In this document: positions 1 through 64,000 of the stretch, in pieces | Layout of the letters: each line of letters opens with the position of its first letter | Numbering within the stretch: the stretch's first letter is position 1 | Assembly: GCA_001823065.1 (NCBI GenBank) | Contig: MHTJ01000004.1 | Location: 37,839 to 101,838, forward strand | Source of the DNA: Candidatus Vogelbacteria bacterium RIFOXYD1_FULL_44_32 | GTDB taxonomy: Bacteria > Patescibacteriota > Minisyncoccia > Phycocordibacterales > XYD1-FULL-46-19 | DNA length: 64,000 nt | Reading direction: 5' to 3' | The notes under the pieces: model-generated | What the model was told of the DNA's origin: nothing | Database searches by the model: none | What the model saw: only the letters and a program-made list of their open reading frames with translations | Program-made: the position numbers and the translations under genes

Positions 1-783
1 GTAAAAAAACCGCTTAATATTGCGGTGGTTGGAAAATATTTTGATTCGGGTGATTTCGTTTTGTCCGATGTCTATATTTCGGTGTTGGAAGCGCTAAAAT
101 TGTCGGCCTATCACAACGGGATAAAGCCGGTTCTAACTTATATCAATTCTAAAAATATTGAAACGGGAAAAATGAAGGTGGCCGAGCTTGCCAAATACGA
201 CGGCATTTTGGTCCCGGGCGGTTTTGGGACGGCTGGTATCGAGGGGATTATTAAAGCCATTCAATATGCCCGCGAAAAAAAGATACCTTATTTTGGTTTG
301 TGCTACGGTATGCAGTTGGCAGTGATTGAATATGCGCGACATATGGCGGGTATTACCGGTGCTACTTCGCGCGAAATCAATCCTGAAGCTAAAGAATTAG
401 TGATAGATATTATGGAGGAGCAGAAAAAATTGTTGGAGAATAAAAACTATGGGGGCACGATGCGCCTCGGGGCCTATCCAGCATATTTGAAAAAGGGGAC
501 GATTGCCCGTGGTGCCTACAAAGCCGAGATGGTGTCCGAGCGCCATCGCCATCGCTATGAGGTCAACAATGCCTATGTGGAAAAATTGGAAAAGGCTGGC
601 TTGGTTTTTTCTGGTACCTCGCCGAGCGGCAAACTAATGGAGATTGCCGAACTACCAAAATCAAAACACCCATTTTTTCTTGGTACCCAATTTCATCCCG
701 AATTTACCGCTCGACCTTTTGCTCCTCACCCCTTGTTTACCGAATTTGTGAAGGCGGCTAAGGCGAGAAGTGGGAAGAAATAA
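1..783 (+). CDS. pyrG: CTP synthase, C-terminal glutamine-amidotransferase part (5'-truncated by window edge)
   Basis: Frame 1 is open from base 1 and translates ...IAVVGKYF... The ORF carries the GATase signature GLCYGMQLAVIEYARH and RHRHRYEVN. Confidence 0.85.
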   Translation, partial: VKKPLNIAVVGKYFDSGDFVLSDVYISVLEALKLSAYHNGIKPVLTYINSKNIETGKMKVAELAKYDGILVPGGFGTAGIEGIIKAIQYAREKKIPYFGLCYGMQLAVIEYARHMAGITGATSREINPEAKELVIDIMEEQKKLLENKNYGGTMRLGAYPAYLKKGTIARGAYKAEMVSERHRHRYEVNNAYVEKLEKAGLVFSGTSPSGKLMEIAELPKSKHPFFLGTQFHPEFTARPFAPHPLFTEFVKAAKARSGKK

Positions 784-796
784 TTCAGACAATAAA

Positions 797-826
797 TCAG
801 GCCGCGCTCCGCGCGGCCTGATTTAT
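797..826 (+). terminator. Rho-independent terminator after pyrG
   Basis: Perfect hairpin tcaggccgcgc-tcc-gcgcggcctga followed by a weak T tract (atttatcc). Confidence 0.6.
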
Positions 827-876
827 CCTAGTCAAATCATCATTTTTTTGTTAAAACTATAGGGTATTTACGATTT

Positions 877-947
877 TGCCAGATCGTCTAATGGTAGGAC
901 TTCGCCCTCTGAAGGCGAGTATCTTGGTTCGAATCCAAGTCTGGCAG
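877..947 (+). tRNA. tRNA-Gln (anticodon CUG)
   Basis: Cloverleaf folded by hand: acceptor TGCCAGA/TCTGGCA, U8, D stem GTCT/GGAC. Anticodon stem TCGCC/GGCGA with loop CT-CTG-AA. T arm CTTGG-TTCGAAT-CCAAG. U1:A72 pair and G73 discriminator match Gln identity; no encoded CCA. Confidence 0.8.
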
Positions 948-949
948 CT

Positions 950-1190
950 AGGAGTTTTTGGTAAAAAACGACGAGACAGCTAGACTTGGATTTGAACGGG
1001 AAAGGGGTCGGGGAAACGGGAGTTTCCCCGTGGTGGAGGCAGCGAAGCGTTGGAACCGCAAGGTGCCAAAGCGCAGTCCGCTTTCGGGCGGACGAGCAGG
1101 GGAGGTTCCAAGTCCCGCAGCTTTGCACCGAAAAATCAGAAATAGGGCCTTCTCAGGGGCAGTGGTAACAGTTGGAAAGTTCGGGATTAT
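950..1190. ncRNA. Candidate structured non-coding RNA downstream of tRNA-Gln (unassigned family)
   Basis: A ~240 nt GC-rich stretch in an otherwise AT-rich intergenic region, with no consistent ORF on either strand. It has a perfect hairpin ggggaaac-GGGA-gtttcccc (GNRA loop), a hairpin gtccgc-tttcgg-gcggac and further paired segments. Strand and class are unknown. Confidence 0.3.
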
Positions 1191-1243
1191 TTGACGAAAA
1201 GAAGCTTTAAACAAAAATCAGAAGTAGTGCTAAACTATAGCCA

Positions 1244-1672
1244 ATGACCGAAGTCACTAAAAACCCGCGAGTGGGTGTGGGAGTATTTGTCTTTAAGAGT
1301 GGTAAGTTTTTAATGGGCAAGAGGTTGGGCTCGCATGGGGAGGGGAGCTGGTCAGTGCCGGGTGGGCATTTGGAATTTAGTGAATCTTTTGCCGACACAG
1401 CCAAACGAGAAGTGCTAGAAGAGACGGGCCTGAAAATAAAAAATATTAGATTTGGAGCCGTAACAAATGATTATTTTAAAGATGAAAATAAACATTATGT
1501 GACAGTGTGGATGGTCTCTGATTATGAAAGTGGCGAAGCCACTATATTAGAGCCAGACAAGTATGTAGAACAAGATTGGTTTGATTTTAATAATCTACCG
1601 GCACCTCTTTTTCTGCCATGGGAACAACTGCTAAAGTCGGAGTTTATAAATAATATAAGAAAGCAAAACTGA
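1244..1672 (+). CDS. NUDIX hydrolase
   Basis: Nudix box GGHLEFSESFADTAKREVLEETGL (Gx5Ex7REUxEExGU). The start codon lies 9 nt after a TGcTAAACT extended -10, so the mRNA is probably leaderless. Confidence 0.8.
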   Translation: MTEVTKNPRVGVGVFVFKSGKFLMGKRLGSHGEGSWSVPGGHLEFSESFADTAKREVLEETGLKIKNIRFGAVTNDYFKDENKHYVTVWMVSDYESGEATILEPDKYVEQDWFDFNNLPAPLFLPWEQLLKSEFINNIRKQN

Positions 1673-1704
1673 AATATATTACCTAGAAGTTTGTATTATG
1701 TATA

Positions 1705-2247
1705 TTGAAGAATAATATAAATTCAATATATTTTATGAAACCATATATTCCAGCGGTATTTATTTTAGGTTTAGTTTTGGTTTCCATTGGTGGTTTTGGT
1801 TATTATCAAAGTGTTAATTTGGCCACTAGTGACAATGGTGCCGAGGTGGTGGTAGCCGATAAGGGTGGCGATCAAACTCCTACCCCAGTGGTGGCAAAGC
1901 CCACTCCGGCACCAAAACCAGTATCCACTCCAGCGCCGACCCCAAAACTTGTGCCTACACCGGTCCCAACTCCAACCCCCGTGGTTCCTGCTCCTATTCC
2001 TACCCCAACTCCTACCCCGTCTGGCTACACTTTAGCTGATGTTTCTATTCACGGTGGTCGTGGCTCTTGCTGGACAGCAATAAATGGTCAGGTTTATGAT
2101 ATTACTAGTTATATCAATCAGCACCCGGGTGGCTCGGCTATTTTGCGGGGGTGTGGGGTCGATGGTACCCATCTCTTTAATGGGGTCGGGGCGCATCGTG
2201 GAACAATTGGTCAGCTTTCTTCATATATTATCGGTAATTTGATTTGA
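1705..2247 (+). CDS. Membrane-anchored cytochrome b5-like heme-binding domain protein with Pro/Thr-rich linker
   Basis: N-terminal transmembrane helix, PTPxP low-complexity linker and a C-terminal b5-like domain with the HPGG motif (VYDITSYINQHPGGSAIL). Confidence 0.65.
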   Translation: MKNNINSIYFMKPYIPAVFILGLVLVSIGGFGYYQSVNLATSDNGAEVVVADKGGDQTPTPVVAKPTPAPKPVSTPAPTPKLVPTPVPTPTPVVPAPIPTPTPTPSGYTLADVSIHGGRGSCWTAINGQVYDITSYINQHPGGSAILRGCGVDGTHLFNGVGAHRGTIGQLSSYIIGNLI

Positions 2248-3539
2248 TGAATAAGACGGTTTTGTATTTAGTGTTAGTTGTAAATTTTATTGTGACTGGT
2301 TTTTTCTGGTGGGCGGGTTCTAGTGAATTGTTTGGTTTGGGTGGCGAGGGGGCACTTAAAGCCTTCGGTCGACTATTTGGTTTAATTGGTCAACTGCTAA
2401 TTTTGTTAGAGTTGGCTTTGGTCAGCCGTGTTCCCTTTATTGAAAAAGCAATCAGTCTCGATCGACGGGTCCAGCTCCACCGCTTTGTGGGTTATGGTAT
2501 TTTGTCGGCCTTTCTGATGCATCCACTTTTACTATCTTTTGGTTATGATGGTGGGGCGGGGGCGACGAACCAGTTTGTGAGTTTTATTTTAAATTGGGAA
2601 GATATTTTTAATGCCTTGGTGGCATTGGTAATTTTTATTTTTGTCATCATTATTTCCATCCCAGTGGTCCGGCGGAAGTTGCGCTACGACACTTGGTATT
2701 TTATGCATCTTCTGATGTATGTTGCTTTGTTTTTGTCATTTGGTCACCAAACTAAATCAGGCGACTTGGTGGCTGGTCCAGCTTTGTATTATTGGCTTGG
2801 TTTAAACTTCGCTGTTATTGGTTTGTTTTTAGCTTACCGGCTATTGCATCCAATTTATCTTTATTATCAACATCGTTTTGTGGTCGATGAAGTGGTGGCC
2901 GAGGGGCCAAATATTTGTTCGGTTTATATTAAAGGGCAAAATTTAGCCAGTTTTAAATATGAAGCAGGGCAATTTGCCAGCCTTATTTTTCTAGCGCGCG
3001 GACTGTGGTATCACCACCCGTTTTCTTTTTCTTTGCCCCCAGGCGGGGACCGTCTCCGTTTTACCATGAAGGCGCTGGGTGATTTTACAGTTCAAGCCGA
3101 TAAACTAAAACCGGGGACTAAAGTGTTGATTGATGGTCCGTTTGGCCACTTCACCACTATTTTTGGCTATAATACTAAATATTTACTAGTGGCTGGGGGG
3201 ATTGGGATTACCCCGATTCGTTCGCTCTTAGAAAAATTAAGGAAACAAAATAAAGATGTAAAATTTATTTACGGTGCTAAAACCGAGGCGGAGTTGGCAT
3301 TAAAATCAGAAATAGATCAGTTGGGGGCCAGTGGTGAATATGTTTTGTCGCAAGAAAAGAAAACTGGTTTTGGCGAGGGGATTATTGATTTACCTAAAAT
3401 TAAAAATTTAGCCCCCGATTTTCTGGAGCGAGATATTTATATTTGTGGGCCACACCTGATGACCAAAAACTTGCGTCAGAGTTTGGCCCTAGCTGGTGTG
3501 CCTAAAAATCAGATTCACTTTGAGGAGTTTAGTTTTTAG
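2244..3539 (+). CDS. Ferric-reductase/NOX-like transmembrane heme + FAD/NAD(P)-binding oxidoreductase
   Basis: Six-helix transmembrane N-terminus with conserved His residues. FAD-binding HPFSFS motif and NAD-binding LLVAGGIGITP. The start overlaps the upstream stop (ATGA), implying an operon with the b5 gene. Confidence 0.7.
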   Translation: MMNKTVLYLVLVVNFIVTGFFWWAGSSELFGLGGEGALKAFGRLFGLIGQLLILLELALVSRVPFIEKAISLDRRVQLHRFVGYGILSAFLMHPLLLSFGYDGGAGATNQFVSFILNWEDIFNALVALVIFIFVIIISIPVVRRKLRYDTWYFMHLLMYVALFLSFGHQTKSGDLVAGPALYYWLGLNFAVIGLFLAYRLLHPIYLYYQHRFVVDEVVAEGPNICSVYIKGQNLASFKYEAGQFASLIFLARGLWYHHPFSFSLPPGGDRLRFTMKALGDFTVQADKLKPGTKVLIDGPFGHFTTIFGYNTKYLLVAGGIGITPIRSLLEKLRKQNKDVKFIYGAKTEAELALKSEIDQLGASGEYVLSQEKKTGFGEGIIDLPKIKNLAPDFLERDIYICGPHLMTKNLRQSLALAGVPKNQIHFEEFSF

Positions 3540-3604
3540 GTGGCTCTAAATATAGTTGAAGTTGCTATTTTGACGATGGTCTTTAGGTGTGTTATACTTG
3601 GCAG

Positions 3605-5113
3605 ATGACCGAAATTCCCATCAAAATCTTAAAAGAACGTTTGGTGGAGATTTCTCACCTTACTTCTATTCTCAATCTCCTCGAGTGGGATCAAGAAGTA
3701 AATATGCCCCGCAAAGCCGGTGACGCGCGCGCCGAGGCCTTTGCTCACCTGGCGGGGATTATTCACAGTAAAATCCTTGCTTTAAACGAGGGGGGACATT
3801 TGGTCCAGCTTAAAAAATTATTTGATAGCGGAAAAATTAGTGGTGGTAATGGGGTAATTGTGAACGAAACTTGGCGGACCTATGACCGTGAAAAAAAGTT
3901 GCCGGCCAGTTTTGTGCAGGAACTAGCGACAACTATTTCCAAAGCCCAAGGGGTATGGGCTGAAGCCCGTACCAAAAATGATTTTGCAATTTTTCTACCT
4001 CATCTTGAAAAAATAGTGAAACTGAAAAAACAAGAAGCCGAGCTGGTGGGCTATACCGCTTCACCTTATGATGCCCTGCTCGATGCCTACGAGCCAGGGA
4101 TAGACACCGCGACGTTTTCAGCAATATTGTTGGACCTTAAAGAGTTTCTGGTACCATTTTTGAAGCGGATTAAAGAGTCGACGGTAAAAATAAAACCCGA
4201 GCGGGTGAAAGGGCGGTTTAAACTGCATCAGCAAATTATATTTAATGAATTAGTGTTAAATCAAATTGGTTTTGATTTAGAAGCGGGCCGGCTCGATGCC
4301 AGTGTACACCCCTTTTCGAGTGGTTTTCATCCGTATGACGTGCGCCTCACCACTCGGTATAAAGAAAATGATGTTTTGTATTCTTTGGGCTCGACTATTC
4401 ATGAAGCGGGGCACGGTTTGTATGAGCAGGGCTTGCCGGTGGAACACTTTGGCACACCGCTGGCCGAGACAGTGTCGCTTGGTATTCACGAATCGCAGTC
4501 ACGCTTGTGGGAAAATCAGATTGGTAAGAGTCGGCCGTTTTGGAAATTTTTTTATCCGAAATTACAACAGGCTTTCTCTAAACCGTTTCAGAATATTTTA
4601 CCAGCTGAATTTTATCAGATTATCAATCGGGTTCAGCCGTCACTTATTCGCACCGAGGCCGACGAGGTGACTTATAATCTGCATATTATTTTACGGTTTG
4701 AAATTGAAAAAGATTTAATTGAAGGCAAGATCAAAGCCAAAGATTTGCCGGCGCTTTGGCGAGCTAAAATGAAAGAATATTTAGATATTGAGGTCCCGTC
4801 CGATACTTTAGGTGTTTTACAAGATGTGCACTGGTCAGCTGGGTTGTTTGGCTACTTTCCGACCTATAGTTTTGGCAATTTATACGCGGCGCAGTTTTAT
4901 GCCAAAATGGAGAAAGACATTCCTAACTTAGACCGTAAAATCGCCATCGGCGATTTTACGGTGGTCATCGAGTGGCTCCGGCGCCATATTCACCTGACCG
5001 GCAAAACTGACACCGCTAGTGACTTGGTCAAAAAAGTGACCGGCGAGGCCCTTGATCCCAAATATTTCAACCAATATTTAGAAGAAAAATATAGTGAGAT
5101 TTATAATCTTTAA
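3605..5113 (+). CDS. Carboxypeptidase Taq-like M32 metallopeptidase
   Basis: HESQSRLWEN and HEAGHGLYE (HExxH) motifs characteristic of family M32. The start is taken at MTEIP, 7 nt after a TATACT box. Confidence 0.8.
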   Translation: MTEIPIKILKERLVEISHLTSILNLLEWDQEVNMPRKAGDARAEAFAHLAGIIHSKILALNEGGHLVQLKKLFDSGKISGGNGVIVNETWRTYDREKKLPASFVQELATTISKAQGVWAEARTKNDFAIFLPHLEKIVKLKKQEAELVGYTASPYDALLDAYEPGIDTATFSAILLDLKEFLVPFLKRIKESTVKIKPERVKGRFKLHQQIIFNELVLNQIGFDLEAGRLDASVHPFSSGFHPYDVRLTTRYKENDVLYSLGSTIHEAGHGLYEQGLPVEHFGTPLAETVSLGIHESQSRLWENQIGKSRPFWKFFYPKLQQAFSKPFQNILPAEFYQIINRVQPSLIRTEADEVTYNLHIILRFEIEKDLIEGKIKAKDLPALWRAKMKEYLDIEVPSDTLGVLQDVHWSAGLFGYFPTYSFGNLYAAQFYAKMEKDIPNLDRKIAIGDFTVVIEWLRRHIHLTGKTDTASDLVKKVTGEALDPKYFNQYLEEKYSEIYNL

Positions 5114-5137
5114 CTAATTATTAATTTACCGCATCTT

Positions 5138-6385
5138 ATGGCTGAAGTGAAAATATACGACCTGATTGTGATCGGCGGTGGGGCGTCGGGGATGATGGCG
5201 GCTGGCCGAGCGGCCGAGCGCGGTAAAAGTGTTTTGTTGCTGGAAAAAAATAAAAAATTAGGCGAAAAACTAAAGATTACCGGTGGTGGGCGGTGTAATA
5301 TTACCAATGCCGAAGAAGACGAACATATTTTACTAAAAAAGTATGGTTTGGCCGAACCATTTTTATATTCGACTTTTGCTCAGTTTGGAGTAAGCGACAC
5401 TTTCAAATTTTTCGAGCGACATGGCTTACCGCTGGTGGTACAAGCTGGTCAGCGGGTTTTTCCCCAGACAGAAAAAGCGGACGATGTTTTTAAAGTACTC
5501 GAAAAATATCTCACCACCGGTAAGGTAGTGGTCAAAGTTGGCCAGCCGGTGACGGCTATAACCAAAGAGGGGAATAAAATAAAAAATGTCGTGGTTGGGC
5601 AAACAGAATATTCAGCTTTGCATTATATTTTGGCCACTGGTGGTGTCTCGCATCCGGCCACCGGCTCGACTGGTGATGGTTTCACTTGGCTAGCCAAGCT
5701 GGGACATACTGTCATCCCACCGTCACCGACCATTGTGCCGCTTTCGGTTTCAGACCAGTGGGTGAAAAGTTCGGCGGGCGTAACTTTAGTGGATATGAAA
5801 ATTACTTTTTATGTGGACGGCGTTAAAAAATTTAACAAGCGAGGGTCACTTTTATTTACTCATTTTGGTTTGTCTGGTCCGCTAATTTTAAATAGTGCTA
5901 AAAAAGTGAGCGATCTTTTGCATGAGGGGGTAGTGACGGCCACGATTGATCTTTTTCCCACTCTTGATTTGGGTGAACTAGAGAAAAAAGTGGTAGCAAT
6001 TTTTGATAATAATAAAAATAAAAGTTTTAAAAATGTGTTGAAAGATATTTTGCCAGCTGGTTTAGCCTCTAGTTTACTGGGTGCAAAAATTTTAGCCATT
6101 GAGGCCGACAAAAAAATGCACAGTGTGACCAAAGAGGAAAGGAAAGCACTGGTTCGTCAATTAAAATTTTTACCGTTAACTATCACGGGGCTAATGGGTT
6201 TGGATCGAGCGGTGGTGGCCGATGGCGGGGTGTCACTGGCGGAAATTGATATGCGCACGATGCAGTCTAAAATTATTAACAACTTGTCGCTGACTGGTGA
6301 CTTGTTGCACATTACCCGCCCATCTGGTGGCTATTCGCTCCAGCTTTGCTGGACCACCGGCTATGTGGCGGGGAGTAATAACTAG
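5138..6385 (+). CDS. HI0933/YhiN-family FAD-dependent flavoprotein (aminoacetone-oxidase family)
   Basis: N-terminal dinucleotide-binding motif DLIVIGGGASGMMAAGRAA followed by ITGGGRCNITN. Confidence 0.75.
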   Translation: MAEVKIYDLIVIGGGASGMMAAGRAAERGKSVLLLEKNKKLGEKLKITGGGRCNITNAEEDEHILLKKYGLAEPFLYSTFAQFGVSDTFKFFERHGLPLVVQAGQRVFPQTEKADDVFKVLEKYLTTGKVVVKVGQPVTAITKEGNKIKNVVVGQTEYSALHYILATGGVSHPATGSTGDGFTWLAKLGHTVIPPSPTIVPLSVSDQWVKSSAGVTLVDMKITFYVDGVKKFNKRGSLLFTHFGLSGPLILNSAKKVSDLLHEGVVTATIDLFPTLDLGELEKKVVAIFDNNKNKSFKNVLKDILPAGLASSLLGAKILAIEADKKMHSVTKEERKALVRQLKFLPLTITGLMGLDRAVVADGGVSLAEIDMRTMQSKIINNLSLTGDLLHITRPSGGYSLQLCWTTGYVAGSNN

Positions 6386-6426
6386 TTTTGTAGCTTTACT
6401 AGTTAAATTGATCTAAAATTATAACT

Positions 6427-6783
6427 ATGGAAAAAATACCAACAAATGAAATGAATAATGGGGAGGGAGGAATAGAAAAAGTAGAAACTAAAGTTGAAAA
6501 AGCCGATTTAATTAAAGCCTTAGCGGAGAAAGGATTGTCTGACCCAGAGACCCAGGAAATGCTTACCCGCTGGACCGAGGAGCAAGAAAAATATGTCGAG
6601 AGCCAACCTCGACCAGATGCAGAAATTAAATTTAATATTGATCGGGCTGATTTGTATATAGCTCTAAATGATGTAACAGGGGCGCTTGAATGTTTGGAAG
6701 ATGCTCGTGTACAAGCGTCTCAAGAAAGTCGAGATGACTTATACAATCAAATCTGTGACAAGATGGATGAAATAGAAAAGTAA
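6427..6783 (+). CDS. Hypothetical acidic protein
   Basis: Clean ORF in an intergenic gap with no recognisable motif. Confidence 0.45.
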   Translation: MEKIPTNEMNNGEGGIEKVETKVEKADLIKALAEKGLSDPETQEMLTRWTEEQEKYVESQPRPDAEIKFNIDRADLYIALNDVTGALECLEDARVQASQESRDDLYNQICDKMDEIEK

Positions 6784-6847
6784 AAAATAAAATATTTCGG
6801 ACCAGAGAGTATTTTTAAAAGTAAAAACCGTGTTATAATAGCGCCTC

Positions 6848-8305
6848 ATGGTAAACGACGGCTCCATTGTGCGTTTCGAAGGCGTGTTTTTTGAACACGG
6901 CCCCAACAAACCCATTCTCAAAGATGTGGGTTTTTCGGTTCGGCGGGGGGCCAAAGTTACCCTTATGGGTCAAAACGGGGCTGGTAAAAGCACTATCTTT
7001 GGTCTAATCACGGGGGCACTAACACCCGATAGTGGTGAGATAAATATCGCGACTCGTCTGACTATTGCCACGGCTCGCCAAGTTTTTCCGCGTGCGGAGC
7101 TAGACCTCACCTTGCGCGAGTTTTTTCAAAAACAATTTAAGGAAAAAATATATGATATAGACCCACGGATTGAGGCCGTACTAGAAGCGGTCAACCTCGA
7201 GGCTGACCACGACCGCCTAGTACGGTCCTTTTCTGGTGGCCAGCAAGCGCGACTTCTGCTCGCCTCGGCCCTTATCCAAGATCCCGACCTTTTGCTTTTA
7301 GATGAGCCGACAAATAATCTCGACCGAGCGGGGATCGAGCATCTCACCAATTTTTTGGTGAACTATAAAAAATCTTGCATTGTTATTTCCCATGATGCCG
7401 ACTTTTTAAATTCATTTACTCACGGCGTGCTTTATCTCGATGTTTATACCCATCAGATTGAGCAATATGTGGGTGACTATTTCGATGTGATGAAAGAAAT
7501 CAGTGTCCGGATTGAGAAAGAAAATATGAAGAACGCCCAACTAGCGAAGGAGGTGCAGGCCAACAAAGACAAAGCCAACTTTTTTGCCCAAAAGGGTGGC
7601 CGGATGCGCGTGGTGGCGAAAAAAATGCGAACTAAAGCCGAGGAGCTTGAAGAAGCCAAAGTTGATGTGCGCAAAGAAGACCGCACTATTCGGCCGTTTA
7701 CTATTCCCGCTCAACCTCCAGAGGAGCTGGCCGGTGAGGTCCTGGGTTTGACGGCTTATACTATTGTTAAAAAAAGTAAAACGGTTGATAAAAAAACTAA
7801 AATTTCTTTGCGCAAAAATCAGCATCTACTTTTGGCGGGGCCTAATGGGATTGGCAAAAGTACTCTGCTCGAGAAAATTGCGACTGGTACGGCTTATGGG
7901 GCGACGATTGCGCCCCAAGTAAAAGTGGGTTACTACCGTCAAGATTTTTCGACACTCAATTTTGAGGATACAGTTTTTCGGTCACTAATGTCGGCCATGG
8001 TTAAACCCGATGAAGAACATATGCGAGCAGTCGCTGCCGGGTTTCTTATTCGGGGCGAACTAATTGATACTAAAATTGGTCATTTGTCCGAAGGACAAAA
8101 GGGGTTAGTGGCTTTTGCTCGTTTGGTGCTAGAGCGGCCAGGACTTCTTATTTTAGATGAACCGACCAATCATATTAACTTTCGCCACTTGCCGGTGATT
8201 GCCAAGGCTTTAAGCCAATACGAAGGGGCGATGATTTTAGTAAGTCATGTGCCCGAGTTTGTGGCGCAGATAAGGATTGATGAGGTGTTGGATTTGGAAA
8301 AATAG
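6848..8305 (+). CDS. ABC-F family tandem-ATPase protein (no transmembrane domain)
   Basis: Two ABC cassettes: GQNGAGKST...LSGGQQARLLLA...LLLDEPTNNLD and GPNGIGKST...LSEGQKGLVAFA...LILDEPTNH. The start is leaderless-like, 9 nt after TGTTATAAT. Confidence 0.8.
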   Translation: MVNDGSIVRFEGVFFEHGPNKPILKDVGFSVRRGAKVTLMGQNGAGKSTIFGLITGALTPDSGEINIATRLTIATARQVFPRAELDLTLREFFQKQFKEKIYDIDPRIEAVLEAVNLEADHDRLVRSFSGGQQARLLLASALIQDPDLLLLDEPTNNLDRAGIEHLTNFLVNYKKSCIVISHDADFLNSFTHGVLYLDVYTHQIEQYVGDYFDVMKEISVRIEKENMKNAQLAKEVQANKDKANFFAQKGGRMRVVAKKMRTKAEELEEAKVDVRKEDRTIRPFTIPAQPPEELAGEVLGLTAYTIVKKSKTVDKKTKISLRKNQHLLLAGPNGIGKSTLLEKIATGTAYGATIAPQVKVGYYRQDFSTLNFEDTVFRSLMSAMVKPDEEHMRAVAAGFLIRGELIDTKIGHLSEGQKGLVAFARLVLERPGLLILDEPTNHINFRHLPVIAKALSQYEGAMILVSHVPEFVAQIRIDEVLDLEK

Positions 8306-8312
8306 GACGCTC

Positions 8313-8439
8313 GGAAATGTTTTTCGGCGAGCACACATAATTTTCTGCTGAAAATTTGCTCTGCTCGGGCCGCCCGCCTGCCATGCGAGGCACGAGCGGG
8401 CAGGTCGCCCTTGCGCAAGGCTCGGCGAAAAACATTTCC
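8313..8439. repeat. Structured intergenic repeat, family A copy 1 (conserved core enclosed by 20-bp inverted arms)
   Basis: Arms ggaaatgtttttcggcgagc (8313-8332) and gctcggcgaaaaacatttcc (8420-8439) enclose the core cacacataattttctgctgaaaatttgctctgctcgggccg...tcgcccttgcgcaagg. The same core is found at 17191-17250. Confidence 0.7.
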
Positions 8440-8811
8440 TCGCTTAGTTGGAATAGAAACTTATTTGACTCAAACAGATGAAGTTTCCTGTTCGTCTCAT
8501 TGATTTTTAAACTAGCTCCCACGAAAGCGCCAAAAGGTGAGGGTTCGTTGGGGTGATGGGAAGAAGGGGGGGATTAAATACAGTTAATGAAAAGGCCACC
8601 AACCCCCCAAAAAACGCCCTAGACCGGACGTTTTTTGGAGGCAAAATTACCTTGACAAAACAGCATTTTATGTGCTAGGAATGGGTGGTACTTTTGATCG
8701 TTGAAATAACTCCGACCAGCCTATCGCTGGGCGGAGAACCATATAGATAGAAGAAGGGAAGAAGGAAAGAAACAAAGTTTTCGCCGTGAGGCTAAAACAG
8801 GAGGAAGCGTC

Positions 8812-10956
8812 ATGAAGAAGAGTCTGTCGTCGCTGGCCACCCTGGTGGCATTTGTTACAGTTTTGTCGGGTTGTGTCGGGGGGTGTTGCGTGGCTTTCGT
8901 GTCGTGGACAGACGAGTTCACAGATGATGCCGGCCGCATCCTCTTTCCAGTGCAGGTGGACGAAGTCCAGGGTCAAGGTGGCAACACCATGGCCCAGGAG
9001 TCGGCCGAAGTTCGGCTCATGAGGGTCGATTCACAAGGACGTGCCTTTGAGGTGGCGTCCAAAGTGGATGTGACCTTTGGGTCGCTCGGAGATGTTGAGG
9101 CCTACCCGATTTACTCGGGTGCCAAAGGTGCCAAAGATCTCCTGCCGTATGGCTACGTCACTCCTGGTGGCGTGGTCATGCAGAATTTTGGCATCGGCGG
9201 ACACGCCGTGCCGGCGATGTCTGGACAATTCCAGATTGTGAGCTGGGCGAGCGTTGTGCAGGAACACCCAGGTGCCTTTATCGGCGCCGCGTTGGTTTTA
9301 CTAACAGATGTTGAGTTGGTCCGCCCCGATTTTGGCGGACGGCTTTCCGTCTTGTTTACGATCAGCCAGCCTGGGGATTACTTGATTGAGGTTGATGGTT
9401 TTGCCAGCCCGATTTTGGGGGGTAGAGTCATTAGCTTTCTTACTTGCAACTTCTCTTGGACCTCGGAGGTGTTCACCCTGAACCCGCCGGGAATTGAGCC
9501 AGATCGTGATGGCGATGGTGTGCCGGACAGCGAAGATAACTGTCCAGCCACTTGGAATCCTGATCAACAAGATTCCGACCATGACGGTATTGGTGACGCG
9601 TGTGAACGTGACACCGACGGTGACGGCATTTCCGATGATGAGGACAACTGTCCTTTCATCTCCAATCCAAATCAGCTTGATACAGATGGAGATGGTGTTG
9701 GGGATGTTTGTGATAATTCTTCTGGTGAAGGTGAAGGTGAAGGTGAAGGTGAAGGTGAAGGTGAAGGTGAAGGTGAAGGTGAAGGTGAAGGTGAAGGTGA
9801 AGGTGAAGGTGAAGGTGAAGAACTCACGCTCGACTTGTCGATTAAAGAAGGTGGCAACACTTTCGAAGTCGGCGAAGATTTCACGTTGAAGCTTGATATT
9901 GACGGGGCGACAGAGCCTTACAATGTCACATTGCGTGGAACTGGGGCGGAGTTCGTCGCCTTTCGTTTTGAAGACGGTGTCATAACCGTCACGGACCGAA
10001 TCTTGGCCAACGACGTCATCGGCGAGCCAGTGCTTGTTGGTAGCAATATCGAATTGAATTACTTGCCAAAGGTGACGACTGGCGGTGAGTTTGCTTCGAT
10101 TGAGGCCCAGGTAACGGATGCCCAAAGCAACCAAGCCCAGGACTCAGTTGATGTCAAAGTCGTCGTGGCGACCGGTATCGTTCCCAATGTCATCGACCTC
10201 CCTCAACAAGAAGGAGGGGATGATGTCGAAGGAGCCGGTTTTGTAGTTGGTACAATCACGACCCGTTGCAGTGACACCATTGCCGCTGGCCGGATTATCG
10301 ACTACAACCCCAAGGGTGTTCAGCCTTTGGGCACCGCCATTAATCTGGTGGTTTCCACCGGGCCCTGTGGACCGGAGATGACCACCGTGCCCAACGTGGT
10401 TGGTGACTTACTGGTGAATGCGGATGCCGAAATCACTGGTGCCAACCTCGAGGTCGGTAATGTGACGGAAGTCTTCAGTACCGCACCAGTCGGGCAGGTG
10501 ACAATCCAAAGTCCTGTCGGTGGGACGCAAGTGCCCGTCGGTAGTGCGGTGAACCTCACTGTTTCGAAAGGTGAGGAACCGGTGCCTGGGCCATTGGCGC
10601 TAGTTGTTACTTCGGCCGACGAAGATTTTCCCAATAGTTACCAAACTAACGGGACGATGACGTTCAGGGCCAAGATCAACGGCGACGTGCCCGCTCCGTA
10701 TACCGTGCGGTTCCGTGGGTTGCAGAGTGATCAAATTACCGTCACTCTCAATGTCGATGGGTCGGTGACGTTTGTCAGCCGTTCTGGCGGGGCGACGATC
10801 ACCTACGACAGACATCCTTCCGACCCCCGGTCGGTGATGTTTTCCCAGATGATCTTGTTTTCGACGCAGGGTCAGCCAGCTGGTCTCTACTTCCAAGCCG
10901 AGGCAGGCGGGCAAACCGCTGATGTTGGAAACATCTCCGTCGTCGTGACGGATTAG
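8812..10956 (+). CDS. Surface lipoprotein with thrombospondin-type-3-like Ca-binding repeats, (Gly-Glu)16 tract and PASTA/Ig-like C-terminal domains
   Basis: Lipobox signal [21 protein letters not shown] and an AGGAGG SD. Repeated DxDxDGxxDxxDNCP motifs, a (GE)16 tract, and VPNVVGDLL...-type repeats. Confidence 0.75.
9724..9819 (+). repeat. Perfect (GGTGAA)16 hexanucleotide microsatellite inside the lipoprotein gene
   Basis: Read directly as ggtgaa x16; it encodes (GE)16 in frame. Confidence 0.95.
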
Positions 10957-10967
10957 TTTCTAATTGC

Positions 10968-11008
10968 ATCCCGAGGAGTTGCGTAAGCGACTCCTCGGGA
11001 TTTTTTTG
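10968..11008 (+). terminator. Rho-independent terminator
   Basis: Hairpin atcccgaggagt-tgcgtaagcg-actcctcgggat followed by TTTTTTT. Confidence 0.85.
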
Positions 11009-11157
11009 TCTAAAATGAGGTTACCATAACTACTTGCATTATTTTTCCATATGTGGTAGAAATACCCGGGTAAGCATTTACGCCTAAAATCCATTAAAAA
11101 GGGCGCGATTGCCAGTATAAGTCGATTTATTATAAATTTAAGTAAAATAGGCAAATT

Positions 11158-11784
11158 ATGACTATTCGTACTTTCGCAAAAGGAGCTCTTGTAGCAATGC
11201 TTGCTGTTGCGGTCATCGCGCCGTCGCTTGTACTTGCTGCCGCTCTTAATGTTCAGGTTACTACCCCTGCTAATAACGTAGTAGTGGGAGTAAATGAGAA
11301 TGTGTCTTTTGATGTGTCTGCAACCGGTGGGAACCCTGCTTCTTATGGTTACAGCTGGACTTTTGGTGATGGCCAAGGTGCTAACATCAAGAATCCAACT
11401 CACGCATATACATCTACTGGTACAACTACTGCCAGAGTTCAAGTGACTGATATCGCTGGTAATACTGGTGACGCCCAAGTTACCGTTGTTGTTACCGCCG
11501 GTGGTCCTTGCACCCCGCTGATTGTTGAGACTCCAGTTGAGGCCCAACCAAAAGCTACCAATGTTACCAAAGATAGTGCCACTATTGTTTGGACAACTTG
11601 TGAAGCTTCAACCAGCCGGGTTGTATATGACACTGTTTCTCATCCAACCGTAACTGATACTGCTAACCTAGGTTATGCAAACTCAACTACGATTGACAAC
11701 ACCAAAGTTACTACGCACTCGGTAAACTTGACTGGCCTTTCCGCCAACACCAAGTATTACTTCCGTGTTCTTTCGGCTCGCTAA
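11158..11784 (+). CDS. Secreted PKD-domain / fibronectin-III-like protein
   Basis: Signal peptide, then WTFGDGQGANIKNPTHAYTSTGTTTARVQVTD (PKD motif) and a TKYYFRV FN3-like C-terminus. Confidence 0.7.
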   Translation: MTIRTFAKGALVAMLAVAVIAPSLVLAAALNVQVTTPANNVVVGVNENVSFDVSATGGNPASYGYSWTFGDGQGANIKNPTHAYTSTGTTTARVQVTDIAGNTGDAQVTVVVTAGGPCTPLIVETPVEAQPKATNVTKDSATIVWTTCEASTSRVVYDTVSHPTVTDTANLGYANSTTIDNTKVTTHSVNLTGLSANTKYYFRVLSAR

Positions 11785-11816
11785 TTTAGATTAGCTAGTA
11801 GAAAAAAGTAAAAAAG

Positions 11817-11852
11817 AAAACCCCCGCGGCCTACGGCCGCGGGGGTTTTTGG
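11817..11852 (+). terminator. Rho-independent terminator
   Basis: Hairpin aaaacccccgcggcc-tac-ggccgcgggggtttttgg. Confidence 0.85.
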
Positions 11853-11885
11853 TTACCCCAAACGCTGGTGTTATACTATTAATTC

Positions 11886-12839
11886 ATGCAGGCCAAATTG
11901 CTAAAAAAAATATTTCCCGAACTTAAAACTAAGGTAAAAATTGCTCCTTTTACCGCTTTTGACATTGGTGGAACTGCCCCATTTTGGCTAGAAATCAGAG
12001 ATAAACACAAGCTGGTCGAGGTCATAAAAAAAGCCCAGGCCAACCATTTACCTTATTTTGTCTTTGCGGGCGGGAGCAACCTGGTTTTTCCTGACAAATT
12101 GCCCAAAAAAATTTTCATTTGTTATCGCGCTAAACCTCGTGCGGGAGTTACTCATTTTATTGAGAGTAAGTTGGTTTATGCCGAGGCGGGCTTGCCGCTG
12201 GCGATTTTGGTTGGGGCGACAATTAAAAATGGGTTGGCTGGGTTCGAGGCCTTGTCGGGTATCCCGGGTACAGTTGGTGGAGCAATTTTTGGTAATGCTG
12301 GCGCTTATGGCCAGACTATTAGTGACAAGCTGGTTGAGATAGAAATTTTTGATGGCCAAGATATAAAGTGGGTACCAGTGGCAACTGGTCAGTTTAGTTA
12401 TCGCGCTAGTATCTTTAAGAAAAAAGATTGGCTTATTTTGGGTGGTCGGTGGAGTCTGGCCAAAGGTGAAGCAAAAACTCTTAACCAAAAATCACGAGAA
12501 ATTATAAAAATGCGAAATAAAAAATACGCGCCTGGTATCAAATGTCCTGGTAGCTATTTTAAAAATCTTTTAGCCAGCGATTTGCCTAAAAAGGTGCTCA
12601 AGCAAATTCCAGCGGAAAAAATAATTGGGGGCAAGGTACCAACTGGTTATCTACTAGAGGTGGTGGGGGTCAAGGGTCTTAAGCGGGGGAAAATTATGGT
12701 GCCTGACTATCACGCTAATCTTATTTTAAACACCGGTGGGGGTAAGGCGGTTGATGTCTTGGCGCTCGCTAATATTATGAAGCAAAAGGTCAAAGACCGT
12801 TTTAATATCAAAATTGAAGAAGAAGTTAGGGTGATATAA
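11886..12839 (+). CDS. murB: UDP-N-acetylenolpyruvoylglucosamine reductase
   Basis: FAD-binding PCMH-type N-terminus (FDIGGTAPFW...FAGGSNLVFPD) and LSGIPGTVGGAIFGNAGAYG. Confidence 0.85.
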   Translation: MQAKLLKKIFPELKTKVKIAPFTAFDIGGTAPFWLEIRDKHKLVEVIKKAQANHLPYFVFAGGSNLVFPDKLPKKIFICYRAKPRAGVTHFIESKLVYAEAGLPLAILVGATIKNGLAGFEALSGIPGTVGGAIFGNAGAYGQTISDKLVEIEIFDGQDIKWVPVATGQFSYRASIFKKKDWLILGGRWSLAKGEAKTLNQKSREIIKMRNKKYAPGIKCPGSYFKNLLASDLPKKVLKQIPAEKIIGGKVPTGYLLEVVGVKGLKRGKIMVPDYHANLILNTGGGKAVDVLALANIMKQKVKDRFNIKIEEEVRVI

Positions 12840-12884
12840 GCCAAATGACAAGCTGGGGTTTTTCGTCTATACTTGGCCTAATAT

Positions 12885-14300
12885 ATGACAGAATCTAAAT
12901 ATACTTTAACTGTGGGTCTCGAAATTCATGTCGAGTTAAAAACCAAAACCAAGATGTTTTGTGCTTGCCATAATGACCCCGACGAGAAAGAACCAAATGT
13001 TAATATTTGCCCGATTTGTACCGCCCAGCCGGGGACTCTGCCGGTTATTAATAAGGAAGCGGTTAAAAGTGTGCTGAGGGTGGGGACCGCCTTGGGCAGT
13101 AATCTGGCTGACTTTACCGAGTTTGACCGTAAAAACTATTTTTACCCGGATATTCCCAAGGCCTATCAGATTAGCCAATACAAATACCCGCTGGTGTCGG
13201 GAGGTTCGTTGCGAGGGGTAGAGATTACCCGGGTGCACCTAGAGGAGGATACGGCGAGTTCTCAACACGACCCGGCCAACGATTTATCAATGGTCAATTT
13301 TAACCGGGCGGGGGTACCGCTAATGGAGCTGGTCACCGAGCCGGTCATGCATAGTGCCAAAGAGGCGGGCGATTTTGCACGTGAATTACAACTCCTTTTA
13401 TCTCCGCTCTATTTAAATGTATCAGAGGCCAATATGGAAAAAGGCGAGATGCGGGTGGAGGCAAACATTTCTATTTCCGCTGACCCAAATACATTAGGTA
13501 CCAAAGTAGAAGTAAAAAATCTCAATTCGTTTCGGACGATGGAAAAAGCCATTGAATATGAATACAAACGCCAAGTGAAAATTTTAGACGAAGGTGGCCA
13601 AGTGGAACAAGAGACGCTAGGTTGGGACGAAAACAAACAAGCAACTTTTTCCCAACGCAAAAAAGAATCTTCGCACGACTATCGCTATTTTCCTGACCCC
13701 GATTTACCAAAACTTTATATTAGTGAAATTGCTGAATTTCAAAATCTAACTGAAACTTTACCGGAGTTGCCGAGTGAAAAAAGGGTTCGTTATGCCAAAG
13801 ACTATGGGGTGAAGAGTGAGGATGTTGAGGTATTTTTGGTGAATCAAAAATATGCCGAAGTTTTTGAAGGAACGGTGGCTAAGGTGGGCAAAGACAAGGC
13901 GCAACTAGTGGCCAATTATCTTACTTCCGACCTGGCTGGTTTACATAAAAATGGAGCCACTCTGGTACCGACAACCGAAGCCATGATTGAATTGATGGAA
14001 TTGATTTCGGCCGGCGAGATTTCTTCCCGCGGGGCGAAAGATATTTTGGCGGTGCTCGCCAAAGACGGTGGCGCCCCGCGGGCCATTGCCGAGACCAAAG
14101 GCCTATTCCAAAAAAGTGATGAGGGGGAAATTCTAAAAATTGTGGAGCAGGTAATTGCGGAAAACGAAACAGTAGTCGCCGATTATAAAGCCGGCAATGA
14201 GAAGTCCCTGCAATTTCTCGTCGGCCAAGGGATGAAGCTGTCGAAGGGCTCGGCTAATCCGGGAGTACTAACTAAAATACTTAAGGATAAATTAACATAA
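12885..14300 (+). CDS. gatB: Asp/Glu-tRNA amidotransferase subunit B
   Basis: N-terminal VGLEIHVELKTKTKMFCAC and a GatB/YqeY C-terminal region. Confidence 0.9.
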   Translation: MTESKYTLTVGLEIHVELKTKTKMFCACHNDPDEKEPNVNICPICTAQPGTLPVINKEAVKSVLRVGTALGSNLADFTEFDRKNYFYPDIPKAYQISQYKYPLVSGGSLRGVEITRVHLEEDTASSQHDPANDLSMVNFNRAGVPLMELVTEPVMHSAKEAGDFARELQLLLSPLYLNVSEANMEKGEMRVEANISISADPNTLGTKVEVKNLNSFRTMEKAIEYEYKRQVKILDEGGQVEQETLGWDENKQATFSQRKKESSHDYRYFPDPDLPKLYISEIAEFQNLTETLPELPSEKRVRYAKDYGVKSEDVEVFLVNQKYAEVFEGTVAKVGKDKAQLVANYLTSDLAGLHKNGATLVPTTEAMIELMELISAGEISSRGAKDILAVLAKDGGAPRAIAETKGLFQKSDEGEILKIVEQVIAENETVVADYKAGNEKSLQFLVGQGMKLSKGSANPGVLTKILKDKLT

Positions 14301-14307
14301 TTTTTTT

Positions 14308-14841
14308 ATGATAATAAAGGAAGAAGGAATAATAAAAGATGGTAAGATTATAGTCCAAATAGGTAAGGGTTTGGGTGCTAGGTCTTTGGAATTTTGCTTT
14401 ACTGATTTTTTTAGTAGTATTAGTTTCCTTAAGGAACAAGAAAAAACCCCAGTCAAATCTGACGGTCTTCGCGCTGGGAGTTGGTTTTTTAAATCAAAAA
14501 TGTATATTGTTTCTGGGCAGACACCATATAGTGATGAAGAGATTAAACTGAGAATTAAACATTTTGTTATTAAAAAGGAAAAAGAACTCACTAAAATTTC
14601 AAAAGAAGTTGAGGCCTTTGAAAATTTTGACCAAGCACGGAGTGCCAGAAGAGGAAGAATTCCAGATGATGTACGATTATTTGTATGGCAAAGGGATGAG
14701 GGTAAGTGTATAAAATGTGGTACAAAAGAAAAATTAGAATTTGATCATATAATACCGGTCGTTGCTGGGGGAGCAAATACACAAAGAAACATTCAACTTT
14801 TGTGCGAATTGTGCAATAGAACTAAAGGTAAAAATATCTAA
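14308..14841 (+). CDS. HNH endonuclease domain protein (AT-rich, probably acquired)
   Basis: C-terminal HNH motif CIKCGTKEKLEFDHIIPVVAGGANTQRNIQLLCELCN. GC content is visibly lower than in the neighbouring genes. Confidence 0.7.
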   Translation: MIIKEEGIIKDGKIIVQIGKGLGARSLEFCFTDFFSSISFLKEQEKTPVKSDGLRAGSWFFKSKMYIVSGQTPYSDEEIKLRIKHFVIKKEKELTKISKEVEAFENFDQARSARRGRIPDDVRLFVWQRDEGKCIKCGTKEKLEFDHIIPVVAGGANTQRNIQLLCELCNRTKGKNI

Positions 14842-14983
14842 TATATGGCATATCAGACACCCATGTATAATGCTCCAGAAAATAATAAGACATATAACAT
14901 ATTACTTGTAATATTGGGTTTTATAACTATTTTAATCCCGATTGTTTTGTGGATACTTGATAAGTATTTGGTATAATAAATCT

Positions 14984-16003
14984 ATGCGTAAAACTAAAGT
15001 TGCTATCAACGGTTTAGGGCGGATTGGGCGTGCGTTTTTAAAGCTGGCTATCAAAAGACCGGAGATAGAAATAGTGGCGGTCAACGACTTGGGCGAGCTG
15101 GAAAACTTGGCTTATCTTTTAAAGTACGACAGTGCTTATGTCCGGTCGCGCCTAGATATCGATACTGCCGATGCTAATTTAAATATCGGTCCGCACGCGA
15201 TTAAATTTCTGCAAATTAAAGATCCGGCTCAGCTACCGTGGCGCGAGCTAGATATTGATGTCGTGGTCGAAGCAACGGGTGTCTTTGAAAGCTACGCCAA
15301 GTCCAAAGCGCACATTGATGCTGGGGCGCGCAAGGTAGTTATTTCCGCGCCGGTGAAAGACGAGCCACCAGTAGGCATACCCGGGGGCACTGTTTTAATG
15401 GGAGTCAATGATGAAAAATTAGCGAGTTGTCAGATTACCTCCAATGCCTCCTGCACGACCAACTCGGCTAGTCCCCTGATTGCGATTTTAAATGAGAAAA
15501 TTGGGATTGAAAAAGCTTTACTCAATACTGTTCACGGCTACACCGCCAGTCAGTCGCTGGTGGATGCACCCATGAAAGGCGACTGGCGGCGGGGTCGCGC
15601 GGCCGCTCATAATATTGTCCCGTCTTCCACGGGAGCGGCGGTCGCGGTGACCCAGGTGGTAACCGATCTGAAAGACAAGTTTGATGGTATCGCGATGAGG
15701 GTACCAGTCATTACTGGTTCACTAGTGGACATCACCTTTATTGCCAAAAGAAAAACTAGTGTGGAAGAAATAAATAATTTGCTTAAAGCCGGGGCGGAGG
15801 AAGGGCGTTGGCAAGATATTTTTATGGTGACCGAGGAACCTTTGGTTTCCTCAGATATTGCGGGCAATACTCACGCCTCGATTGCTGATCTATCTTTTAC
15901 CCGCGTGGTGGGGGGCAATTTGTGCAAGGTGCTCGCTTGGTATGACAATGAAATGGGGTATGCCAACACTTTAGTCGAGCATGTAATTAAAACGGGAAAA
16001 TAA
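14984..16003 (+). CDS. gap: Glyceraldehyde-3-phosphate dehydrogenase
   Basis: KVAINGLGRIGR NAD-binding motif and the active-site stretch SNASCTTNS. Start taken at MRKTKV, 6 nt after TGgTATAAT (leaderless). Confidence 0.9.
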   Translation: MRKTKVAINGLGRIGRAFLKLAIKRPEIEIVAVNDLGELENLAYLLKYDSAYVRSRLDIDTADANLNIGPHAIKFLQIKDPAQLPWRELDIDVVVEATGVFESYAKSKAHIDAGARKVVISAPVKDEPPVGIPGGTVLMGVNDEKLASCQITSNASCTTNSASPLIAILNEKIGIEKALLNTVHGYTASQSLVDAPMKGDWRRGRAAAHNIVPSSTGAAVAVTQVVTDLKDKFDGIAMRVPVITGSLVDITFIAKRKTSVEEINNLLKAGAEEGRWQDIFMVTEEPLVSSDIAGNTHASIADLSFTRVVGGNLCKVLAWYDNEMGYANTLVEHVIKTGK

Positions 16004-16527
16004 TGGCAGATTTAATTAATGATATGGAGTTGGGAGTGTCTGAAAATCAAATAGCAAAAACCGTTCTGTTGGCGACTGACCATGCTGGGTTTGAACTAAA
16101 AGAAAAAATCAAAAGTTTTTTGCGGGCCAATAATTTTGTCGTCGAAGATTTGGGTGCTTTTAGTATGGACGAGACCGACGACTATCCGGTGTATGTGCAT
16201 ATGGCGGGGAAAAGGGTTAGTGCCGAACCGGAAAAATATGTGGCCATAATTTTTGGTGGCTCGGGCCAAGGGGAGGCCATTGTGGCCAACCGCTACAAAA
16301 ATGTGCGAGCAGTGGTGTGTTACGAGATTAAAGAAGATATTGTCAAAATTGCGCGCGAGCACAACGATGCCAATGTCTTGTCGCTCGGTTCACGGTTTGG
16401 GCTCGACGAGGACGAGGCCAAAGAGGCGGTGCTCAAGTTTTTGACCACCCCTTTTTCGGGGGATAAGAGGCATATGAGGCGGATTGCCCAAATTGACAGT
16501 GAACCACGGAGTGAAAATTCTTTTTAA
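16003..16527 (+). CDS. rpiB: Ribose-5-phosphate isomerase B
   Basis: RpiB/LacAB-family motifs TDHAGFELKEKI and GGSGQGEAIVANR. Confidence 0.85.
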   Translation: MADLINDMELGVSENQIAKTVLLATDHAGFELKEKIKSFLRANNFVVEDLGAFSMDETDDYPVYVHMAGKRVSAEPEKYVAIIFGGSGQGEAIVANRYKNVRAVVCYEIKEDIVKIAREHNDANVLSLGSRFGLDEDEAKEAVLKFLTTPFSGDKRHMRRIAQIDSEPRSENSF

Positions 16528-16532
16528 ATATT

Positions 16533-17162
16533 ATGATTGAAATCACACCGGCAATTTTATCGAACACTTGGGGCGATATCGCAGATAAAATCAAAGAAAT
16601 TGGTGATGCTACCACTTGGGTGCAGATTGATGTCTGTGATGGTCATTTTGTACCCAATATTACTTGGGGAGCGCCCGATGATTTGGAACTATTGGATGGT
16701 AAAGCTAAGATTGAAATTCATTTAATGGTGGAGCGCCCTGAAGAAGTGGTGGCGGTGTGGATGAATGTCGCCGACCGACTGGTGGTGCATTTGGAAGCGA
16801 CCGAGAAAATTGAAGATTTGGTGGATGCTTTTCAGTCGACCAATGTTAAATTGGGTTTGGCTTTGCTTGTGGAAACACCAATCGATGATGTGGTGCCTTA
16901 TGTCGACAAAATAGATGTGGTGCAACTAATGGGAATAAAAAAGATAGGGTTTCAGGGTGAAAAATTTGACCCTCTAGTGTTGGAAAAAATAAAAGAGCTA
17001 AGGGCCAAGGCCCCAAATACAAAGATTCAAATTGATGGAGGAATAAATCTAGCCACCGGTCGCGACTGTGTCGCGGCCGGCGCCGACACCCTTGTTGTTG
17101 GCTCGACCTTGTGGGAAAGTGGGGATGTGGTGGATATGATTCATAAGTTTAAAGCGTTATAA
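16533..17162 (+). CDS. rpe: Ribulose-phosphate 3-epimerase
   Basis: Motifs DVCDGHFVPNIT, HLMVERPE and IDGGIN typical of Rpe. Confidence 0.85.
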   Translation: MIEITPAILSNTWGDIADKIKEIGDATTWVQIDVCDGHFVPNITWGAPDDLELLDGKAKIEIHLMVERPEEVVAVWMNVADRLVVHLEATEKIEDLVDAFQSTNVKLGLALLVETPIDDVVPYVDKIDVVQLMGIKKIGFQGEKFDPLVLEKIKELRAKAPNTKIQIDGGINLATGRDCVAAGADTLVVGSTLWESGDVVDMIHKFKAL

Positions 17163-17168
17163 TAAACA

Positions 17169-17275
17169 GAACGCCAGAAGTTAATTTTCATCACACACAT
17201 AATTTTCTGCTGAAAATTTGCTCTGCTCGGGCCGTCGCCCTTGCGCAAGGTTCTGAAAATTAACTTCTGGCGTTC
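17169..17275. repeat. Structured intergenic repeat, family A copy 2 (same core, different perfect 22-bp inverted arms)
   Basis: Arms gaacgccagaagttaattttca (17169-17190) and its exact reverse complement (17254-17275) enclose the family-A core. Confidence 0.7.
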
Positions 17276-17409
17276 CGTGTAGTTTTAAAACTAAAGGAGT
17301 ATCAAAACCTAAATTTGAGAAACTAGGGAGCGCGACGGCGCGAGCTCGAGGAATTTTTTAGCAAAAAAATATCCGTATTCTCAAAATTAGCGTTTTGATG
17401 TGACTCACC

Positions 17410-18279
17410 ATGCAAACCCTCACTGACGACAAGAAAAAATTATTAGCCGAAAAAGCTGGCGACATCCGCCGGTCGGTTATTGAGATGTTGGTGCAAGCGG
17501 GTTCAGGCCACACCGCGGGACCACTGGGGATGGCGGATATTTTTACTGCATTATATTTTCATGTTTTAGAACACGAACCAAGAAACCCCAGCTGGAGCGA
17601 GCGGGACCGGCTGGTGCTGTCCAATGGCCATATTTGTCCGGTGTATTACGCCACTTTGGCGCACGCTGGCTATTTTCCCGTGGAGGAACTGAAAACTTTA
17701 CGTCAGTTTGGGTCACGCTTGCAGGGGCACCCCCACCGCGAATATTTGCCTTATGTGGAGACTAGCTCTGGTCCCTTGGGGTCGGGGCTGTCGCAGGCTT
17801 GTGGTATGGCGCTCGCGGAGAAAATGGATCATGGCCAAAATTCCAACAAATATATTTATTGCCTAATGTCCGACGGCGAGTTGCAAGAAGGCAACACGTG
17901 GGAGGCGGTGCTCTTTGCCGGCAAACAGAAATTTTCTAATCTAATCGTTATTATTGACCGCAACAATATTCAGATTGATGGTTTTACGGAAGACATTATG
18001 CCGCTGGAACCCTTGGCCGAAAAATTTAGCGCATTTAATTGGCATGTCATAGAAATTGATGGTCACAACTTCGACGACATTATCTCGGCGGTGGGCGAGG
18101 GGCAAGCGGTATTTGGCCGGCCGGTGGTGATAATTGCTCACACCACGCCGGGCAAAGGTGTACCGGCTTTTGAGAAAAAGTACGAGTGGCATGGTAAACC
18201 ACCAACCAAAGAGGAGGGGGAGATGGCGTTAAAAGAATTGCGGACATTAGGAGGTAAAATTAAAAGTGAAAATGATTGA
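17410..18279 (+). CDS. Transketolase, N-terminal subunit (split transketolase)
   Basis: Thiamine-diphosphate-binding motifs GSGHTAGPLGMADIF and SNGH. Confidence 0.85.
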   Translation: MQTLTDDKKKLLAEKAGDIRRSVIEMLVQAGSGHTAGPLGMADIFTALYFHVLEHEPRNPSWSERDRLVLSNGHICPVYYATLAHAGYFPVEELKTLRQFGSRLQGHPHREYLPYVETSSGPLGSGLSQACGMALAEKMDHGQNSNKYIYCLMSDGELQEGNTWEAVLFAGKQKFSNLIVIIDRNNIQIDGFTEDIMPLEPLAEKFSAFNWHVIEIDGHNFDDIISAVGEGQAVFGRPVVIIAHTTPGKGVPAFEKKYEWHGKPPTKEEGEMALKELRTLGGKIKSEND

Positions 18280-18943
18280 TATGGAAAATAACTTTCAACA
18301 TTTTCCACTGACCGAAAAGCTTCACACTGATGTTTTGGAAGAAAAATATGGGCCAGTTAGAGCCGAGGTTTTAAGGCATGATAATGAAATTAGAGAAGTA
18401 CATATTGTTGATGAAAGTGGAGTGTCTAGGACTTATGCCCTTACTTTTTTAACTTTTGATAAAAATAATAAGGAAATAGCTGAAATTGATCAGGAAATAA
18501 AAAATGGAGGACTAATTGGTAAGACTTTTCGTGACCATGGTTATGAAATTAGAAAGAATGTTATTCACGTCTACACTGTGGAATTGCCTGATTGGCTTAA
18601 ATCTAGATTTGAAAATGAATCAAACGAAGCTAAAGCTCGACTGTCGGAATTTTATGCTAAAAAGAAAGATGAATCACCGCTAATTTATGGTATTGTAACT
18701 GAAATATATAGTCCAGATTTTAGAGAACCTGAAATAAATAACATTGATACTAAACAAGATAATCCTTCTACCAACGCTTTTGAGTTGGTGGGTATAACAA
18801 AAGGCGAGATTTGGGACAGGATTGGCGATGGTAATTTGTGGAGCGGTTTGCAAGAAAAATTAGACCGAGCCAAAGAATTGGCGAAAACTGAAGAAAATAA
18901 TTTGGCGGAGCGGGTGGCAAGATATTTAAATAAAGATAATTAA
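18266..18943 (+). CDS. Hypothetical protein inserted between the two transketolase subunit genes
   Basis: AT-rich ORF with no recognised motif. Its start overlaps the tkt-N stop by 14 nt and its stop abuts the tkt-C start. Confidence 0.55.
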   Translation: MKMIDMENNFQHFPLTEKLHTDVLEEKYGPVRAEVLRHDNEIREVHIVDESGVSRTYALTFLTFDKNNKEIAEIDQEIKNGGLIGKTFRDHGYEIRKNVIHVYTVELPDWLKSRFENESNEAKARLSEFYAKKKDESPLIYGIVTEIYSPDFREPEINNIDTKQDNPSTNAFELVGITKGEIWDRIGDGNLWSGLQEKLDRAKELAKTEENNLAERVARYLNKDN

Positions 18944-18944
18944 T

Positions 18945-19940
18945 ATGTTAAATACTTCCCAAAAACTAAACCCAAAACTTTTTGACCTCAATGTGGAGCA
19001 GGTGCCTATTCGTGACGGGTTTGGGCAGGGGTTGGTGGAAGCGGGCGAGAAAAACGAGCAAGTAGTGGCGCTGTGTGCCGACCTTGTTGAGTCCACACGC
19101 ATCGAAAAATTTGCCAAACAGTTTCCCGAGCGATTTGTGGAAATGGGGGTGGCTGAACAAAACTTGGTGACGGTCGCTTCGGGGCTCGCTTCGATGGGCA
19201 AAATCCCTTTTACCGCCTCGTACGCTTGTTTTTCGCCAGGGCGCAACTGGGAACAGATTCGTACGACCATTACCTACAACGATGTACCGGTGAAAATTGT
19301 GGGGGCTCATGCTGGTATCTCGGTTGGCCCCGATGGGGGCACCCACCAAATGCTTGAAGACATTGCCCTAATGCGGGTGTTACCCAATATGGTGGTGGTG
19401 GTGCCGTGCGACAGTGTGGAAGCCAAGAAGGCGACACTCGCAATAGCGGAAAATGGTAAACCTAGCTATATACGCCTCGCTCGCAACAAGTCGGCTGTGG
19501 TTACTACCGCCACGTCGCCGTTTGAAGTGGGGAAAGCTAATGTGCTAGTTGACCCGGATCGGGCCGAAGTGGCGGTGATTGCTTGTGGGCAAATGGTCTA
19601 CTATGCCCTAATGGCGGCGCGCCAACTGGAGGCCGAGGGGATAAAAGTCTCGGTGACCAATTTGCATACTATTAAGCCACTAGACATGGAAACTATTCAC
19701 CGCGTCGCCGCCAACTCGGGCGCGGTGGTGACAGTCGAGGAACACCAAGTGGTTGGTGGGATGGGGAGCGCGGTGGCGGAAAGTTTGGCAAAAACTTTTC
19801 CGGTGCCGATAGAGTTTCTCGGGGTGCAAGATAAATATGGCCAGTCGGGCGAGCCAGGCGAACTTTTGGAGCACTATGGTTTGGGGGTGAAAGATATTGT
19901 TGGGGCCGTGAAGAAAGTCATAGGACGGAAGAAACGGTAG
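18945..19940 (+). CDS. Transketolase, C-terminal subunit
   Basis: Transketolase pyrimidine-binding domain FVEMGVAEQNLVTVASGLA. Confidence 0.85.
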   Translation: MLNTSQKLNPKLFDLNVEQVPIRDGFGQGLVEAGEKNEQVVALCADLVESTRIEKFAKQFPERFVEMGVAEQNLVTVASGLASMGKIPFTASYACFSPGRNWEQIRTTITYNDVPVKIVGAHAGISVGPDGGTHQMLEDIALMRVLPNMVVVVPCDSVEAKKATLAIAENGKPSYIRLARNKSAVVTTATSPFEVGKANVLVDPDRAEVAVIACGQMVYYALMAARQLEAEGIKVSVTNLHTIKPLDMETIHRVAANSGAVVTVEEHQVVGGMGSAVAESLAKTFPVPIEFLGVQDKYGQSGEPGELLEHYGLGVKDIVGAVKKVIGRKKR

Positions 19941-19989
19941 ACATTTTGAGAGTTATTGCTATATTAAAAATAGAGAAAAGGAGGTGCGT

Positions 19990-20088
19990 ATGGGCCGTTT
20001 TAAAACAAGGGATTGGCTGGTGGCGGTGATTTTTGGAACGGTACTTTTTTTGTGTATTTTTGTTTCCGTTTACATTTTGGTTCGCTAG
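19990..20088 (+). CDS. Small hydrophobic protein (32 aa) with strong SD
   Basis: AAGGAGG 5 nt upstream of the ATG. Translation MGRFKTRDWLVAVIFGTVLFLCIFVSVYILVR. A strong terminator follows. Confidence 0.4.
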   Translation: MGRFKTRDWLVAVIFGTVLFLCIFVSVYILVR

Positions 20089-20112
20089 CGAATCAGAAAA
20101 CTGGCGGTGATA

Positions 20113-20170
20113 GCGCGGGCAAGGTTGGATGGCGGGTGCGCCATCCAACCTTGCCCGCGCTTTTTTGTTT
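20113..20170 (+). terminator. Rho-independent terminator (long GC hairpin + T tract)
   Basis: Hairpin gcgcgggcaaggttggatggcgggtgcgccatccaaccttgcccgcgc followed by ttttttg. Confidence 0.85.
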
Positions 20171-20195
20171 TGGTTATAAATAGTATAATTTTGAT

Positions 20196-21077
20196 ATGAA
20201 AAAAATCCTTATTATTGGGGGCGGGGAAATAGGCCAAGCCCTCGCCCAGCTTCTATTGGTTCACGAGCCAGTGATTTTTGATAAAGATGAAACTAAAAAT
20301 AAGGCCGGTCGGCCTTTAGCCGAATTATTAGCGGAAGCGGCCATTGTTTTTCTGGCGGTTCCAACTCAGGCCTTAGCGTCGGTTGGCAAGGAGATATCTT
20401 CGCATCTAAAAACCGAAGCTGTGGTCGTTTCTGTTTCTAAAGGCGCTAGTGCCAACGGAAATTTTTCTTTCGAAATTTTAGCCGAAGTATTACCCAATAA
20501 CCCGTTGGTGTTTATGGGTGGGCCGATGCTCGCTGCAGAAATTAAGGCGGGTAAAAAAGCGGGGGCCACCCTTGGTAGTGAATCAGCCGAGGCTCGTCTG
20601 GTGGTACGGGAGATTTTTGCCCACTCCAATCTGTTACTCAAAGAGTCGGATGATGCCACTGGGGTGGCCTTGGCTGGATTGTTAAAAAATTTTTATGCTT
20701 TGGGCCTGGCGGTAGCCGAAGAAGTTGGGGTCGGTGCCAATACTAAAGGGGCTTTAGTGGCCTCGGCCTTGGCTGAAATTACCGAGCTTTTGGTGTCATT
20801 TGGGGGTAAGGCCGAAACCGCTTATTCTTTAGCTGGTCTAGGCGACCTGGTGGCCACTGCTTCCAGTGAACATAGTCGCAATCGGACTGCTGGTCGCGAC
20901 CTAGTGAGGATTGGTAAATGTCCTATCGAAAGTGAGGGTAGCCTAGCCTTGCCTCTAGTTTGGCCACGGCTAGAAAGCAAGTTGGCGGGCATGCCATTTT
21001 TGGCAGCCATTGGCGAGGTGGTAGTCCACGGTAAAAATCCAAAAAATGTTTTTGAAAATATTCTCGAGAGGCTCTAA
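20196..21077 (+). CDS. gpsA: NAD(P)H-dependent glycerol-3-phosphate dehydrogenase
   Basis: IIGGGEIGQAL NAD-binding motif and the GpsA signature LAGLGDLVATASSEHSRNR. Confidence 0.75.
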   Translation: MKKILIIGGGEIGQALAQLLLVHEPVIFDKDETKNKAGRPLAELLAEAAIVFLAVPTQALASVGKEISSHLKTEAVVVSVSKGASANGNFSFEILAEVLPNNPLVFMGGPMLAAEIKAGKKAGATLGSESAEARLVVREIFAHSNLLLKESDDATGVALAGLLKNFYALGLAVAEEVGVGANTKGALVASALAEITELLVSFGGKAETAYSLAGLGDLVATASSEHSRNRTAGRDLVRIGKCPIESEGSLALPLVWPRLESKLAGMPFLAAIGEVVVHGKNPKNVFENILERL

Positions 21078-22260
21078 ATCTAAACAAAAAAAATTTCTAG
21101 TCCTTGATGTTGGTACTACTGGCGTCAAGGGTATTGTGTTTGCCGACGATGGTACTGTTTTAGCCAAGTCTTATCGTTTTTTAAAAAAGAATCATCCCAA
21201 GAAAGGTTGGGTTGAGCAAGACCCAATGGAAATGGTCTCGGCTAGTATTTTTGTTTTGCGCAATGCCCTAGATTTAGCCAAACTGACGGCTACAGATATT
21301 ACCGCTTGTGGTATTACCAACCAGCGCGAAACGACTATTTTGTGGGATAAAAATACCGGTTTGCCGGTTTGTCCGGCTATTGTGTGGGAAGATAATCGGA
21401 CCAAAGATTGGTGCGATGATCTGGCGCAAAAACATGGACCATTGGTTAGAGAAAAAACCGGACTTTTGATAGAACCATATTTTTCCGCTTCCAAAATTCG
21501 CTGGATTTTAAAAAATTCAGCTCAAGCCGAAAAGTTAAAACGGGAAGGTAATTTACTTTTTGGCACGGTCGACTCGTGGATTTTGTGGAACTTGTCCGAC
21601 GAGGCTGTTCATGCCACCGACTATACCAATGCTTCGCGGACCCTTTTGTATGATATTAAAGAGAAAAAATGGAACTCGGAATTGTTGGAAATTTTTTCAA
21701 TACCAAGCAATATCTTACCGCAAGTTTTAGATTCGGCCGGGCGTTTTGGTAGTCTACGTCGCGATATTGTTAGTGGGGAGATACCGATTGGAGCGATCAT
21801 TGGTGATCAAGAAGCCAGTGCTGTGGCTGCCGCGCTCGAGCGGGGGGTGACCAAAGTCACTTATGGTACCGGGGCGTTTATTGCCCAAGGGTTAGGCCAA
21901 AATTTTGAACTTCATGATGGTTTTTACACCACTTTAGTACCCGGCTTGTATGGGCCCGAGTATATGCTAGAGGCCAAAGTCAGTGGCTATGGCGACCAGG
22001 TAGGAAAATATTTAAAAGACCCAGTCAAACTAAAAGAAGTTTTGGAAAGTCTAACCAAAGAAGTGGGACAAGTGTTAGAGCGTCTGCCTTTACCGGTGTC
22101 TAAAGTTATGGCTGACGGAGGGATTACCCAAGCCGAGTTTTTGTTGGCGGAACAAGAACGAGTTTCGGGAATAAAAATGGTTAAACAAAAAATATACGAT
22201 GGTACCAGTCTGGGGGTGCTATATCTACTGCAAGACTTTTTGAAACAACCAAAAGTTTGA
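21046..22260 (+). CDS. glpK: Glycerol kinase-like FGGY carbohydrate kinase (short form)
   Basis: FGGY N-terminus LVLDVGTTGVKG and GlpK-like ITNQRETTILWDKNTG. It overlaps gpsA by 32 nt; the start is uncertain. Confidence 0.7.
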   Translation: MFLKIFSRGSKSKQKKFLVLDVGTTGVKGIVFADDGTVLAKSYRFLKKNHPKKGWVEQDPMEMVSASIFVLRNALDLAKLTATDITACGITNQRETTILWDKNTGLPVCPAIVWEDNRTKDWCDDLAQKHGPLVREKTGLLIEPYFSASKIRWILKNSAQAEKLKREGNLLFGTVDSWILWNLSDEAVHATDYTNASRTLLYDIKEKKWNSELLEIFSIPSNILPQVLDSAGRFGSLRRDIVSGEIPIGAIIGDQEASAVAAALERGVTKVTYGTGAFIAQGLGQNFELHDGFYTTLVPGLYGPEYMLEAKVSGYGDQVGKYLKDPVKLKEVLESLTKEVGQVLERLPLPVSKVMADGGITQAEFLLAEQERVSGIKMVKQKIYDGTSLGVLYLLQDFLKQPKV

Positions 22261-22297
22261 CAAATTTTATAAGAAGTATATAAAGAGAGAAGATTTT

Positions 22298-22458
22298 TCT
22301 CGTGGGCGACGCCAGCAATGCCGCAACGTGCTGGGATGCTCCCTCCTTGTTTGTCGCCCACGAGAACCTTTGGCCACCTTTCCCTATCCGGAAGAGAGGA
22401 CTTGCTGGTTTTACCCCATTCCAGCTCCTTACTCTCTTTCGGATAGGGGTTTTATTTT
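22298..22458 (+). terminator. Two nested long inverted repeats downstream of glpK, the second ending in a T tract
   Basis: Inverted repeat tctcgtgggcgac/gtcgcccacgaga (22298-22365), and ccctatccggaagagag/ctctctttcggataggg (22382-22449) followed by ttttatttt. Confidence 0.5.
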
Positions 22459-22463
22459 GCCTA

Positions 22464-22491
22464 TTGACAAAAAAGTAGGGGGTGCTATAAT
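22464..22491 (+). promoter_or_regulatory. Consensus sigma70-type promoter (TTGACA-16nt-TATAAT)
   Basis: TTGACA at 22464-22469 and TATAAT at 22486-22491. Confidence 0.6.
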
Positions 22492-22497
22492 GGGGAT

Positions 22498-22790
22498 TGA
22501 ACAAGTGAATGACCAACTGACGGAAGGAGGTGATGTCTATGTTGGCCACGAAGTCCCTTGAACATTATTTTGATATGAAGACGACGGCAACCACCGCCAC
22601 GGCCTGACCGGCCATCGGCGCGCGCCCCAACAAACCGGGCATAGGGCCCGGGGAGGAATACCCATGAACATTCGGCGTCCGCGCGACTCAGCCGGCTAGG
22701 TACTCTAGCCATCTGCGTCGCAAATAAATTTGCCGTCCCCCGACCACGTGCCTTTATGGCAATCGCGCACGGGGGGCGGCTTTTCTTTTA
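22498..22790 (+). ncRNA. Candidate ~290-nt GC-rich transcript (promoter to terminator), possibly dual-function with a micro-ORF
   Basis: The unit starts at a consensus promoter and ends at the hairpin gccgtccccc...ggggggcggc plus a T tract (22732-22790). It is GC-rich with several internal hairpins and contains no long ORF. Confidence 0.3.
22539..22607 (+). CDS. SD-led 22-codon micro-ORF (MLATKSLEHYFDMKTTATTATA)
   Basis: AGGAGG at 22525-22530, 8 nt before the ATG at 22539; TGA stop at 22605. Confidence 0.25.
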   Translation: MLATKSLEHYFDMKTTATTATA

Positions 22791-23783
22791 CAATTTTTTA
22801 GGAGCGTAATCAGCTGGAGCTTCAGCTAAATATTTTTCAATTTTTTCTTTGGTCAAAAGGCCAGATTGGGCACCAACAGATTGCACTACTGACATCGAGT
22901 TTATCGGCGCGCGCTTGAGCGCCTCCGGGACACTCATTCCTAAAGCAATAAAAGAAGTAAAGGTCGAGGCAAAAGCGTCACCGGCTCCCGTGCGACTTAT
23001 TGGTGATTTTGGGTCGGGGTAAATTGGCATTTGCCACATGTCGGTACCGTCAAAAGTGTAGGCGCCATTTGGCCCGTCAGTCAGACCCACTATTTTGGGA
23101 CCCAAATTTTTAATGCTGGTCAATAGATTTTTCACATCAGTCTCGTCTGGAGTTTTTAATATTCGCCGTGCTTCTTCTAGGTTGCAGACAAATATTTCGG
23201 TCCGAGCAAAAATATCGGGCAGTTTATCTGGGCCCAAATTTATTTGAAAAGTCCCTGGTTGAAAGGCTAATTTGGTTTCGGGGTGAGCCAAAAGCCAGGT
23301 CGCCAACTGGTGGTGAAAATCAAGCGAGTTTTCACCTAGCGAGCTAAGGTAAATCCAGCGCGGGTTGCCAATATCCGGCAAACTATAATCATATTTTTCG
23401 TGCTTAATTAAAATAGTCCGTTCGGCGCCATACCACAAAACATAATGATAATTGGTTTTTTGGCCGGCATTGGTTTTTACCAAATCAGTCGCGACATTTT
23501 CCTTAGCTAAACTTGCTAGGGCTTCTTTACCTTCGTCGTCATCACCAATATTAGTCAGAAGACCAGTAGTAAGGCCCAGACGGGAAGCCGAGACAGCGGC
23601 ATTGGGCGAATTGCCGACCGCAGGCACAATGGTGACCGACTCGTAGGGGATTTTGTCACCGAAAGCCAGACAGATTTTGCAATTGTCTTTATTAATATCA
23701 CAATTGACCTCGGCCTCTTGCAGTTTAATAAAAGCATCAGTAGTAATATCGCCAATTGCTAAAATGTCTAGTTTTTTATTCAT
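22788..23783 (-). CDS. PfkB-family carbohydrate kinase (ribokinase-like)
   Basis: LDILAIGDITTD N-terminal motif and the GAGDAF anion hole. Start chosen at MNKKLD, which has an upstream TATAAT and AAAGG. Confidence 0.8.
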   Translation of the reverse strand: MNKKLDILAIGDITTDAFIKLQEAEVNCDINKDNCKICLAFGDKIPYESVTIVPAVGNSPNAAVSASRLGLTTGLLTNIGDDDEGKEALASLAKENVATDLVKTNAGQKTNYHYVLWYGAERTILIKHEKYDYSLPDIGNPRWIYLSSLGENSLDFHHQLATWLLAHPETKLAFQPGTFQINLGPDKLPDIFARTEIFVCNLEEARRILKTPDETDVKNLLTSIKNLGPKIVGLTDGPNGAYTFDGTDMWQMPIYPDPKSPISRTGAGDAFASTFTSFIALGMSVPEALKRAPINSMSVVQSVGAQSGLLTKEKIEKYLAEAPADYAPKKL

Positions 23784-23819
23784 TTCTAAATTATACCTTT
23801 CTCTGTAATTATTCCCAAA

Positions 23820-24554
23820 AATATTGGACACCGAGTGTCCAATATTTTAAACTTATGATAATGAGAAAGATAAAAATTTGTGAGGGGGAGTATTATCACA
23901 TTTACAATCGTGGAGTAGATAAAAAAGACATTTTTATTGATAAACGAGATTACGCCCGGTTCTTATTTTGTGTTTTGTTTTTCCAATCGCCACTTTCATT
24001 AGTTAATCCTCCCTCCTATATTAATTATTTTATTGGACACTCGGTGTTCAATATTTCTCAAAAAATTAAAAAACAAATAATTAGTGATAAGTATGTTGAG
24101 TTGGTGTCTTTTATATTTATGCCCAATCATTTCCATTTAATTGTTAAGGAAAAGGTGGCAGGGGGAATTTCTCAATATATGCAAAGAATTCAAAATTCTT
24201 TTACAAAATATTTTAATACAAAATATAAAAAGAATGGGCATTTATTTCAGGGGCCATATCAAATTGTTTATATTGAAGATGATGAACAGTTACTTTATTT
24301 ATCATCATATATACATCGGAATTGTCGGGTACTTAATGGTTGGAAGAATAAGGAGGAAAAGTATCCGTGGTCAAGCTACTCTGATTTTTTAGGCCCAAAT
24401 CGGTTTGGTGGTCTATTAGAACCAGAAATTATTATGTCCGAATTTAATAATGCTGGTGATTATAAAATAGAGGTTCAAAACAGTGGCGCCAAAGAGATAA
24501 TTGAAGATTTATTAATTGATAATTGATAATATTGGACACTCGGTGTCCAATATT
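23820..24554 (+). mobile_element. IS200/IS605-family (or RAYT-like) element with 27-bp palindromic termini
   Basis: aatattggacaccgagtgtccaatatt at 23820-23846 and its reverse complement at 24528-24554 flank a HuH tyrosine-transposase ORF. Confidence 0.7.
23855..24526 (+). CDS. tnpA: IS200-like HuH tyrosine transposase (TnpA / REP-associated-like)
   Basis: HIYNRG, HuH motif MPNHFHLIV and catalytic-Tyr motif YIHRN. Start taken at MIMRKIKI. Confidence 0.75.
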   Translation: MIMRKIKICEGEYYHIYNRGVDKKDIFIDKRDYARFLFCVLFFQSPLSLVNPPSYINYFIGHSVFNISQKIKKQIISDKYVELVSFIFMPNHFHLIVKEKVAGGISQYMQRIQNSFTKYFNTKYKKNGHLFQGPYQIVYIEDDEQLLYLSSYIHRNCRVLNGWKNKEEKYPWSSYSDFLGPNRFGGLLEPEIIMSEFNNAGDYKIEVQNSGAKEIIEDLLIDN

Positions 24555-24601
24555 TTGTTTTTCTAGAGAAGATGTAAAGTCTTTATGGTAGAATAGGAGG
24601 A

Positions 24602-25468
24602 ATGAAGACATTAATTGAATATATTCAGGAGGCAGATAAGGGAGGTTGGGCCCTGGGGCATTTTAATATTTCTAATATTGAGGGCCTGTGGGGGGTGTTT
24701 CGGGCGGCCGAGGCTGAAAAATTACCAGTCATTATTGGGGTGTCCGAAGGGGAACGAAATTTTATTGGTATTAAACAGGTTAAAGCTTTGGTTGATAGCT
24801 TGAAGGCCGAATATAACTATCCCATATTTTTAAATGCGGACCATACTTACTCCCTAGAAGAAATAAAAAAAGTGGTGGATGCGGGGTATGACTCAGTGGT
24901 GGTGGATGGGTCGAAACTAAGTTTGGAAGATAATATTACCCTAACGAAAACCGCGGTGGCTTATGCTAAAAGTGTGAACCCTAATATCTTGGTAGAAGGG
25001 GAGATTGGTTATATTGGCACTTCGAGCAAATTGCTGGACGAAATACCAGAGGAGGCCGCGATTTCAGGCGAGGCCTTGCCCTCGCCTGAAATCGCGGCCC
25101 AGTTTGTGCAAGCTACCGGCGTGGACTTGCTCGCTCCAGCAGTGGGTAATTTGCATGGTATGTTAAAGTCGGGGACTGATCCGCGTTTGGATATTGAATT
25201 GATAAAAAATATGCGAACCAAATGTGGGGTGCCACTGGTTTTGCATGGTGGGTCGGGTATTACCGATGAAGATTTTCGGTCGGCGATTAAAGCCGGTGTC
25301 TCGATGATTCATATTAATACCGAAATTAGGATAGTTTTTCGTGATGCTTTAAAAATATATTTGCAAAATAATCCAGACGAGATTGCACCGTACAAAATAA
25401 TGGCTCCGTCTATGCACGCGATTGAACAGAAAACCACCGAGCGATTGCGTTTATTTGCTGGGCGCTAA
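24602..25468 (+). CDS. fba: Class II fructose-bisphosphate aldolase
   Basis: Motifs GHFNISNIEG, LNADHT and LHGGSG. AGGAGG SD. Confidence 0.85.
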   Translation: MKTLIEYIQEADKGGWALGHFNISNIEGLWGVFRAAEAEKLPVIIGVSEGERNFIGIKQVKALVDSLKAEYNYPIFLNADHTYSLEEIKKVVDAGYDSVVVDGSKLSLEDNITLTKTAVAYAKSVNPNILVEGEIGYIGTSSKLLDEIPEEAAISGEALPSPEIAAQFVQATGVDLLAPAVGNLHGMLKSGTDPRLDIELIKNMRTKCGVPLVLHGGSGITDEDFRSAIKAGVSMIHINTEIRIVFRDALKIYLQNNPDEIAPYKIMAPSMHAIEQKTTERLRLFAGR

Positions 25469-25471
25469 GAT

Positions 25472-27121
25472 ATGGCTATTTCCCTTGACCTCCAAAAAGA
25501 GCTAGCCAAACAGTTTAAGGGTGAAATTTCGACTGACCCTAAAGTTTTAGCGACTTATAGCCATGATGCGAGTTTGTTTGAAGTTTTGCCGGCATTGGTG
25601 GTCTGGCCTAAAGACGAGGCTGATATTAAAGCTCTGGTTGATTTTGTTAATAAAAACAAATCAGATAATCCGGAGTTGGCGATTACGGTTCGGGCGGCCG
25701 GCACTTGTATGTCGGGCGGGGCCATTGGTGAGTCTATCGTGGCTGACACCACAAAATATATGCGTGGCGTGTTTGACCTAGAAACTGGTCGAGCCACAGT
25801 GTTGCCCGGGACTTTCTATCGGGATTTTGAGGTGGAGGCGAAAAAAACTGGTCAAATGTTACCCTCTTATACCGCCTCTAAAGATCTAAACGCGATTGGC
25901 GGGATGATTGGCAACAATTCTGGGGGTGAAAAAAACTTACGCTATGGCAAGACCGAAAAATATGTGGAAACTTTAGAGGTAGTACTCGCGGATGGTGAGA
26001 CTTATGAAATAAAAGCTTTGACCAAATTTGAACTAGATCAGCAAATGAATCAAGATAATTTTTTGGGTAAAATTTATCGTGAGGTTTTTAGTTTACTGGA
26101 AAATAATAAAGCGATAATCGAGAAAGCTAGGCCGCGGGTGTCTAAAAATTCCGCCGGCTATTATTTGTGGAATATTTGGGATGGTCAAACTTTTAATTTA
26201 AATAAACTTTTTACGGGTGCGCAAGGCACCTTGGGAATTGTAACCAAGGCGACCTTAAAGCTGGTTCCGATTGAAGAAAAATCGGAGTTGGTTGTAGTTT
26301 TTTTGTCCGATGTGGCTCAAGTGGCGGAGATTGTAAATGAGGCGCTTGTTTTTGCTCCAGACAGTATCGAGTCTTATGACGACAAAACTATGAAGTTGGC
26401 GCTACGTTTTTTGCCTGCCCTCGCTAAAAAATTAAAATTTGGCGGTTTATGGAAGCTGGGCTGGTCGTTTTGGCCAGAATTTAAAATGGCTATACGAACT
26501 GGTTTGCCTAAGTTGGTTTTGTTGGTTGAATTTACCGGGCGAGCCGACGAAGATTTAAACAGTAAAGCGGGTCAGTTTGTTCAAAAAATGGAAGCAATGG
26601 GCATAAAAGCTCACCAGACTACTGGTCCAGCTGAAACCGAAAAATATTGGACGATCAGGCGCGAGGCTTTTAGTCTTTTGCGCCAACATTTAGGCAAAAA
26701 ACGTACCGCGCCGTTTATTGACGATATTATTGTCGAGCCAGCCAAAATGCCTGAGTTTTTGCCTAAATTGCGGGCGATTTTAGATGAGTATAATTTATTT
26801 TATACTATTGCCGGCCACGCCGGTGATGGTAATTTTCATATTATTCCCCTGATGGATATGCGTAACCCCAAAAATGTGGAGATTATTATAGGATTGTCAG
26901 ATAGGGTTTATGATTTAGTGATTAGTTTTGGGGGTTCAATCACCGCCGAACACAACGATGGTATTATTCGCACGCCCTACCTGGAAAAGATGTATGGCCC
27001 GGAAATAGTCAGGCTTTTTGCCGAGTTAAAGCAAATCTTTGACCCCCAAAATATCTTTAATCCAGGCAAGAAGGTGGGGGGGAGTAAAGAGTACCTCAAA
27101 GACCATTTAGCCCGGTCATAA
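25472..27121 (+). CDS. FAD-linked oxidase (GlcD/D-lactate dehydrogenase-like)
   Basis: PCMH-type FAD-binding N-terminus (VVWPKDEADIKALV...RAAGTCMSGGAIG) and an FAD-oxidase C-terminal region. Confidence 0.75.
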   Translation: MAISLDLQKELAKQFKGEISTDPKVLATYSHDASLFEVLPALVVWPKDEADIKALVDFVNKNKSDNPELAITVRAAGTCMSGGAIGESIVADTTKYMRGVFDLETGRATVLPGTFYRDFEVEAKKTGQMLPSYTASKDLNAIGGMIGNNSGGEKNLRYGKTEKYVETLEVVLADGETYEIKALTKFELDQQMNQDNFLGKIYREVFSLLENNKAIIEKARPRVSKNSAGYYLWNIWDGQTFNLNKLFTGAQGTLGIVTKATLKLVPIEEKSELVVVFLSDVAQVAEIVNEALVFAPDSIESYDDKTMKLALRFLPALAKKLKFGGLWKLGWSFWPEFKMAIRTGLPKLVLLVEFTGRADEDLNSKAGQFVQKMEAMGIKAHQTTGPAETEKYWTIRREAFSLLRQHLGKKRTAPFIDDIIVEPAKMPEFLPKLRAILDEYNLFYTIAGHAGDGNFHIIPLMDMRNPKNVEIIIGLSDRVYDLVISFGGSITAEHNDGIIRTPYLEKMYGPEIVRLFAELKQIFDPQNIFNPGKKVGGSKEYLKDHLARS

Positions 27122-27170
27122 CAGAAATAGCCTTGCATATTTTTGAAATTTCTTATATATTGTCTCCGTT

Positions 27171-27833
27171 ATGTTAACCCTAAATGCGCAAAAAAGGGAG
27201 ACCTTTGGCAAGAAGCTAGAGGGAGCCAGAAAAGACGGGAAACTCCCGGTGGTTATTTATGGCCCCAAAGAAGACGCCTCGTCTTATTTTGTGGACACCA
27301 AAGAGTTTAATAAAGTTTATCGTGAAGCGGGTGAATCAACGGTGATTGAATTTAAAACCGAAGCTGGCGACCACGATGTGCTAATTAAGGAAACTGACCA
27401 CAACCCGATTTCCGGGGAAGTTATTCATGTTGATTTTTACGTCATTGAAAAAGGTAAAAAGGTAGAGGTAGAGGTCCCATTGGTGTTTGAGGGTGAATCA
27501 CCAGCGGTGGAAAATTTGGCCGGTATCTTGGTCAAGGTTATTCACGACTTGCCAATTGAGGCCATGCCGAAAGATTTACCTCACGATATTAAGGTGGATA
27601 TTTCAGCTCTAGTTGATTTTGATAGTCAGATTACGGTGGCCGATTTGGTTGTTCCGGCTGGGGTAACAGTGCTGATTGATGCAACAGAAGTGGTGGCCCT
27701 AGTAACTGAAGCTAAAGAGGAGCCCGTAGAAGCAGAGCCAATCGATATTTCCACGATTGAGGTAGAAAAGAAGGGTAAGAAAGATGAGGAAGGGGCGGAA
27801 GCTAAAGAAGGGGAAGATAAAACCGCTGAATAA
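27171..27833 (+). CDS. rplY: 50S ribosomal protein L25 (Ctc form)
   Basis: L25 N-terminus LNAQKRETFGK...VIYG and an acidic C-terminal extension. Confidence 0.85.
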   Translation: MLTLNAQKRETFGKKLEGARKDGKLPVVIYGPKEDASSYFVDTKEFNKVYREAGESTVIEFKTEAGDHDVLIKETDHNPISGEVIHVDFYVIEKGKKVEVEVPLVFEGESPAVENLAGILVKVIHDLPIEAMPKDLPHDIKVDISALVDFDSQITVADLVVPAGVTVLIDATEVVALVTEAKEEPVEAEPIDISTIEVEKKGKKDEEGAEAKEGEDKTAE

Positions 27834-27846
27834 ACTGCCAGACAGA

Positions 27847-27885
27847 AAACCCCCAGCGGCGCTTCGCGCCGCTGGGGGTTTTTTG
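27847..27885 (+). terminator. Rho-independent terminator
   Basis: Hairpin aaaacccccagcggcgcttcgcgccgctgggggtttttt. Confidence 0.9.
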
Positions 27886-27898
27886 CTATAATGTAATT

Positions 27899-29224
27899 AT
27901 GAATTTTAAGCCCAAATTAAATCATTTGGTTTTGTTTTTTTTGGTTTTTACTCTCCTGCCAAGCTTGGTTATAGCTGAAACTCCCGAGCAAAAAGAAGCG
28001 CGCGAGTCGGCTTTGCGGAAGGAGCTGGCTCAAGTCGAGGCCGACATTGCGGCTAATACAAAAAAACTGCAAATCAAACAGGGTGAAGCCTCGTCTATTA
28101 GTCGTGACATCCAGATTTTGACTTATCAAATCAATCAGGCCAAATTAAAAATTCGGCAAAAACAAATAGAGATTGAGCGTCTAGGCGGGGATATCACTAA
28201 ACGAGAAAAAACTATTACCACTTTGTCGACCAAGATTGAAGAAGAGAAGGAGTCGCTGGCCGAGCTTTTGCGAAAAACCAAAGAACTTGACCATGTGACC
28301 ATGCCGGAGGTTATTTTAGGTAATGATATTTTGTCGGATTTTTTTGTGGATTTAAATTCTTTTAATTTTATTCAGGCTAGTGTCCATGGTTCTTTCCTGG
28401 TGATGCGTGATACGCAAGTAGAAACGACTAAAGAAAAAATTACTCTAGAAAGAAGGCGTGACGCTGAACGTGATGCCAAAAGGGTGATTGAGGAGGAAAC
28501 AAAAAAAATTCAAACGGCGGAAGCCGAGAAAAAACGGTTATTGGCTTTGACTAATCAAGCGGCCGCCTCGTATAAAGGGATTATCGCTGAGCGGGAAGCT
28601 AGGCGAGCTGTGATCCGGAGTGCCCTATTTAAATTGCGTGATACCACTAGTATTTCTTTTGGGGAAGCGGTTGATATGGCTATTCGTCTGTCTAAACAAA
28701 CTGGAGTCCGGCCGGCTTTTGCGCTCGCTATTTTAAAACAAGAAACAAATATTGGTCAAAATGTGGGGACATGTAATCGAGCCGGCGACCCACCAGAGAA
28801 ACACTGGAAAATGATTATGCATCCAACCCGTGACCAGGCTCCATATTTGAGGATAGTGACCGAATTGGGGCTTGATCCCGAGGCTACCCCACTTTCCTGT
28901 GCTATGAGTTATGGCTATGGTGGGGCCATGGGTCCAGCTCAATTTATTCCTTCAACTTGGGAGCCCTATAAGGCGCGTATTTCGGCTGTGACAGGCAATA
29001 CCCCACCAAACCCTTGGCGACCATTCGATGCCTTTGCTGCTTCCCAGCTTCTACTACGTGATCTGGGGGCGGCCGGTGGGGGCTATACCTCCGAGCGGAC
29101 GGCGGCCTTGCGGTACTATGCTGGTGGCAACTGGGCCGATCCCCGCAATGCTTTTTATGGGGACTCGGTGATGAGGTTGGCCACTGAAATGCAAGCCCAA
29201 ATTGACATCTTGCAGACCAACTAG
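27899..29224 (+). CDS. Secreted coiled-coil protein with C-terminal MltB-type lytic transglycosylase-like domain
   Basis: Signal peptide, a long coiled coil, then GAMGPAQFIPSTWEPY (SLT_2-like GAMGQxQFMPST motif). Start is 6 nt after TGCTATAAT. Confidence 0.65.
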   Translation: MNFKPKLNHLVLFFLVFTLLPSLVIAETPEQKEARESALRKELAQVEADIAANTKKLQIKQGEASSISRDIQILTYQINQAKLKIRQKQIEIERLGGDITKREKTITTLSTKIEEEKESLAELLRKTKELDHVTMPEVILGNDILSDFFVDLNSFNFIQASVHGSFLVMRDTQVETTKEKITLERRRDAERDAKRVIEEETKKIQTAEAEKKRLLALTNQAAASYKGIIAEREARRAVIRSALFKLRDTTSISFGEAVDMAIRLSKQTGVRPAFALAILKQETNIGQNVGTCNRAGDPPEKHWKMIMHPTRDQAPYLRIVTELGLDPEATPLSCAMSYGYGGAMGPAQFIPSTWEPYKARISAVTGNTPPNPWRPFDAFAASQLLLRDLGAAGGGYTSERTAALRYYAGGNWADPRNAFYGDSVMRLATEMQAQIDILQTN

Positions 29225-29245
29225 TCGTGTGTTAAACTCAAACCC

Positions 29246-29515
29246 ATGCAAAAAGACATCCACCCTACTTACTATCCGGATGCGAAAGTGACCTGCGCTT
29301 GCGGGAATTCTTTTACGGTGGGTTCAACTAAAGAAACCATTAGCGTGGAAGTTTGTGCCGCTTGTCACCCCTTTTTCACTGGTAATGAAAAAGTGATGGA
29401 TACGGCTGGCCGAGTGGAAAAATTCAAGGCTCGAGCCAAACAAGCGACCGCTCCTAAAAACAAAAAGACGGCGACCAAAAAAAAGGAGACCAAGCAGGCT
29501 GAAACAGAAGCTTAA
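29246..29515 (+). CDS. rpmE: 50S ribosomal protein L31
   Basis: [10 protein letters not shown]...CACGN...[10 protein letters not shown]. Confidence 0.9.
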
Positions 29516-29590
29516 ATTAAATCACTACCACCAACGCATTCATTTGATATGCGTTGGTTTCGTTTTGGCCTAGCGGTATAATGAAGCCAT

Positions 29591-30592
29591 ATGATAAATA
29601 TTGATGAGCAAAACTTAAATTTAGCTGATTACCGGCAAAATCAAAAGACGGCTTTTTTGATGATGGAATATGATCGTCTAACCAAAAAAATTAGCGAAGC
29701 CGAAACAGTGGCCGACGGTGATAAAGATCTGGCCGAATTGGTGGCGACCGAAATCAATGATTTACAGCGTCAGAGGGGGGATATTTTAACCAGTATTCAA
29801 AATATTGTCGCCAAGGAAGTGGCCGATGATGAAGTGATCAATGAAGTGATTATGGAAATTAGAGCTGGCGCGGGCGGAGAAGAATCGGCTTTGTTTGCGA
29901 CCAATCTTAAAGAAATGTACGAGGCCTACGCGGTGGTGCAGGGCTGGGTTTTTCAAGTTTTAGATGAATCGCCGTCAGAACTAGGTGGCTACAAAGAAGT
30001 TTCAATTGAAATAAAAGGGAGAAATATTTATGATAATTTGCGTTATGAAACTGGGGTGCATCGGGTGCAGAGAATTCCCGCGACCGAAAAGCAGGGCCGG
30101 GTCCATACCTCCACGGCCTCGGTGGCGGTGATGCCGATTCGCAAAAAAACCAAAGTAGTTATTAACCCGGCTGATCTGGAAATAGAGACAACCCGCTCGG
30201 GTGGGGCGGGTGGCCAAAATGTGAACAAGGTGGAAACGGCGGTGCGGATAGTACACAAGCCAACTGGTATTGCTGTCCGTAGCCAAAGTGAGCGATTTCA
30301 GCAAAGAAATCGCGAAAAGGCGATGTTAATTTTGGAAGCCAAATTAAATGAGTTACAAGAGGTGGCTGACAAAAAAGAGGAGACAGACGAAAGGCGGAGC
30401 CAGATTGGCACAGGCGACCGAAGTGAAAAAATCAGGACCTATAATATTTTACAAGACCGAGTCACCGACCATCGCATCAAGGAATCTTGGCATGGGATTG
30501 AACGGATTTTAGCCGGTGACATCGGGCCGATTGTGAGGGCCCTGGCCGAGGCTGGTGGGGGCGTGATTGTCGCCGGGGAAGAGGAGGAGTAA
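29591..30592 (+). CDS. prfA: Peptide chain release factor 1
   Basis: GGQ motif ([11 protein letters not shown]) and the RF1-type PAT tripeptide ([14 protein letters not shown]). Confidence 0.9.
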
Positions 30593-30645
30593 TTTGGGGT
30601 CTAAATATTGCCAATTTCCCTGATATTTGTTAGACTACTTGCCGT

Positions 30646-31410
30646 ATGCAAAATACCCCGACTAATGAAAAAACAACCGCGGTAGGCGATCTAGTGCACA
30701 ATCTTTTTAAGCTTGGTGCTCATTTTGGTTACAGTCGGGTGCGTCGTCACCCTTCGGCTGACAAGTTTATTTTTGGTTACAAAAACAAGACGGCCATTAT
30801 TGATTTGGAAAAGACAATTATTTCACTAACCAAAGCCAAAGATTTTGTGCGGACTTTGGGTAGCGAAGGTAAGGCAGTGTTGCTAGTTGGTAATAAAAAT
30901 GAAGCCCGAGTGGCAGTCAAAAAAGCGGCTCAATTGGCTGGGTTGCCTTATTCGGCCGAGCGTTGGATAGGTGGTACTCTCACCAACACTAAACAAATTA
31001 AGACCCGACTGAAACGGTTGGAGGAAATAAAAGCCGCTGAAACTTCGGGTGAGATAATGAAATATACTAAAAAAGAAAGAGGATTAATTAGTAAAGAAAA
31101 AAATGATTTAGAGCGTCACTTTGGTGGAATTGTGGAGATGGCCAAAATGCCGGCCGCCCTGTTTGTGATTGATTCTACCGCGGAGGCAATTGCGATTGCG
31201 GAAGCTAACAAATTAAATATTCCGGTGATTGCCTTGTCTAATTCTGATTGCGATATTCGTGGTATTGCCTATCCGATTATTGGCAATGACGGTTCGGTGG
31301 GAACGATTGCTTTTTTTGCCAATGAAATTGCGGGGGCCTATATTGAAGGCCAGAAAAACCCGGTGACTAAACCAGCCGAGGTCAAAGTGGAAAACAAAGA
31401 GGCAGAGTAA
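30646..31410 (+). CDS. rpsB: 30S ribosomal protein S2
   Basis: GAHFGYSRVRRHP...AIIDLEKT. Confidence 0.9.
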   Translation: MQNTPTNEKTTAVGDLVHNLFKLGAHFGYSRVRRHPSADKFIFGYKNKTAIIDLEKTIISLTKAKDFVRTLGSEGKAVLLVGNKNEARVAVKKAAQLAGLPYSAERWIGGTLTNTKQIKTRLKRLEEIKAAETSGEIMKYTKKERGLISKEKNDLERHFGGIVEMAKMPAALFVIDSTAEAIAIAEANKLNIPVIALSNSDCDIRGIAYPIIGNDGSVGTIAFFANEIAGAYIEGQKNPVTKPAEVKVENKEAE

Positions 31411-31438
31411 TGTTTTTTGTAATATAATTTTACACATT

Positions 31439-31894
31439 ATGGCAGATACCCAATCAATTAAAGTTCTGCGCGATCAGACGGGAATTTCTCTAGCCGAATG
31501 CAAGAAAGCGCTAGATGAGGCTGGTGGCGATTTGGCCAAAGCCCAGGTGGTTTTGAAAGCGAAGGGGGCTGAAACGGCGGACAAAAAATCTGACCGGAAC
31601 CTTGGTTCCGGGGTAGTGGAGTGTTATATTCACGGGGCAGGGGCGATTGGGGCTATGGTAGAATTGGCTTGCGAGACCGACTTTGTGGCCAAAAATGTTG
31701 ATTTTAAAGCTTTAGCTTCGGATATTGCACTACATATAGTGGCCAGTGCTCCCGAAACGGTAGCCGAGTTGCTGGCTCAAGAATTTGTCAAAGACCCGAG
31801 TCAGACGGTGGAGACGCTTATCCAACAGGGAACTCAAAAATTTGGCGAAAGGATTGTGCTCACTCGCTTTGCGCGCTTTGCTCTAGGGGCTTAG
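31439..31894 (+). CDS. tsf: Elongation factor Ts (short form)
   Basis: LRDQTGISLAECKKALDEAGGDLAKA UBA-like N-terminus. Confidence 0.85.
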   Translation: MADTQSIKVLRDQTGISLAECKKALDEAGGDLAKAQVVLKAKGAETADKKSDRNLGSGVVECYIHGAGAIGAMVELACETDFVAKNVDFKALASDIALHIVASAPETVAELLAQEFVKDPSQTVETLIQQGTQKFGERIVLTRFARFALGA

Positions 31895-31900
31895 TTTTCT

Positions 31901-32320
31901 ATGATTTTTCTTATTACTATGACGGTTATATGTTTTGGGCTGGTCGCCTACTTAGTAGGTCGTCAGCTTTTGTTGTTACGCCGAGGTGAAGTGCAATTAA
32001 ACCAAGAAGCACCCACCTTATCTTTTGCTGATTATTTAAGTCTTAGTCTTGATAAAATGGCCGGCCAACTTTCCCACTTTAGCCACGAGCTAATGCACTT
32101 GGTGTCTATTCTATCTTTACTGGGGGCAAAAAAGGTGGCGGCGGTGGTCAAGCATAACACCGGGCGGATTGAGCGAGTCTTGGGTCAGGTTTTGCGGGCG
32201 ACCCATGAGAGGCGCAAGCGGGGCCGAGGGGAGCGGGGCTCGACGTCTATGTTTCTGCGCGAGATTGAGTTGCATCAGTCGAAGGTAAAGGAAAATTTAA
32301 ATACTTATTCTAGGAATTAG
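31901..32320 (+). CDS. Hypothetical membrane protein
   Basis: N-terminal transmembrane helix followed by a basic C-terminus; no recognised motif. Confidence 0.45.
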   Translation: MIFLITMTVICFGLVAYLVGRQLLLLRRGEVQLNQEAPTLSFADYLSLSLDKMAGQLSHFSHELMHLVSILSLLGAKKVAAVVKHNTGRIERVLGQVLRATHERRKRGRGERGSTSMFLREIELHQSKVKENLNTYSRN

Positions 32321-32363
32321 AATTTGTCGATGTTTGTTAAAAAATAGGTTATAGTAGATTTTT

Positions 32364-32436
32364 GCCGGCATAGCTCAGTTGGTAGAGCGCCACTTTTGTA
32401 AAGTGGATGTCCGGGGTTCGAACCCTCGTGCCGGCT
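32364..32436 (+). tRNA. tRNA-Thr (anticodon UGU)
   Basis: Cloverleaf: acceptor GCCGGCA/TGCCGGC, D arm GCTC-AGTTGGTA-GAGC, anticodon stem CCACT/AGTGG with loop TT-TGT-AA, T arm CGGGG-TTCGAAC-CCTCG. Confidence 0.85.
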
Positions 32437-32570
32437 CAGAGAGACGACAAAGCAAGCAAACTGCTTTGCTTGTGTGAGGGTGAGAAAAGATTTTTGTTGT
32501 TTTTCCAGCCGGGAAAATCAAAAATCTGGGGTTGAGGAAAAAACTTTTGGCGAAAAGTTTTTGAGGTGAC

Positions 32571-32592
32571 CGAACCCTCGTGCCGGCTCAGA
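32571..32592 (+). repeat. Exact 22-nt direct repeat of the tRNA-Thr 3' end (att-like)
   Basis: cgaaccctcgtgccggctcaga occurs at 32419-32440 (within/after the tRNA) and again at 32571-32592. Confidence 0.8.
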
Positions 32593-32626
32593 AGGATCTT
32601 TTGGGAAGTAAGAAAAGAGAAAGGAA

Positions 32627-32827
32627 TTGATTATGACCGAGACAGAAGAAATGATTCACCAGCGTTTTAAGAAGGCACTGGAAGAACACGGTCGGCGTTT
32701 GGACGATCCCGATTATCGCCGAAGATTGGAGATCTCGGCACTCCAGACCTCTGTCGCCGTTTCAGTATCAATCCAGGCGCAAAGACAGGCGGCGGCTATG
32801 GAGCACAGAAGTGGTCGCCGATATTAG
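32627..32827 (+). CDS. Small hypothetical protein (66 aa)
   Basis: AAAGGAA SD; a terminator follows (acggcccacagttgtgggccgtttctttttt, 32838-32872). Confidence 0.45.
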   Translation: MIMTETEEMIHQRFKKALEEHGRRLDDPDYRRRLEISALQTSVAVSVSIQAQRQAAAMEHRSGRRY

Positions 32828-32894
32828 GACGAACTAAACGGCCCACAGTTGTGGGCCGTTTCTTTTTTGGGTTTTTTTCGCTATACTCACCTCT

Positions 32895-33602
32895 ATGGAA
32901 GAAACTAAACAGTTGGGACACCTACACCCTCTCACCCAAATGATGAGTGAGATGTCGGATATTTTTCGCGAAATGGGTTTTCGGGTGGCCGATGGGCCCG
33001 AGAAAGAGTCCGAATGGAATAACTTCGACGCTTTAAATATCCCGGCCAATCACCCGGCGCGAGCGATGCAAGATACCTTCTGGGTAAAGCCGCATACAGC
33101 TGGCCAGCTGCTTCGAACTCATACCACTTCAGTATCACTACGGGAATTGGCAAAAAAACAGCTGCCACTACGGGTAGTGTCGCCTGGTCGTGTTTTCCGT
33201 AATGAAGCGACTGATGCTACTCATGAGGCGCAGTTCTATCAGTTTGATGGTCTCGCTATCGACCGACCCGGGGTAATTTCGATGGCTCACCTGAAAGGGG
33301 TGTTGTCGACTTTGTATAAAAGACTTTTTGGCGAAAATATCGAGATGCGCTTCCGGGCTAGCTTCTTTCCGTTTGTGGAGCCGGGAGTAGAAGTGGATAT
33401 TAAATGGGGCGACCGCTGGCTGGAAGTGGTCGGTGCCGGACTTTTGCACCCCAATGTTTTTAAAGCAGCCGGGATAGACCCGAATGAGTGGCAGGGGCTC
33501 GCGTTTGGTGGTGGGGTGGACCGCTTGGCGATGATCAAATACGGTATTGAGGATGTCCGGCATTTTTACCAAGGGGATACGCGTTTTCTCAAACAATTTT
33601 AA
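32895..33602 (+). CDS. pheS: Phenylalanine-tRNA ligase alpha subunit (compact)
   Basis: Class II aaRS motifs FRNEATDATHEAQFYQFDG and FFPFVEPGVEVD. Start is 7 nt after TATACT. Confidence 0.9.
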   Translation: MEETKQLGHLHPLTQMMSEMSDIFREMGFRVADGPEKESEWNNFDALNIPANHPARAMQDTFWVKPHTAGQLLRTHTTSVSLRELAKKQLPLRVVSPGRVFRNEATDATHEAQFYQFDGLAIDRPGVISMAHLKGVLSTLYKRLFGENIEMRFRASFFPFVEPGVEVDIKWGDRWLEVVGAGLLHPNVFKAAGIDPNEWQGLAFGGGVDRLAMIKYGIEDVRHFYQGDTRFLKQF

Positions 33603-33604
33603 TT

Positions 33605-34870
33605 ATGTGGTTCAAATATAAAGAAATCGAGAGTCATTTTGTGACGTCCTTGCCGGGAGTAGGAGCGGTGGCCGAGGCGCTTATTAACCATGCATTTGAG
33701 GTGGAAGAAATGGTAGAAAAAGATGGTGATATGGAAATGGATATTAAAATTTTGCCTGATAGGGCTAGTGACGCTAAAAGTGTGTTAGGTGTCGCGCGAG
33801 AAGTATCGGCTGTTATGAATTTGCCGCTTAAAGATGAATATAAATTTACAACGACCAAAGAATCGGCTCGAACTACGATAGAATTTTCGGCCAAAGTCAT
33901 TTCCGATCTGGTTGGTGTCGAATTTTCAGTTGAAGATATAAAGAGTTACCTCTCTCGAGTAGGAGTACTCGTTGAAGGAGAAGAAACACTGACAGCTCAT
34001 ATCCCCGCTGAGCGACAAGATTTAAATATTAAAGAAGATTTGGCCGATGAGGTGGCTCGCCTTTATGGTTACGCTAATGTACCGGCGCGGGCACTGCTTG
34101 CGCCGGTTGTCGCCCCTGTCGACCACCCTGACTTTATCCTTTCTAACCAAATTCGTGAATTCTTCGCCCGCGGTGGCTTTACGGAAGTTTATGGCTACTC
34201 TTTTACCGCAAAAGGCGTGGTGGAAATTGAAAAACCCTTGGCTTCCGATAAGGCATATCTGCGCACTAATTTAACTGATTGGATGTCAGCTACTTTAGTT
34301 TCTAATATCAAGCACTCACTATTTCCCAAAGATGAAGTAAAACTTTTTGAGATTGGTAATGTTTTTGTTTCCGAAGACGAAGAACAAAAGCGGATTTGCG
34401 TGGCTGCTAATATTTCACTTCAGTCTGTTATTAACGAACTAAAACAAGAATTTAATATCACCGAATTACCCGAGATTAAAAAGATCGAAGGTGGAGAAGT
34501 AGTTGAACTTTTGCTTTCAAGCTTAAAAGCTAAGGACGGCGCGGCCGATCTTTCGCCGTTTATTAAATCCGATGTCAACTATAAACCAGTCTCGGTCTAC
34601 CCCCGCATTGTCCGTGATATCGCTCTTTTTGTACCAGCCGGTACTGCTAGTAGCGAAGTGGGGGAGATGATTAAACAAAACGCAGGCCCGCTCCTTGCCG
34701 AAGGTCCTATCCTTTTTGATGAATTCACGAAGCCGGGCGAAGACCGTACTTCGCTCGCATACCGCCTGGCTTTCCAGGCTTCCGATCGGACATTGGAAGA
34801 TGCTGAAGTAAATACCCTAATGGAAAAAGTTTATAAGGTGGTGAAGGAAAGAGGTTGGGAAGTCAGATAA
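33605..34870 (+). CDS. pheT: Phenylalanine-tRNA ligase beta subunit (compact, lacks N-terminal tRNA-binding domain)
   Basis: B3/4-like region and a C-terminal FDX-ACB-like domain (SLAYRLAFQASDRTLEDAEV). It immediately follows pheS. Confidence 0.8.
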   Translation: MWFKYKEIESHFVTSLPGVGAVAEALINHAFEVEEMVEKDGDMEMDIKILPDRASDAKSVLGVAREVSAVMNLPLKDEYKFTTTKESARTTIEFSAKVISDLVGVEFSVEDIKSYLSRVGVLVEGEETLTAHIPAERQDLNIKEDLADEVARLYGYANVPARALLAPVVAPVDHPDFILSNQIREFFARGGFTEVYGYSFTAKGVVEIEKPLASDKAYLRTNLTDWMSATLVSNIKHSLFPKDEVKLFEIGNVFVSEDEEQKRICVAANISLQSVINELKQEFNITELPEIKKIEGGEVVELLLSSLKAKDGAADLSPFIKSDVNYKPVSVYPRIVRDIALFVPAGTASSEVGEMIKQNAGPLLAEGPILFDEFTKPGEDRTSLAYRLAFQASDRTLEDAEVNTLMEKVYKVVKERGWEVR

Positions 34871-34987
34871 GTGTGGCTAAATCGCCTTCGGCGATTACCC
34901 GGCCTTACCGGATTTTTTGGCAAGGTTTAGGGGAAGTGAGATAAAAAAGTAAAAAATAAACAGAAAAAGCCCTGTAGGCAGGACTTT

Positions 34988-35015
34988 TTCTGTTTATTGA
35001 CAAAAAATATAGATA
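34988..35015 (+). promoter_or_regulatory. Consensus sigma70-type promoter (TTGACA-16nt-TATAAT)
   Basis: TTGACA at 34988-34993 and TATAAT at 35010-35015; it is preceded by a hairpin terminator at ~34960-34985. Confidence 0.6.
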
Positions 35016-35149
35016 GTGTATAATATACTCAGACTGATTTCTGCTCCAAAGAAGGTTTAAAAAAATTGGTCGGAGCGCTGTTGCTTTGGCCACTCACTGG
35101 GACGTAAAGTTTTTTGCCGGCCATTGTGCGATGGTTAAGGAGGTATGAG

Positions 35150-35476
35150 TTGAATTTTTTTAGGCTCCTGTCAAAGAACCTGATAAACTTATTTGACACG
35201 TTCTTTGTCAGTAAGTTTATGGTGGGGGCGATGGTGTTTTTGTTCATCCTTGTCTCCTACACAGCAGGGCGTGTCCCAGCTTGGGAAAAACCTTGGACCA
35301 CCATGGAGAAATTCATGGAAGGGGGAAAAGTGCTGGCGGCGTTTGGGTTACTCGTAGTGATCGCAACCGTGATGTTGGCGGTTGGGTACGCTCTACGGGG
35401 CGAGGAAGTCGTCAGTGATACCCCAGAGGGATGGAGGAGGTGGTTGAAGAGGAACGATAATAAAAGTAGAAAATAA
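35150..35476 (+). CDS. Small membrane protein (island cargo)
   Basis: AGGAGG 6 nt upstream of a TTG start. Two predicted transmembrane helices (MVGAMVFLFILVSY and VLAAFGLLVVIATVMLAVGYAL). Confidence 0.5.
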   Translation: MNFFRLLSKNLINLFDTFFVSKFMVGAMVFLFILVSYTAGRVPAWEKPWTTMEKFMEGGKVLAAFGLLVVIATVMLAVGYALRGEEVVSDTPEGWRRWLKRNDNKSRK

Positions 35477-35576
35477 TATGAGCCGTGGGATGATGTTCAT
35501 CCCACGGCCTTTGCATGTATAATCCAATTGATAAAATAAGGAAAAATGCTAGTATAAATTAAAATAATAAGATTTT

Positions 35577-37595
35577 ATGCCATTAAAGGAAGATAAATAT
35601 AAGCTCTACTTGGCTTCTGGCATCCGCCTGTGGACGCTATTTTTCAAAGATGGTTATTCCCCTTATTTCAATAAAAAAGTTTCCCTGTTTGAACCGGCGC
35701 TCATAGACAATCAGTACACCGGTGAGCATCGCAAAATACCGATCAAAATTGCGACTAAGGACTTGGGTGAGATAAACAAATGCGATGCGGTGTTAGCCTA
35801 TATGAAAATGTACGATACCCAAGGCAATGGGCCAACGGGTACCGACAGCTCTTGGGAATGTGGTTATGCTATTGGGCAGGAAAAACCGACTATTATGCTG
35901 GTGGAAGATTTGGAACACCTCGACTATTACACATCCCAGTGGATGGTGACTTTTAGTATTGGTGCCATTTTAACTACAGATAAAGAGGTGGCGGAAAGTG
36001 CCCGGCACAGTGATAAGTTTACCCATACCGCCATTTTACTCTGCGAAAACAAAGAGCAGTTTGAAGACAAAATTATAGAGTATTTAGACAAATACTACCG
36101 CTCTATCTATGCACGTGAAGGCGAGATAAACTATTCCGTTGACCAGGAAATTAGAAAGTATGTCGACGAGAAAAATTTGCAGGAGTTTTTTGAGGAGTGC
36201 CAGAGTGGTATACCAGTTGAAGATAAACCCACCACTTGGTATTACGACAAAAAAACTAAATATAATGACCCCACCACCTATCTGGCGGTCTGCACGTCCG
36301 AGGTGGAGCGGGCCGGGCGTCTGGAAAACATAATTGAAAATAATTTTAACGACTTGCCACAGGTCCTTAAAAGTGAAATCGGACAGTTGCTGGAGCAGAT
36401 GGAAAATGACGGAGCCAGTCACGTGGCCGAGATGGCAAGCTACTGGCTTAATATTCCAGCGGCCAAGGTTAAAGACCGCCGGCAGGGCAAGAAAAAAACT
36501 CGCCCAACTATTTTTTATGAGTTATTTGATTTGGTCAGCCACCACATTGTCGCTTCGGAAAGATATTTTGAAGCAGATTTTGTTTATAAAGCCGGAGCAG
36601 TAATTGAAATATATAATTGGCTAAATACCTATGCCATAGATGATGTGTTTGACAGTTCGGCCACTAGGCAGGGTGAGTCGACACTGCATGAAAAATATGG
36701 CAGCCGGCGCAATGCTCTTCTGGTGGGAGGTATTGGCCATTGTCTTGCTCTTTATTTACTGTACGAGTTGACCAAAAAACAACCGGAAGCAGCCAAGGAC
36801 CTGCTTTCGAGCTTAAACAATGTTCAGAAACTAATGTATCTGGGGCAACCTCACGACATTGCTCTCACTTTTGACAGTCGTTGGCAATTAAAATCTTTTA
36901 TAAAAAAGAATAGTTTAGATACGGCCTTACAGCTTTATTTTAAAAGAATATACGGCATTTGCGGGGCGTTTTACGAGGAGATTGGTCGGATGGCGATGAA
37001 GGCGACCAATGTTGGTGCACAATTTTATGATCAAGAGGAAGTCGAGGAAGCCTGTGTTTCCATTGCGCGGCAATTTGGCTTAGTGCAGATGATTCGCAAC
37101 GATCTCGGCGATTTTATTACGGCGGCAGATATGCCGGGGATGAGCAAGGGGATGAAAGATACCTCTCATAACGACATCGCCGAAGGCAAGCTAACACTAC
37201 CTGTCATCTATACACTATTTAGTCCAGAGGTGTCGACGCGCGATAAAAAAATAGTTATCCGGGCACTTGGTAATCGACGACTGAAAGATTCGGCACGAGC
37301 GGAAATCAGTCGAATCATCTGGGAAAGTGGGGCGATAGAATTTTCCCTGCAGTTTATCGACTACTATGTGCGGGCGGTGCGAAGACAATATGTGCGCCAT
37401 ATTAACGAGACGCCGACCCGTTTGAAATGGATTTTGAAGCTGATGGATATTACCCCGCTCATTGATATTTCTTTTCGGCGGGTGGCTTTGGACAGAAAGT
37501 GGCGCAAACTAGAGCCCTTGCCTTTTTCGGACGACATGGTCGGTGAGTTGGATAAACTGGCCGAGAGGGGTAATTTTTTGGAATCACGGAAGTAA
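35577..37595 (+). CDS. Fusion protein: N-terminal nucleoside 2-deoxyribosyltransferase/LOG-like domain + C-terminal trans-isoprenyl-diphosphate-synthase-like domain
   Basis: N-terminus YKLYLASGI...DLGEINKCDAVLAYMKMYD...GTDSSWECGYAIGQEKPTIML matches the NDT motif DxxLGxYIPDEEDxGxxxELGYAxxxGK, including the catalytic Glu. C-terminus has an FARM-like AIDDVFD...RRN, a SARM-like VQMIRNDLGDF and GKxxxxDIAEGKLTLPVIY. Confidence 0.7.
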   Translation: MPLKEDKYKLYLASGIRLWTLFFKDGYSPYFNKKVSLFEPALIDNQYTGEHRKIPIKIATKDLGEINKCDAVLAYMKMYDTQGNGPTGTDSSWECGYAIGQEKPTIMLVEDLEHLDYYTSQWMVTFSIGAILTTDKEVAESARHSDKFTHTAILLCENKEQFEDKIIEYLDKYYRSIYAREGEINYSVDQEIRKYVDEKNLQEFFEECQSGIPVEDKPTTWYYDKKTKYNDPTTYLAVCTSEVERAGRLENIIENNFNDLPQVLKSEIGQLLEQMENDGASHVAEMASYWLNIPAAKVKDRRQGKKKTRPTIFYELFDLVSHHIVASERYFEADFVYKAGAVIEIYNWLNTYAIDDVFDSSATRQGESTLHEKYGSRRNALLVGGIGHCLALYLLYELTKKQPEAAKDLLSSLNNVQKLMYLGQPHDIALTFDSRWQLKSFIKKNSLDTALQLYFKRIYGICGAFYEEIGRMAMKATNVGAQFYDQEEVEEACVSIARQFGLVQMIRNDLGDFITAADMPGMSKGMKDTSHNDIAEGKLTLPVIYTLFSPEVSTRDKKIVIRALGNRRLKDSARAEISRIIWESGAIEFSLQFIDYYVRAVRRQYVRHINETPTRLKWILKLMDITPLIDISFRRVALDRKWRKLEPLPFSDDMVGELDKLAERGNFLESRK

Positions 37596-37653
37596 ATACC
37601 CTAATGGAAAAAATTTATATGGTGATGAAGGAAAAGGGGTACGAAGTTAGATA
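37588..37653 (+). repeat. Second, diverged copy of the pheT 3' end (direct repeat of 34805-34870, ~80% identity, ORF-preserving)
   Basis: ggaagtaaataccctaatggaaaaaatttatatggtgatgaaggaaaaggggtacgaagttagatag corresponds to gaagtaaataccctaatggaaaaagtttataaggtggtgaaggaaagaggttgggaagtcagataa. In the pheT frame it translates EVNTLMEKIYMVMKEKGYEVR*. Confidence 0.85.
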
Positions 37654-37666
37654 GTCTAAAACTACA

Positions 37667-38392
37667 ATGAAAATTATCGGTGTTAAGACGCCTCTGTTAA
37701 AAGCAGGAGATGATCTAATTCAGTTTATAATAAAAAACATCCCATCTCTCTCGGAGGGAAGTGTTGTTGTGGTCACATCAAAAATTGTAGCCTTGGCTGA
37801 AGGTCGGCTTGCTCCTTTGTCGGCAAAGGAAGCTATTATCAAGCGCGAGTCAAAGGAGGTGATTGAAACTCCCTATGGTTTCCTAACACTAACTAAAGAT
37901 GGCTGGTGTGTAAATGCCGGCGTTGATGAATCTAATGCTAAAGATGGTCTTATTTTACTACCCCTTGATGCTTTTCAGTCGGCCGAAGTTTTGTGTCGCT
38001 CTTTGCGTCAGAAATTTAAAATAAAAAAACTGGGTGTGCTTATTACTGATACTAAGAGTGTGCCGCTTCGCGTGGGCACAGTTGGGCGGGCGCTTGGTTT
38101 TGCTGGCTTTCAGCCACTGCGGAGCTATATCAACAAGCGTGATCTTTTTGGCCGTAAAAGTCGTTTTACAGAAAGTAATCTGGCAGACTCTCTCGCGGCG
38201 GCGGCAGTACTTCTGATGGGCGAGGGAAGCGAGCGTGTTCCACTGGCTGTCATACAGGAGGCACCTGTTACTTTTGTGGGAGTTGGCACTAGTCAGACTA
38301 CTAAACTGTCGTTACCGCCACAGCTAGATATTTTTCGTTACGTTTTTAGTCGGGCGTCTTCACCTCGTGCAAAGAAAAAACCGAAACGCTAG
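37667..38392 (+). CDS. CofE-like F420-0:gamma-glutamyl ligase family protein
   Basis: VVTSKIVALAEGR and NAGVDESN-type motif GVDESNAK characteristic of the CofE/FbiB N-domain family. Confidence 0.55.
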   Translation: MKIIGVKTPLLKAGDDLIQFIIKNIPSLSEGSVVVVTSKIVALAEGRLAPLSAKEAIIKRESKEVIETPYGFLTLTKDGWCVNAGVDESNAKDGLILLPLDAFQSAEVLCRSLRQKFKIKKLGVLITDTKSVPLRVGTVGRALGFAGFQPLRSYINKRDLFGRKSRFTESNLADSLAAAAVLLMGEGSERVPLAVIQEAPVTFVGVGTSQTTKLSLPPQLDIFRYVFSRASSPRAKKKPKR

Positions 38393-38422
38393 GTCGCGTT
38401 TCGGCTCTAGGGGCCGATATGG

Positions 38423-39438
38423 TTACAGCCCCTTTTCCAAGCTCTTCAAGACTTTCAGGTAAAGTCTTTTCACGATTTCCTCCTGCTTCTTGCCGGAGGC
38501 GGCATAGTGGTCTAGACCGGGGGCGGCGTTGATCTCAATGACGGTGTAGCGACCGGGCGCTTTTGTGATGTCGCTTTTTACCATGAGGTCGACACCGCAC
38601 ATTCGCAGACCCATGTCGGCTGTCAGTCGGATTGCGATTTTCTTAAACTCAGGATGGACGGCACCGGTGACATCCACCGAGTCGCCGCCGGTAGACAGGT
38701 TGGCATTGTCGAGCAGGTAGACTACTTCGCCCAGTTTTGGCACCGAGGAAAAGGCGAGTCCTTGCCGAGCCAGTTTTCCCGCAATGCGAGGGTCTCGCAC
38801 CTTTATCTTGGTGTCACGGCTTGAAGCGATGAAGTTTTCCTGCTTTTTGCGCAGGAGGGCGCGGATACTCAAACGCCCGTCGCCTGTGACGCTAAGTGGT
38901 TGCCGCTCATAGGCCGAGATCAGCTCGCCATCAAGGATGACCAGTCGATAGTCTTTGCCGGCGATCGGTCTCTGGACGAGGGCGATCTTGTCGCGGGTAA
39001 ATATGTAGCGCATCGCTTCATAAAATTCCCGCCTGTTGTGGACAAAAGCCACGCCGGTGCCTTGGCTGCCGCTGTTTGGTTTTACGACCACCGGAAAGCC
39101 AATTTTCTTGGCGTATTGGTAGGCGGCAGACAGGTTGCGCTCGGATCCGATTGCCTTGCACCACCAGTCGGCATAAAATGCCTCGCCGGGGACAGTGGGG
39201 TAGCCCATCTTCTTCATAAAGAAGTTGGCCCAATCCTTATCCTTGGCGATGTCCGAGGCACCGACCGGGTTTAGGTCCACCGTATTGTACCGGATGTACC
39301 GTTTGCGCCCACTTTTGTAGACGATCTGGCCGACGATGCCCCATGTGGGTTCCATCAATACTTTCGCCCCGATCAAGGGAGCGATTTCTTGGAGTAGGGT
39401 GCCGACGAGCGGCGTGGTGTTGCGCTTTTTCTTCTTCA
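38423..39438 (-). CDS. Stand-alone ATP-grasp ligase with cyanophycin-synthetase-type ATP-grasp domain
   Basis: VVVKPNSGSQGTGV...NANLSTGGDSVDVTGAVHPEF...GVDLMV...VIEINAAPGLDHY. Start chosen at MKKKKRNTTP (RBS GAAGGA); a longer N-terminus is possible. Confidence 0.65.
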
Positions 39439-39776
39439 TAGGGTTAATCCTTCTTTCTGCTTTTTTCTGCTTTGTTTCAAAATCTTGTTCATTCATACCA
39501 CAAATAATAGTAGCTGGCAAAGATTTGAACTCCTGTTTCTGTGATAAAATATGACTACTTTGTCTAATTACCGTTCTCTCTAAATAGGACTTTTTGTACC
39601 TAATGGGTATAAATTGGCTAAAATGGTGGCAGAGATGGGAGGGGGAAATAAGTACTAATTTGACTTTGTTTTTAGTGACTAAATATGCTAAAATGGAGGT
39701 ATAAAAATAGTATTTTTTGACCATATTTTAAGCCAATTTTACCCCGTCTTGTCGAGGTATTTATTTACATATTAAG

Positions 39777-41849
39777 ATGCCTAAAAAACCTGAAACTACC
39801 AAACGCCACTATGGGGCCGATGATATTGTGGTCCTAGAGGGCCTAGAAGCCGTGCGCAAGCGCCCCGGCATGTATATTGGCTCAACCGGCGAAGAGGGTC
39901 TCCAGCACCTCATGGTGGAGATTTTTGACAACTCGCGTGACGAAGCGATGAACGGCTATGCCGATGAAATTGAGGTGGCCATTTTGCCGGGCAATGTTAT
40001 CCGCGTGGTGGACAATGGGACTGGTATCCCCGTGGAAAAGCATAAAAAAACTGGGGTTTCCACTTTGGAAACCGTGCTCACAGTGTTGCACGCTGGAGGT
40101 AAATTTGAGGGTGATAGCTACAAAATATCGGGTGGTCTACACGGGGTGGGTGCCTCGGTGGTAAACGCCCTGTCCGAGTGGCTCTCGGCCGAGGTGCACC
40201 GCGATGGTGGCCGGTTTGTCCAGAGTTTTAAAATTGGTAAGAAAGACAAAGATGTTAAAAAGGCGGGCGCTTCTGACAAGCATGGTACGATTATTGCTTT
40301 CAAACCCGACGCGACCATTTTTTCGGAAACAGTTTTTGATTGGCAGAAGGTGGTAAACCACTTGCGCGGGCAGGCTTATCTCGTAAAGGGGGTGCGTATT
40401 CGCGCCATTGATGCGCGTGACTATGCGGGAAAAATAGACACCGACGGTGTGTTTTATTTGTCCGAGCTAAAACTGCCGGTCCCATCTCAAACTTTCTATT
40501 TTGAAGGTGGACTTTTGTCACTTATCAAATTTTACAATCAAAAAGAAAAGCTGGCTCATCGCAATATTTTTTATGTGGAAAAAGAGGCGAGCAATATTAT
40601 GGTGGAAATTGCTTTGCAATATATCGATGATATAGACGCCAAAGAAATTACTTATACCAACAACACTCGTACGCCCGAAGGTGGTACGCACCTCACTGGT
40701 TTCCGCACGGCGCTGACACGAACACTCAACGACTACGGCCGGAAAAATAATTTGATTAAAGAAAACGAAGACAACTTTACCGGCGACGACGTGCGCGAGG
40801 GTATTGTGTGCGTAGTTTCGGTCAAATTGCGTGACCCGCAGTTTGAAGGCCAGACCAAAGCCAAGCTCGGTAGTGTCGAGGCGCGCGGGGCGGTGGAAAC
40901 AGTTTTTGGCGAATCTTTCCAGATGTTTTTGGAAGAAAACCCCGATGACGCCAAGTCGATTATTTCCAAGGTGGTGCTAGCTCTCAAGGCGCGGAAGGCC
41001 GCCAAAGCCGCCAAGGATTCGGTTTTGCGCAAGGGTGCCCTCGATGGCCTAGCCCTACCGGGGAAGCTCGCTGATTGCCAGACGAGGAATGCCGAAGAAT
41101 CTGAGCTATTTATTGTGGAGGGAGACTCGGCTGGTGGTACGGCCAAGACGGGGCGGGATCGGCGGACGCAAGCCATTTTGCCACTGCGGGGCAAGATTTT
41201 GAATGTGGAAAAAGCCCGGCTCGATAAAATGTTGGCCTCCAAAGAAGTGAAGTCACTGGTGATTGCACTCGGCGCTGCTATTGGGGACACTTTTGATATT
41301 TCTAAACTTCGTTATCACAAAATAATTCTGGCCTCCGATGCCGACGTGGACGGGGCGCATATTCGCACTCTATTGCTGACGCTTTTCTACCGCTACTACC
41401 GACCACTTATCGAGGCGGGGCATTTGTATATTGCGCTACCACCTTTGTATATGATTAAAAAAGGTAAGGAGGTGGCCTATGCCTACAATGATGACCAGAA
41501 GGATGAAATAGTGGCCGCCATGGGGGGTATGGCGGCCGAGGCGGTCGTGGAAGTAAGTGATGGTCCGGCCGATGAAGTCGAAGAAGAATCGGCTGACGCG
41601 GTGGAGGAAGCCGAAACCAAAAAACGTTTTGCCAAAATACAGCTCCAGCGCTACAAGGGTCTCGGGGAAATGAATGCCGAACAGCTGTGGGAAACTACCA
41701 TGGATCCGGACACGCGCATTTTAAAACAAGTTACCATTGAGGACGCTGAAGTAGCTGACGGGGTGTTTGATGTTTTAATGGGCGCCGAGGTAGAACCCCG
41801 CCGGCTGTTTATTCAGACGCATGCCAAGATGGCGAATTTGGATATCTAG
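39777..41849 (+). CDS. gyrB: DNA gyrase / topoisomerase IV subunit B
   Basis: GHKL ATPase N-terminus (LEAVRKRPGMYIGS...LHAGGKF), Toprim EGDSAGG, and a C-terminal QRYKGLGEM. Confidence 0.9.
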   Translation: MPKKPETTKRHYGADDIVVLEGLEAVRKRPGMYIGSTGEEGLQHLMVEIFDNSRDEAMNGYADEIEVAILPGNVIRVVDNGTGIPVEKHKKTGVSTLETVLTVLHAGGKFEGDSYKISGGLHGVGASVVNALSEWLSAEVHRDGGRFVQSFKIGKKDKDVKKAGASDKHGTIIAFKPDATIFSETVFDWQKVVNHLRGQAYLVKGVRIRAIDARDYAGKIDTDGVFYLSELKLPVPSQTFYFEGGLLSLIKFYNQKEKLAHRNIFYVEKEASNIMVEIALQYIDDIDAKEITYTNNTRTPEGGTHLTGFRTALTRTLNDYGRKNNLIKENEDNFTGDDVREGIVCVVSVKLRDPQFEGQTKAKLGSVEARGAVETVFGESFQMFLEENPDDAKSIISKVVLALKARKAAKAAKDSVLRKGALDGLALPGKLADCQTRNAEESELFIVEGDSAGGTAKTGRDRRTQAILPLRGKILNVEKARLDKMLASKEVKSLVIALGAAIGDTFDISKLRYHKIILASDADVDGAHIRTLLLTLFYRYYRPLIEAGHLYIALPPLYMIKKGKEVAYAYNDDQKDEIVAAMGGMAAEAVVEVSDGPADEVEEESADAVEEAETKKRFAKIQLQRYKGLGEMNAEQLWETTMDPDTRILKQVTIEDAEVADGVFDVLMGAEVEPRRLFIQTHAKMANLDI

Positions 41850-41860
41850 CATCTTGCCCA

Positions 41861-41894
41861 CAAAAAATCCCGACTACTGGTCGGGATTTTTTGT
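41861..41894 (+). terminator. Rho-independent terminator
   Basis: Hairpin aaaaaatcccgac-tact-ggtcgggattttttg. Confidence 0.85.
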
Positions 41895-42007
41895 GGTTGC
41901 AAATGCTTGACCCAGCCCCTGCCCAGGCCGAGGGCGGGTGCCGAATAGGCACATCTCCCTTGTGTGTGAAGCGCGAGGCCGTATGACCTCTGGGGCTTGG
42001 GTATTAG

Positions 42008-42228
42008 GGCGCTCGCCTAGCTTCCCTTTCAAAACACATCGCCACACCTCTAGAGGTGTGGCGATTCTGCTCCACCGTGGCCGTTTGGCCTTGCCCCTGC
42101 TGGGGCAAAATACCTAAGGCCAAAACCCTGCCGGCCGACAGCTCCGCAAGGTTTTGGAAAGGGAACTAGGCTCACTAACTCGAAAAAGATAAATGGTCAG
42201 CAAAAGGAGTAAGCTCGCTGGGTTGGGG
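42008..42228. repeat. Structured intergenic repeat, family B copy 1
   Basis: Shares a ~170-nt core with 51637-51810 and 54513-54690 (cctttccaaacaca...ctgctccagcggggccgtttggcc...ggccaaaaccctgccggccg...ccgcaaggtttggaaaggg...ctcgctgggttgg). This copy has an extra ~35-nt insert before the 3' tail. Confidence 0.75.
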
Positions 42229-42262
42229 GATTACGAAGCGCGCAGTAGAGCTTGTCTTAGGG

Positions 42263-42706
42263 TTATTCAGCCAAAGGCGAGCCAATTCGTTTCTCCTTTC
42301 TTTTAATATGAGATTCGATCAAATAATAGATAATAGGGTACCACAGTGGGAGCCAGACAAAGATATATAAATATTTAATCTCAACAATTCTTTGTAAATA
42401 TAAGCCGATTGGTAGTACCCAGTATAACAGACCCAAATATATGCGTAGGCCCATGGTCTGCATAACCAATGTCGTTTGTTTTTTGTCTTGATCTGATACT
42501 TTACCGCTTGCTAGTCCTATGGCTACTGCTACTCGTATCATTGTGAGATTGAGGAGTACGGTGACGATAACGATAACGTGAATACCGATAAATATATAGT
42601 TGATCAGGTTATTACTTATAACCAACTGCAATAGTAAATAAACAACAGATAAGCAGTAAGAAATTATACCTAAAGTAAGACTGGATTGTTTGCTGGTTGA
42701 ATTCAA
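42263..42706 (-). CDS. Hypothetical multi-pass membrane protein
   Basis: Four hydrophobic segments; no recognised motif. Confidence 0.45.
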   Translation of the reverse strand: MNSTSKQSSLTLGIISYCLSVVYLLLQLVISNNLINYIFIGIHVIVIVTVLLNLTMIRVAVAIGLASGKVSDQDKKQTTLVMQTMGLRIYLGLLYWVLPIGLYLQRIVEIKYLYIFVWLPLWYPIIYYLIESHIKRKEKRIGSPLAE

Positions 42707-42737
42707 AGTCCTTGTTTATTAAATAGATACAAAGGGT

Positions 42738-44486
42738 TCAGGAACGATTTTTTATTTCGGTTTGGAGTTTCTCAACCAATTTTTCAGTTAATATTTCTTC
42801 TTTATCTCCCGCGCGGTTTTCAATGGTCAAGTTGCCCGAATCTTTTTCCTTGTCGCCGATGACAACAAAATAGGGGACCTTGGAAGTTTTGACGGAGCGG
42901 ATGCGTTTGCCGAGGGAGTCACCACTGGCTAAATATTCCACGCGAACGCCAGCCTCTTTTAATTTTGTCACCACCTCTTCGGCAAATTTATCATGAGCTT
43001 CGGCTACCGGTAAAATAGCGACCTGGACAGGTGAGAGCCAAGTGGGGAAGGCACCGGCATAGTGTTCGATGAGGAAAGCCATAAAACGTTCGTGAGTAGA
43101 AAGAGGGGCACGATGAATAACAAACACCTCGTTGTTGTCCTTGCCTTCATTGTCGATATAAGTAAGTCCAAAGCGAGTTTTAGCCACAAAGTCGAGCTGG
43201 ATAGTGGACATAGTTTCCTCGCGACCAATGGCCGATTTAAATTGGACATCAACTTTTGGCCCATAAAAGGCGGCTTCATCTTCTACCTCGGTAAATTTTA
43301 CACCGAGTTCAACTAAAACTTCTCGCAAAACCGTCTCCGCAAAATCCCAGTTGGCTGGCTCATTGATATATTTATCCAAATGCTCGGGGCTCCACTTGGA
43401 CAAGCGAAACCAATAATCGGAAAGGTTAAATATTTTAAAATATTCCATTACTAAAGCCATCACATTTTTGAATTCGTCTTTGATTTGATCTTTACGACAG
43501 TAAATATGGGCATCGTTCATCGCTAAACCCCGAACCCGCAGGAGCCCAGCTAAAGTGCCAGATAATTCATTGCGATAGACGGTGCCGTATTCAGCGTAGC
43601 GGATTGGTAATTCGCGGTAGCTATGGGGCAGGTGTAAATAAATAGTGTGATGATGAGGACAATTCATCGCTCGCAGGTAATAGGTGCCATCGTCCATAAC
43701 CATTGGTGGGTACATTCCATCTTTATAGTAAGGTAAATGTCCTGAACGGAGGAAAAGTTCTTCTTTGGCGAGGTGAGGAGTAGAGACCCGCTGATAATTA
43801 CCCTTGTCTTCCATGGCTATCGCTAATTTTTCAATCTCATTGCGCATAATGGTACCGTTTGGTAGCCACATAATAAGACCCTTGCCCACTGTGTCGTCGA
43901 CAAAAAATAGATTTAGTTCTTTGCCGAGTTTGCGATGGTCTCTTTTTTCGGCCTCCTCGCGTTTGGCGACATAGTCTTCCAGTTCAACCTGGTTATCAAA
44001 GGCCAAGCCATAAATGCGGGTGAGCATAGTGTTGTTAGAGTCACCGCGCCAATAGGCACCGGCGAGGCGGTCTAACTTAAAGCCGGCTGGGTCAATATCG
44101 GTATTGGGAGCTTCCGAATGACCACCTCGACACAAGTCCGTAAAGTTTCCAATCGTGTATAAAGTAATTGGTTCGCCCTTGGCCACAATTTCGTCGATGA
44201 GTTCTAGCTTGTAGGGGTTGTTGGTGTAAATTACTTTGGCTTCTTTGTCGGTAACTTCTCGATGTTTAAATTGCGACCAAGAGGGGAGAATTTCCCGCAT
44301 CTTGGTTTCTATTTTTACTAGATCGTTTTCGGACAGGGGAGAAGTAAATTCAAAATCGTAGTAAAAGCCATTGTCGATGGCTGGTCCGATGGTGTTTTTT
44401 GCATCGGGATAAAGCTCGAGGATGGTTGCCGCGAGGAGGTGGGCGAGCGTGTGACGTTTATTAGCTAAAATATCAGCATTAGACAT
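42738..44486 (-). CDS. thrS: Threonine-tRNA ligase
   Basis: Class II aaRS core with HRKLGKELNLFF...MWLPNG and a C-terminal anticodon-binding domain. Start chosen at MSNADIL. Confidence 0.9.
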   Translation of the reverse strand: MSNADILANKRHTLAHLLAATILELYPDAKNTIGPAIDNGFYYDFEFTSPLSENDLVKIETKMREILPSWSQFKHREVTDKEAKVIYTNNPYKLELIDEIVAKGEPITLYTIGNFTDLCRGGHSEAPNTDIDPAGFKLDRLAGAYWRGDSNNTMLTRIYGLAFDNQVELEDYVAKREEAEKRDHRKLGKELNLFFVDDTVGKGLIMWLPNGTIMRNEIEKLAIAMEDKGNYQRVSTPHLAKEELFLRSGHLPYYKDGMYPPMVMDDGTYYLRAMNCPHHHTIYLHLPHSYRELPIRYAEYGTVYRNELSGTLAGLLRVRGLAMNDAHIYCRKDQIKDEFKNVMALVMEYFKIFNLSDYWFRLSKWSPEHLDKYINEPANWDFAETVLREVLVELGVKFTEVEDEAAFYGPKVDVQFKSAIGREETMSTIQLDFVAKTRFGLTYIDNEGKDNNEVFVIHRAPLSTHERFMAFLIEHYAGAFPTWLSPVQVAILPVAEAHDKFAEEVVTKLKEAGVRVEYLASGDSLGKRIRSVKTSKVPYFVVIGDKEKDSGNLTIENRAGDKEEILTEKLVEKLQTEIKNRS

Positions 44487-44616
44487 TTGTTTATAATAAC
44501 AGAAAGGCCTATTTTTCAAAATAGACAGGTCTTGCAAAAAAACTACAAATATGGTATGGTTGAGAAACAAACGGGTTCTGAGGCATCAATAGACGACTTA
44601 ATAAAAACTCATAAAT

Positions 44617-45378
44617 ATGACCAATAAACTTAAAACCATAATCCTAGCCCTTATTTTAGGCCTTTTAGTGGTGCCCACGGCTGGTCAGGCTATATCATTG
44701 TCTGACTTGGAACGGGAACTTTTACGTCTGCAGGGTTTATATGAAGCGCAGTTACTAAAAGTGGGCCGAGAAGAAAATTATGTGATACCAAAAACACCAA
44801 CGCTTATTACTACGGCCGATTATGACTGTACCAAAATAGAAACTACACTTCGCTACCAAATGGTGGATTATCGTGGCCATGAACCAATCAAGGCTCTCCA
44901 AAATTTTCTCAAAGCCAATGGTGATTATACTTTTCCTAGTGCCACTGGCTACTTTGGTAATGAAACCAAAAAAGCGGTGACTCGTTTTCAACAGCGGGTA
45001 GGGATTGTGCCGGCTGATGGTTATGGAGTAGTCGAAGCGACAACCCGAAATCGGATTGAAAGTATTTCCTGTGCAGATGATAAATTGGCTATTAAGCCAG
45101 CTATCCTACCTAGTACAATTGTTGGTGCCAATTATGACACGCTAATTTACGCCACCAATTTTCGGGGTGACCCATCTTTTTTAATTATAAATGGGCGGTT
45201 GCCAGTCGGTCTTAAGCTCATAAATTTGGCCGATGGCCAAGCGACTATTTCTGGTCGGACTCGCCGGGCTGGGGTTTACACTTTTACGGTGAAAGCGATT
45301 GGTACTGGTGAACAAGAAACTGAACGGACGTATACCATAATTTCTAATGATCGAGATGGAGCGTTGTTTGGACCGTAA
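44617..45378 (+). CDS. Secreted peptidoglycan-binding / putative-Ig-domain protein
   Basis: Signal peptide, a PG_binding_1-like region LQNFLKANGDY...GYFGNETKKAVTRFQQRVGIVPADGYGVV, and a He_PIG-like LPVGLKLINLADGQATISGRTRRAGVYTFTV. Confidence 0.65.
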   Translation: MTNKLKTIILALILGLLVVPTAGQAISLSDLERELLRLQGLYEAQLLKVGREENYVIPKTPTLITTADYDCTKIETTLRYQMVDYRGHEPIKALQNFLKANGDYTFPSATGYFGNETKKAVTRFQQRVGIVPADGYGVVEATTRNRIESISCADDKLAIKPAILPSTIVGANYDTLIYATNFRGDPSFLIINGRLPVGLKLINLADGQATISGRTRRAGVYTFTVKAIGTGEQETERTYTIISNDRDGALFGP

Positions 45379-45390
45379 AAATAAATAGAA

Positions 45391-45430
45391 AACCCGCCGC
45401 CGGCTCTGGTGCCGGCGGCGGGTTTTTATT
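45391..45430 (+). terminator. Rho-independent terminator
   Basis: Hairpin aaaacccgccgccggc-tctggt-gccggcggcgggttttt. Confidence 0.85.
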
Positions 45431-45444
45431 TTCCAACCAAGCGA

Positions 45445-45464
45445 GGAAATGTTTTTCGCCGAGC
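45445..45464. repeat. Solo copy of the family-A1 20-bp arm (ggaaatgtttttcgccgagc)
   Basis: Exact reverse complement of 8420-8439 with no partner arm or core nearby. Confidence 0.7.
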
Positions 45465-45491
45465 CTTTGATATATTTCCCAACCCAGCGAA

Positions 45492-45733
45492 CATTCTAAT
45501 TTTGGACTTTCGCGAGAGTGAATTTGGAAATCAAGGAAGCGAGCAGTAAATTCCATCTGTTTGACCCTGTGGAATAAGTAGACAAACTTTTTTAAGCAAT
45601 TAATATTCTGTTCTGAAGTTATATAATCACTAAATGTTAAAGTCTCTATTCCACGGGGGAGTTATGGAATTTGCGTCGTGAGATGAGTATGATTTCCAAT
45701 TTACGAAGCGTCCCCAGTCCAAAAATTAGAATG
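45492..45733. repeat. MITE-like nested inverted-repeat element abutting the dnaE stop
   Basis: Outer inverted repeat cattctaattttggact (45492-45508) / agtccaaaaattagaatg (45716-45733); inner repeat tgaatttggaaatca (45519-45533) / tgatttccaatttac (45690-45704). Confidence 0.5.
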
Positions 45734-45741
45734 TGAGCGCC

Positions 45742-48700
45742 CTATTCTAAGACTTTCACCGCTTCTACCAACAGACTGGGCTCGCCATTGCGATGATTTA
45801 TTTTTCCCTTTAGAGCCAGACAGGTATCGGGGACCAAAATATCTTTAAAATTTAGATAGCGGTCAGAAAAGAATACGGTTTCAATTTTGTCGGTTAGGTC
45901 GGCAATGCGGACAAAAGCCATAGCGTCACCTTTTTTAGTGTAAATGACTTTTACTTCCTCTACTATCCCGCCAATCGTGGTAGTGGTCCCGTCGTGGAGG
46001 TGTTTGTTATGGTGAATAGTATTTTCTGCTCGCGTAAATTTGTCTCGAAAAGCATCGAGGGGGTGGCCAGAAATATACAAGCCAAGTAATTCTTTTTCCC
46101 AAACTAGACGTTCTTTAGTTTCGATCGCCGGGTATGGTTTCAGGCGAAAAGCAGGGACGCTCGACTGGTCTGACATGGCGCCAAAGAGGGAATCTTGCCC
46201 ACCCGAGTGGATAGTCTGTTTGGCGTACTCTAAAGCGATTTCCATATTGCCGAGCATAGTGCCCCGGTCTTCGCCCAAAGAGTCGAGAGCGCCAGATTTT
46301 ATCAAAGCTTCTAATGATTTTTTGTTTAAATTCTTATGATTTATGCGGTCGAGAAATTCAGTAAAGTTTTTAAATAGCCCACCTCGTTTACGTTCGGCGA
46401 CAATCGCGTCACCAATGTCTTTGCCAAAGTTTTTAATTGTATACAAACCAAAACGAATTGCCCGACTAGTTTCAATCGTTTTATCGTCTTCGGCGACCAC
46501 AGTGAAATAGCCAAAACTTTCGTTCACATCAGGGGGCAATATTTTTATACCCATTCTTTTACCCTCGTCCACATAGATCGCCACTTGGTCAATATCACCC
46601 GATTCGGCGGTTAGACAGGCACACATGTAGGCGACTGGGAAGTTGGCTTTCATATAGGCCGTTTGATAGGCGACCCGACCGTATGAGGCGGAGTGCGCTT
46701 TGTTGAAACCATATGCCGCAAACGGCTCGAGCCAAGTCCAGATCTCGGTCGCTTTGTCTTTAGTCCAGCCGGTGTGTTCGATACAGCCCTTGATAAATTT
46801 CTCTCGTTGTTCGGCCATCAGTTCGGGAATTTTTTTACCCACCGCTTTGCGAAATTTGTCCACTTCACCCCAAGTGTAGCCAGCCAAGTCGTGGGCCATA
46901 ATCAAGAGGTCATCTTGATAAACCAACACCCCATAGGATTGTTTCAAAATATTTTCCAAAGCCGGGTCTAGATAGGAAATAAGTTTAGGATTGTGTTTTC
47001 TGGCAATATAGTCGGGGATAAATTGCATTGGTCCCGGTCGATAAAGAGCCACCATGGCGTTGATATCGTGGATAGTGCTGGGCTTTAATTCTTTTAGCCA
47101 GCGGGTCATGCCGGCGCCGTTTAGCTGGAACAAACCTTCGGTCTCACCTCGGGCCAACATGGCGAAAGTTGTTTTGTCATCCATCGGGATTGTTTCCAAA
47201 TCAACTTTGTGACCATAAATTTTGGCCACCAGTTTGACCGCATCGGCCAAAATAGATAGGTTGCGCAAACCCAAAAAATCAAATTTGGTTAGGCCGACAC
47301 CGTCTTCGCCCACACTGTACATATCGTATTGGGTAATAAGGGACTCACCTTTGGGGTCCCACTGGATCGGTACATATTCCAAAAGAGGCGAGGGGGCAAT
47401 GACCACGCCAGCGGCGTGGACCGAGATGTGGCGGGCCGAGCCTTCTATTTTTTTAGCCAAGTCTAAAATATTTTTAGTATCGTTTTCGTTGTCATAGGCC
47501 TCTTTTAGCTCGGGGACCATTTCCAGAGCGCGGTCAATTGTCATCGGGAAACCTTGGGAACCCATCGGGATCATTTTGGATAAGCGGTCGCCGACCGAGT
47601 AGGGGTAGCTCAGCGCGCGGGCCACATCGCGTACCGAGCCGCGCGCCATCATTGTTCCAAATGTTCCAATCTGAGCAACTTTGTCGGCGCCATATTTTTG
47701 TTTAGCATATTCAATAATCTCGTCGCGACGATTGTCGGCAAAGTCCATATCGATATCGGGGGCCGAGGGGCGCTCGGGGTTTAGGAAACGCTCAAAGGGG
47801 ATTTGATATTCCAGCGGATTAATCTTGGTAATATCTAGAGCATAAGTAGTGATCGAACCAGCCACCGACCCTCGAATATTATAATAAATATCATTTTCCC
47901 GAGCATAGCGGATTAGGTCTTCTACTACCAAAAAATAGCCGGCATAACCTTTAAATTTAATAATATCTAATTCGTATTCTAGGCGTTTGAGTGCCTCTTC
48001 ACTACTTGCTAGTTCGCGGTTAGCTAAACCAGCTAAAGCGAGTTTTTTAAGTTGGGTGTCAGCGGTTTCGCCCGCGGGTAATTGAAACTCAGGGAAAACA
48101 AATTTACCCAAAGTCATTTCGACTTTACATTTTTCCGCAATCTTTATTGTATTGGCCACAGCTTCGGGCCAGTCGGCATAAATTTCTTCCGCTTCAGCGG
48201 GACTAATGAAAGAATAGTCACCAGCCTTCATCGACATCCCACTTTTGCCGACTTCGGCGCCGGTGTTGATTGCGACTAGAGTGTCTTGGGCTTCGGCATC
48301 GGCTTTGTCTAAATAGTGTGAGTCCCAAGTGGCGACATATGGTAGGTCATATTCCTTGGCCAAAGTTTCTAGACCAGCATGAATATTTTGGATATTTTCT
48401 ACTTCTTTATGATTCATTACTTCTAAATAGAAATTATCGCGGCCAAAAATGGATAACCATTCATCTATTACCTTGCGACCACGGTCGAGATTGTTGGCCG
48501 CCAGCGCCTCGGCTAGTTCGCCCCCCGGACAGCCAGACAAACAGATCAGGCCATCGGCACATTCACGCAATAAGTCCTTGTCGACTCGCGGTTTGTAGTA
48601 ATAGCCCTCGGTGTGGGCCAGGGTGGTAAGTTTGATGAGGTTTCTGTAACCAGTATTGTCTTTAGCCAAGAGGGTGAGGTGGTAACGTTTAGAGTCGATA

Positions 48701-48939
48701 CCTGGTTCTTTGTCGTGGCGACTGCGGACAGCGACATAGACCTCGACCCCGATGACGGGATTTAGACCCTCCTTGGTACATTTTTCATAAAACTCAATAA
48801 TCCCGTACATTGTGCCGTGGTCGGTCAGACCGATAGCTGGCATACCCAAACTCTTGGCCTTTTTGACCAAGGCATCAATTTTAGACAGTCCGTCCAAAAG
48901 GGAATAATGACTATGAGTATGTAAGTGGACAAATGACAT
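45742..48939 (-). CDS. dnaE: DNA polymerase III alpha subunit
   Basis: PHP domain N-terminus MSFVHLHTHSHYSLLDG and the pol IIIα core. Confidence 0.9.
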   Translation of the reverse strand: MSFVHLHTHSHYSLLDGLSKIDALVKKAKSLGMPAIGLTDHGTMYGIIEFYEKCTKEGLNPVIGVEVYVAVRSRHDKEPGIDSKRYHLTLLAKDNTGYRNLIKLTTLAHTEGYYYKPRVDKDLLRECADGLICLSGCPGGELAEALAANNLDRGRKVIDEWLSIFGRDNFYLEVMNHKEVENIQNIHAGLETLAKEYDLPYVATWDSHYLDKADAEAQDTLVAINTGAEVGKSGMSMKAGDYSFISPAEAEEIYADWPEAVANTIKIAEKCKVEMTLGKFVFPEFQLPAGETADTQLKKLALAGLANRELASSEEALKRLEYELDIIKFKGYAGYFLVVEDLIRYARENDIYYNIRGSVAGSITTYALDITKINPLEYQIPFERFLNPERPSAPDIDMDFADNRRDEIIEYAKQKYGADKVAQIGTFGTMMARGSVRDVARALSYPYSVGDRLSKMIPMGSQGFPMTIDRALEMVPELKEAYDNENDTKNILDLAKKIEGSARHISVHAAGVVIAPSPLLEYVPIQWDPKGESLITQYDMYSVGEDGVGLTKFDFLGLRNLSILADAVKLVAKIYGHKVDLETIPMDDKTTFAMLARGETEGLFQLNGAGMTRWLKELKPSTIHDINAMVALYRPGPMQFIPDYIARKHNPKLISYLDPALENILKQSYGVLVYQDDLLIMAHDLAGYTWGEVDKFRKAVGKKIPELMAEQREKFIKGCIEHTGWTKDKATEIWTWLEPFAAYGFNKAHSASYGRVAYQTAYMKANFPVAYMCACLTAESGDIDQVAIYVDEGKRMGIKILPPDVNESFGYFTVVAEDDKTIETSRAIRFGLYTIKNFGKDIGDAIVAERKRGGLFKNFTEFLDRINHKNLNKKSLEALIKSGALDSLGEDRGTMLGNMEIALEYAKQTIHSGGQDSLFGAMSDQSSVPAFRLKPYPAIETKERLVWEKELLGLYISGHPLDAFRDKFTRAENTIHHNKHLHDGTTTTIGGIVEEVKVIYTKKGDAMAFVRIADLTDKIETVFFSDRYLNFKDILVPDTCLALKGKINHRNGEPSLLVEAVKVLE

Positions 48940-49043
48940 AGAGGTAAAGGTGGCTTGCCCCGTTAGATACGAGCTCGCGAGCTATCTAATGGGGACAAAA
49001 GACATTCCGCCTATTATAGCAGAGCCCGTGGTAGAATTTTAGG

Positions 49044-49700
49044 ATGGCAAAAAAGGAGAACATAAAATGGCTAATTGGGGTAGACGAAGCCGGGCGGGGG
49101 CCGGTCGCAGGGCCAGTGACAGTGGGGCTTCTAGCGATAAAATCAAAAAAACTAAATTTTCTAAAAAATAAATTTTTTGCTGGCGGGGTCAGAGATTCTA
49201 AAAAACTGTCAGCCAAAAAGCGGGAAGCAATTTTAGCCGAATTAAATATTTTGCAAAAAGAAGGTTGGCTGAAATTTGTTTGTGCTCATATCGAATCCAA
49301 AAAAATAGATAGCGAGGGTATTAATCAGTCGATAAAAAATGGCATCGTCCAAGTTTTAAATAAGATAAAAATTTCACCCAAAGAGTGTGAAGTTCGCCTC
49401 GATGGTCTTTTAAAGGCACCGGCCGTATTTACCAATCAAACCACTATTATAAAAGGCGATGAAACTGAGGTGGTGATAGCGCTGGCCTCGGTGGTGGCCA
49501 AAGTCAGTCGGGACCAATTGATGGTAAAATTGGCCCTAAAATACCCCGATTATGGTTTGGAGAGACACAAGGGTTATGGCACTAGGTTGCACCTAAAAGC
49601 CCTAAAAAGGCATGGTTTAAGCCCGATTCACCGTCAGACGTATCTTGGTCGGCTAGTTGGTTTGGTCCCGACTGGGGATTTGCATAAAAGAGGTAAATAA
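49044..49700 (+). CDS. rnhB: Ribonuclease HII
   Basis: LIGVDEAGRGPVAGPV motif. Start is 6 nt after TAGAAT. Confidence 0.85.
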   Translation: MAKKENIKWLIGVDEAGRGPVAGPVTVGLLAIKSKKLNFLKNKFFAGGVRDSKKLSAKKREAILAELNILQKEGWLKFVCAHIESKKIDSEGINQSIKNGIVQVLNKIKISPKECEVRLDGLLKAPAVFTNQTTIIKGDETEVVIALASVVAKVSRDQLMVKLALKYPDYGLERHKGYGTRLHLKALKRHGLSPIHRQTYLGRLVGLVPTGDLHKRGK

Positions 49701-49715
49701 TATATAGTTTCCGAT

Positions 49716-49952
49716 ATGTCAGTCCGAATGAGACACACTAGGGCCCACACCGGCAATCGCCGGTCACATCACGCGCTTACTACCGCGCGTCTTTCCAAGT
49801 GCACCAAATGTGGCGAGCTTCATCTGCGCCACCGGGCTTGTTTGTCTTGTGGTTCATACCGCGGTAAAGAAGTAGTAGATGTAGTGGCCAAAGCCGAGAA
49901 GAAAAATAAGAAAAGCCAAGCGCGTGCCAAAGTGGCGGGTGGTGTCAAATAG
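49716..49952 (+). CDS. rpmF: 50S ribosomal protein L32
   Basis: Basic N-terminus RHTRAHTGNRRSHHAL and the zinc ribbon CTKCGELHLRHRACLSCGSYRG. Confidence 0.75.
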   Translation: MSVRMRHTRAHTGNRRSHHALTTARLSKCTKCGELHLRHRACLSCGSYRGKEVVDVVAKAEKKNKKSQARAKVAGGVK

Positions 49953-50020
49953 TTTTTAGGTTTTTGGCTGGGGTTGGCAGTAGAGTTTTAATAAGTTTTT
50001 TAAAAACAGATCTTTCCCAT

Positions 50021-50935
50021 ATGGCCAATCGTCATTTATCGAGAAGCGTGGCAATGCAGGCCCTTTTCGAGTGGGATTTTAATGATATTTCAGCGTCTAA
50101 AGCTGATGAGCTAGTTAATCGGGTGATAGCCGACTTTGCCCCGGGTTTAGACAACCCGGGTTTTGCGCGGGAGCTAGTGACAGGGGTGGCCGAAAAGCAA
50201 GACAAGCTTGACGCGATTATTGAAAAGGCCGCCCCCGAGTGGCCACTCCAGCATATTGCGATTGTGGACCGTAATGTCTTGCGTCTGGGTCTCTATGAGC
50301 TTTTATTTGGCGACAAAAAAGAGGTGCCGGCGCGGGTCGCGATCAATGAAGCGATTGAACTCGCCAAAACTTTTGGTGGGGAAAATAGCGGTCGGTTTGT
50401 CAATGGGGTACTGGGGGCAGTTTATAAAGAAATGGGCGAGCCGGGTAAATTTGATGTTCCAGCCAAGAAAAAGCGCCCGAAAGATGTCCCCTATGAAGAA
50501 ATGCCGATTGAAAAGCTGGGTGGGGCGGTGGTTTTTTGTGAACATGACAGTGAAATATATTTAGCACTCGTGCATGATATTTTTGGCTACTGGACCTTGT
50601 CCAAGGGGCATATTGAAGCTGGTTTGGCAGTCGAGGACGGGACGGCCCAAGAGATTTTAGAGGAATTGTCGGTGCCGATTATAATCAAAGATAGTCTAGG
50701 AAAAAATGAATATATCGCGTCGGATCCAGAGAAAGGGAAAATTCGTAAACAGGTCAATTATTTTCTCGCCGAATGTACCGATGAAAATTTTGCCAAGCTA
50801 AAACTAGCCGCGGATAAGGGCGGATTAGATGATTTACGTTGGTTTAAACTGGAGGAAATTGCCGATTTGAAAATGTATGACGACATTTTACCTTTCGTGA
50901 CAAAAGGGATAAAACTTGTTATGGATAGTAGATAA
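50021..50935 (+). CDS. nusB: NusB antitermination factor fused to a C-terminal NUDIX-like domain
   Basis: NusB region SRSVAMQALFEWDF...LRLGLYELLF...AINEAIELAKTFGGE. C-terminal ~150 aa contain a degenerate Nudix-box-like GHIEAGLAVEDGTAQEILEELSV. Confidence 0.7.
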   Translation: MANRHLSRSVAMQALFEWDFNDISASKADELVNRVIADFAPGLDNPGFARELVTGVAEKQDKLDAIIEKAAPEWPLQHIAIVDRNVLRLGLYELLFGDKKEVPARVAINEAIELAKTFGGENSGRFVNGVLGAVYKEMGEPGKFDVPAKKKRPKDVPYEEMPIEKLGGAVVFCEHDSEIYLALVHDIFGYWTLSKGHIEAGLAVEDGTAQEILEELSVPIIIKDSLGKNEYIASDPEKGKIRKQVNYFLAECTDENFAKLKLAADKGGLDDLRWFKLEEIADLKMYDDILPFVTKGIKLVMDSR

Positions 50936-50940
50936 AAGAT

Positions 50941-51636
50941 ATGAATACAGAACCCCAGAAATTTGCAGAGGCCATTGGTATTGGTTTCACTAATATAGAT
51001 TTTTTGATTCAGGCCTTTACGCATCGGTCTTATTTAAATGAGCATCGGGAAATTAGCCACGACCACAACGAACGGCTCGAGTTTTTGGGTGACGCCGTCC
51101 TCGAGCTAGTGGTCACCAATTTTCTATACAAAACTTTTCCCGGGAAACCCGAGGGCGAGCTGACGGCCTACCGGGCCGCTTTGGTCAACACCACTACTCT
51201 GTCGGATGCGGCCAAAAAACTAGGGATGAATGATTATTTGCTATTGTCCAAAGGGGAAGCCAAAGACACCGGCCGGGCCCGCCAATATATTTTAGCCAAC
51301 ACTTTCGAGGCGGTGATTGGCGCCATTTATCTTGACCAGGGTTATGATGTGGCCACGGACTTTATCACGACCAACTTATTGTATTTGATTAAGGAAATTG
51401 TGGCCAAAAATTTGTGGCAAGATGCCAAAAGTTTTTTTCAAGAAAAGGCGCAGGAGGTAGAGGGGGTGACACCGGCTTATGAAGTATTGAAACAGATTGG
51501 ACCCGACCACAACAAATGCTTTACTGTTGGCGTGTATTTGCGGGACGAACTAGTCGCCGAAGGGGAGGGACACTCGAAACAAGAGGCGGAACAGGAGGCC
51601 GCAAAGGGGGGATTGGAGAAAAAGGGGTGGGGGTAA
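50941..51636 (+). CDS. rnc: Ribonuclease III
   Basis: RNase III signature ERLEFLGDAVLEL and a C-terminal dsRBD. Confidence 0.9.
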   Translation: MNTEPQKFAEAIGIGFTNIDFLIQAFTHRSYLNEHREISHDHNERLEFLGDAVLELVVTNFLYKTFPGKPEGELTAYRAALVNTTTLSDAAKKLGMNDYLLLSKGEAKDTGRARQYILANTFEAVIGAIYLDQGYDVATDFITTNLLYLIKEIVAKNLWQDAKSFFQEKAQEVEGVTPAYEVLKQIGPDHNKCFTVGVYLRDELVAEGEGHSKQEAEQEAAKGGLEKKGWG

Positions 51637-51810
51637 GCACTCGCCTAGCTTCCCTTTCCAAACACAGAAAAAGCCCCAGCGGGCTTTTCCTTCTGCTCCA
51701 GCGGGGCCGTTTGGCCTAGTGCCTACTGGCACAAAATTCTCCAAAGGCCAAAACCCTGCCGGCCGACACCTCCGCAAGGTTTGGAAAGGGAACTAGGCTC
51801 GCTGGGTTGG
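51637..51810. repeat. Structured intergenic repeat, family B copy 2
   Basis: Starts immediately after the rnc stop. Same core as copies 1 and 3 but with different hairpin inserts (aaaagccccagcgggctttt; gtgcctactggcac). Confidence 0.75.
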
Positions 51811-51843
51811 ATAATAAAGTAGAAGTATAGGTGTTTTTTGTCT

Positions 51844-51871
51844 TGACAGATTATCTGTGCATTCTATAATT
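51844..51871 (+). promoter_or_regulatory. Consensus sigma70-type promoter (TTGACA-16nt-TATAAT)
   Basis: TTGACA at 51844-51849 and TATAAT at 51866-51871. Confidence 0.6.
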
Positions 51872-51933
51872 TTACAAGAATAAAATTCAACCATCCTTGA
51901 GACTTTGTCAAAAGGACGAGAAGGAGAAGATAT

Positions 51934-52179
51934 ATGCATGGGTTCCCGGATGAAGACGACAATGATGTCGTCTTGGTTAGTCACGATCCACTGGTGTATT
52001 TGATAAAACCAGAAGGAGTGACCATTGGTCGATTTGAGGCTTATGAGGCCTTTGCTGGTGCTGTTGGTCGCCTTCGGAAACTTTGCCCGGATGTGAAGTT
52101 TCAATTCATTTCAGCTGGATTTGAGACTATTGAAGGCGCAGACCCGGCTTTGTCGGTCATTATGGCGATTGCGGACTAA
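51934..52179 (+). CDS. Small acidic protein (81 aa) with strong promoter, SD and terminator
   Basis: AAGGAG 7 nt upstream of the ATG. Terminator gtcgccgcagg-tttta-cctgcggcgac + T8 at 52194-52230. No recognised motif. Confidence 0.55.
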   Translation: MHGFPDEDDNDVVLVSHDPLVYLIKPEGVTIGRFEAYEAFAGAVGRLRKLCPDVKFQFISAGFETIEGADPALSVIMAIAD

Positions 52180-52280
52180 GTGTCGCTGAATCAGTCGCCG
52201 CAGGTTTTACCTGCGGCGACTTTCTTTTTTATGTTAAAATAATACAGACAAATACAAGCTATACTTTATACTAATTTTCT

Positions 52281-54512
52281 ATGCGTCTCCTTTCCCTTGA
52301 ACTATCTGGTTTCAAGTCGTTTGCTAAAAAGACGACGCTTCTTTTTGAGTCGCAGGTCACTTCGATTGTCGGCCCCAATGGTAGTGGCAAGTCCAATGTG
52401 GCCGAGGCCTTTCGTTGGGTGTTGGGCGAGCAGTCGCTAAAGTCACTGCGGGGTAAGCGGGGCGAGGATTTAATTTTTAATGGCGGTGGCGGCCACAGCC
52501 AGCAAAGCAAAGCCAGTGCCACGGTGGTTTTTGACAATCGTGACAAGCGCCTCGCTTTTGACTTTGACGAAGTAGCTATCACCCGTAGTGTCTATCGTGA
52601 TGGGACCAATGAATATAAAATAAACAATTCGGTCGTGCGTTTGAAAGATGTGCTCGAGCTGTTGTCGGGGGTGTCACTGGGGCCATCGGGACATCATATT
52701 ATTAGTCAGGGTGAAGCGGACCGAATTTTGAACGCGAGCTTGAAAGAAAGGCGCGAGATGATTGAAGAGGCGCTGGGGCTAAAGGCCTATCAGTGGAAAA
52801 TTGAAGAGAGCGAAAGAAAGTTGGCCAAAACGGAAGAAAATATCCGGCAGGTGGAGTCACTGCGGCGGGAAATTGCGCCCCATATTAAATTTCTTAAAAA
52901 ACAGGTAGAAAAAATCGAAAAGATTGATGAATTACGGCGTGATTTAAAAAAGAAATATCTCGACTATTTTATTCGCGAGGATGACTATCTCAAAAGTGAG
53001 CAAGCCGAAATCAATTCTCGACGCGCTAAACCGGAAGCGGAGCTGGCCGGGGTAATAAATAAATTGGCGCAAGTTGAAAATTTGTTAGCCTCACCCGATG
53101 AGGTGACCAAGGACAAGATGCAGGCGCTAGCTACCGCCGACCGAACTTTGCGGGAAATGCAAAGTCAGAAAGATGAATTGGCGCGCTCTTTGGGCCGGTT
53201 GGAGGGGATGATCGAAATTAGGTCTGAGGAAAAGCCTCTTACCGAGGGCGGTCGTAGTGTCCCTTTTGGAGAAATAAAAGATTTCACCGGCCGGCTGGCG
53301 GAGAGTATTGTGCGGGCCGAAGAAGCTGGTGATTTTTCAGTGCTTAAAAATATTTTAGGGCAGATTAAGGTGGAAATAAAAAGTTTTGTTGACCGGTTTC
53401 GCGAGGCACCGGCTGTGCGAGACAACCAAGTGGCTCTCTCGAGTTTAGTGCAGGAAAAAGAAGAAGCGACAAGGGAACTGGGCGAACTGGAAGCGCGTGA
53501 ACTAAATTTGCGGGAGGAAAGAAAAAATATGGCCAGTAGTTTGGAAGCGGGGCGCGAGCGTCTCCACGGGGCCGAGCGGGAACGTTATGAATTGCGGGCC
53601 CAAAAAAGTGAGTGGCAGGCAGTGTTGCACGACTTGTCGGCGCGCGAGCAAACCTTGACCCGCGAGCGGGAAAATTTTACTAAAGAAATAGCTGAAGCCC
53701 GGGTGCTGGTGGACAGCGAAGTGGCAGATTTTCGGCGGTTGGTACCGCTGGTACCGGATATGAATGAAGCGCGTGATGCTCAATATGACCGCTTACGCGA
53801 AATTGAAAAAATCAAAATTCGACTAGAGGATATGGGGGTCGAGACTGGGGATGTGCTCGAAGAATACAAAGAGGTGACCGACCGGGACCTTTTTCTAGAA
53901 AAAGAATTGGTCGATTTACATCAAAGTGCTGATTCGTTGCAGAAAATAATGGCGGAATTAAAAGAAAAACTGACGGTCGAGTTTAAAGAGGGTATCGATA
54001 AGATTAATAAAGAATTTAGTAATTATTTTACCCTCATGTTTGGTGGTGGCACCGCCGAGCTGAAAGTGGTGGCCCAGCCTAAACGTCGTTCGTTGGCGGA
54101 TGAAATACTAGAAGGGACTAATCTCGGCGAGTATGCCGAGACGGCTAAACCTGAAGAGGGTATTGATATTGGCGTATCTTTACCGCGCAAAAAAGTCAAA
54201 GGGCTGGTGATGATGTCGGGTGGGGAAAGAGCGCTGACCTCGATTGCACTCCTTTTTGCAATGTCGCAAGTTAACCCACCACCGTTTATTATTTTAGATG
54301 AAACTGATGCGGCCCTCGATGAAGCCAATTCACGCAAGTATGGCGATATGATAGAACGGCTGGCCAAAGAGTCACAACTGATTTTGATTACGCACAACCG
54401 CGAGACCATGTCGCGAGCTGGCGTTTTGTACGGGGTGACGATGGGCGCCGACGGGGTGTCAAAATTACTCTCAATCAAGTTTGATGAGGCCGCTTCAACT
54501 TTTGCAAAGTAG
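52281..54512 (+). CDS. smc: SMC-family chromosome-segregation ATPase (compact, 743 aa, no obvious hinge)
   Basis: N-terminus MRLLSLELSGFKSFAKKTTLLFE...IVGPNGSGKSNV. C-terminus LSGGERALTSIALLFA...ILDETDAALDEAN. A long coiled-coil region lies between them. Confidence 0.75.
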   Translation: MRLLSLELSGFKSFAKKTTLLFESQVTSIVGPNGSGKSNVAEAFRWVLGEQSLKSLRGKRGEDLIFNGGGGHSQQSKASATVVFDNRDKRLAFDFDEVAITRSVYRDGTNEYKINNSVVRLKDVLELLSGVSLGPSGHHIISQGEADRILNASLKERREMIEEALGLKAYQWKIEESERKLAKTEENIRQVESLRREIAPHIKFLKKQVEKIEKIDELRRDLKKKYLDYFIREDDYLKSEQAEINSRRAKPEAELAGVINKLAQVENLLASPDEVTKDKMQALATADRTLREMQSQKDELARSLGRLEGMIEIRSEEKPLTEGGRSVPFGEIKDFTGRLAESIVRAEEAGDFSVLKNILGQIKVEIKSFVDRFREAPAVRDNQVALSSLVQEKEEATRELGELEARELNLREERKNMASSLEAGRERLHGAERERYELRAQKSEWQAVLHDLSAREQTLTRERENFTKEIAEARVLVDSEVADFRRLVPLVPDMNEARDAQYDRLREIEKIKIRLEDMGVETGDVLEEYKEVTDRDLFLEKELVDLHQSADSLQKIMAELKEKLTVEFKEGIDKINKEFSNYFTLMFGGGTAELKVVAQPKRRSLADEILEGTNLGEYAETAKPEEGIDIGVSLPRKKVKGLVMMSGGERALTSIALLFAMSQVNPPPFIILDETDAALDEANSRKYGDMIERLAKESQLILITHNRETMSRAGVLYGVTMGADGVSKLLSIKFDEAASTFAK

Positions 54513-54690
54513 GGCACTCACCTCACTTCCTTTTCCAAACACATCGCCACACCTCTAGAGGTGTGGCGATTTTGCTCCAGCGGGGCCGTTTGGCCTCGTG
54601 TCTGCTGACACAACAATACCTAAGGCCAAAACCCTGCCGGCCGCCACCTCCGCAAGGTTTGGAAAAGGAAGGAGGTTCGCTGGGCTGGGG
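54513..54690. repeat. Structured intergenic repeat, family B copy 3
   Basis: Starts immediately after the smc stop. The outer stem changed compensatorily relative to copies 1 and 2 (cacttccttttccaaac / gtttggaaaaggaagg). Confidence 0.75.
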
Positions 54691-54810
54691 AGGGGAAGGG
54701 GTAAATGGTAAAACTAGGTCAGTGGTGGTAGGATATTTGAGATGGATGAATTGGAAAAAGTTAAACAAAAATTGGCGGAAATATTGGGTAGCGATAAGTG
54801 ATTTAACAAA

Positions 54811-55407
54811 ATGAATACTGAAATCGAAGCCAAGTTTTTAAATATAGACCATGATGATATCCGCCGCCGCCTCACGGCGGCGGGTGCGACTTGTGTTTCC
54901 CCTATGCGTCTTATGCGGCGGGCGATTATCGACTATCCTGACCGGCGTCTGCAGATTGGGCCGCCTAATTCGTACATTCGGGTTCGAGACGAGGGTGACA
55001 AGGTTACCCTGACCTACAAACAGTTCAGTTCCCTGAGTGTGGCTGGTGCCGAAGAGGTGGAGGTAGTTGTTGATTTGTTTGAAGACACGATCAAAGTTTT
55101 TACTTCTATCGGTTTGGAGGTAGTTTCGTTGCAAGAGTCAAAACGCGAGACCTGGGAGTGTGACGGTTGTGAAGTGGTTCTCGACGAGTGGCCGTGGCTT
55201 TCGCCGTATATTGAGATCGAGGGCGATTCGGAAGGGGAGTTAAAAATGCTTGCCGCCAAACTTGCTCTTGATTGGAGTAGTGCGGTTTTTGGTGATGTGA
55301 TGGTGGCCTATCGGGCCGAATACCCGAATCTTATTGCCGACCAGACGGTGGGAAAGTTGCCGGAAGTTAAGTTTGATGTGCCACCACCAGAGTTTATGAA
55401 AAAGTAA
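54811..55407 (+). CDS. CYTH-domain protein (class IV adenylyl cyclase / triphosphatase fold)
   Basis: N-terminal EIEAKFL motif and the acidic beta-barrel pattern typical of CYTH domains. Confidence 0.65.
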   Translation: MNTEIEAKFLNIDHDDIRRRLTAAGATCVSPMRLMRRAIIDYPDRRLQIGPPNSYIRVRDEGDKVTLTYKQFSSLSVAGAEEVEVVVDLFEDTIKVFTSIGLEVVSLQESKRETWECDGCEVVLDEWPWLSPYIEIEGDSEGELKMLAAKLALDWSSAVFGDVMVAYRAEYPNLIADQTVGKLPEVKFDVPPPEFMKK

Positions 55408-55545
55408 AATAGTGGCGGTGGCGCTTATATTTACTTTCGGCTATTGGAAGGGCGAAAAACCGCGCTGGCAGTGGGGCCCACCAAAAGACAAGGAATAAAC
55501 TAGAATCTTTTCTAATACGTAGTCTACAAAAGCAGACTAAGAACT

Positions 55546-57222
55546 ATGCTAAAAGTTAAGAAAATCAGCAAGAGCTATGGTACAAAAGTCGTGTTCTCCG
55601 ACGTTTCCTTTATCTTGGAGCGTGGGCAGAGAGCGGCTTTAGTTGGTGGTAATGGGGTTGGCAAGACGACCCTGCTTAAAATTGTAGCTGGTTTGAACGA
55701 GGTAGAAAGTGGTCAAGTTGAAGTCAGTCGGGGTACTTGCCTTGGCTACTTGCCTCAAGATACCAGCCTAGCTGGAAATGAGACGATTTGGGACTATCTA
55801 CATCGAGTGACCGGTGTCAAAGCCTTGGAGGAAGAATTGGCCAAGCTTGAGAGTGGTTTGAGTAATAAAACAACAGATGAACAATACGCTCTGCTTCGCG
55901 AGCGCTACGATCATCTTGATGGTTACTCTCTCAAACATCGTGCCGAGGTCATGATGTCAGGTTTTAGTATGGACGATATTGGGCTCGATCGGCCTATATC
56001 TGATCTGTCTAGTGGCCAAAAGAGCAAGGTTGCCTTGATTGGCATCCTACTTGCTAGTGTTGATCTACTCCTACTGGACGAGCCAACGAACAACCTAGAT
56101 CTTCCTGCTCTGATTTGGCTCGAAGATTTCTTGTTGAAGTCTGATGTTGCGTGCATTATTGTATCTCACGACCGGCGCTTTTTGGATCGAGTAACTGACC
56201 GAGTTTTTGAACTTGATCGTCAAACCCATTCGTTGAACGTGAGCAATGGCTCATACAGCGAGTATCTCGAGAGGAAAGCAAAGGATCGAAACCGACAGAA
56301 AGAGCAGTATCGCCAACAACAAGAGGAGATTGGTCGACTTACTGAACAGGCTAGGGAAAAGAAGGAAGCAGCAACTCGCGGTTCTCGCTGGCAAGGAAAG
56401 GACAATGATAAGTTTCTCCGTGGCTTCAAACGGGACAAAGCATCAAAGTCAGGCAAGGTCGCTAAAGTCCTGGAAAAGCGCATTGAGCAGATGGACAAAG
56501 TCGAACGAGTTGTTGATCGTGAACCCTTGTCGATTTTGCTTGAAGCACATAGCAACGGAAGTCCAATGGATATCTTGCTTGATCAAGTCGTCGCTGGTTA
56601 TTCTGGTCGGTTCCAAATAGGACCTATCAGTTTGGCTATTAGTTACGGTAATCGGGTGGGATTTCTTGGACTAAACGGCAGTGGTAAGTCTACAATCTTG
56701 AAGACAATCACTGGTAGCCTAACCCCAATTTCGGGCCAAATATCAATTGGTTCTGGATTGAGAATAGGCAACATGATGCAAGAGCATGAGACTCTTCCTC
56801 GTGATGACACCCTGCTCTCTTTTGTCAAAAGGCGGACGGGACGGATTGACCAGGAAGTTTTTGCTGTATTAGTCAAGTTTGGCTTCGACGAGAAAGGTAT
56901 TCGGGGCAAAATTGCCGAGATCAGTCCTGGGGGGCGGGCTCGACTACTGCTCAGTCTATTCTCCCTGTTGTCGGTCAACGCTTTGGTACTGGATGAACCA
57001 ACAAACCATCTTGACGCAGAAGCAGTTGATGCGCTCGAGGAAGTGCTGTCGGACTATCGGGGAACGGTAATCCTTGTCTCGCACGATCGAGATTTTCTTG
57101 AAAAGGCGAGGATTGATTTCGCTTATCTGGTAGCCGACAACAAGTTGACCAAAGTTGACGACTTTCATCAGTATGTCGCCATGGCCGAACAAAAGGCGCG
57201 CAAGTTGCTTAGAACCATTTAA
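55546..57222 (+). CDS. ABC-F family tandem-ATPase protein
   Basis: Two ABC cassettes (GGNGVGKTT...LSSGQKSKVALIG...LLLDEPTNNLD; GLNGSGKST...SPGGRARLLLS...LVLDEPTNHLD) with an inter-domain linker. Confidence 0.8.
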   Translation: MLKVKKISKSYGTKVVFSDVSFILERGQRAALVGGNGVGKTTLLKIVAGLNEVESGQVEVSRGTCLGYLPQDTSLAGNETIWDYLHRVTGVKALEEELAKLESGLSNKTTDEQYALLRERYDHLDGYSLKHRAEVMMSGFSMDDIGLDRPISDLSSGQKSKVALIGILLASVDLLLLDEPTNNLDLPALIWLEDFLLKSDVACIIVSHDRRFLDRVTDRVFELDRQTHSLNVSNGSYSEYLERKAKDRNRQKEQYRQQQEEIGRLTEQAREKKEAATRGSRWQGKDNDKFLRGFKRDKASKSGKVAKVLEKRIEQMDKVERVVDREPLSILLEAHSNGSPMDILLDQVVAGYSGRFQIGPISLAISYGNRVGFLGLNGSGKSTILKTITGSLTPISGQISIGSGLRIGNMMQEHETLPRDDTLLSFVKRRTGRIDQEVFAVLVKFGFDEKGIRGKIAEISPGGRARLLLSLFSLLSVNALVLDEPTNHLDAEAVDALEEVLSDYRGTVILVSHDRDFLEKARIDFAYLVADNKLTKVDDFHQYVAMAEQKARKLLRTI

Positions 57223-57227
57223 CACAG

Positions 57228-57324
57228 GGTCTGCATGGATTTATTCCAAGCAGGCCCTTTCTTTACCCTTAATAGCTAGTATTTTTTATAAAAATTCCCC
57301 TGACGCGCGAAGCGCGTCAGGAGG
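57228..57324. terminator. Two hairpins (gggtctgc...gcaggccc + T tract; perfect palindrome ctgacgcgcgaagcgcgtcag), probably a bidirectional terminator region
   Basis: Read directly from the sequence. The second palindrome shares the gcgcttcgcgc core seen in the terminators at 27861 and 60755. Confidence 0.6.
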
Positions 57325-57358
57325 TGGGTGGGGGTGGTAGAGAGAAAAGTGGAAGAGG

Positions 57359-57541
57359 CTAACGACTGACCCACTGTTCTTCCTTTTGCAACTCCAAGCG
57401 ATAGAGTAGGGCGAGCACGTCGCCCGCAATAGCCAAGACAGGGTGCGGGTACGGGCTGATGCGCTCGCTCGAGGTGTCGGTCTTCGGGTTCCAGTCTGGT
57501 GACACCGGCGGGTGGATAGGGGGAGTGTTTCCTTCTACCAT
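57359..57541 (-). CDS. Small hypothetical protein (60 aa), SD-led, minus strand
   Basis: Reverse complement shows AAGGAG 8 nt upstream of the ATG. The palindrome at 57301-57321 follows as a terminator. Confidence 0.4.
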   Translation of the reverse strand: MVEGNTPPIHPPVSPDWNPKTDTSSERISPYPHPVLAIAGDVLALLYRLELQKEEQWVSR

Positions 57542-57749
57542 TTTCTATTCTCCTTCTTTGTGTAAAGACCAAAGCAAAAGCCCTCCGGGTGGAGGGCTTG
57601 CGGGTATTTGATTCCAGACTTCGGAATTACGCACCAGCAAAACCTCCACTAGAGGTGGCAAGGAGGAGCTGTAGCAAATTAACATAATTAGCTTTCATAT
57701 TTATAGGGTAGCAGAGTGAAAAAATCTGGCAAGACTATTTTCTCCACAA

Positions 57750-59696
57750 CTATTTCACAAATTCAAAATCAACGGTTTTTTTGGACAGGTCGGCGCCAAC
57801 CAATTTCATCTTTACTTTGTCACCCAGTCGAAAGGCAGTGCCGCGCTTTTTGCCGATTAGGGCAAACTTTTTCTCGTCATATTCGTAAAAGTCATCACCA
57901 AGAGAACCAAGGCGGACCAGCCCCTCGGTCTTGGTTTCGCTTTCTTCCACAAACATTCCCCAGTCAGTGACACCAGAAATTATACCAGCAAAAGTTTGGC
58001 CAATTTTCTCCAGCATAAATTCTACTTGTTTGTAGCGAATAGAGTCGCGCTCGGCTTCGGCAGCTTTAATTTCCATTTCGGTCGAGTGGACCACGTCTTC
58101 GGCGATCGAGGTGAGAGTGGCGGGAGTGGGTTTTTTATCAGCTAGATAATCAGCGAGCAAGCGGTGGACCAAAACATCGGGGTAGCGACGAATCGGTGAA
58201 GTAAAGTGGGTGTAATAGGTGAAAGCCAAACCCCAATGGCCAATATTACGGGTTGAATAAATTGCTTTAGACATGGCGCGGACGGCGGCCCGATTGATAA
58301 TATCTTCTTCGGGTTGGCCTGAAGCTTTGGTGAGCAAAGCGTTTAAATCAATCGGTGATATTTTCTCGTCAACAATTTTAATATTATAGCCCAAGGGGGT
58401 GAGAAAATTTTGTAAATTAATTATTTTTTCAATATTAGGGTAGTCGTGAATCCGATAGACGAAAGCATCGTCCTTGCCTTGGTGGGCCTTAGCCGCGTAC
58501 TCGGCTACTTTTTTATTGGCCAAAAGCATAAAGTCTTCAATCAGTAAGTTGGACTCAATCCGCTCTTTTTTATAAACCTCGAGGGGTTTACCATCTTTAT
58601 CTAATTTAAACCGGACTTCAGAGTCTTCAAAAGAAATTGCTCCCGCTTCAATTTTTTTGGCCCGAAGACCGCGGGCAATATCACGCAGAGCTAGTAGGTT
58701 GTCATATTGTTCACCAGCTCCGGCATCTAATATGTTTTGGACTTCCTCGTAAGTAAAACGACGGTCGGAGTTGATAATAGTGCGACCATACCACTGGTCT
58801 TTAATCTGGCCCGTGCGGTCTAAAACAAACACCGAAGCAAAAGTGAGGCGGTCTTCGTGGGGGACCAAACTGCAGACATTGTTGGATAGGACCTCGGGCA
58901 ACATCGGAATAGTGCGGTCGACCAAGTAAATAGAAGTAGCGCGTTTGCGGGCCTCGCGGTCAAGCGCCGTACCAGGGCGAACATAGTGTGATACGTCAGC
59001 AATGTGGATACCAACTTCGAAATCACCATTGGGTAAAGTTTTAATCGATAGGGCGTCGTCGAAGTCTTTGGCGTCCAGCGGGTCAATCGTGCAGGTAAAA
59101 GTATCTCGAAAGTCCCGGCGGTTTTTAGCGTCGGCTTGTATATGAGCAGTGGCATCTCTTTCGATTAGTTTGGCTTCAGTTTCGACCGCTTCGGGAAAAT
59201 CGAGATCAAAACCTCGTTCGAGGACAATCGCGCGCATTTCGGTTTCGTGGGCGCCGGGCTGGCCGATGACAGATACAATCTGGCCGCGCGGATTTTTTTC
59301 GCCTGCTGGCCAGTCGGTCATCTCGACCAAAATTTTGTCGCCAAGATTAGCCCCGGTGGCTTTTAGGTCGGGAGTCGGGGAGAGTAAAATATCGACGTAT
59401 AATTTTTTGTCGTCAGGAACCAAAAAATACGAACCGTTGTCTTCGTCGAGAATGCCGACAAATTGATTTTTGGCCCGTTTGATAATATTTAGCACTTCAC
59501 CAGTCTGATCTTCACCACGTTTAGGGTGAAGGAGGATAGAGACAGTGTCGCCGTTTAGAGCGGTGTGTAAGAAGCCATTTTCAATTTCGACAAAATTACC
59601 AGTTTGGTCATTGAGGACAAAACCTAGACCTTTGCCGTTGATTTTTATGATGCCTTCGAGGGATTGTTTAGCAGATTGTTCTTTTTTAATATTCAT
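57750..59696 (-). CDS. rnr: Ribonuclease R
   Basis: RNB domain (DPLDAKDFDDALSI) and a C-terminal S1 domain. Confidence 0.9.
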   Translation of the reverse strand: MNIKKEQSAKQSLEGIIKINGKGLGFVLNDQTGNFVEIENGFLHTALNGDTVSILLHPKRGEDQTGEVLNIIKRAKNQFVGILDEDNGSYFLVPDDKKLYVDILLSPTPDLKATGANLGDKILVEMTDWPAGEKNPRGQIVSVIGQPGAHETEMRAIVLERGFDLDFPEAVETEAKLIERDATAHIQADAKNRRDFRDTFTCTIDPLDAKDFDDALSIKTLPNGDFEVGIHIADVSHYVRPGTALDREARKRATSIYLVDRTIPMLPEVLSNNVCSLVPHEDRLTFASVFVLDRTGQIKDQWYGRTIINSDRRFTYEEVQNILDAGAGEQYDNLLALRDIARGLRAKKIEAGAISFEDSEVRFKLDKDGKPLEVYKKERIESNLLIEDFMLLANKKVAEYAAKAHQGKDDAFVYRIHDYPNIEKIINLQNFLTPLGYNIKIVDEKISPIDLNALLTKASGQPEEDIINRAAVRAMSKAIYSTRNIGHWGLAFTYYTHFTSPIRRYPDVLVHRLLADYLADKKPTPATLTSIAEDVVHSTEMEIKAAEAERDSIRYKQVEFMLEKIGQTFAGIISGVTDWGMFVEESETKTEGLVRLGSLGDDFYEYDEKKFALIGKKRGTAFRLGDKVKMKLVGADLSKKTVDFEFVK

Positions 59697-59758
59697 GTAA
59701 GTGTGAGTATAGCAGTAAATATTGACCTCGACTAGGATTTCTGCTACGATACGGCGGT

Positions 59759-60268
59759 ATGTTAAAACTAAGATTACAACGGGTAGGACGCAAAAATGAC
59801 CCCTCGTTTCGGGTGGTTGTTACTGAGTCCCAAAATGGCCCCCAGAGTGGGAAATTTTTAGAAGTGCTTGGTTCTTATGATGCTCGTCAAGGTGTACCCC
59901 AATTAAAGGGTGACCGGATTAAACATTGGATTGCCATGGGGGCCCAGGTTTCTGCTACGATGCATAATATGCTGGTGCGGTTTGGCGTCATTGAAGGTAA
60001 AAAGATAAATAACTTACCGGCGCTAAAACCAGTAGAGCCTAAAGCTGACAGCTCGGCCACGGAAGCAAAACCAGAAGCCAAGCCAGAGGGGGTGGAGGAA
60101 AAGACTGAGGAAGTAAAGGCGGAGGCAGAAGTGGTTGCTGAAGAGCCGGTAGCAGAAGCTCCAGTAGTAGAAGCCCCCGCCGAAGTTGCAGAACCAGCCG
60201 AGGCGGTACCTGCTCCAGCCGAGGTAGCCGAGGAAGTAGTGACAGCAGAAGAAAAACCAGCCGAATAA
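59759..60268 (+). CDS. rpsP: 30S ribosomal protein S16 with Ala/Glu/Pro-rich C-terminal extension
   Basis: MLKLRLQRVGRKNDPSFRVVV S16 N-terminus. Confidence 0.85.
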   Translation: MLKLRLQRVGRKNDPSFRVVVTESQNGPQSGKFLEVLGSYDARQGVPQLKGDRIKHWIAMGAQVSATMHNMLVRFGVIEGKKINNLPALKPVEPKADSSATEAKPEAKPEGVEEKTEEVKAEAEVVAEEPVAEAPVVEAPAEVAEPAEAVPAPAEVAEEVVTAEEKPAE

Positions 60269-60413
60269 ATTAATTTTTTCAGCCAGCACGCTAAGTCACT
60301 TTTTAGTGATTAGCGTGCTTTGACTTTTGACCGGCTTTTTTTTAGAATTAAGTAAACAGATGCCGCTGATGTGGGCATCTAAAATTAATAAGAGTTTTTT
60401 AGCAAATACTAAA

Positions 60414-60731
60414 ATGGCTGAAAATTACGCTGATAAAGATTTTCTAGAAATGGTAGTCAAAGCATTGGTTGATCACCCGCAAGATGTAAAAGTTGAGCGT
60501 AAGGTAGATGAAATGGGTGTGCTGGTTTCTCTAGATGTGCATGCCGAGGATATGGGTAAGATTATTGGTCGGCAAGGCAACACGGCGAAGGCGATCCGAA
60601 CTTTGTTGCGAGTAGTTGGTATGAAAAATAATGCGCGGGTTAATTTGAAAATAAATGAGCCAGCCGGTAGTTTGCGGGGGCAAAGTGCCGCCGCGTCGGT
60701 GGACCAAGTGATGGAGGATTTGAAGATGTAA
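60414..60731 (+). CDS. KH-domain RNA-binding protein (YlqC-like)
   Basis: KH motif IGRQGNTAKAIRTLL. It has the conserved position between rpsP and trmD. Confidence 0.7.
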   Translation: MAENYADKDFLEMVVKALVDHPQDVKVERKVDEMGVLVSLDVHAEDMGKIIGRQGNTAKAIRTLLRVVGMKNNARVNLKINEPAGSLRGQSAAASVDQVMEDLKM

Positions 60732-60738
60732 ATTTTTT

Positions 60739-60778
60739 AAAACCCCCCAACGGCGCTTCGCGCCGTTGGGGGGTTTTG
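60739..60778 (+). terminator. Rho-independent terminator
   Basis: Hairpin aaaaccccccaacggcgcttcgcgccgttggggggttttgg. Confidence 0.85.
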
Positions 60779-60825
60779 GTTTTGACTATTTTCAAAACAA
60801 AAAAAATGTGTTATTGTTTTAATCA

Positions 60826-61476
60826 ATGAATTTCCATATTATTTCGGTGGTACCCGAGGCGCTGGCGAGCTATTTAAATAGCTCGATTATTGGTCGCGCT
60901 GTGGGGACCAAAAAAATCAAGGTCAAAATTTTGAACCCGCGCGACTTTACGAAAGACAAACACAAAAAAGCGGATGAGCGCCCGTATGGCGGTGGGCCGG
61001 GGATGGTGCTAAAGGCTCTGCCTATTTTACAGGCCACCGAAAAAATCCTCGCGCGCAAAGACCCAAAGAAAACCAAGGTCATTATTTTTTCACCGGGCGG
61101 AAAGTTATTTACGAATGAGCTTGCGGCTCAGTGGGCAAAAAAATATACCGATATTGTGATGATTTCCGGTCGCTACGAAGGTATTGATGGCCGAGTGAAG
61201 AAAATTTTAAAGGCCGAAGAGATATCGGTTGGGCCGTATGTGCTCACTGGTGGGGAACTGCCGGCACTGATTGTTTTGGATACAGTGACGCGCAAGCTGC
61301 CGGGGGTGCTAGGTAAAGACGCGTCGGTGGAGGAAAGGCGGGTGGCCTCGGGCGAGGTTTATACTCGGCCGGAAATTTTGGAATATAAAAAGAAAAAGTA
61401 TCGGGTGCCGAAAGTCCTCTTGTCGGGCCACCACCAGAATATCGACGGCTGGCGCGGGGAGAGGAAGTCGCTCTAA
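60826..61476 (+). CDS. trmD: tRNA (guanine37-N1)-methyltransferase
   Basis: TrmD motifs PYGGGPGMV and ISGRYEGIDGRV. Confidence 0.9.
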   Translation: MNFHIISVVPEALASYLNSSIIGRAVGTKKIKVKILNPRDFTKDKHKKADERPYGGGPGMVLKALPILQATEKILARKDPKKTKVIIFSPGGKLFTNELAAQWAKKYTDIVMISGRYEGIDGRVKKILKAEEISVGPYVLTGGELPALIVLDTVTRKLPGVLGKDASVEERRVASGEVYTRPEILEYKKKKYRVPKVLLSGHHQNIDGWRGERKSL

Positions 61477-61511
61477 TTTAACCGAGCACCAAGACTTTAG
61501 CTGGTGCTTGG

Positions 61512-61539
61512 TTGACACTTTTTTACCGTCTGGTATACT
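61512..61539 (+). promoter_or_regulatory. Near-consensus sigma70-type promoter (TTGACA-16nt-TATACT) for the rpoB leader
   Basis: TTGACA at 61512-61517 and TATACT at 61534-61539. Confidence 0.55.
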
Positions 61540-61812
61540 GTCCCCAATTCGGCAAGATTGAGTTGCGACCGCCGTCCGAAGCAACGTTTCTTGCATTTAT
61601 CTCAGATGGTTTTAAGCCCGAAGCGTCAAGCAGAGGGAGTTCTGTGGTTTGGTTTCATTTGTCATTTCTTTTTCGGCAGATGTTTTCTGGAGTACGGATA
61701 TTTTCTTGCTAGAAAATTCCTCGAGCTCGCGCCGCCGCGCTCCCTAGTCTCCAGCAAACACCCGCCTTCAACGAAATGATTTTGGGTAATTATTTTTTAA
61801 TAATAATTTTTA

Positions 61813-64000
61813 ATGGAGCAAAAAACTTTTTCGCGGTTTAAAAAACCGCTCGCTGAGATCCCGAATCTAATGGAACTACAGACCACCTCGTATCAGTGGC
61901 TGGTGAAGTTGGGGCTAAAAGAATTGTTTGAAGAATTTTCGTCAATCAAAGATTACTCGGAAAAGAAGTTTCAACTTGATTTTACTAGTTTTCAGCTCGA
62001 TGAACCAAAATACGACGAGCATTATGCGAAGGAAAACAAACTTTCTTATGACGCTCCCTTGCGCGTCAAGGTCAAGCTCCACAACAAGACTTTAAATCAG
62101 GACAAAGAACAGGAAATCTTTTTGGCTGATTTCCCACTTATGACCGCACACGGGACGTTTATTATCAACGGTATCGAGCGGGTGGTTGTGCCCCAGCTAG
62201 CGCGGTCGTTTGGTGTCTTTTTTACCGACAATGATATTCGTGGGAATAAATATTTTGGGGCAAAAATCATTCCCTCACGCGGGGTTTGGATTGAATTTGA
62301 GACGGAAGCGGATGGAGCTATTTATGTCCGCATCGACCGCAAGCGCAAGTTTCCGGTGAGTTCGCTGTTGCGGATTTTAGGTGATTTGGCAGGGCAAAAG
62401 ATGGAGGGGGAGGATATGGAAAAATTGTTTGCTGACCAAGGGGTAGATATAAATTATATTAAAGCCACCTTAGCCAAAGACCACGCCAAAACGGCCGAAG
62501 ATTCCTATGTCGAGGTCTATAAACGTTTGCGTGATTCTGACCTAGCCACGGCGGCCAATTCGAAAGAATTTGTGTCTAGTCTTTTTACGCGGGAAAAATA
62601 TGACTTTTCAGTGGTGGGGCGGATGCGGTTTAACGAGCGCTTCAACTTACCAAATACCGATAAAACTAGAGAAAAAAGAATCATCGATTTAGCCGATGTG
62701 GTTTTGATTATTGCCCATGTTATTACCCTAAACACCACTAAAGGGGCTAAAGCCGACGATATTGACCACCTCGGATTTAGACGAGTGCGGTCAGTGGGGG
62801 AAATGTTACAACAGAAATTGAAAGTGGGTATGACCCAAATGAAGCGTAATATTCAAGATCGGATGTCGACCGTGGAAGCGACCACTTTGCTTCCTATTCA
62901 ACTGATCTCACCTCGCCCCCTTCAGGCCCGCTTGAAAGAATTTTTTACGACTAACCAGCTGTCTCAATTTATGGGGCAGGAAAACGTCTTGGCCGAAATC
63001 GAGCACCTGCGTCGTTTGTCCGCTCTCGGACCGGGCGGTCTTACTCGCGAACGGGCTGGGCTCGAGGTACGTGATGTGCACACCTCCCACTATGGTCGGG
63101 TGTGTCCGATTCACACCCCCGAAGGGCCAAATATTGGTCTGATTCTTTATTTATCTTCTTACGCTCGAGTCAATGAATACGGTATTATTGAATCGCCTTA
63201 TCGCAAAGTGCTCAATGGTAAAATTACCGAGGAGCTAATATTCCTCAATGCTTTAGAGGAAGAAAAATATAATATTGCGCATGCGGGGGTACGTTACGAC
63301 GACACGGGCAAACTTTTAGATGAAATGGTGGAGGTGCGGGTAAATGCCAAACCGGGTTTGATTGCTGCCAAAGAGGTGAATTTGATTGATGTCGCTCCAA
63401 ACCAGGCGTACTCGATTGCTACTTCGATGATTCCATTTCTGGAGCACGATGATGCCAACCGCGCGCTGATGGGTTCAAATATGCAGAAACAGTCCGTACC
63501 TCTTTTGGTACCAGAAGCCCCCTTGGTTGCGACTGGAGTAGAAGGTAAAGTGGCTCGCGACTCGGGACGCATAATTTGTGCCCAGCGGAGCGGGGTGGTA
63601 AGCAAAGTTGATGGTCGTCATGTGGCGGTCAAAAATGATGATGGGAAAGTGGAAGCTTATGATTTGGTTACTTTTTCTAAAACTAATAATGACTCAATCT
63701 TTCACCAGCGAGCAGTGGTGGGGATTGGCCAGAAAGTGAAAAAAGGGGATTTGTTGGTAGACACCTCATCTTCAGACCAGGGCCAAGCGGCCGTGGGTCA
63801 AAATGCCTTGGTGGCTTTTATGTCTTGGTATGGGGCCAACTACGAAGATGCGATTATTATTTCCGAACGGTTGGTAAAAAACAGTAAATTTTCTTCTGTT
63901 TGTATTGAAGAATTTCAAGCCGATGTCCGTGATACTAAACTAGGGCCAGAAATTACGACCCATGATATTCCTAATGTGGGTGAAGGTAAGTTGCGCAATC
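61813..64000 (+). CDS. rpoB: DNA-directed RNA polymerase beta subunit (3'-truncated by window edge)
   Basis: Frame open from ATG 61813 to the window end. N-terminus LMELQTTSYQWL, then FFTTNQLSQFMGQEN and the signature GRVCPIHTPEGPNIGLI. Confidence 0.9.
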   Translation, partial: MEQKTFSRFKKPLAEIPNLMELQTTSYQWLVKLGLKELFEEFSSIKDYSEKKFQLDFTSFQLDEPKYDEHYAKENKLSYDAPLRVKVKLHNKTLNQDKEQEIFLADFPLMTAHGTFIINGIERVVVPQLARSFGVFFTDNDIRGNKYFGAKIIPSRGVWIEFETEADGAIYVRIDRKRKFPVSSLLRILGDLAGQKMEGEDMEKLFADQGVDINYIKATLAKDHAKTAEDSYVEVYKRLRDSDLATAANSKEFVSSLFTREKYDFSVVGRMRFNERFNLPNTDKTREKRIIDLADVVLIIAHVITLNTTKGAKADDIDHLGFRRVRSVGEMLQQKLKVGMTQMKRNIQDRMSTVEATTLLPIQLISPRPLQARLKEFFTTNQLSQFMGQENVLAEIEHLRRLSALGPGGLTRERAGLEVRDVHTSHYGRVCPIHTPEGPNIGLILYLSSYARVNEYGIIESPYRKVLNGKITEELIFLNALEEEKYNIAHAGVRYDDTGKLLDEMVEVRVNAKPGLIAAKEVNLIDVAPNQAYSIATSMIPFLEHDDANRALMGSNMQKQSVPLLVPEAPLVATGVEGKVARDSGRIICAQRSGVVSKVDGRHVAVKNDDGKVEAYDLVTFSKTNNDSIFHQRAVVGIGQKVKKGDLLVDTSSSDQGQAAVGQNALVAFMSWYGANYEDAIIISERLVKNSKFSSVCIEEFQADVRDTKLGPEITTHDIPNVGEGKLRN

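Follow-up and report, generated by a model that had tools for sequence, protein, structure and literature searches.

The closest described systems are the prophages and islands of the T-loop class, which integrate into tRNA genes by P4-like integrases and are bounded by attL and attR. The stretch from the T loop to a point past the tRNA 3' end is a classical sublocation of such tRNA-integrating elements. CIMEs are cis-mobilizable, att-flanked remnants of ICEs that lack recombination genes; they are kilobases long, with a known ICE parent and integrase. MITEs and REPINs are non-autonomous palindromic elements. Patescibacteria (CPR) combine tiny genomes and mostly single-copy tRNA genes with few recognised mobile elements. 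A report on phage T4 (PMC2330249) deals with SegB, a free-standing GIY-YIG homing endonuclease in the phage tRNA gene cluster.

We analysed a 64-kb stretch of the genome of Candidatus Vogelbacteria bacterium RIFOXYD1_FULL_44_32, a tiny groundwater bacterium (Patescibacteria/CPR); in this stretch, hereafter the window, the 3' end of a tRNA-Thr gene occurs a second time a short distance downstream. Like the att sites of prophages and islands, this locus has a repeat from T loop to trailer, a tRNA apparently regenerated by the element, a native fragment that was probably displaced, and empty sites in relatives. Unlike them, the enclosed segment measures only 130 bp, comes without integrase, cargo or attP phage and carries an inverted att core inside, and the mini form itself recurs in many lineages. 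With CIMEs it shares att-like flanks, a non-autonomous nature and presumably the dependence on a function supplied in trans, but no parent element was found and the unit is only ~150 bp long. It is short, non-coding and hairpin-rich with inverted ends as are MITEs and REPINs, and the genome also holds related modules and a Y1 transposase; however, its inverted ends copy the local tRNA 3' end instead of a family-wide repeat, its target repeat is 19-85 nt long in the family, its copy number is low and it is tied to tRNAs. A fold of sense and antisense copies could imitate a duplex target as in CTX attP or integron attC, and a one-arm branch hairpin recalls the extrahelical features of attC, but this likeness is purely one of form, without a dif-like or core-site consensus. 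GIY-YIG homing cassettes are small genes beside tRNAs that are inherited together with the flanking tRNA sequence, and four of the related loci (L009, L010, L049 and L076 of the survey described below) have GIY-YIG ORFs abutting tRNA genes. In contrast to classical homing, which leaves no partial target duplication or inverted copy, the element in the window has both and has no ORF.

To enter a tRNA gene and regenerate the tRNA is classical behaviour, but four features of these elements are not classical: their size of ~150 bp, the recurrence of the mini form across tRNA species in a CPR class, the antisense copy and the link to GIY-YIG genes. In the literature searched we found no description of any of them. 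We propose, with a probability of about 0.4 and from comparison of sequences, that the locus carries a T-loop insertion that restores its target, probably an eroded remnant or non-autonomous derivative of a GIY-YIG endonuclease cassette.

Anatomy of the repeat region

The region is set among housekeeping genes, in the order L31, RF1, S2 (the protein, not the repeat copy of that name used below), EF-Ts, a 139-aa protein, tRNA-Thr, the repeat region, an ORF of 64 or 66 aa, pheS and pheT. Its features are as follows.

32364-32437, + strand: intact tRNA-Thr(UGU) as delimited by ARAGORN (32364-32436 by Rfam RF00005, 67.9 bits)
32419-32440, + strand: S1, repeat copy 1, CGAACCCTCGTGCCGGCTCAGA, tRNA position 56 to discriminator plus trailer CAGA
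32441-32570: spacer between S1 and S2, 130 bp
32441-32449, + strand: AS-a, degenerate inverted copy of the acceptor 3' strand, GAGACGACA against the expected GAGCCGGCA, 7/9 matching
32453-32472, + strand: hpA, hairpin with stems CAAGCAA/TTGCTTG and loop ACTGCT, splitting the inverted copy at the acceptor/T-stem junction
32476-32486, + strand: AS-b, degenerate inverted copy of the T-stem 3' strand and T loop, GAGGGTGAGAA against GAGGGTTCGAA, 9/11 matching
32488-32527, + strand: hpB, long A/T-rich hairpin with an inner stem-loop
32522-32569, + strand: possible 3' relic of a GIY-YIG ORF, frame ..KSGVEEKTFGEKFLR, TGA at 32567-32569
32528-32534, + strand: family motif GGGGTTG, inside the possible GIY-YIG relic
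32539-32562, + strand: hpC, hairpin with stems AAAAACTTTT/AAAAGTTTTT and loop GGCG, identical in L009
32563-32570, + strand: right junction GAGGTGAC, containing GTGAC, directly before S2
32571-32592, + strand: S2, repeat copy 2, CGAACCCTCGTGCCGGCTCAGA, exact copy of S1
32627-32827, + strand: orphan ORF, 66 aa from TTG at 32627 or 64 aa from ATG at 32633 (deposited)
32836-32861, + strand: intrinsic terminator 3' of the orphan ORF

The exact 22-nt direct repeat enclosing 130 bp, on which the initial annotation was built, was confirmed. The 22-mer occurs exactly twice in the window, both times on the forward strand, with 0 mismatches and at a spacing of 152, while 100 dinucleotide shuffles gave a mean of 0.00; a third copy with up to 3 mismatches is absent from the 64 kb. 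From position 56, just behind the TT of the T loop, S1 extends over the 3' strands of the T stem and the acceptor and over the discriminator; it ends ~4 nt into the trailer (CAGA), past the end of the tRNA. The tRNA-Thr sequence is identical in two related loci, L007 and L009. Between the repeats we count three hairpins, not the two small ones noted initially.

Taken alone, AS-a is not significant and AS-b reaches p ~0.1. Both were recognised because of their position, judged against the clear inverted copies in L037, L052, L064, L071 and L079, and because of the hairpin hpA that splits them. AS-b is followed by the family motif AAAG and pairs with ACCCTC of S2 in the minimum-energy fold. The position and loop of hpA recur with other stems in L071, L079, L037 and L040, and the loop ACTGCT is common to hosts that are only 50% identical in PheS. 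A hairpin at the position of hpC is also present in L052 and L079; hpC of the window looks like a GIY-YIG coding relic plus a 14-nt inverted duplication. GTGAC directly precedes S2 in the window, L009, L044, L052 and L064.

The small ORF beyond S2 was initially given as a 66-aa orphan with its own terminator. The TTG start at 32627 exists, whereas the deposited version begins at the ATG and has 64 aa; the terminator was found in place, and the designation as orphan is justified, since the sole match among 5.8 billion proteins is the protein itself and a Pfam domain was not found in it. The ORF is absent from L009 (identical to L006), where S2 leads straight to pheS and the pheS promoter region begins 15 nt past S2. 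Positions 32593-32861, i.e. the ORF and its terminator, are an indel relative to L009, and the 3' half of the terminator also occurs in L008, the closest relative. Since L009 has spacer and S2 without the ORF, we do not count the ORF as a part of the element; by this comparison it is a neighbour, outside the recurrent structure. Its position directly past S2 fits an insertion hot spot.

Related elements at other tRNA genes of Paceibacteria

A scan for PheS relatives yielded 80 loci from other Paceibacteria, 38 of them with tRNA-Thr(UGU). The layout of the window is repeated at nine of these 38 loci (L009, L010, L020, L037, L044, L052, L064, L071, L079); it is present in addition at the tRNA-Thr of L040 and, in L076, at a tRNA-Leu. 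In this layout an intact tRNA is followed by its own 3' end copied in inverted orientation, then by hairpins with conserved motifs, and finally by a direct copy of the 3' end that starts in the T loop. The direct copy sits 150-260 nt downstream in the relatives, the direct repeats measure 19-85 nt, and in each genome the direct as well as the inverted copies follow the sequence of the tRNA present there. The repeat junction lies between TT and C of the T loop in 8 of 11 elements. All of these tRNA-Thr loci have the inverted copy just behind the tRNA. With a minimum length of 9 nt, such a copy was detected at 9 loci with an element and at only one of ~29 tRNA-Thr loci without, where the match lies inside pheS. 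The inverted copy of L064 is a perfect 21-mer and is unambiguously inverted because the T loop of this tRNA is not palindromic. A hairpin at the acceptor/T-stem junction splits the inverted copy in L037, L040, L052, L071 and L079.

The only other tRNA gene of the window, tRNA-Gln(CUG), also has a family member on its 3' side. Its parts are listed here together with the transposase gene discussed below.

~949-1122, + strand: family member at tRNA-Gln(CUG) (tRNA at 877-948)
977-996: inverted copy, 17/20 matching
997-1033: GGGAAAGGGGTCGGGG..CCCCGTGG
1043-1049: GCGAAGC
1107-1122: degenerate direct copy, 14/16 matching
23861-24526: Y1_Tnp gene (Pfam), RAYT-like, with its own flanking palindromes, which are unrelated to the element

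Two element subtypes can be distinguished, with common motifs: AAAG after the inverted copy, GGGGTYG and GCGAAGC inside, and GTGAC before S2. The family varies in length and state. Members in L020, L052 and at the tRNA-Gln of the window are decayed, as is expected of selfish DNA; GC-rich palindromes are nested in L009 and L010; L079 differs from L071 by an extra module of ~100 nt in the loop of hpB; and L037, L040 and L044 have a second unit, tandem or partial. An intact ORF was found in none of the 3'-side tRNA elements. Upstream of the window, tRNA-Thr(GGU) and tRNA-Thr(CGU) have no element, and only two of the four tRNAs in ~80 kb of this genome bear one. A search for orthologous tRNA-Gln sites via the neighbouring NUDIX gene showed that synteny is not conserved, and the single distant tRNA-Gln that it found was empty.

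It had been stated that no element remains between the repeats. In disagreement with this, the 130 bp behave as a conserved element: window and L009 are 94.6% identical in the spacer and 100% in the tRNA, whereas the flanking genes reach ~73% at the DNA level. All five stem substitutions between the two keep the pairing, including all three in the stems of hpB. Between L037 and L040, 14 of 16 substitutions are seven pairs changed on both sides and none is broken. By these patterns the spacer is not neutral junk, and its hairpins are maintained. The high identity to L009 could instead reflect selection on an RNA rather than transfer.

PheS identity is 88% between L009 and L010 and 84% between L009 and the window. 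L009 nevertheless carries the tRNA and element of the window type, and L010 a different tRNA-Thr with the other element subtype. Judged from these sequences, the phylogeny of the element is incongruent with the PheS relationships.

Proposed insertion into the T loop and the possible GIY-YIG source

The initial annotation had suggested that the tRNA-Thr locus be compared across relatives, and both occupied and empty states were found. In the close relatives L011, L012, L015 and L016 the tRNA abuts pheS, L074 is another empty site, and L007, a different genome whose gene order RF1-S2-Tsf-hyp-tRNA is the same, matches the window exactly in the tRNA and CAGA and has no insertion. The element is distributed patchily among close relatives. 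The alternative named with that suggestion, a repeat absent from all relatives and a spacer conserved as an ordinary terminator region, does not apply: relatives do have the repeat, and the conservation of the spacer is not that of an ordinary terminator.

The trailers suggest which copy of the tRNA 3' end is the native one. The trailer behind S2 of L009, CCAAAAT, looks native and is that of the empty loci L015 and L016, and both in L009 and L071 a native-type CCA trailer stands after S2 and element sequence after S1. The native trailer at S2 and not at S1 suggests that S1 came with the element and that the native end was displaced; S2 of the window is probably this original 3' end of the gene. 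We infer that the 152-bp unit of S1 and spacer is a small non-coding insertion into the T loop of the resident tRNA-Thr(UGU). It would have brought its own copy of tRNA positions 56-76, so that the gene stayed intact, and have pushed the original 3' end 152 bp downstream, where it would now be S2. Elements of the family are rich in hairpins, measure 130-250 bp and sit 3' of tRNA genes (Thr, Gln, Leu) in Paceibacteria; each holds the 3' end of the tRNA beside it in sense as well as in antisense orientation. Of the integration signature claimed initially, the insertion geometry with a regenerated tRNA and the empty sites in relatives stand, but we found no evidence for a phage or ICE.

Recombination of S1 with S2 would remove the element again. 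A contig of another assembly of the same strain (k141, L004; 2325 nt, 100% identical) begins at 32571, the first base of S2. Since the assembly graph would branch at S2 if a haplotype without the spacer coexisted, this start may hint at such a coexisting variant of the strain. A SNP or a drop in coverage is an alternative cause of the contig start.

As the source we propose a small GIY-YIG endonuclease gene homing to tRNA genes. In L009, L010 and L049, a GIY-YIG ORF (PF01541, E = 1e-12 and 2e-16) lies directly against the 5' end of this tRNA-Thr; in L076 the neighbour is tRNA-Cys, again at its 5' end. Each of these genes is preceded by a relic composed of GIY-YIG C-terminal codons and tRNA positions 1 to ~30, a duplicated 5' part of the tRNA and hence the mirror image of the 3' element; L042 and L086 have 5' relics without the ORF. 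Intact 5' cassettes exist as alleles with (L009, L010, L049) and without (the window), and no GIY-YIG gene is present in the 64-kb window.

The spacer itself contains a relic-like frame of ~15 codons, which ends in the TGA of GTGAC as ..SRENQKSGVEEKTFGEKFLR and the stop codon, compared with ..ARNKEKYLKSGVGKEFLKSIK and the stop codon at the C-terminus of the L009 GIY-YIG protein. At the DNA level the spacer matches the L009 gene in 24 of 29 positions (p ~0.005, uncorrected). A post hoc peptide test gave p = 0.005 for the window and 0.065 each for L010 and L064, with most single elements not significant, and the Fisher combination over 11 elements, likewise post hoc, gave ~0.005; the similarity is short and of low complexity. 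A homing cassette accounts for neither the antisense copy nor the maintained hairpins.

Alternative explanations and biological meaning

The elements may form an undescribed, tRNA-specific class of mini-cassettes in Patescibacteria, which insert into the T loop, bring a replacement 3' end that lets the essential single-copy tRNA survive, together with sense and antisense copies of the target, and are still active in natural populations. We regard this as possible, if rather doubtful. The copies would then be a folded mimic of the recombination target or a part of a GIY-YIG-linked homing system. No model that we considered yet accounts for the retention of the antisense target copy.

A miniature att-flanked integrative element, or an attL-attR remnant, appears unlikely. 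Here, a tyrosine-type integrase encoded elsewhere or since lost would have recombined with the T loop, using a small attP-bearing circle or a larger element that was later internally deleted, and the inverted copy would be part of attP, perhaps as a folded single-stranded site such as that of the CTX phage or integron attC. In its favour are the block of identity, which begins in the T loop and continues past the tRNA 3' end, the length of the direct repeats and the empty sites, as well as the second units in L037, L040 and L044 and a second insertion that restores a gene 3' end 2 kb away, at the end of pheT; sense and antisense copies could fold to a duplex that mimics the target. The locus has those features of an att pair that concern the target, namely a direct repeat of the tRNA 3' segment, an intact tRNA at one end and unoccupied sites in relatives, but neither an integrase in or next to the segment (the 130 bp have no ORF) nor a free or viral attP form. 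Pfam searches of the called genes revealed no integrase in the window, 8.8 kb upstream or 7.5 kb downstream, and none was present in the fetched loci of relatives that were inspected; no other recombinase was found nearby, where there are only the RAYT-like Y1 transposase and an HNH ORF. The 22-mer is absent as attP from the IMG/VR viral contigs, and a metagenome scan for it returned chromosomal copies only. Two motif scans of viral contigs gave 29 and >120 matches, which were attributed to chance, since they lacked a hairpin, an adjacent tRNA or a repeat. Furthermore, no full-length occupied site was found among the 38 tRNA-Thr loci, and independent deletions to 130-250 bp in more than ten lineages are implausible unless the mini form is mobile.

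The maintained hairpins could also belong to a structured RNA with a function, derived from the transcript of tRNA-Thr or from a promoter of its own. Its antisense and sense copies would close a tRNA-like stem, and it might signal processing, serve as a decoy or regulate the downstream gene. The contrast between spacer and flanks and the stem substitutions that all keep pairing agree with this, as do the conserved loop of hpA on varying stems and the one-sided changes between window and L009, which all pass via G-U pairs on the + strand. The folds are far more stable than shuffled sequence (z -2.4 to -8.5), but the minus strand lies equally far below its own shuffles; the + strand folds better in 11 of 11 elements, an advantage that the shuffles predict from base composition. 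Since both strands beat their shuffles and the asymmetry is one of composition, fold stability does not separate RNA from DNA. In Rfam 15, which includes group I introns, T-box, tmRNA and ribozymes, only tRNAs passed the gathering threshold, and E values up to 10 brought nothing relevant for 32300-32900 and 850-1260. Good intrinsic terminators separate the tRNA from the element in L020, L037, L044 and L064, S2 or the inverted copy is decayed in the window, L020, L052 and at tRNA-Gln, and length and hairpin content are variable, with nested palindromic insertions in L009, L010 and L079. Because of these terminators, the decayed copies and the variable length, we favour an element that acts as DNA. 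The patchy occurrence among close relatives and the fact that a stem would not need a copy of the tRNA sequence to be a stem also make an RNA function distinctly unlikely.

Some more specific RNA-based candidates were set aside. A group I intron was considered on account of GGGAAAGGGGTC and of a preprint dealing with tRNA introns in Patescibacteria (10.1101/2025.07.03.662931); an Rfam match was not obtained, the segment is too short, there is no terminal G before S2 and the upstream tRNA is complete. By reasoning only, we rejected a homing guide of a CRISPR-transposon or an omega-RNA-like guide, for which there is no effector and with which the antisense copy would pair, and a primer-binding site of the retroviral type, as the inverted copy excludes CCA and a reverse transcriptase is missing. 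A T-box leader was also set aside by reasoning.

A local rearrangement of DNA without any machinery directed at tRNAs is improbable, too. MITE- or REP-like palindromes that came to lie beside the tRNA, and template switching at hairpins, would have led to a direct-inverted-direct triplication of the tRNA 3' end, and the sense-antisense-sense order of the copies is indeed that of tandem inversion duplications. The genome contains other palindromic mini-elements at 8313-8439 and 17163-17281, which share the hairpin AATTTTCAGCAGAAAATT with the elements in L052 and L079. The extra module in hpB of L079 is of this kind, the window holds the RAYT-like Y1 transposase with its flanking palindromes, and stem changes on both sides could be the product of palindrome correction. 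On the other hand, the same ordered architecture and junction are found in more than ten lineages and at three tRNA species, with the T-loop junction in 8 of 11 elements and GTGAC before S2 in several. The module copies away from tRNAs lack the third, direct copy, and a pure triplication would not put foreign conserved motifs between the copies. Among the features of MITEs, the element is short and non-coding and exists in several copies (two linked to tRNAs, with related modules at 8.3 and 17.2 kb), but family-wide terminal inverted repeats and a short target-site duplication are absent, and its ends are locus-specific tRNA copies. For a non-autonomous element of the IS200/IS605 type (PATE), which would have subterminal hairpins, no target duplication and a Y1 transposase in the genome, the observations point both ways: hairpins and a Y1 gene are present, the palindromes of the Y1 gene are unrelated, and the element is bounded by a long target repeat.

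A scar in the literal sense, left by a prophage or ICE that was excised or has decayed and with nothing functional or recurrent remaining, is very improbable and already contradicted by the comparative data: an att-like direct repeat does lie at the tRNA 3' end, but excision leaves one att site and not two, phage or integrase genes were not found nearby, and the spacer, besides being conserved and structured, has homologues among the elements of other tRNA genes and other genera.

The combination of partial tRNA copies and hairpins breaks assemblies and misleads predictors of att sites and prophages. If the proposed T-loop insertion of GIY-YIG origin is correct, selfish insertions into essential tRNA genes that bring a spare 3' end would be a new route of persistence in tiny genomes. 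It would also explain the fast change of the tRNA-Thr sequence and of its linkage to pheS between close relatives, and could reveal the function of the small GIY-YIG proteins that are very common in Patescibacteria.

A second tRNA-linked element and GIY-YIG genes beside tRNAs

The other tRNA gene of the window, tRNA-Gln (CUG), also bears a member of the family of hairpin-rich non-coding insertions found 3' of tRNA genes, in this case of subtype B, with the following parts:

877-1122: tRNA-Gln with the element, which contains GGGAAAGGGGTCGGGG..CCCCGTGG and GCGAAGC
977-996: inverted copy
1107-1122: direct copy, degenerate

In relatives, small ORFs of the GIY-YIG endonuclease type (~80 aa) lie directly 5' of tRNA genes at four comparison loci:

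L009:2290-2710
L010:2200-2600
L049:2480-2790
L076:5-271

Each of them is preceded by a relic that consists of the GIY-YIG C-terminal codons and the 5' part of the tRNA, and these relic copies are broken up by GC-rich palindromes. Two further loci, L042 and L086, retain 5' tRNA relics without the ORF. At locus L076, ~50 nt downstream of its tRNA-Cys, there is also an orphan fragment (GGGGGTTCGAATCCCCCTCTAGCCT) from the 3' part of another tRNA (L076:272-350). The locus has in addition a second subtype-B core with no adjoining tRNA (L076:2418-2507).

Palindromic and other repeats in the window

Two palindromic MITE-like elements, whose inverted ends are long (20 and 28 nt), share a core containing AATTTTCTGCTGAAAATT, and one end is also present on its own at a third position:

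8313-8439: MITE-like element
17163-17281: MITE-like element
45433-45464: solo end copy

The AATTTTCTGCTGAAAATT hairpin occurs also inside the tRNA-linked elements of loci L052 and L079. A Y1 transposase (PF01797) resembles, together with its palindromes, the RAYT/REP arrangement:

23820-24557: Y1 transposase, 221 aa, with flanking palindromes
23820-23848 and 24529-24557: near-perfect palindromes AATATTGGACACYSRGTGTCCAATATT
24033-24060: third copy, inside the transposase ORF

A GC-rich structured repeat of ~160 nt with inverted ends is present twice (42005-42165 and 54510-54670, 87% identical), 3' of gyrB and 3' of an SMC-like gene, and matched no Rfam family at the gathering threshold. A free-standing HNH endonuclease ORF of 177 aa (14308-14841) lies immediately 3' of gatB. 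The 714-aa PASTA-domain ORF (8812-10956) contains 100 additional bases in a different assembly of this scaffold (9766-9778 versus L089:6782-6881), probably a difference in repeat number between assemblies.

Duplication of the pheT end

The last 21 codons of pheT and its stop are duplicated (86% over 65 nt):

34805-34869: end of pheT
37589-37653: repeated end, directly 3' of the stop of a 672-aa ORF

The repeats enclose a 2.7-kb segment with a hairpin, a membrane-protein ORF of 120 aa and a fusion of nucleoside deoxyribosyltransferase and polyprenyl synthase. The segment contains no integrase. It resembles another insertion in which the target gene regains its 3' end.

Follow-up and report, generated by a model that had tools for sequence, protein, structure and literature searches.

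Genes and signals downstream of pheT

The locus lies in a 64-kb window (the whole stretch of DNA analyzed here) from the genome of Candidatus Vogelbacteria, an ultra-small groundwater bacterium. On its left side is pheT, which encodes the B5, core, and FDX-ACB domains and is without the B3_4 domain. The pheT stop codon is followed by a small stem-loop (34880-34896), a second stem with a T-run, and a 20-bp hairpin (34955-34998). Between these hairpins and a CofE-like gene lie a small orphan ORF and a gene in which two enzyme-like domains are fused, each preceded by promoter-like sites (Table 1). The promoter calls come from a consensus scan only and are predicted sites. The initial annotation, made from the sequence alone, had listed a consensus promoter, a small membrane protein led by a Shine-Dalgarno sequence, and a fusion gene resembling nucleoside deoxyribosyltransferases (NDT) and polyprenyl synthases; all three were recovered, and the small ORF has two hydrophobic stretches. 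No terminator-like site was found between the fusion gene and the CofE-like gene.

Table 1. Features of the pheT islet and its edges (positions within the 64-kb window)
Feature	Position	Strand	Basis or remarks
pheT, target gene, intact, short 421-aa form	33605-34870	+	Pfam and NCBIfam matches; orthologues in L001-L007
Direct repeat copy 1, attL-like	34805-34870	+	last 21 pheT codons and stop; core 34805-34828, arm 34829-34870
Terminator-like hairpins 3' of the pheT stop, islet side of the junction	34880-34998	+	stem-loop, stem with T-run, 20-bp hairpin
Sigma-70-type promoter-like site, TTGACA-16-TATAAT	34997-35024	+	12/12 matches
Small ORF, orphan	35150-35476	+	108 aa from TTG after GGAGG
13-bp G+C-rich hairpin, terminator-like, 3' of the small ORF	35481-35509		
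Two overlapping weaker promoter-like sites 5' of the fusion gene	35510-35555	+	9/12 matches each, with TG extension
Cargo fusion gene, 672 aa	35577-37595	+	PF05014 and PF00348 matches
Direct repeat copy 2, attR-like, displaced pheT tail fragment	37589-37654	+	core 37589-37612, arm 37613-37654
CofE-like gamma-glutamyl ligase	37667-38392	+	outside the repeats; convergent with the ATP-grasp ligase
ATP-grasp ligase	38423-39724	-	outside the repeats; convergent with the CofE-like gene

In public gene calls, the small ORF starts at an alternative ATG (35219, 85 aa). Its product had no match in Pfam, NCBIfam, PADLOC, or PHROG, and a search of 1.84 billion representatives returned itself and one weak repetitive match (E = 3e-7), with no relatives.

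The N-terminal domain of the fusion protein (about residues 1 to 190) belongs to the nucleoside 2-deoxyribosyltransferase superfamily by its motif GTDSxWECGYA with the invariant E94, a PF05014 score of 29.1 bits against a cutoff of 28.8, and a PHROG nucleoside deoxyribosyltransferase match. D90, W93, E94, G96, and Y97 are invariant in 36 homologues, and the best PDB matches of the predicted model were NDT, MilB, DNPH1, and BcmB (TM 0.4 to 0.58). The domain is thus predicted to have the flavodoxin-like fold and the catalytic Glu in a D/S-x-G-T-x-x-E-x-G-type motif by which the superfamily is recognized. A variable helical linker joins it to a trans-isoprenyl diphosphate synthase-like domain with a full-length C terminus (PF00348, E = 2e-17; Foldseek target-normalized TM of about 0.7 between the predicted model and many IDS structures). 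Of the two Asp-rich DDxxD motifs that go with the all-alpha IDS fold, the first reads DDVFD and is invariant, and the second is NDLGD, not DDxxD. Every NCBIfam equivalog model scored the fusion protein far below its cutoff; the C-terminal fold appears to be IDS-like. PADLOC defense models gave one marginal match to the fusion protein (E = 0.006) and none to the small ORF, which does not mark the locus as a defense system.

A duplicated pheT tail brackets the islet

A repeat search of the window showed that the last 66 nt of pheT recur, stop codon included, 12 nt before the start of the CofE-like gene. The repeat finder itself gave 34805-34869 and 37589-37653 without the stops (65 nt, 86% identical, start-to-start spacing of 2784). 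The two copies are identical at 56 of 66 positions (85%), and the differences are unevenly placed: there are none in the first 24 nt, the core GAAGTAAATACCCTAATGGAAAAA, and all 10 lie within the last 42 nt (Fisher p = 0.010). The core occurs only twice in 64 kb, even when 3 mismatches are allowed, and gave 0 matches in 100 shuffles. The similarity has a sharp left edge at 34805/37589 and runs to the stop codon, with unrelated sequence on either side. The stop codon of the fusion gene (TAA, 37593-37595) lies inside copy 2 in a different frame, so that the last bases of the fusion ORF coincide with the first 7 nt of copy 2. The region 32001-41000 is 100% identical in independent assemblies (a 495-kb ENA scaffold and a Logan contig from SRR2090173), and the duplication is identical in three independent assemblies of the genome; thus, the repeat is not an assembly artifact. 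Among the loci compared, a second pheT tail was seen in this genome alone.

The duplicated pheT terminus described in the initial annotation is therefore real, with a core beyond chance. Its first copy was placed correctly, but the second had been set 1 nt too far left (37588-37653) and the identity, given as about 80%, was underestimated. The duplication had also been called ORF preserving, and copy 2 does read EVNTLMEKIYMVMKEKGYEVR followed by a stop in the pheT frame. As evidence, this preservation is weak by itself and nonsignificant: with 10 random substitutions in the 42-nt arm, 36% of simulations (chance of 0.36) retained an open frame and the stop at its position, and the conservative character of the replacements reached only p = 0.067. 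At the 10 differing sites, relatives match copy 1 over copy 2 by 6:3. Were copy 2 the native arm, the opposite bias would naively be expected; decay of copy 2 after insertion could be an alternative source of the observed one.

Recombinase content and composition

A pair of flanking direct repeats in which one copy overlaps a conserved gene at its 3' end is a mark of integrative elements and is present here. An integrase inside the element, as expected of a genomic island, was not found: the small orphan ORF and the fusion gene are the only content between the repeat copies. The statement that no integrase remains therefore stood, and neither a tyrosine integrase (L010) nor a large serine recombinase (L008) gave a match in the window when used as a tblastn query. 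No element with specificity for the pheT tail was seen in any locus examined. The comparison of GC content and codon usage, proposed earlier, showed none of the atypical composition of a genomic island; GC content is 0.44 in the islet and 0.46 in the window, and the values for the fusion gene are typical of the genome (GC3, z = +0.5; codon-usage distance, z = -1.6).

Gene order in relatives

The order prfA-rpsB-tsf-tRNAThr-pheS-pheT-gyrB is kept in six relatives, and the small ORF and fusion gene are absent from all six, so that the islet stands out as an insertion against conserved synteny. The distance from pheT to gyrB is 56 to 1750 nt in the relatives and 4.9 kb here. The initial annotation had proposed checking whether relatives carry the CofE-like gene directly after pheT, which none does (0/6); there, gyrB follows, and CofE and the ATP-grasp gene are also absent. 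Thus, the whole 4.9-kb pheT-gyrB gap is lineage specific, not only the 2.7 kb between the repeats. The convergent CofE-like/ATP-grasp pair was also found in three other Patescibacteria. Conservation of the pair as a module makes it plausible that pheT originally had the CofE-like gene as its neighbor, and the pair probably lay downstream of it in this lineage. The nearest relatives are only 72 to 80% identical at the DNA level, so absence of the islet there neither dates nor proves an insertion. No empty site was found in the available genomes and contigs, where every contig with an identical pheT or CofE carries the islet. The predicted empty-site pheT allele was not in the protein collection searched, no alternative occupant of the site and no circular junction was found, and exact junction patterns were absent from viral contigs. 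As a separate observation, the tRNA-Thr gene in the window has a 22-nt repeat of its own 3' end.

The fusion gene is nomadic in Patescibacteria

The fusion gene family has 51 members, all in Patescibacteria. The gene has no conserved neighbor in 24 loci and lies in a different neighborhood in every genome; nucleotide homology between the islet and the other loci is limited to the coding region (35586-37516). Repeats bracket the fusion gene in 8 of 23 loci, compared with 4 of 117 control genes (p = 5.3e-5). These vary by genome (direct repeats, inverted repeats, gene tails, and terminators), and repeats of such different kinds do not demonstrate a single mechanism. In locus L032, the gene directly follows tRNA-Gln between 114-nt direct repeats, each ending in a copy of the tRNA 3' end (17 nt). 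In L008, it adjoins a large serine recombinase and tRNA-Ser, and a homologue in L014 also lies near a large serine recombinase and tRNA genes. The initial annotation had proposed looking for the fusion gene beside pheT or an integrase elsewhere; a recombinase adjoins it in L008, and in none of the other 23 loci is the gene beside pheT. Array-like units of about 200 nt lie between cassettes in L008, next to the recombinase; the unit shared by L008 and L015 was not found in the 64-kb window.

Origin of the islet

The pheT islet itself is an ordinary type of footprint, the scar of DNA recombined into a gene end. In our judgment, with a probability of roughly 0.6, the 2,784 bp at 34829-37612 are an inserted accessory cassette that entered as a circle through a single crossover in the 24-nt core and now form an islet like the CIMEs discussed below. 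The cassette would comprise the pheT-tail arm, the terminator hairpins, and two genes, the orphan small ORF and the fusion gene, each with a promoter. It would have arrived as circular (or circularized) DNA with a segment homologous to the 66-nt pheT terminus, and one reciprocal crossover would have taken place inside the 24-nt stretch common to circle and chromosome. pheT would have been kept intact, finished by the incoming arm (copy 1) and then by the cassette's own terminators, while the former chromosomal tail (copy 2) would have moved 2.8 kb downstream, directly before the CofE-like gene. CofE would thereby be severed from pheST transcription and is probably read from the promoter of the fusion gene. 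As the cassette has no recombinase gene, it would today be an att-flanked, integrase-less islet of the CIME type that depends for any movement on host recombination or on a recombinase provided in trans. The distribution of differences, 0/24 in the core and 10/42 in the arm, fits an exchange in the core between already-diverged tails better than the uniform decay of a duplicate.

That same distribution bears on a different route, in which no mobile element took part and a linear fragment of a related donor (pheT-small ORF-fusion gene) was taken up by transformation and incorporated through homology-facilitated illegitimate recombination. One end would have been anchored by homologous recombination in pheT, and the other joined illegitimately at the microhomology GAAGTAA, 66 nt before the recipient pheT stop, with the tail duplicated by accident. 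We regard this route as rather unlikely, though it accords with several observations: the missing recombinase, the host-like composition expected of a related donor, the closer likeness of the arm now on pheT to the tails of relatives, the exact 7-nt overlap between the end of the fusion ORF and the start of the repeat, and flanking repeats that differ per genome, which suggests homology-driven rather than site-specific events. However, 24 identical bases followed by 24% divergence are unlikely for orthologous tails (p of about 0.01 to 0.02), and no donor with the order pheT-fusion gene is known, in line with the 23 other loci. Within the cassette reading, a subcase that we consider improbable is a true site-specific element whose own integrase (tyrosine or large serine) lay beside one att site and was later deleted. 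The layout matches such an element, as the direct repeat sits where a conserved gene ends and supplies a replacement tail that terminators follow at once, and the recombinase and tRNA associations in L008, L014, and L032 point the same way. Against this, the repeats enclose only 2.7 kb of tightly spaced genes, and none of the listed ORFs there looks like a pseudogene remnant of a recombinase; visual inspection revealed no inverted core-binding sites in the repeat, and the att-like sequences differ in every genome, so that no dedicated integrase specificity is visible. The integrative-element footprint proposed in the initial annotation is partly supported: it gained from the insertion against conserved order, the shifting neighborhoods of the cargo gene, and the core/arm split and lost from the missing integrase, the lack of an empty site in available genomes and contigs, and the ordinary composition. 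That no insertion occurred, the islet genes being old residents and the second tail a local duplication, a chance match, or an artifact, is disfavored and very improbable. Typical composition and the lack of a known empty site agree with it, but the repeat match is far beyond chance, three assemblies are identical, six relatives lack the islet genes at the locus, the cargo gene shares neighbors with no homologue, and the second pheT tail is peculiar to this genome.

A broader and speculative proposal, which we think unlikely, is that the fusion gene is the cargo of minimal, recombinase-less, single-gene cassettes that recombine into tRNA and housekeeping genes at their 3' ends and spread among Patescibacteria, each with a short copy of its target end. 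Their movement would depend on large serine recombinases acting in trans or on the DNA-uptake and recombination machinery of the cells, a lifestyle distinct from those of integrons, IS elements, and classical islands, and the pheT islet would be a frozen example. If the mobility of the cargo gene is real, the gene probably experiences episodic selection, e.g., in nucleotide salvage, cell-envelope chemistry, or phage/host conflict, and the fusion enzyme would merit biochemical study. The mobile DNA of Candidate Phyla Radiation bacteria is poorly charted, and clean insertion scars are rare and informative because these tiny genomes have a highly conserved gene order. The locus indicates that the end of an essential aminoacyl-tRNA synthetase gene can take in foreign genes while the gene itself stays undisrupted. 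An uncharacterized two-domain enzyme, with an N-glycosidase/transferase-superfamily domain and a prenyl-diphosphate-binding fold, also stands out as a recurrently transferred accessory function.

Comparison with known systems

Integron cassettes resemble the islet as promoter-poor, single-gene mobile units without their own recombinase and with recombination sites on both sides; in contrast, the islet has no attC-like structured site and no IntI-type integrase, and its repeat is the tail of a coding gene. Campbell-type single crossover and homology-facilitated illegitimate recombination likewise place an insert beside a homologous anchor without an element-encoded enzyme. A single crossover of a circle leaves flanking direct repeats of exactly the shared segment. 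RecA-dependent exchange usually requires more than the 24 identical bases available here. Islands at tRNA and tmRNA 3' ends share the 3'-end duplication as attL/attR, and the cargo family occurs in such a setting in L032, whereas the pheT insert has a protein-coding gene as its target and comes without an integrase.

The elements e14 and phage 21 integrate in the end of icd in Escherichia coli and bring a replacement gene end. The dusA-specific islands insert at the end of a protein-coding gene with a replacement end (PMC4482086). As in these elements, the incoming DNA brings a diverged version of the gene end, which keeps the target gene whole, and a fragment with the displaced original end is left at the far junction. 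However, icd- and dusA-type elements measure 10 to 50 kb and carry their own integrase, while the islet has none and replaces only 14 codons beyond the core.

CIMEs (cis-mobilizable elements) have lost the genes for integration and transfer and retain attL and attR (PMC5704250). CIMEs, e.g., at the fda 3' end in Streptococcus thermophilus, derive from ICEs/IMEs of Firmicutes and are mobilized by accretion with an incoming ICE sharing the att site, whereas no pheT-specific ICE, IME, or integrase is known. The islet has the same organization, i.e., the 3' terminus of a housekeeping gene with two direct repeats that enclose cargo only, and with no recombinase or transfer gene found, but it is tiny (2.8 kb, one conserved gene) and resides in a Patescibacteria genome.

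Duplication of the pheT terminus

The window proteins matched the Candidatus Vogelbacteria bacterium RIFOXYD1_FULL_44_32 MAG (Patescibacteria, CPR) at 100%. The final 66 nt of its pheT, including the stop codon, were found again 2,784 nt downstream (start to start), with 56 of the 66 positions identical. This repeat had been noted in the initial annotation, and the duplication is real, although the true second copy is shifted rightward by 1 nt from the interval assigned to it. The first 24 nt of the two copies (the core) were identical, whereas the remaining 42 nt (the arm) had diverged (0/24 versus 10/42 differences; Fisher p = 0.010). The core occurred only twice in the 64 kb, even when three mismatches were allowed, and never in 100 shuffles. 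Similarity between the copies started abruptly and stopped at the stop codon (TAA versus TAG), and the flanks on both sides were unrelated. Misassembly was ruled out as the source of the repeat, since two independent assemblies, an ENA scaffold and a Logan contig, were 100% identical over positions 32001 to 41000.

Features of the pheT region and associated repeats (window coordinates)
Feature	Position	Strand
prfA	29591-30592	+
rpsB	30646-31410	+
tsf	31439-31894	+
139-aa ORF	31901-32320	+
tRNA-Thr	32364-32437	+
tRNA-Thr 3'-end repeat	32419-32440, 32571-32592	
pheS	32895-33602	+
pheT, short 421-aa form	33605-34870	+
pheT tail, copy 1	34805-34870	
Sub-threshold ohsC match	34925-34993	
TTGACA-16-TATAAT site	34997-35024	
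Small ORF	35150-35476	+
672-aa fusion gene	35577-37595	+
Fusion-gene stop codon	37593-37595	
pheT tail, copy 2	37589-37654	
CofE-like ligase	37667-38392	+
ATP-grasp ligase	38423-39724	-
gyrB	39777-41849	+
Interspersed structured repeat (~170 nt)	42021-42173, 51640-51806, 54526-54684	

Copy 2 translates as EVNTLMEKIYMVMKEKGYEVR followed by the stop and differs from copy 1 by five replacements, all conservative. Its frame is thus intact, as had been emphasized initially; this is suggestive rather than proof, because 36% of the simulations likewise preserved both an open frame and the position of the stop, and the test for conservative replacement reached only p = 0.067. The fusion gene terminates within the core, in another frame than pheT, and copy 2 ends 12 nt ahead of the CofE-like start codon. 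No second pheT tail was found in the loci of relatives or downstream of other fusion genes; among these genomes, this one alone has the duplication. Among the tails of 120 pheT homologues, the one nearest to copy 2 was copy 1 itself. At the ten variable sites, relatives agreed with copy 1 and copy 2 in a ratio of 6:3, an ambiguous polarity that does not discriminate, because it fits both a displaced native arm that has decayed and an arm donated by a close relative.

Probable insertion into a conserved gene order

The order prfA-rpsB-tsf-(tRNA-Thr)-pheS-pheT was retained in six related genomes (pheT 46 to 73% identical), which belong to different species with 72 to 80% DNA identity. The gap between pheT and gyrB was 56 nt in L007, 161 nt in L004, and 437 nt in L003; in L002, L005, and L001 it reached about 1 to 1.75 kb and was filled by unrelated ORFs. 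The small ORF, the fusion gene, and the CofE-like and ATP-grasp genes were absent between pheT and gyrB in all six. DNA homology with L001 ended exactly at the pheT stop and was picked up 96 nt before gyrB. Thus, not just the 2.7 kb flagged initially but the entire 4.9-kb gap is lineage specific. Together with the 66-nt repeat, this synteny supports the initial reading that DNA was inserted at the 3' end of pheT, with att-like repeats as its borders.

The CofE-like and ATP-grasp genes form a convergent pair, conserved as a two-gene module in three other Patescibacteria (L045, L047, and L049) and placed amid housekeeping genes each time. Neighborhoods of this pair differed among the loci, and the best NCBIfam score of the CofE-like protein, "putative folate metabolism gamma-glutamate ligase", was below the cut-off. 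The module is a normal resident that may plausibly once have lain directly behind pheT. This direct succession, which the initial annotation had proposed to look for in relatives, was seen in none of the six, and no empty site was found among contigs encoding an identical pheT or CofE protein, all of which carried the same arrangement. Nor did an atypical composition emerge (islet GC, 0.44 versus 0.46; fusion-gene GC3, z = +0.5), and codon usage was not foreign-looking. Mosaic import of pheT was considered, as GyrB was 96.7% and PheT 73% identical in amino acids to L001; it was rejected because the DNA identities (86% versus 73%) fit gyrB merely being better conserved.

Other features of the neighborhood were recorded. 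The short pheT is the form of this clade (~400 to 440 aa) and lacks both the B3_4 (editing) domain and the N-terminal domain for tRNA binding; in more distant Paceibacterota, pheT comprises 600 to 680 aa with B3_4 present. The last 22 nt of tRNA-Thr were repeated exactly about 130 nt downstream. L001 (6952-7197) shows this same arrangement with a near-identical spacer, conserved far above coding DNA. In L002 (6883-7225), the tRNA-Thr 3' end has another sequence, which its downstream copy shares; hence, the two copies covary, and the repeat may be a homogenized att-like remnant or a functional tRNA-linked RNA. An interspersed repeat of ~170 nt, with copies ~88% identical, occurs three times in the window, once directly 3' of gyrB, and in L001 (13741-13871). 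It consists of an outer stem, a highly conserved core, and an inner hairpin that differs in sequence with pairing kept, and it had no Rfam match.

Genes carried by the islet

The consensus promoter-like site and Shine-Dalgarno-led small ORF described initially were confirmed in the sequence: TTGACA-16-TATAAT is matched perfectly, GGAGG precedes the ORF, a hairpin follows it, and its product has two hydrophobic stretches. Among 1.84 billion representative proteins, the small ORF matched itself and one weak repetitive sequence (E = 3e-7) and is an orphan. An Rfam search of the islet returned nothing beyond a match to the type I antitoxin sRNA ohsC, which at 29 bits stayed below the cut-off of 50. 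It spans the big terminator hairpin just upstream of the hydrophobic small ORF and is probably noise.

The fusion protein is full length by comparison with 35 homologues, and its family has 51 members (36 to 66% identity), all from Patescibacteria where the source was named. The N-terminal domain narrowly passed the nucleoside 2-deoxyribosyltransferase (NDT) Pfam threshold (29.1 versus 28.8 bits) and has an invariant GTDSxWExGY motif, including E94; the top solved-structure matches of the predicted structure (pLDDT 81) were NDTs, MilB, DNPH1, and BcmB. The C-terminal domain has the trans-isoprenyl diphosphate synthase fold (PF00348, E = 2e-17; target-normalized TM ~0.7), with DDVFD invariant and NDLGD in place of the second DDxxD, and scored far under all NCBIfam equivalog cut-offs. 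We infer a putative enzyme that couples N-glycosidic-bond cleavage or transfer with prenyl diphosphate binding. Nothing relevant on such a domain fusion was found in the literature. A defense system was rejected, as PADLOC models gave no meaningful match, and so was a phage origin, since IMG/VR yielded no relative of this protein and PHROG only a weak domain match. One subfamily (P0033; L010, 8001-10175) has an extra N-terminal HTH_17 (excisionase-type) domain, and its gene lies amid six tRNA genes, with 99-nt inverted repeats on either side.

The fusion gene as a repeat-bracketed cassette

Across 24 distinct loci, the fusion gene had no conserved partner, and the only recurring neighbor family was a large serine recombinase (2 loci). 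At the nucleotide level, the islet shared homology with all other fusion loci only within coding positions 35586 to 37516. Neighbors of the fusion gene vary while the pheT housekeeping block stays fully syntenic at similar protein divergence, a contrast that argues for the gene having moved. It was bracketed in 8 of 23 loci by repeat pairs lying no more than 1.5 kb away on each side; among control genes, taken as all others in these loci that encode 300 aa or more, the figure was 4 of 117 (Fisher p = 5.3e-5).

The bracketing repeats were heterogeneous between loci. In L032, the fusion gene directly follows tRNA-Gln and has a 114-nt direct repeat on each side, the two being 98% identical; a terminator hairpin and a copy of the last 17 nt of tRNA-Gln make up each repeat. 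In L027, the bracketing sequence is a UPF0047 gene tail of 78 nt present in two copies, and in L030 an identical 26-nt terminator stands before and after the fusion gene. In L008 and L015, the gene is flanked by inverted copies of a conserved unit of ~200 nt that contains a G+C-rich hairpin; the L008 locus adjoins tRNA-Ser and a large serine recombinase, with an HTH-gene tail fragment after the cassette. This unit was rejected as a shared vehicle, being absent from the window. Since the second pheT tail is in turn unique to this genome, the vehicles differ, and the recurring trait is cassette-like behavior rather than one vehicle.

Two of these loci contain larger arrays. In L032 (6721-11096), tandem cassettes follow tRNA-Gln: the fusion gene comes first, then a histidine-phosphatase/PfkB-kinase pair with 41-nt direct repeats on both sides, then NUDIX, GNAT, and GrpB genes, with no integrase within 7 kb. 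In L008 (5761-12130), tRNA-Ser precedes the recombinase, which lies between the arms of a perfect inverted repeat of 121 nt; assembly may account in part for this exact length, which two assemblies share. The ~200-nt units there each end in CCGCCA, as does the 3' end of that tRNA, and separate a cassette of an HTH gene plus the fusion gene from one with a stand-alone B3_4-domain protein and a 274-aa protein. The array suggests a system of cassettes or inversions driven by a recombinase.

A model for islet formation and its relation to known elements

The simplest model fitting the islet anatomy is a single reciprocal exchange between chromosome and circle. The chromosome would have carried pheT, core, native arm, and CofE, and the 2,784-bp circle the fusion-gene end, core, alternative arm, terminators, promoter and small ORF, and promoter and fusion gene. 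Such an exchange would yield an identical core with diverged arms, an intact fusion ORF ending in the core, and terminators right behind the new pheT end; similarity would end at the stop codon because each arm would formerly have been a working end of pheT with unrelated DNA behind it. CofE is predicted to have been uncoupled from pheST transcription and to be read now from the fusion-gene promoter, and a sequence scan found no terminator-like site between fusion gene and CofE. The empty-site junction would read GAAGATGCT, core, ATTTATATGG through TAG, and TCTAAAACTACAATG, and the circle junction GGAATCACG, core, and GTTTATAAGG. Neither string occurred in viral contigs, and a search for an exact copy of the predicted empty-site allele, in which pheT would end with copy 2, gave no match in a 15-billion-protein collection.

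The main rival is that homology-anchored illegitimate recombination of donor DNA made the islet. No recombinase was found in the islet or, by search with recombinases of related loci, in the 64-kb window; this favors the rival, as does the host-like composition. The lack of a recombinase also agrees with the initial statement that no integrase remains between the copies, and the islet can be attributed to an integrase-type element only tentatively. The contrast between identical core and diverged arm speaks against illegitimate recombination, as does the failure to find a donor with a pheT-fusion order.

Of greater interest than the islet itself is the evidence for the gene of an uncharacterized two-domain enzyme acting as a wandering, repeat-bracketed cassette across Patescibacteria. 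As defined previously, CIMEs retain att sites and have lost their integration genes (PMC5704250). The pheT islet conforms to this definition because att-like repeats are kept and a recombinase is absent. It belongs to a well-known class of islands and prophages at gene 3' ends, together with their integrase-less derivatives: like these it brings a replacement gene end, although without an integrase, and is thus another case of a known class, in an under-studied phylum.

What the first reader, a model, noticed from the sequence alone, without database searches (positions are those of the whole stretch)
35577..37595. Unusual domain fusion: nucleoside 2-deoxyribosyltransferase/LOG-like N-domain joined to a trans-isoprenyl diphosphate synthase-like C-domain (672 aa)
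The N-terminal ~160 aa match the NDT-family catalytic core, including the Glu in ECGYAIGQEKP and the preceding DLGEINKCDAVLAYM. The C-terminal ~330 aa carry an FARM-like AIDDVFD...RRN, a variant SARM (RNDLGD rather than DDxxD) and the GK...EGKLTLPVIY block of polyprenyl synthases. I know of no such combination. NDT/LOG-fold domains process nucleotides and N-glycosidic bonds, including cytokinin activation and conflict-system nucleotide sensing. A prenyl-diphosphate-binding partner would fit synthesis or hydrolysis of a prenylated nucleotide-like molecule. It is the main cargo of the islet described above.
Basis: partly seen in the sequence, partly recalled or inferred. Interest (0 to 1): 0.85.

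Follow-up and report, generated by a model that had tools for sequence, protein, structure and literature searches.

The report
NDT-like / prenyl-synthase-like fusion enzyme
A candidate-phyla-radiation bacterium encodes a conserved, uncharacterised enzyme that joins a nucleoside-bond-cleaving domain to an altered prenyl-diphosphate domain, and stand-alone relatives of the first domain always sit beside prenyltransferase genes, so the two chemistries probably work together in an unknown pathway.

Summary

The family is small and was found only in Patescibacteria. It is conserved end to end and always fused. It has no conserved neighbours, no mobile or defence signature and genome-typical composition, so the "islet cargo" idea is not supported.

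The C-domain keeps the first Asp-rich motif (FARM) and the diphosphate-binding lysines. Three elongation hallmarks are invariantly changed: SARM DDxxD to NDxxD, KT to IC, RRG to RQx. The pocket helix is an invariant polar/aromatic YNWxNTY. A canonical FPP/GGPP synthase is therefore unlikely.

Stand-alone ~170-aa orthologues of the N-domain lie directly beside lycopene-elongase-like UbiA prenyltransferase genes in all seven independent loci examined. A more distant NDT-like protein appears fused to a UbiA-like domain. The link between the NDT-like domain and prenyl transfer is thus supported independently. The substrate, possibly a prenylated nucleobase or nucleotide, remains inferred. I rate it a new variant of known kinds, of moderately high interest.

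The parts
35577..37595 (+). Whole gene: 672-aa NDT-like / IPPS-like fusion protein (OHA58258.1, UniRef100_A0A1G2QCU2)
   Evidence: ORF list. 100% match to P0001. Pfam PF05014 + PF00348. AF2 pLDDT 88.1, pTM 0.89.
35577..36050 (+). N-domain (aa 1-158): nucleoside 2-deoxyribosyltransferase-like Rossmann-type fold
35838..35870 (+). GTDSSWECGYA motif (aa 88-98) holding invariant D90 and E94. E94 (35856-35858) aligns with the catalytic Glu nucleophile of NDTs.
   Evidence: D90, W93, E94, G96 and Y97 are invariant in 51 fusion sequences and in the stand-alone forms. HMM alignment to T. brucei NDT 2a0k puts E94 on the 'AFEVG' Glu and D70 on 'CDAVIADL'.
36051..36269 (+). Inter-domain linker (aa 159-231): three helices followed by a poorly conserved loop (aa 211-231)
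   Evidence: Secondary structure of the AF2 model. Alignment A1.
36270..37592 (+). C-domain (aa 232-672): all-helical trans-isoprenyl diphosphate synthase fold with a family-specific C-terminal extension
   Evidence: PF00348 at 63.6 bits. Foldseek gives 1wy0, 8f8k, 3oyr, 5jfq with TMt 0.70-0.77. PDB profile hits E 1e-7 to 1e-3.
36483..36506 (+). Region I equivalent QGKKKTRP (aa 303-310). K307 and R309 are invariant (the GKxxR phosphate-binding motif).
   Evidence: Invariant columns of A2.
36612..36674 (+). Helix D with invariant YNWxNTY (aa 346-352), the FARM DDVFD (aa 355-359) and R364-Q-G in place of RRG
   Evidence: Invariant columns Y346, N347, W348, N350, T351, Y352, D355, D356, D359 and R364. 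Alignment to yeast and Pyrococcus GGPPS shows RQx against RRG.
36957..36962 (+). I461-C462, invariant, in place of the conserved Lys-Thr of IPPS region IV
   Evidence: Alignment to 1wy0 pairs 'ygiCGaf' with 'SGKTGAL'. Invariance.
37098..37112 (+). Variant SARM N508-D509-L-G-D512 (NDxxD instead of DDxxD)
   Evidence: N508 and D509 are invariant and D512 is at least 90% conserved. It aligns with the DDxxD of three PDB IPPS sequences.
37143..37190 (+). Flexible lid loop SKGMK...SHNDIAEGK (aa 523-538). K524 and K538 correspond to the GK...GKxT lysines.
   Evidence: Alignment to 1wy0. pLDDT below 50 at aa 522-526, as expected for a mobile lid. K527, S530, H531, D533, G537 and K538 are invariant.
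35481..35555 (+). Upstream hairpin (35481-35509) and two promoter-like sites (35510-35555). The gene probably has its own promoter.
   Evidence: Consensus scan only, so weak evidence.

Best explanation
Shown:
- The gene encodes a rigid two-domain protein restricted to Patescibacteria.
- The N-domain has the NDT/DNPH1/MilB-type fold and keeps the catalytic Glu (E94) and the conserved Asp residues (D70, D90).
- The C-domain has the trans-IPPS fold. It keeps what is needed to bind and ionise an allylic diphosphate with Mg2+: FARM D355/D356/D359, R364, K524/K538 and the region I residues K307/R309.
- The C-domain has invariantly lost three hallmarks of IPP chain elongation. The first SARM Asp is Asn, region IV Lys-Thr is Ile-Cys, and the second Arg of RRG is Gln or another residue.
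- The helix that normally lines the growing-chain pocket is an invariant polar/aromatic YNWxNTY.

Inferred:
- The C-domain is not a housekeeping FPP/GGPP synthase. It is a prenyl-diphosphate-dependent alkylating domain that uses a short allylic donor (DMAPP or GPP) and an acceptor other than IPP.
- It acts in tandem with the N-domain, which cleaves or transfers an N-ribosidic bond of a nucleoside or nucleotide through E94.
- The most likely overall chemistry is formation and release of a prenylated nucleobase or nucleotide-like metabolite. This follows the same two-step logic as isopentenyltransferase plus LOG in cytokinin synthesis.
- In other Patescibacteria the same NDT-like module works with membrane-bound, lycopene-elongase-like UbiA prenyltransferases instead. 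The IPPS-like domain is therefore the functional analogue of that UbiA partner.
- The gene is an accessory, vertically inherited, solitary gene. It is not islet cargo.
For: Fold and motifs.

Conservation:
- 51 full-length homologues at 36-66% identity.
- 28 further metagenome loci hold only full-length genes or fragments cut by a contig end. None is split into separate genes.
- pTM 0.89 indicates a fixed inter-domain geometry.

An independent link between the NDT-like module and prenyl transfer:
- The N-domain subfamily is tiny and sharply delimited. Ten clusters reach E<=1e-30 among 1.84 billion representatives: 3 fusions and 7 stand-alone forms.
- Every stand-alone member whose context could be read lies directly next to 1-4 UbiA-family genes on the same strand: L006/L014, L007, L012, L013, L015, L016/17 and L018-20. 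Gene order is reversed in L018-20.
- In the searches run here, the closest relative of these UbiA genes with an interpretable gene context lies in a crtD-lyeJ-cruF-crtB-type cluster of apparent haloarchaeal origin, that is, lycopene elongase, a DMAPP-dependent alkylation of a terminal C=C (PMC9410494).
- A more distant NDT-like protein, P0103, carries a UbiA-like membrane domain in the same polypeptide.
- In an NJ tree the fusion N-domains form one clade nested within the UbiA-linked stand-alone forms.
- None of the 26 UbiA subfamily members lies on the long contigs that carry the fusion. No IPPS-like gene lies in the stand-alone loci.

NDxxD in the SARM position is the signature of chrysanthemyl diphosphate synthase, an FPPS-derived enzyme that couples two DMAPP irregularly (10.1101/169417, and my own knowledge of Rivera et al. 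2001).
Against: - No substrate or product is known and nothing was assayed.
- The NDT Pfam hit is marginal (29.1 against 28.8 bits). No PDB sequence hit passes E 0.05.
- Region I, GQxxD and both lid lysines are kept, so residual IPP-type condensation cannot be excluded.
- The stand-alone clusters look like membrane-lipid or aryl-lipid pathways (Lnt-like, adenylating enzyme, PEMT/ICMT-like methyltransferase, tyrosine ammonia-lyase). A nucleotide substrate is not obviously needed there.
- Whole-genome co-occurrence could not be examined. This covers a canonical IspA, UppS, the MEP or MVA pathway, and UbiA genes elsewhere in fusion genomes.
- The UbiA assignment for P0103 is below the Pfam threshold (28.9 against 34.2 bits).
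Confidence: 0.45

Rival explanations
1. Two unrelated housekeeping activities fused by chance. The C-domain would be the organism's ordinary short-chain prenyl diphosphate synthase, supplying FPP or GGPP to UppS for cell-wall carrier lipid. The N-domain would be an ordinary nucleoside or deoxynucleoside salvage enzyme.
For: PF00348 scores well above threshold. Region I, FARM, GQxxD and the lid lysines are conserved. CPR bacteria depend on nucleoside salvage, and the window carries RpiB, Rpe and a split transketolase. The neighbours are housekeeping genes.
Against: - NDxxD, KT to IC and RRG to RQx are invariant, and the pocket helix is polar.
- Every NCBIfam IPPS equivalog model scores far below its cut-off (best 43 bits against 450).
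- The family is rare: 3 clusters at 50% identity in 1.84 billion proteins. That is not expected for an essential gene.
- The N-domain subfamily is linked to prenyltransferases in two other genomic arrangements.
Confidence: 0.2
2. The N-domain is a non-catalytic nucleotide-binding or oligomerisation module that regulates or assembles a prenyl-diphosphate enzyme. The enzyme would be the IPPS-like domain here and UbiA in the operonic forms.
Against: The exact catalytic constellation of NDTs is conserved across fusion and stand-alone forms at 35-50% identity: E94 and D90 are invariant, and Y11 and D70 are conserved in at least 90% of fusion sequences, plus the G-x-A-x-x-x-x-KP context. There is no defence or signalling context.
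Confidence: 0.12
3. The C-domain is a catalytically dead IPPS-like scaffold, like the small or non-catalytic subunits of heteromeric prenyl synthases. The NDT-like domain would be the only enzyme.
For: Three canonical catalytic features are lost.
Against: The FARM aspartates, R364, N508/D509, K524, K527, K538 and about 60 further C-domain positions are invariant over 36-66% identity. That pattern is typical of a working active site. Non-catalytic subunits usually lose the FARM itself (my own knowledge).
Confidence: 0.08
4. It is the cargo of a mobile islet or a component of an anti-phage or conflict system that senses or modifies nucleotides.
For: NDT/SLOG-type domains occur in conflict systems (my own knowledge). 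Hairpins and a perfect sigma-70 consensus promoter flank the region upstream of the gene.
Against: - No credible PADLOC hit.
- No homologue in phages, plasmids or IMG/VR.
- GC 0.446 against 0.457 for the window.
- No mobility genes next to it.
- No recurrent neighbour in 37 loci.
- Partial synteny in relatives at 63-65% identity.
Confidence: 0.03

Closest known systems
Nucleoside 2-deoxyribosyltransferases and NMP N-glycosidases of the same fold (L. leichmannii NDT 1f8x, D. psychrophila NDT 7o62, C. thermalis NDT 8rh3, MilB 4ohr, BcmB 4jen, DNPH1)
   Different: - Only 17-21% identity, and the Pfam score is at threshold.
- A 2-residue insertion (D90-S91) precedes the Glu.
- The family has its own invariant 'YYxxQWMV(T/S)F' motif and a long C-terminal helix.
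- It is never found alone in a salvage context. It is either fused to an IPPS-like domain or lies next to UbiA genes.
Short- and medium-chain trans-isoprenyl diphosphate synthases (e.g. P. horikoshii GGPPS 1wy0, yeast GGPPS 2dh4, M. tuberculosis Rv2173 8f8k)
   Same: The all-helical fold matches (TMt 0.70-0.77). FARM DDxxD, region I K/R, GQxxD and the lid lysines are present.
   Different: - SARM is NDxxD, KT is IC, and RRG is RQx.
- The pocket helix is polar/aromatic.
- There is an extra C-terminal extension of about 60 aa and an N-terminal NDT-like domain.
- All NCBIfam equivalog models fail by a factor of about 10 in bit score.
Chrysanthemyl diphosphate synthase (an FPPS-derived irregular prenyltransferase of Asteraceae)
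   Same: It has an IPPS fold with NDxxD in place of the second DDxxD (10.1101/169417). It uses DMAPP as both donor and acceptor rather than elongating with IPP (my own knowledge).
   Different: No specific sequence relationship was shown. The plant enzyme has no NDT domain. The comparison rests on one shared substitution.
Cytokinin pair: isopentenyltransferase (IPT) plus LOG phosphoribohydrolase
   Same: This is the logic proposed here: prenylation of a nucleotide base, then N-glycosidic cleavage by a Rossmann-type domain related to NDT (my own knowledge).
   Different: IPT is a P-loop fold, not IPPS. LOG is PF03641, not PF05014. No activity was shown here, so this is a 'works like' analogy only.
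Lycopene elongase LyeJ/CrtEb (UbiA family), the partner of the stand-alone NDT-like proteins
   Same: The CPR UbiA-like neighbours hit the same NCBIfam model family (NF009516). A relative at E 1.6e-34 sits in a crtD-UbiA-cruF-crtB cluster. LyeJ alkylates a terminal isoprene C=C with DMAPP (PMC9410494).
   Different: All scores are below the NCBIfam cut-off. No carotenoid genes lie in the CPR clusters. The acceptor in CPR bacteria is unknown.

Membership tests
Nucleoside 2-deoxyribosyltransferase superfamily (PF05014) | Profile match at or above Pfam's gathering score | tested here: met
   29.1 bits against cut-off 28.8 over aa 35-115, so marginal. Precomputed Pfam lists PF05014 for about half of the homologues.
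Nucleoside 2-deoxyribosyltransferase superfamily (PF05014) | Three-layer alpha/beta NDT fold | tested here: met
Nucleoside 2-deoxyribosyltransferase superfamily (PF05014) | Catalytic Glu nucleophile and conserved Asp residues | tested here: met
   E94 is invariant and aligns with the catalytic Glu of T. brucei NDT. D70 aligns with 'CDAVIADL'. D90 is invariant but lies in a 2-residue insertion, so its equivalence is uncertain.
Nucleoside 2-deoxyribosyltransferase superfamily (PF05014) | Deoxyribosyl transfer or N-glycosidase activity on nucleosides or nucleotides | not testable with these tools
   Needs an enzyme assay.
trans-Isoprenyl diphosphate synthases (PF00348), superfamily level | Profile match above the gathering score, and the all-helical IPPS fold | tested here: met
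   63.6 bits against 27. Foldseek TMt up to 0.77 to GGPPS, FPPS and long-chain synthases.
trans-Isoprenyl diphosphate synthases (PF00348), superfamily level | First Asp-rich motif DDxx(xx)D followed by Arg | tested here: met
   D355-D356-V-F-D359 and R364 are invariant.
Canonical chain-elongating IPPS (FPPS/GGPPS/long-chain) | Second Asp-rich motif DDxxD | tested here: not met
   N508-D509-L-G-D512, with Asn invariant in 51 sequences.
Canonical chain-elongating IPPS (FPPS/GGPPS/long-chain) | Region IV Lys-Thr | tested here: not met
   Replaced by invariant I461-C462 in the alignment to 1wy0.
Canonical chain-elongating IPPS (FPPS/GGPPS/long-chain) | RRG after the FARM (the second Arg binds IPP) | tested here: not met
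   R364-Q365-G366 here. Homologues have RQ(G/K/N) or RSG.
Canonical chain-elongating IPPS (FPPS/GGPPS/long-chain) | Passes an NCBIfam equivalog model for a named synthase | tested here: not met
   The best scores are 43.4 bits against cut-off 450 (encapsulin cargo prenyltransferase) and 41.8 against 500 (GGPP synthase).
Canonical chain-elongating IPPS (FPPS/GGPPS/long-chain) | IPP + allylic-PP condensation activity | not testable with these tools
   Needs an enzyme assay.
Anti-phage defence or conflict systems | Match to a known defence protein model, or a recurrent defence neighbourhood | tested here: not met
   PADLOC gives only a 13-bit chance match. No recurrent neighbours.

The most novel reading that the evidence does not exclude
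The IPPS-fold domain is a new kind of nucleobase or nucleotide prenyltransferase, a third fold for this chemistry after P-loop IPT and the cis-prenyltransferase-fold Rv3378c. Together with the fused NDT-like N-glycosidase, it makes a free prenylated purine or pyrimidine (cytokinin-like or terpene-nucleobase) in episymbiotic Patescibacteria. The UbiA-linked stand-alone forms would make a membrane-anchored version of the same class of molecule.
Probability: 0.2. Interest if true: 0.85.

Novelty: new variant of a known kind. Interest (0 to 1): 0.62.

Why it matters
If the two domains act on one metabolite, this would be an undescribed route joining nucleotide N-glycoside chemistry to isoprenoid chemistry. 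It would occur in a radiation of ultra-small symbiotic bacteria whose lipid and signalling metabolism is almost unknown.

It would also add a bacterial IPPS-fold enzyme with the NDxxD signature, which is otherwise associated with irregular (non-head-to-tail) prenyl coupling.

The recurring pairing of an NDT-like module with three different prenyl-diphosphate enzymes gives a concrete, testable hypothesis. The three are a fused IPPS-like domain, an operonic LyeJ-like UbiA and a fused UbiA-like domain. The protein is soluble and has a confident structural model, so it could be expressed and tested directly.

Tried and rejected
- **Islet or mobile cargo.** Rejected on several grounds. Composition is genome-typical. 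No full-length homologue was found in phages, plasmids or IMG/VR. No neighbour recurs across 37 loci. Relatives share partial synteny with the window.
- **Defence system.** PADLOC was negative.
- **Functional link to the CofE-like and ATP-grasp neighbours in the window.** These are not found next to any other fusion gene.
- **Split versions of the fusion.** None was found in 28 metagenome loci. No IPPS-like gene lies in the stand-alone loci.
- **UbiA, Lnt-like, adenylating enzyme or TAL homologues near fusion genes.** None was found within the flanks.
- **Co-occurrence on the same contig, judged by contig length.** No UbiA-subfamily member sits on a fusion-bearing long contig. This is only a weak negative.
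- **PDB sequence search with the N-domain profile.** Marginal hits only, best E 0.057.
- **hhalign of P0103 and P0081 against the UbiA alignment.** Uninformative with single sequences.
- **AFDB fold search.** The library was unavailable.
- **Literature searches for the domain combination.** Nothing relevant was found.
Full report
**1. The observation**

The window carries an ATG-initiated ORF at 35577..37595 (+) of 672 aa. Its product is 100% identical to OHA58258.1 / UniRef100_A0A1G2QCU2. That entry is an 'uncharacterized protein' of Candidatus Vogelbacteria bacterium RIFOXYD1_FULL_44_32, a candidate-phyla-radiation (Patescibacteria) bacterium.

Pfam assigns PF00348 (polyprenyl_synt) at 63.6 bits over aa 304-568. 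It assigns PF05014 (Nuc_deoxyrib_tr) at 29.1 bits over aa 35-115, against a gathering score of 28.8. The NDT call is therefore marginal on sequence, and I tested it by structure.

The architecture is:
- an NDT-like domain, aa 1-158;
- a three-helix linker plus a variable loop, aa 159-231;
- an IPPS-fold domain, aa 232-672, with a family-specific C-terminal extension.

**2. The family**

The word-indexed search of 5.8 billion proteins returned 51 clusters. All are full length (593-724 aa) at 36-66% identity. Where named, all come from Patescibacteria: Vogelbacteria, Buchananbacteria, Paceibacterota and 'Patescibacteria group'. They are labelled only 'hypothetical', 'polyprenyl synthetase family protein' or, by JGI, 'GGPP synthase/nucleoside 2-deoxyribosyltransferase'.

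A genome scan added a Doudnabacteria example. A metagenome scan added 28 loci. These hold only full-length genes or fragments cut by contig ends, and none is split.

Conservation runs through both domains and the linker helices. Together with pTM 0.89, this argues for one functional unit rather than a casual fusion.

**3. Genomic context of the fusion**

I clustered the neighbours of 37 fusion loci. No protein family occurs in more than four of them, and several of those are the same genome sampled twice.

The window's downstream CofE-like gene and the convergent ATP-grasp gene are not found beside any other fusion gene. GC of the gene is 0.446, against 0.457 for the window.

No full-length homologue exists in the phage, plasmid or IMG/VR collections, and PADLOC finds nothing credible.

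Two relatives at 63-65% identity keep parts of the same chromosomal region. L023 has rpsB-tsf upstream of the fusion, and L024 has gyrB adjacent.

The rest of the window is ordinary CPR housekeeping: translation factors, aminoacyl-tRNA synthetases, gyrB, dnaE and the non-oxidative pentose-phosphate pathway. The 'islet cargo' and 'conflict system' readings are therefore not supported.

**4. The N-domain**

Across the fusions, E94, D90, W93, G96, Y97, K103 and P104 are invariant. Y11 and D70 are conserved in at least 90% of sequences.

A profile of the domain aligns 'sDAVlAym' with 'CDAVIADL' of T. brucei NDT. It aligns 'WECGyA' with 'AFEVGCA', which places E94 on the catalytic nucleophile. The E-value is weak, 0.057. 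D90-S91 form a two-residue insertion relative to NDTs, so the equivalence of D90 to the NDT 'DxGT' Asp is uncertain.

The catalytic apparatus of an N-glycosidase or transferase thus appears intact. Whether the substrate is a nucleoside or a nucleotide could not be decided.

**5. The C-domain**

I compared it with solved IPPS sequences and read conservation from the invariant columns.

The family keeps:
- region I (K307, R309);
- the FARM (D355, D356, D359) with R364;
- GQxxD (G423, Q424, D427);
- the lid lysines (K524, K538).

The family invariantly departs from elongating synthases at three catalytic hallmarks:
- SARM DDxxD is N508-D509-x-x-D512;
- the region IV Lys-Thr is I461-C462;
- the second Arg of RRG, the IPP-binding one, is Gln, or Ser in one subgroup.

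Helix D normally lines the hydrocarbon pocket with small or hydrophobic residues. Here it reads as an invariant Y346-N347-W348-x-N350-T351-Y352.

All NCBIfam equivalog models for named synthases fail by about ten-fold in bits.

NDxxD at this position is the signature of chrysanthemyl diphosphate synthase, which couples two DMAPP irregularly (10.1101/169417; my own knowledge). I infer that the domain still binds and ionises an allylic diphosphate but does not elongate with IPP in the normal way.

**6. Evidence from elsewhere: the key finding**

Searching with the N-domain alone revealed stand-alone proteins of about 170 aa at 40-52% identity.

An exhaustive profile search of 1.84 billion representatives shows that this subfamily is tiny and sharply bounded. 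Ten clusters reach E<=1e-30, three of them fusions and seven stand-alone. Apart from one 135-aa fragment at E 9e-19, the next hits come at about 1e-10.

Every stand-alone member whose surroundings could be read lies directly beside one to four tandem UbiA-family prenyltransferase genes on the same strand, with gaps of 5-30 bp:
- L006/L014 (Paceibacterota);
- L007;
- L012 (Saccharibacteria, four UbiA copies);
- L013;
- L015;
- L016/L017;
- L018-L020, where the order is reversed.

These clusters usually also encode an Lnt-like N-acyltransferase, a PaaK-like adenylating enzyme, and sometimes a PEMT/ICMT-like membrane methyltransferase and a tyrosine ammonia-lyase.

The UbiA genes form their own small subfamily of 26 clusters. 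Their best NCBIfam model is NF009516. A relative at E 1.6e-34 sits in a crtD-UbiA-cruF-crtB cluster of apparent haloarchaeal origin. That is the context of lycopene elongase LyeJ, which alkylates a terminal C=C with DMAPP (PMC9410494).

A more distant NDT-like protein, P0103 (446 aa), carries a polytopic UbiA-like domain in the same chain. Its Pfam UbiA score is 28.9 bits, below the cut-off of 34.2, and a second Asp-rich motif is recognisable.

A rough NJ tree puts all fusion N-domains in one clade nested within the stand-alone forms (no support values). No UbiA-subfamily member lies on the long contigs that carry the fusion. No IPPS-like gene lies in the stand-alone loci.

The NDT-like module is thus tied to prenyl-diphosphate enzymes in three independent arrangements. 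The IPPS-like domain looks like the analogue of the UbiA partner.

**7. Mechanism**

Shown: the two folds, the retained catalytic residues, the altered IPPS motifs, and the genomic association with prenyltransferases.

Inferred, with about 0.45 confidence for the general form:
- The C-domain ionises a short allylic diphosphate and alkylates an acceptor other than IPP.
- The N-domain cleaves or transfers an N-ribosidic bond through E94.
- The two act on one metabolite.

The specific version, a prenylated nucleobase or nucleotide by IPT+LOG-like logic, has a probability of about 0.2.

Rivals and their probabilities:
- an ordinary FPP/GGPP synthase fused to a salvage NDT, 0.2;
- a regulatory, non-catalytic N-domain, 0.12;
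- a dead C-domain scaffold, 0.08;
- mobile or defence cargo, 0.03.

The main weakness is that the stand-alone clusters look like lipid or aryl-lipid pathways in which a nucleotide substrate is not obviously needed.

**8. Novelty and verdict**

Both domains belong to known superfamilies. The combination, the invariant non-canonical IPPS active site and the recurrent pairing of the NDT-like module with prenyltransferases are undescribed in the searchable literature.

I file it as a new variant of known kinds. It is a member of the NDT and IPPS superfamilies. It is not a member of the canonical chain-elongating synthases, because three defining features were tested and not met. Interest is 0.62.

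Noticed in passing
L013 2976-10186; L007 1150-8109; L015 2182-9108; L016 569-7090; L018 2592-8725; L012 21-3691: Several Patescibacteria share a gene cluster. It holds a PaaK-like adenylating enzyme, an Lnt-like (LNT_N + CN_hydrolase) protein, 1-4 tandem lycopene-elongase-like UbiA prenyltransferases and a stand-alone NDT-like protein. Some copies add a PEMT/ICMT-like membrane methyltransferase and a FlxA-like tyrosine ammonia-lyase. It looks like an undescribed prenylated (aryl-)lipid pathway.
   Followed up: partly
L050 711-2051 (protein P0103): A 446-aa protein has an N-terminal NDT-like domain and a C-terminal polytopic UbiA-like domain. The Pfam UbiA score is below threshold and the first Asp-rich motif looks degenerate. 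It would be a second type of fusion between an NDT-like domain and a prenyltransferase-fold domain. Other distant NDT-like fusions were also seen, such as P0082, NDT-like + NUDIX.
   Followed up: partly
window 37667-38392 (+) and 38423-39724 (-): A CofE-like gamma-glutamyl ligase lies convergent with an ATP-grasp ligase. Its best NCBIfam model is TIGR04132 'putative folate metabolism gamma-glutamate ligase', below cut-off. The ATP-grasp ligase most resembles the cyanophycin-synthetase, GshAB or RimK group. This resembles a CofE/CofF-type oligoglutamate-tailing pair in a CPR genome. It is not conserved next to other fusion genes.
   Followed up: no
window 34955-35476: A 20-bp-stem hairpin (34955-34998) sits after pheT. 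It overlaps by two bases a perfect sigma-70 consensus promoter (TTGACA-16-TATAAT, 34997-35024). Downstream is a 120-aa ORF (35114-35476) with a hydrophobic stretch and no family match, then a second GC-rich hairpin (35481-35509).
   Followed up: no
window 49964-50935 (+): A single 323-aa protein combines a NusB domain with a NUDIX hydrolase domain.
   Followed up: no
window 1705-3539 (+): A cytochrome b5-like haem-binding protein (180 aa) is followed by a protein with a ferric-reductase-like transmembrane domain and an NAD-binding domain (431 aa). This is a membrane redox pair that seems unexpected in a fermentative CPR genome.
   Followed up: no
window 14308-14841 (+); 23756-24526 (+): An HNH endonuclease ORF lies between gatB and gap. 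An IS200-like Y1 transposase ORF lies near the glycolytic genes. These were the only mobile-element-like genes found among the ORFs scanned. Neither is near the fusion gene.
   Followed up: no
window 31439-31894, 32895-33602, 33605-34870: Translation components appear strongly shortened: EF-Ts is 151 aa, PheS 235 aa and PheT 421 aa (B5, core and FDX-ACB domains only).
   Followed up: no
window 17410-19940 (+): The transketolase is split into N-terminal (289 aa) and C-terminal (331 aa) genes. A 225-aa ORF with no Pfam match (18266-18943) lies between them.
   Followed up: no
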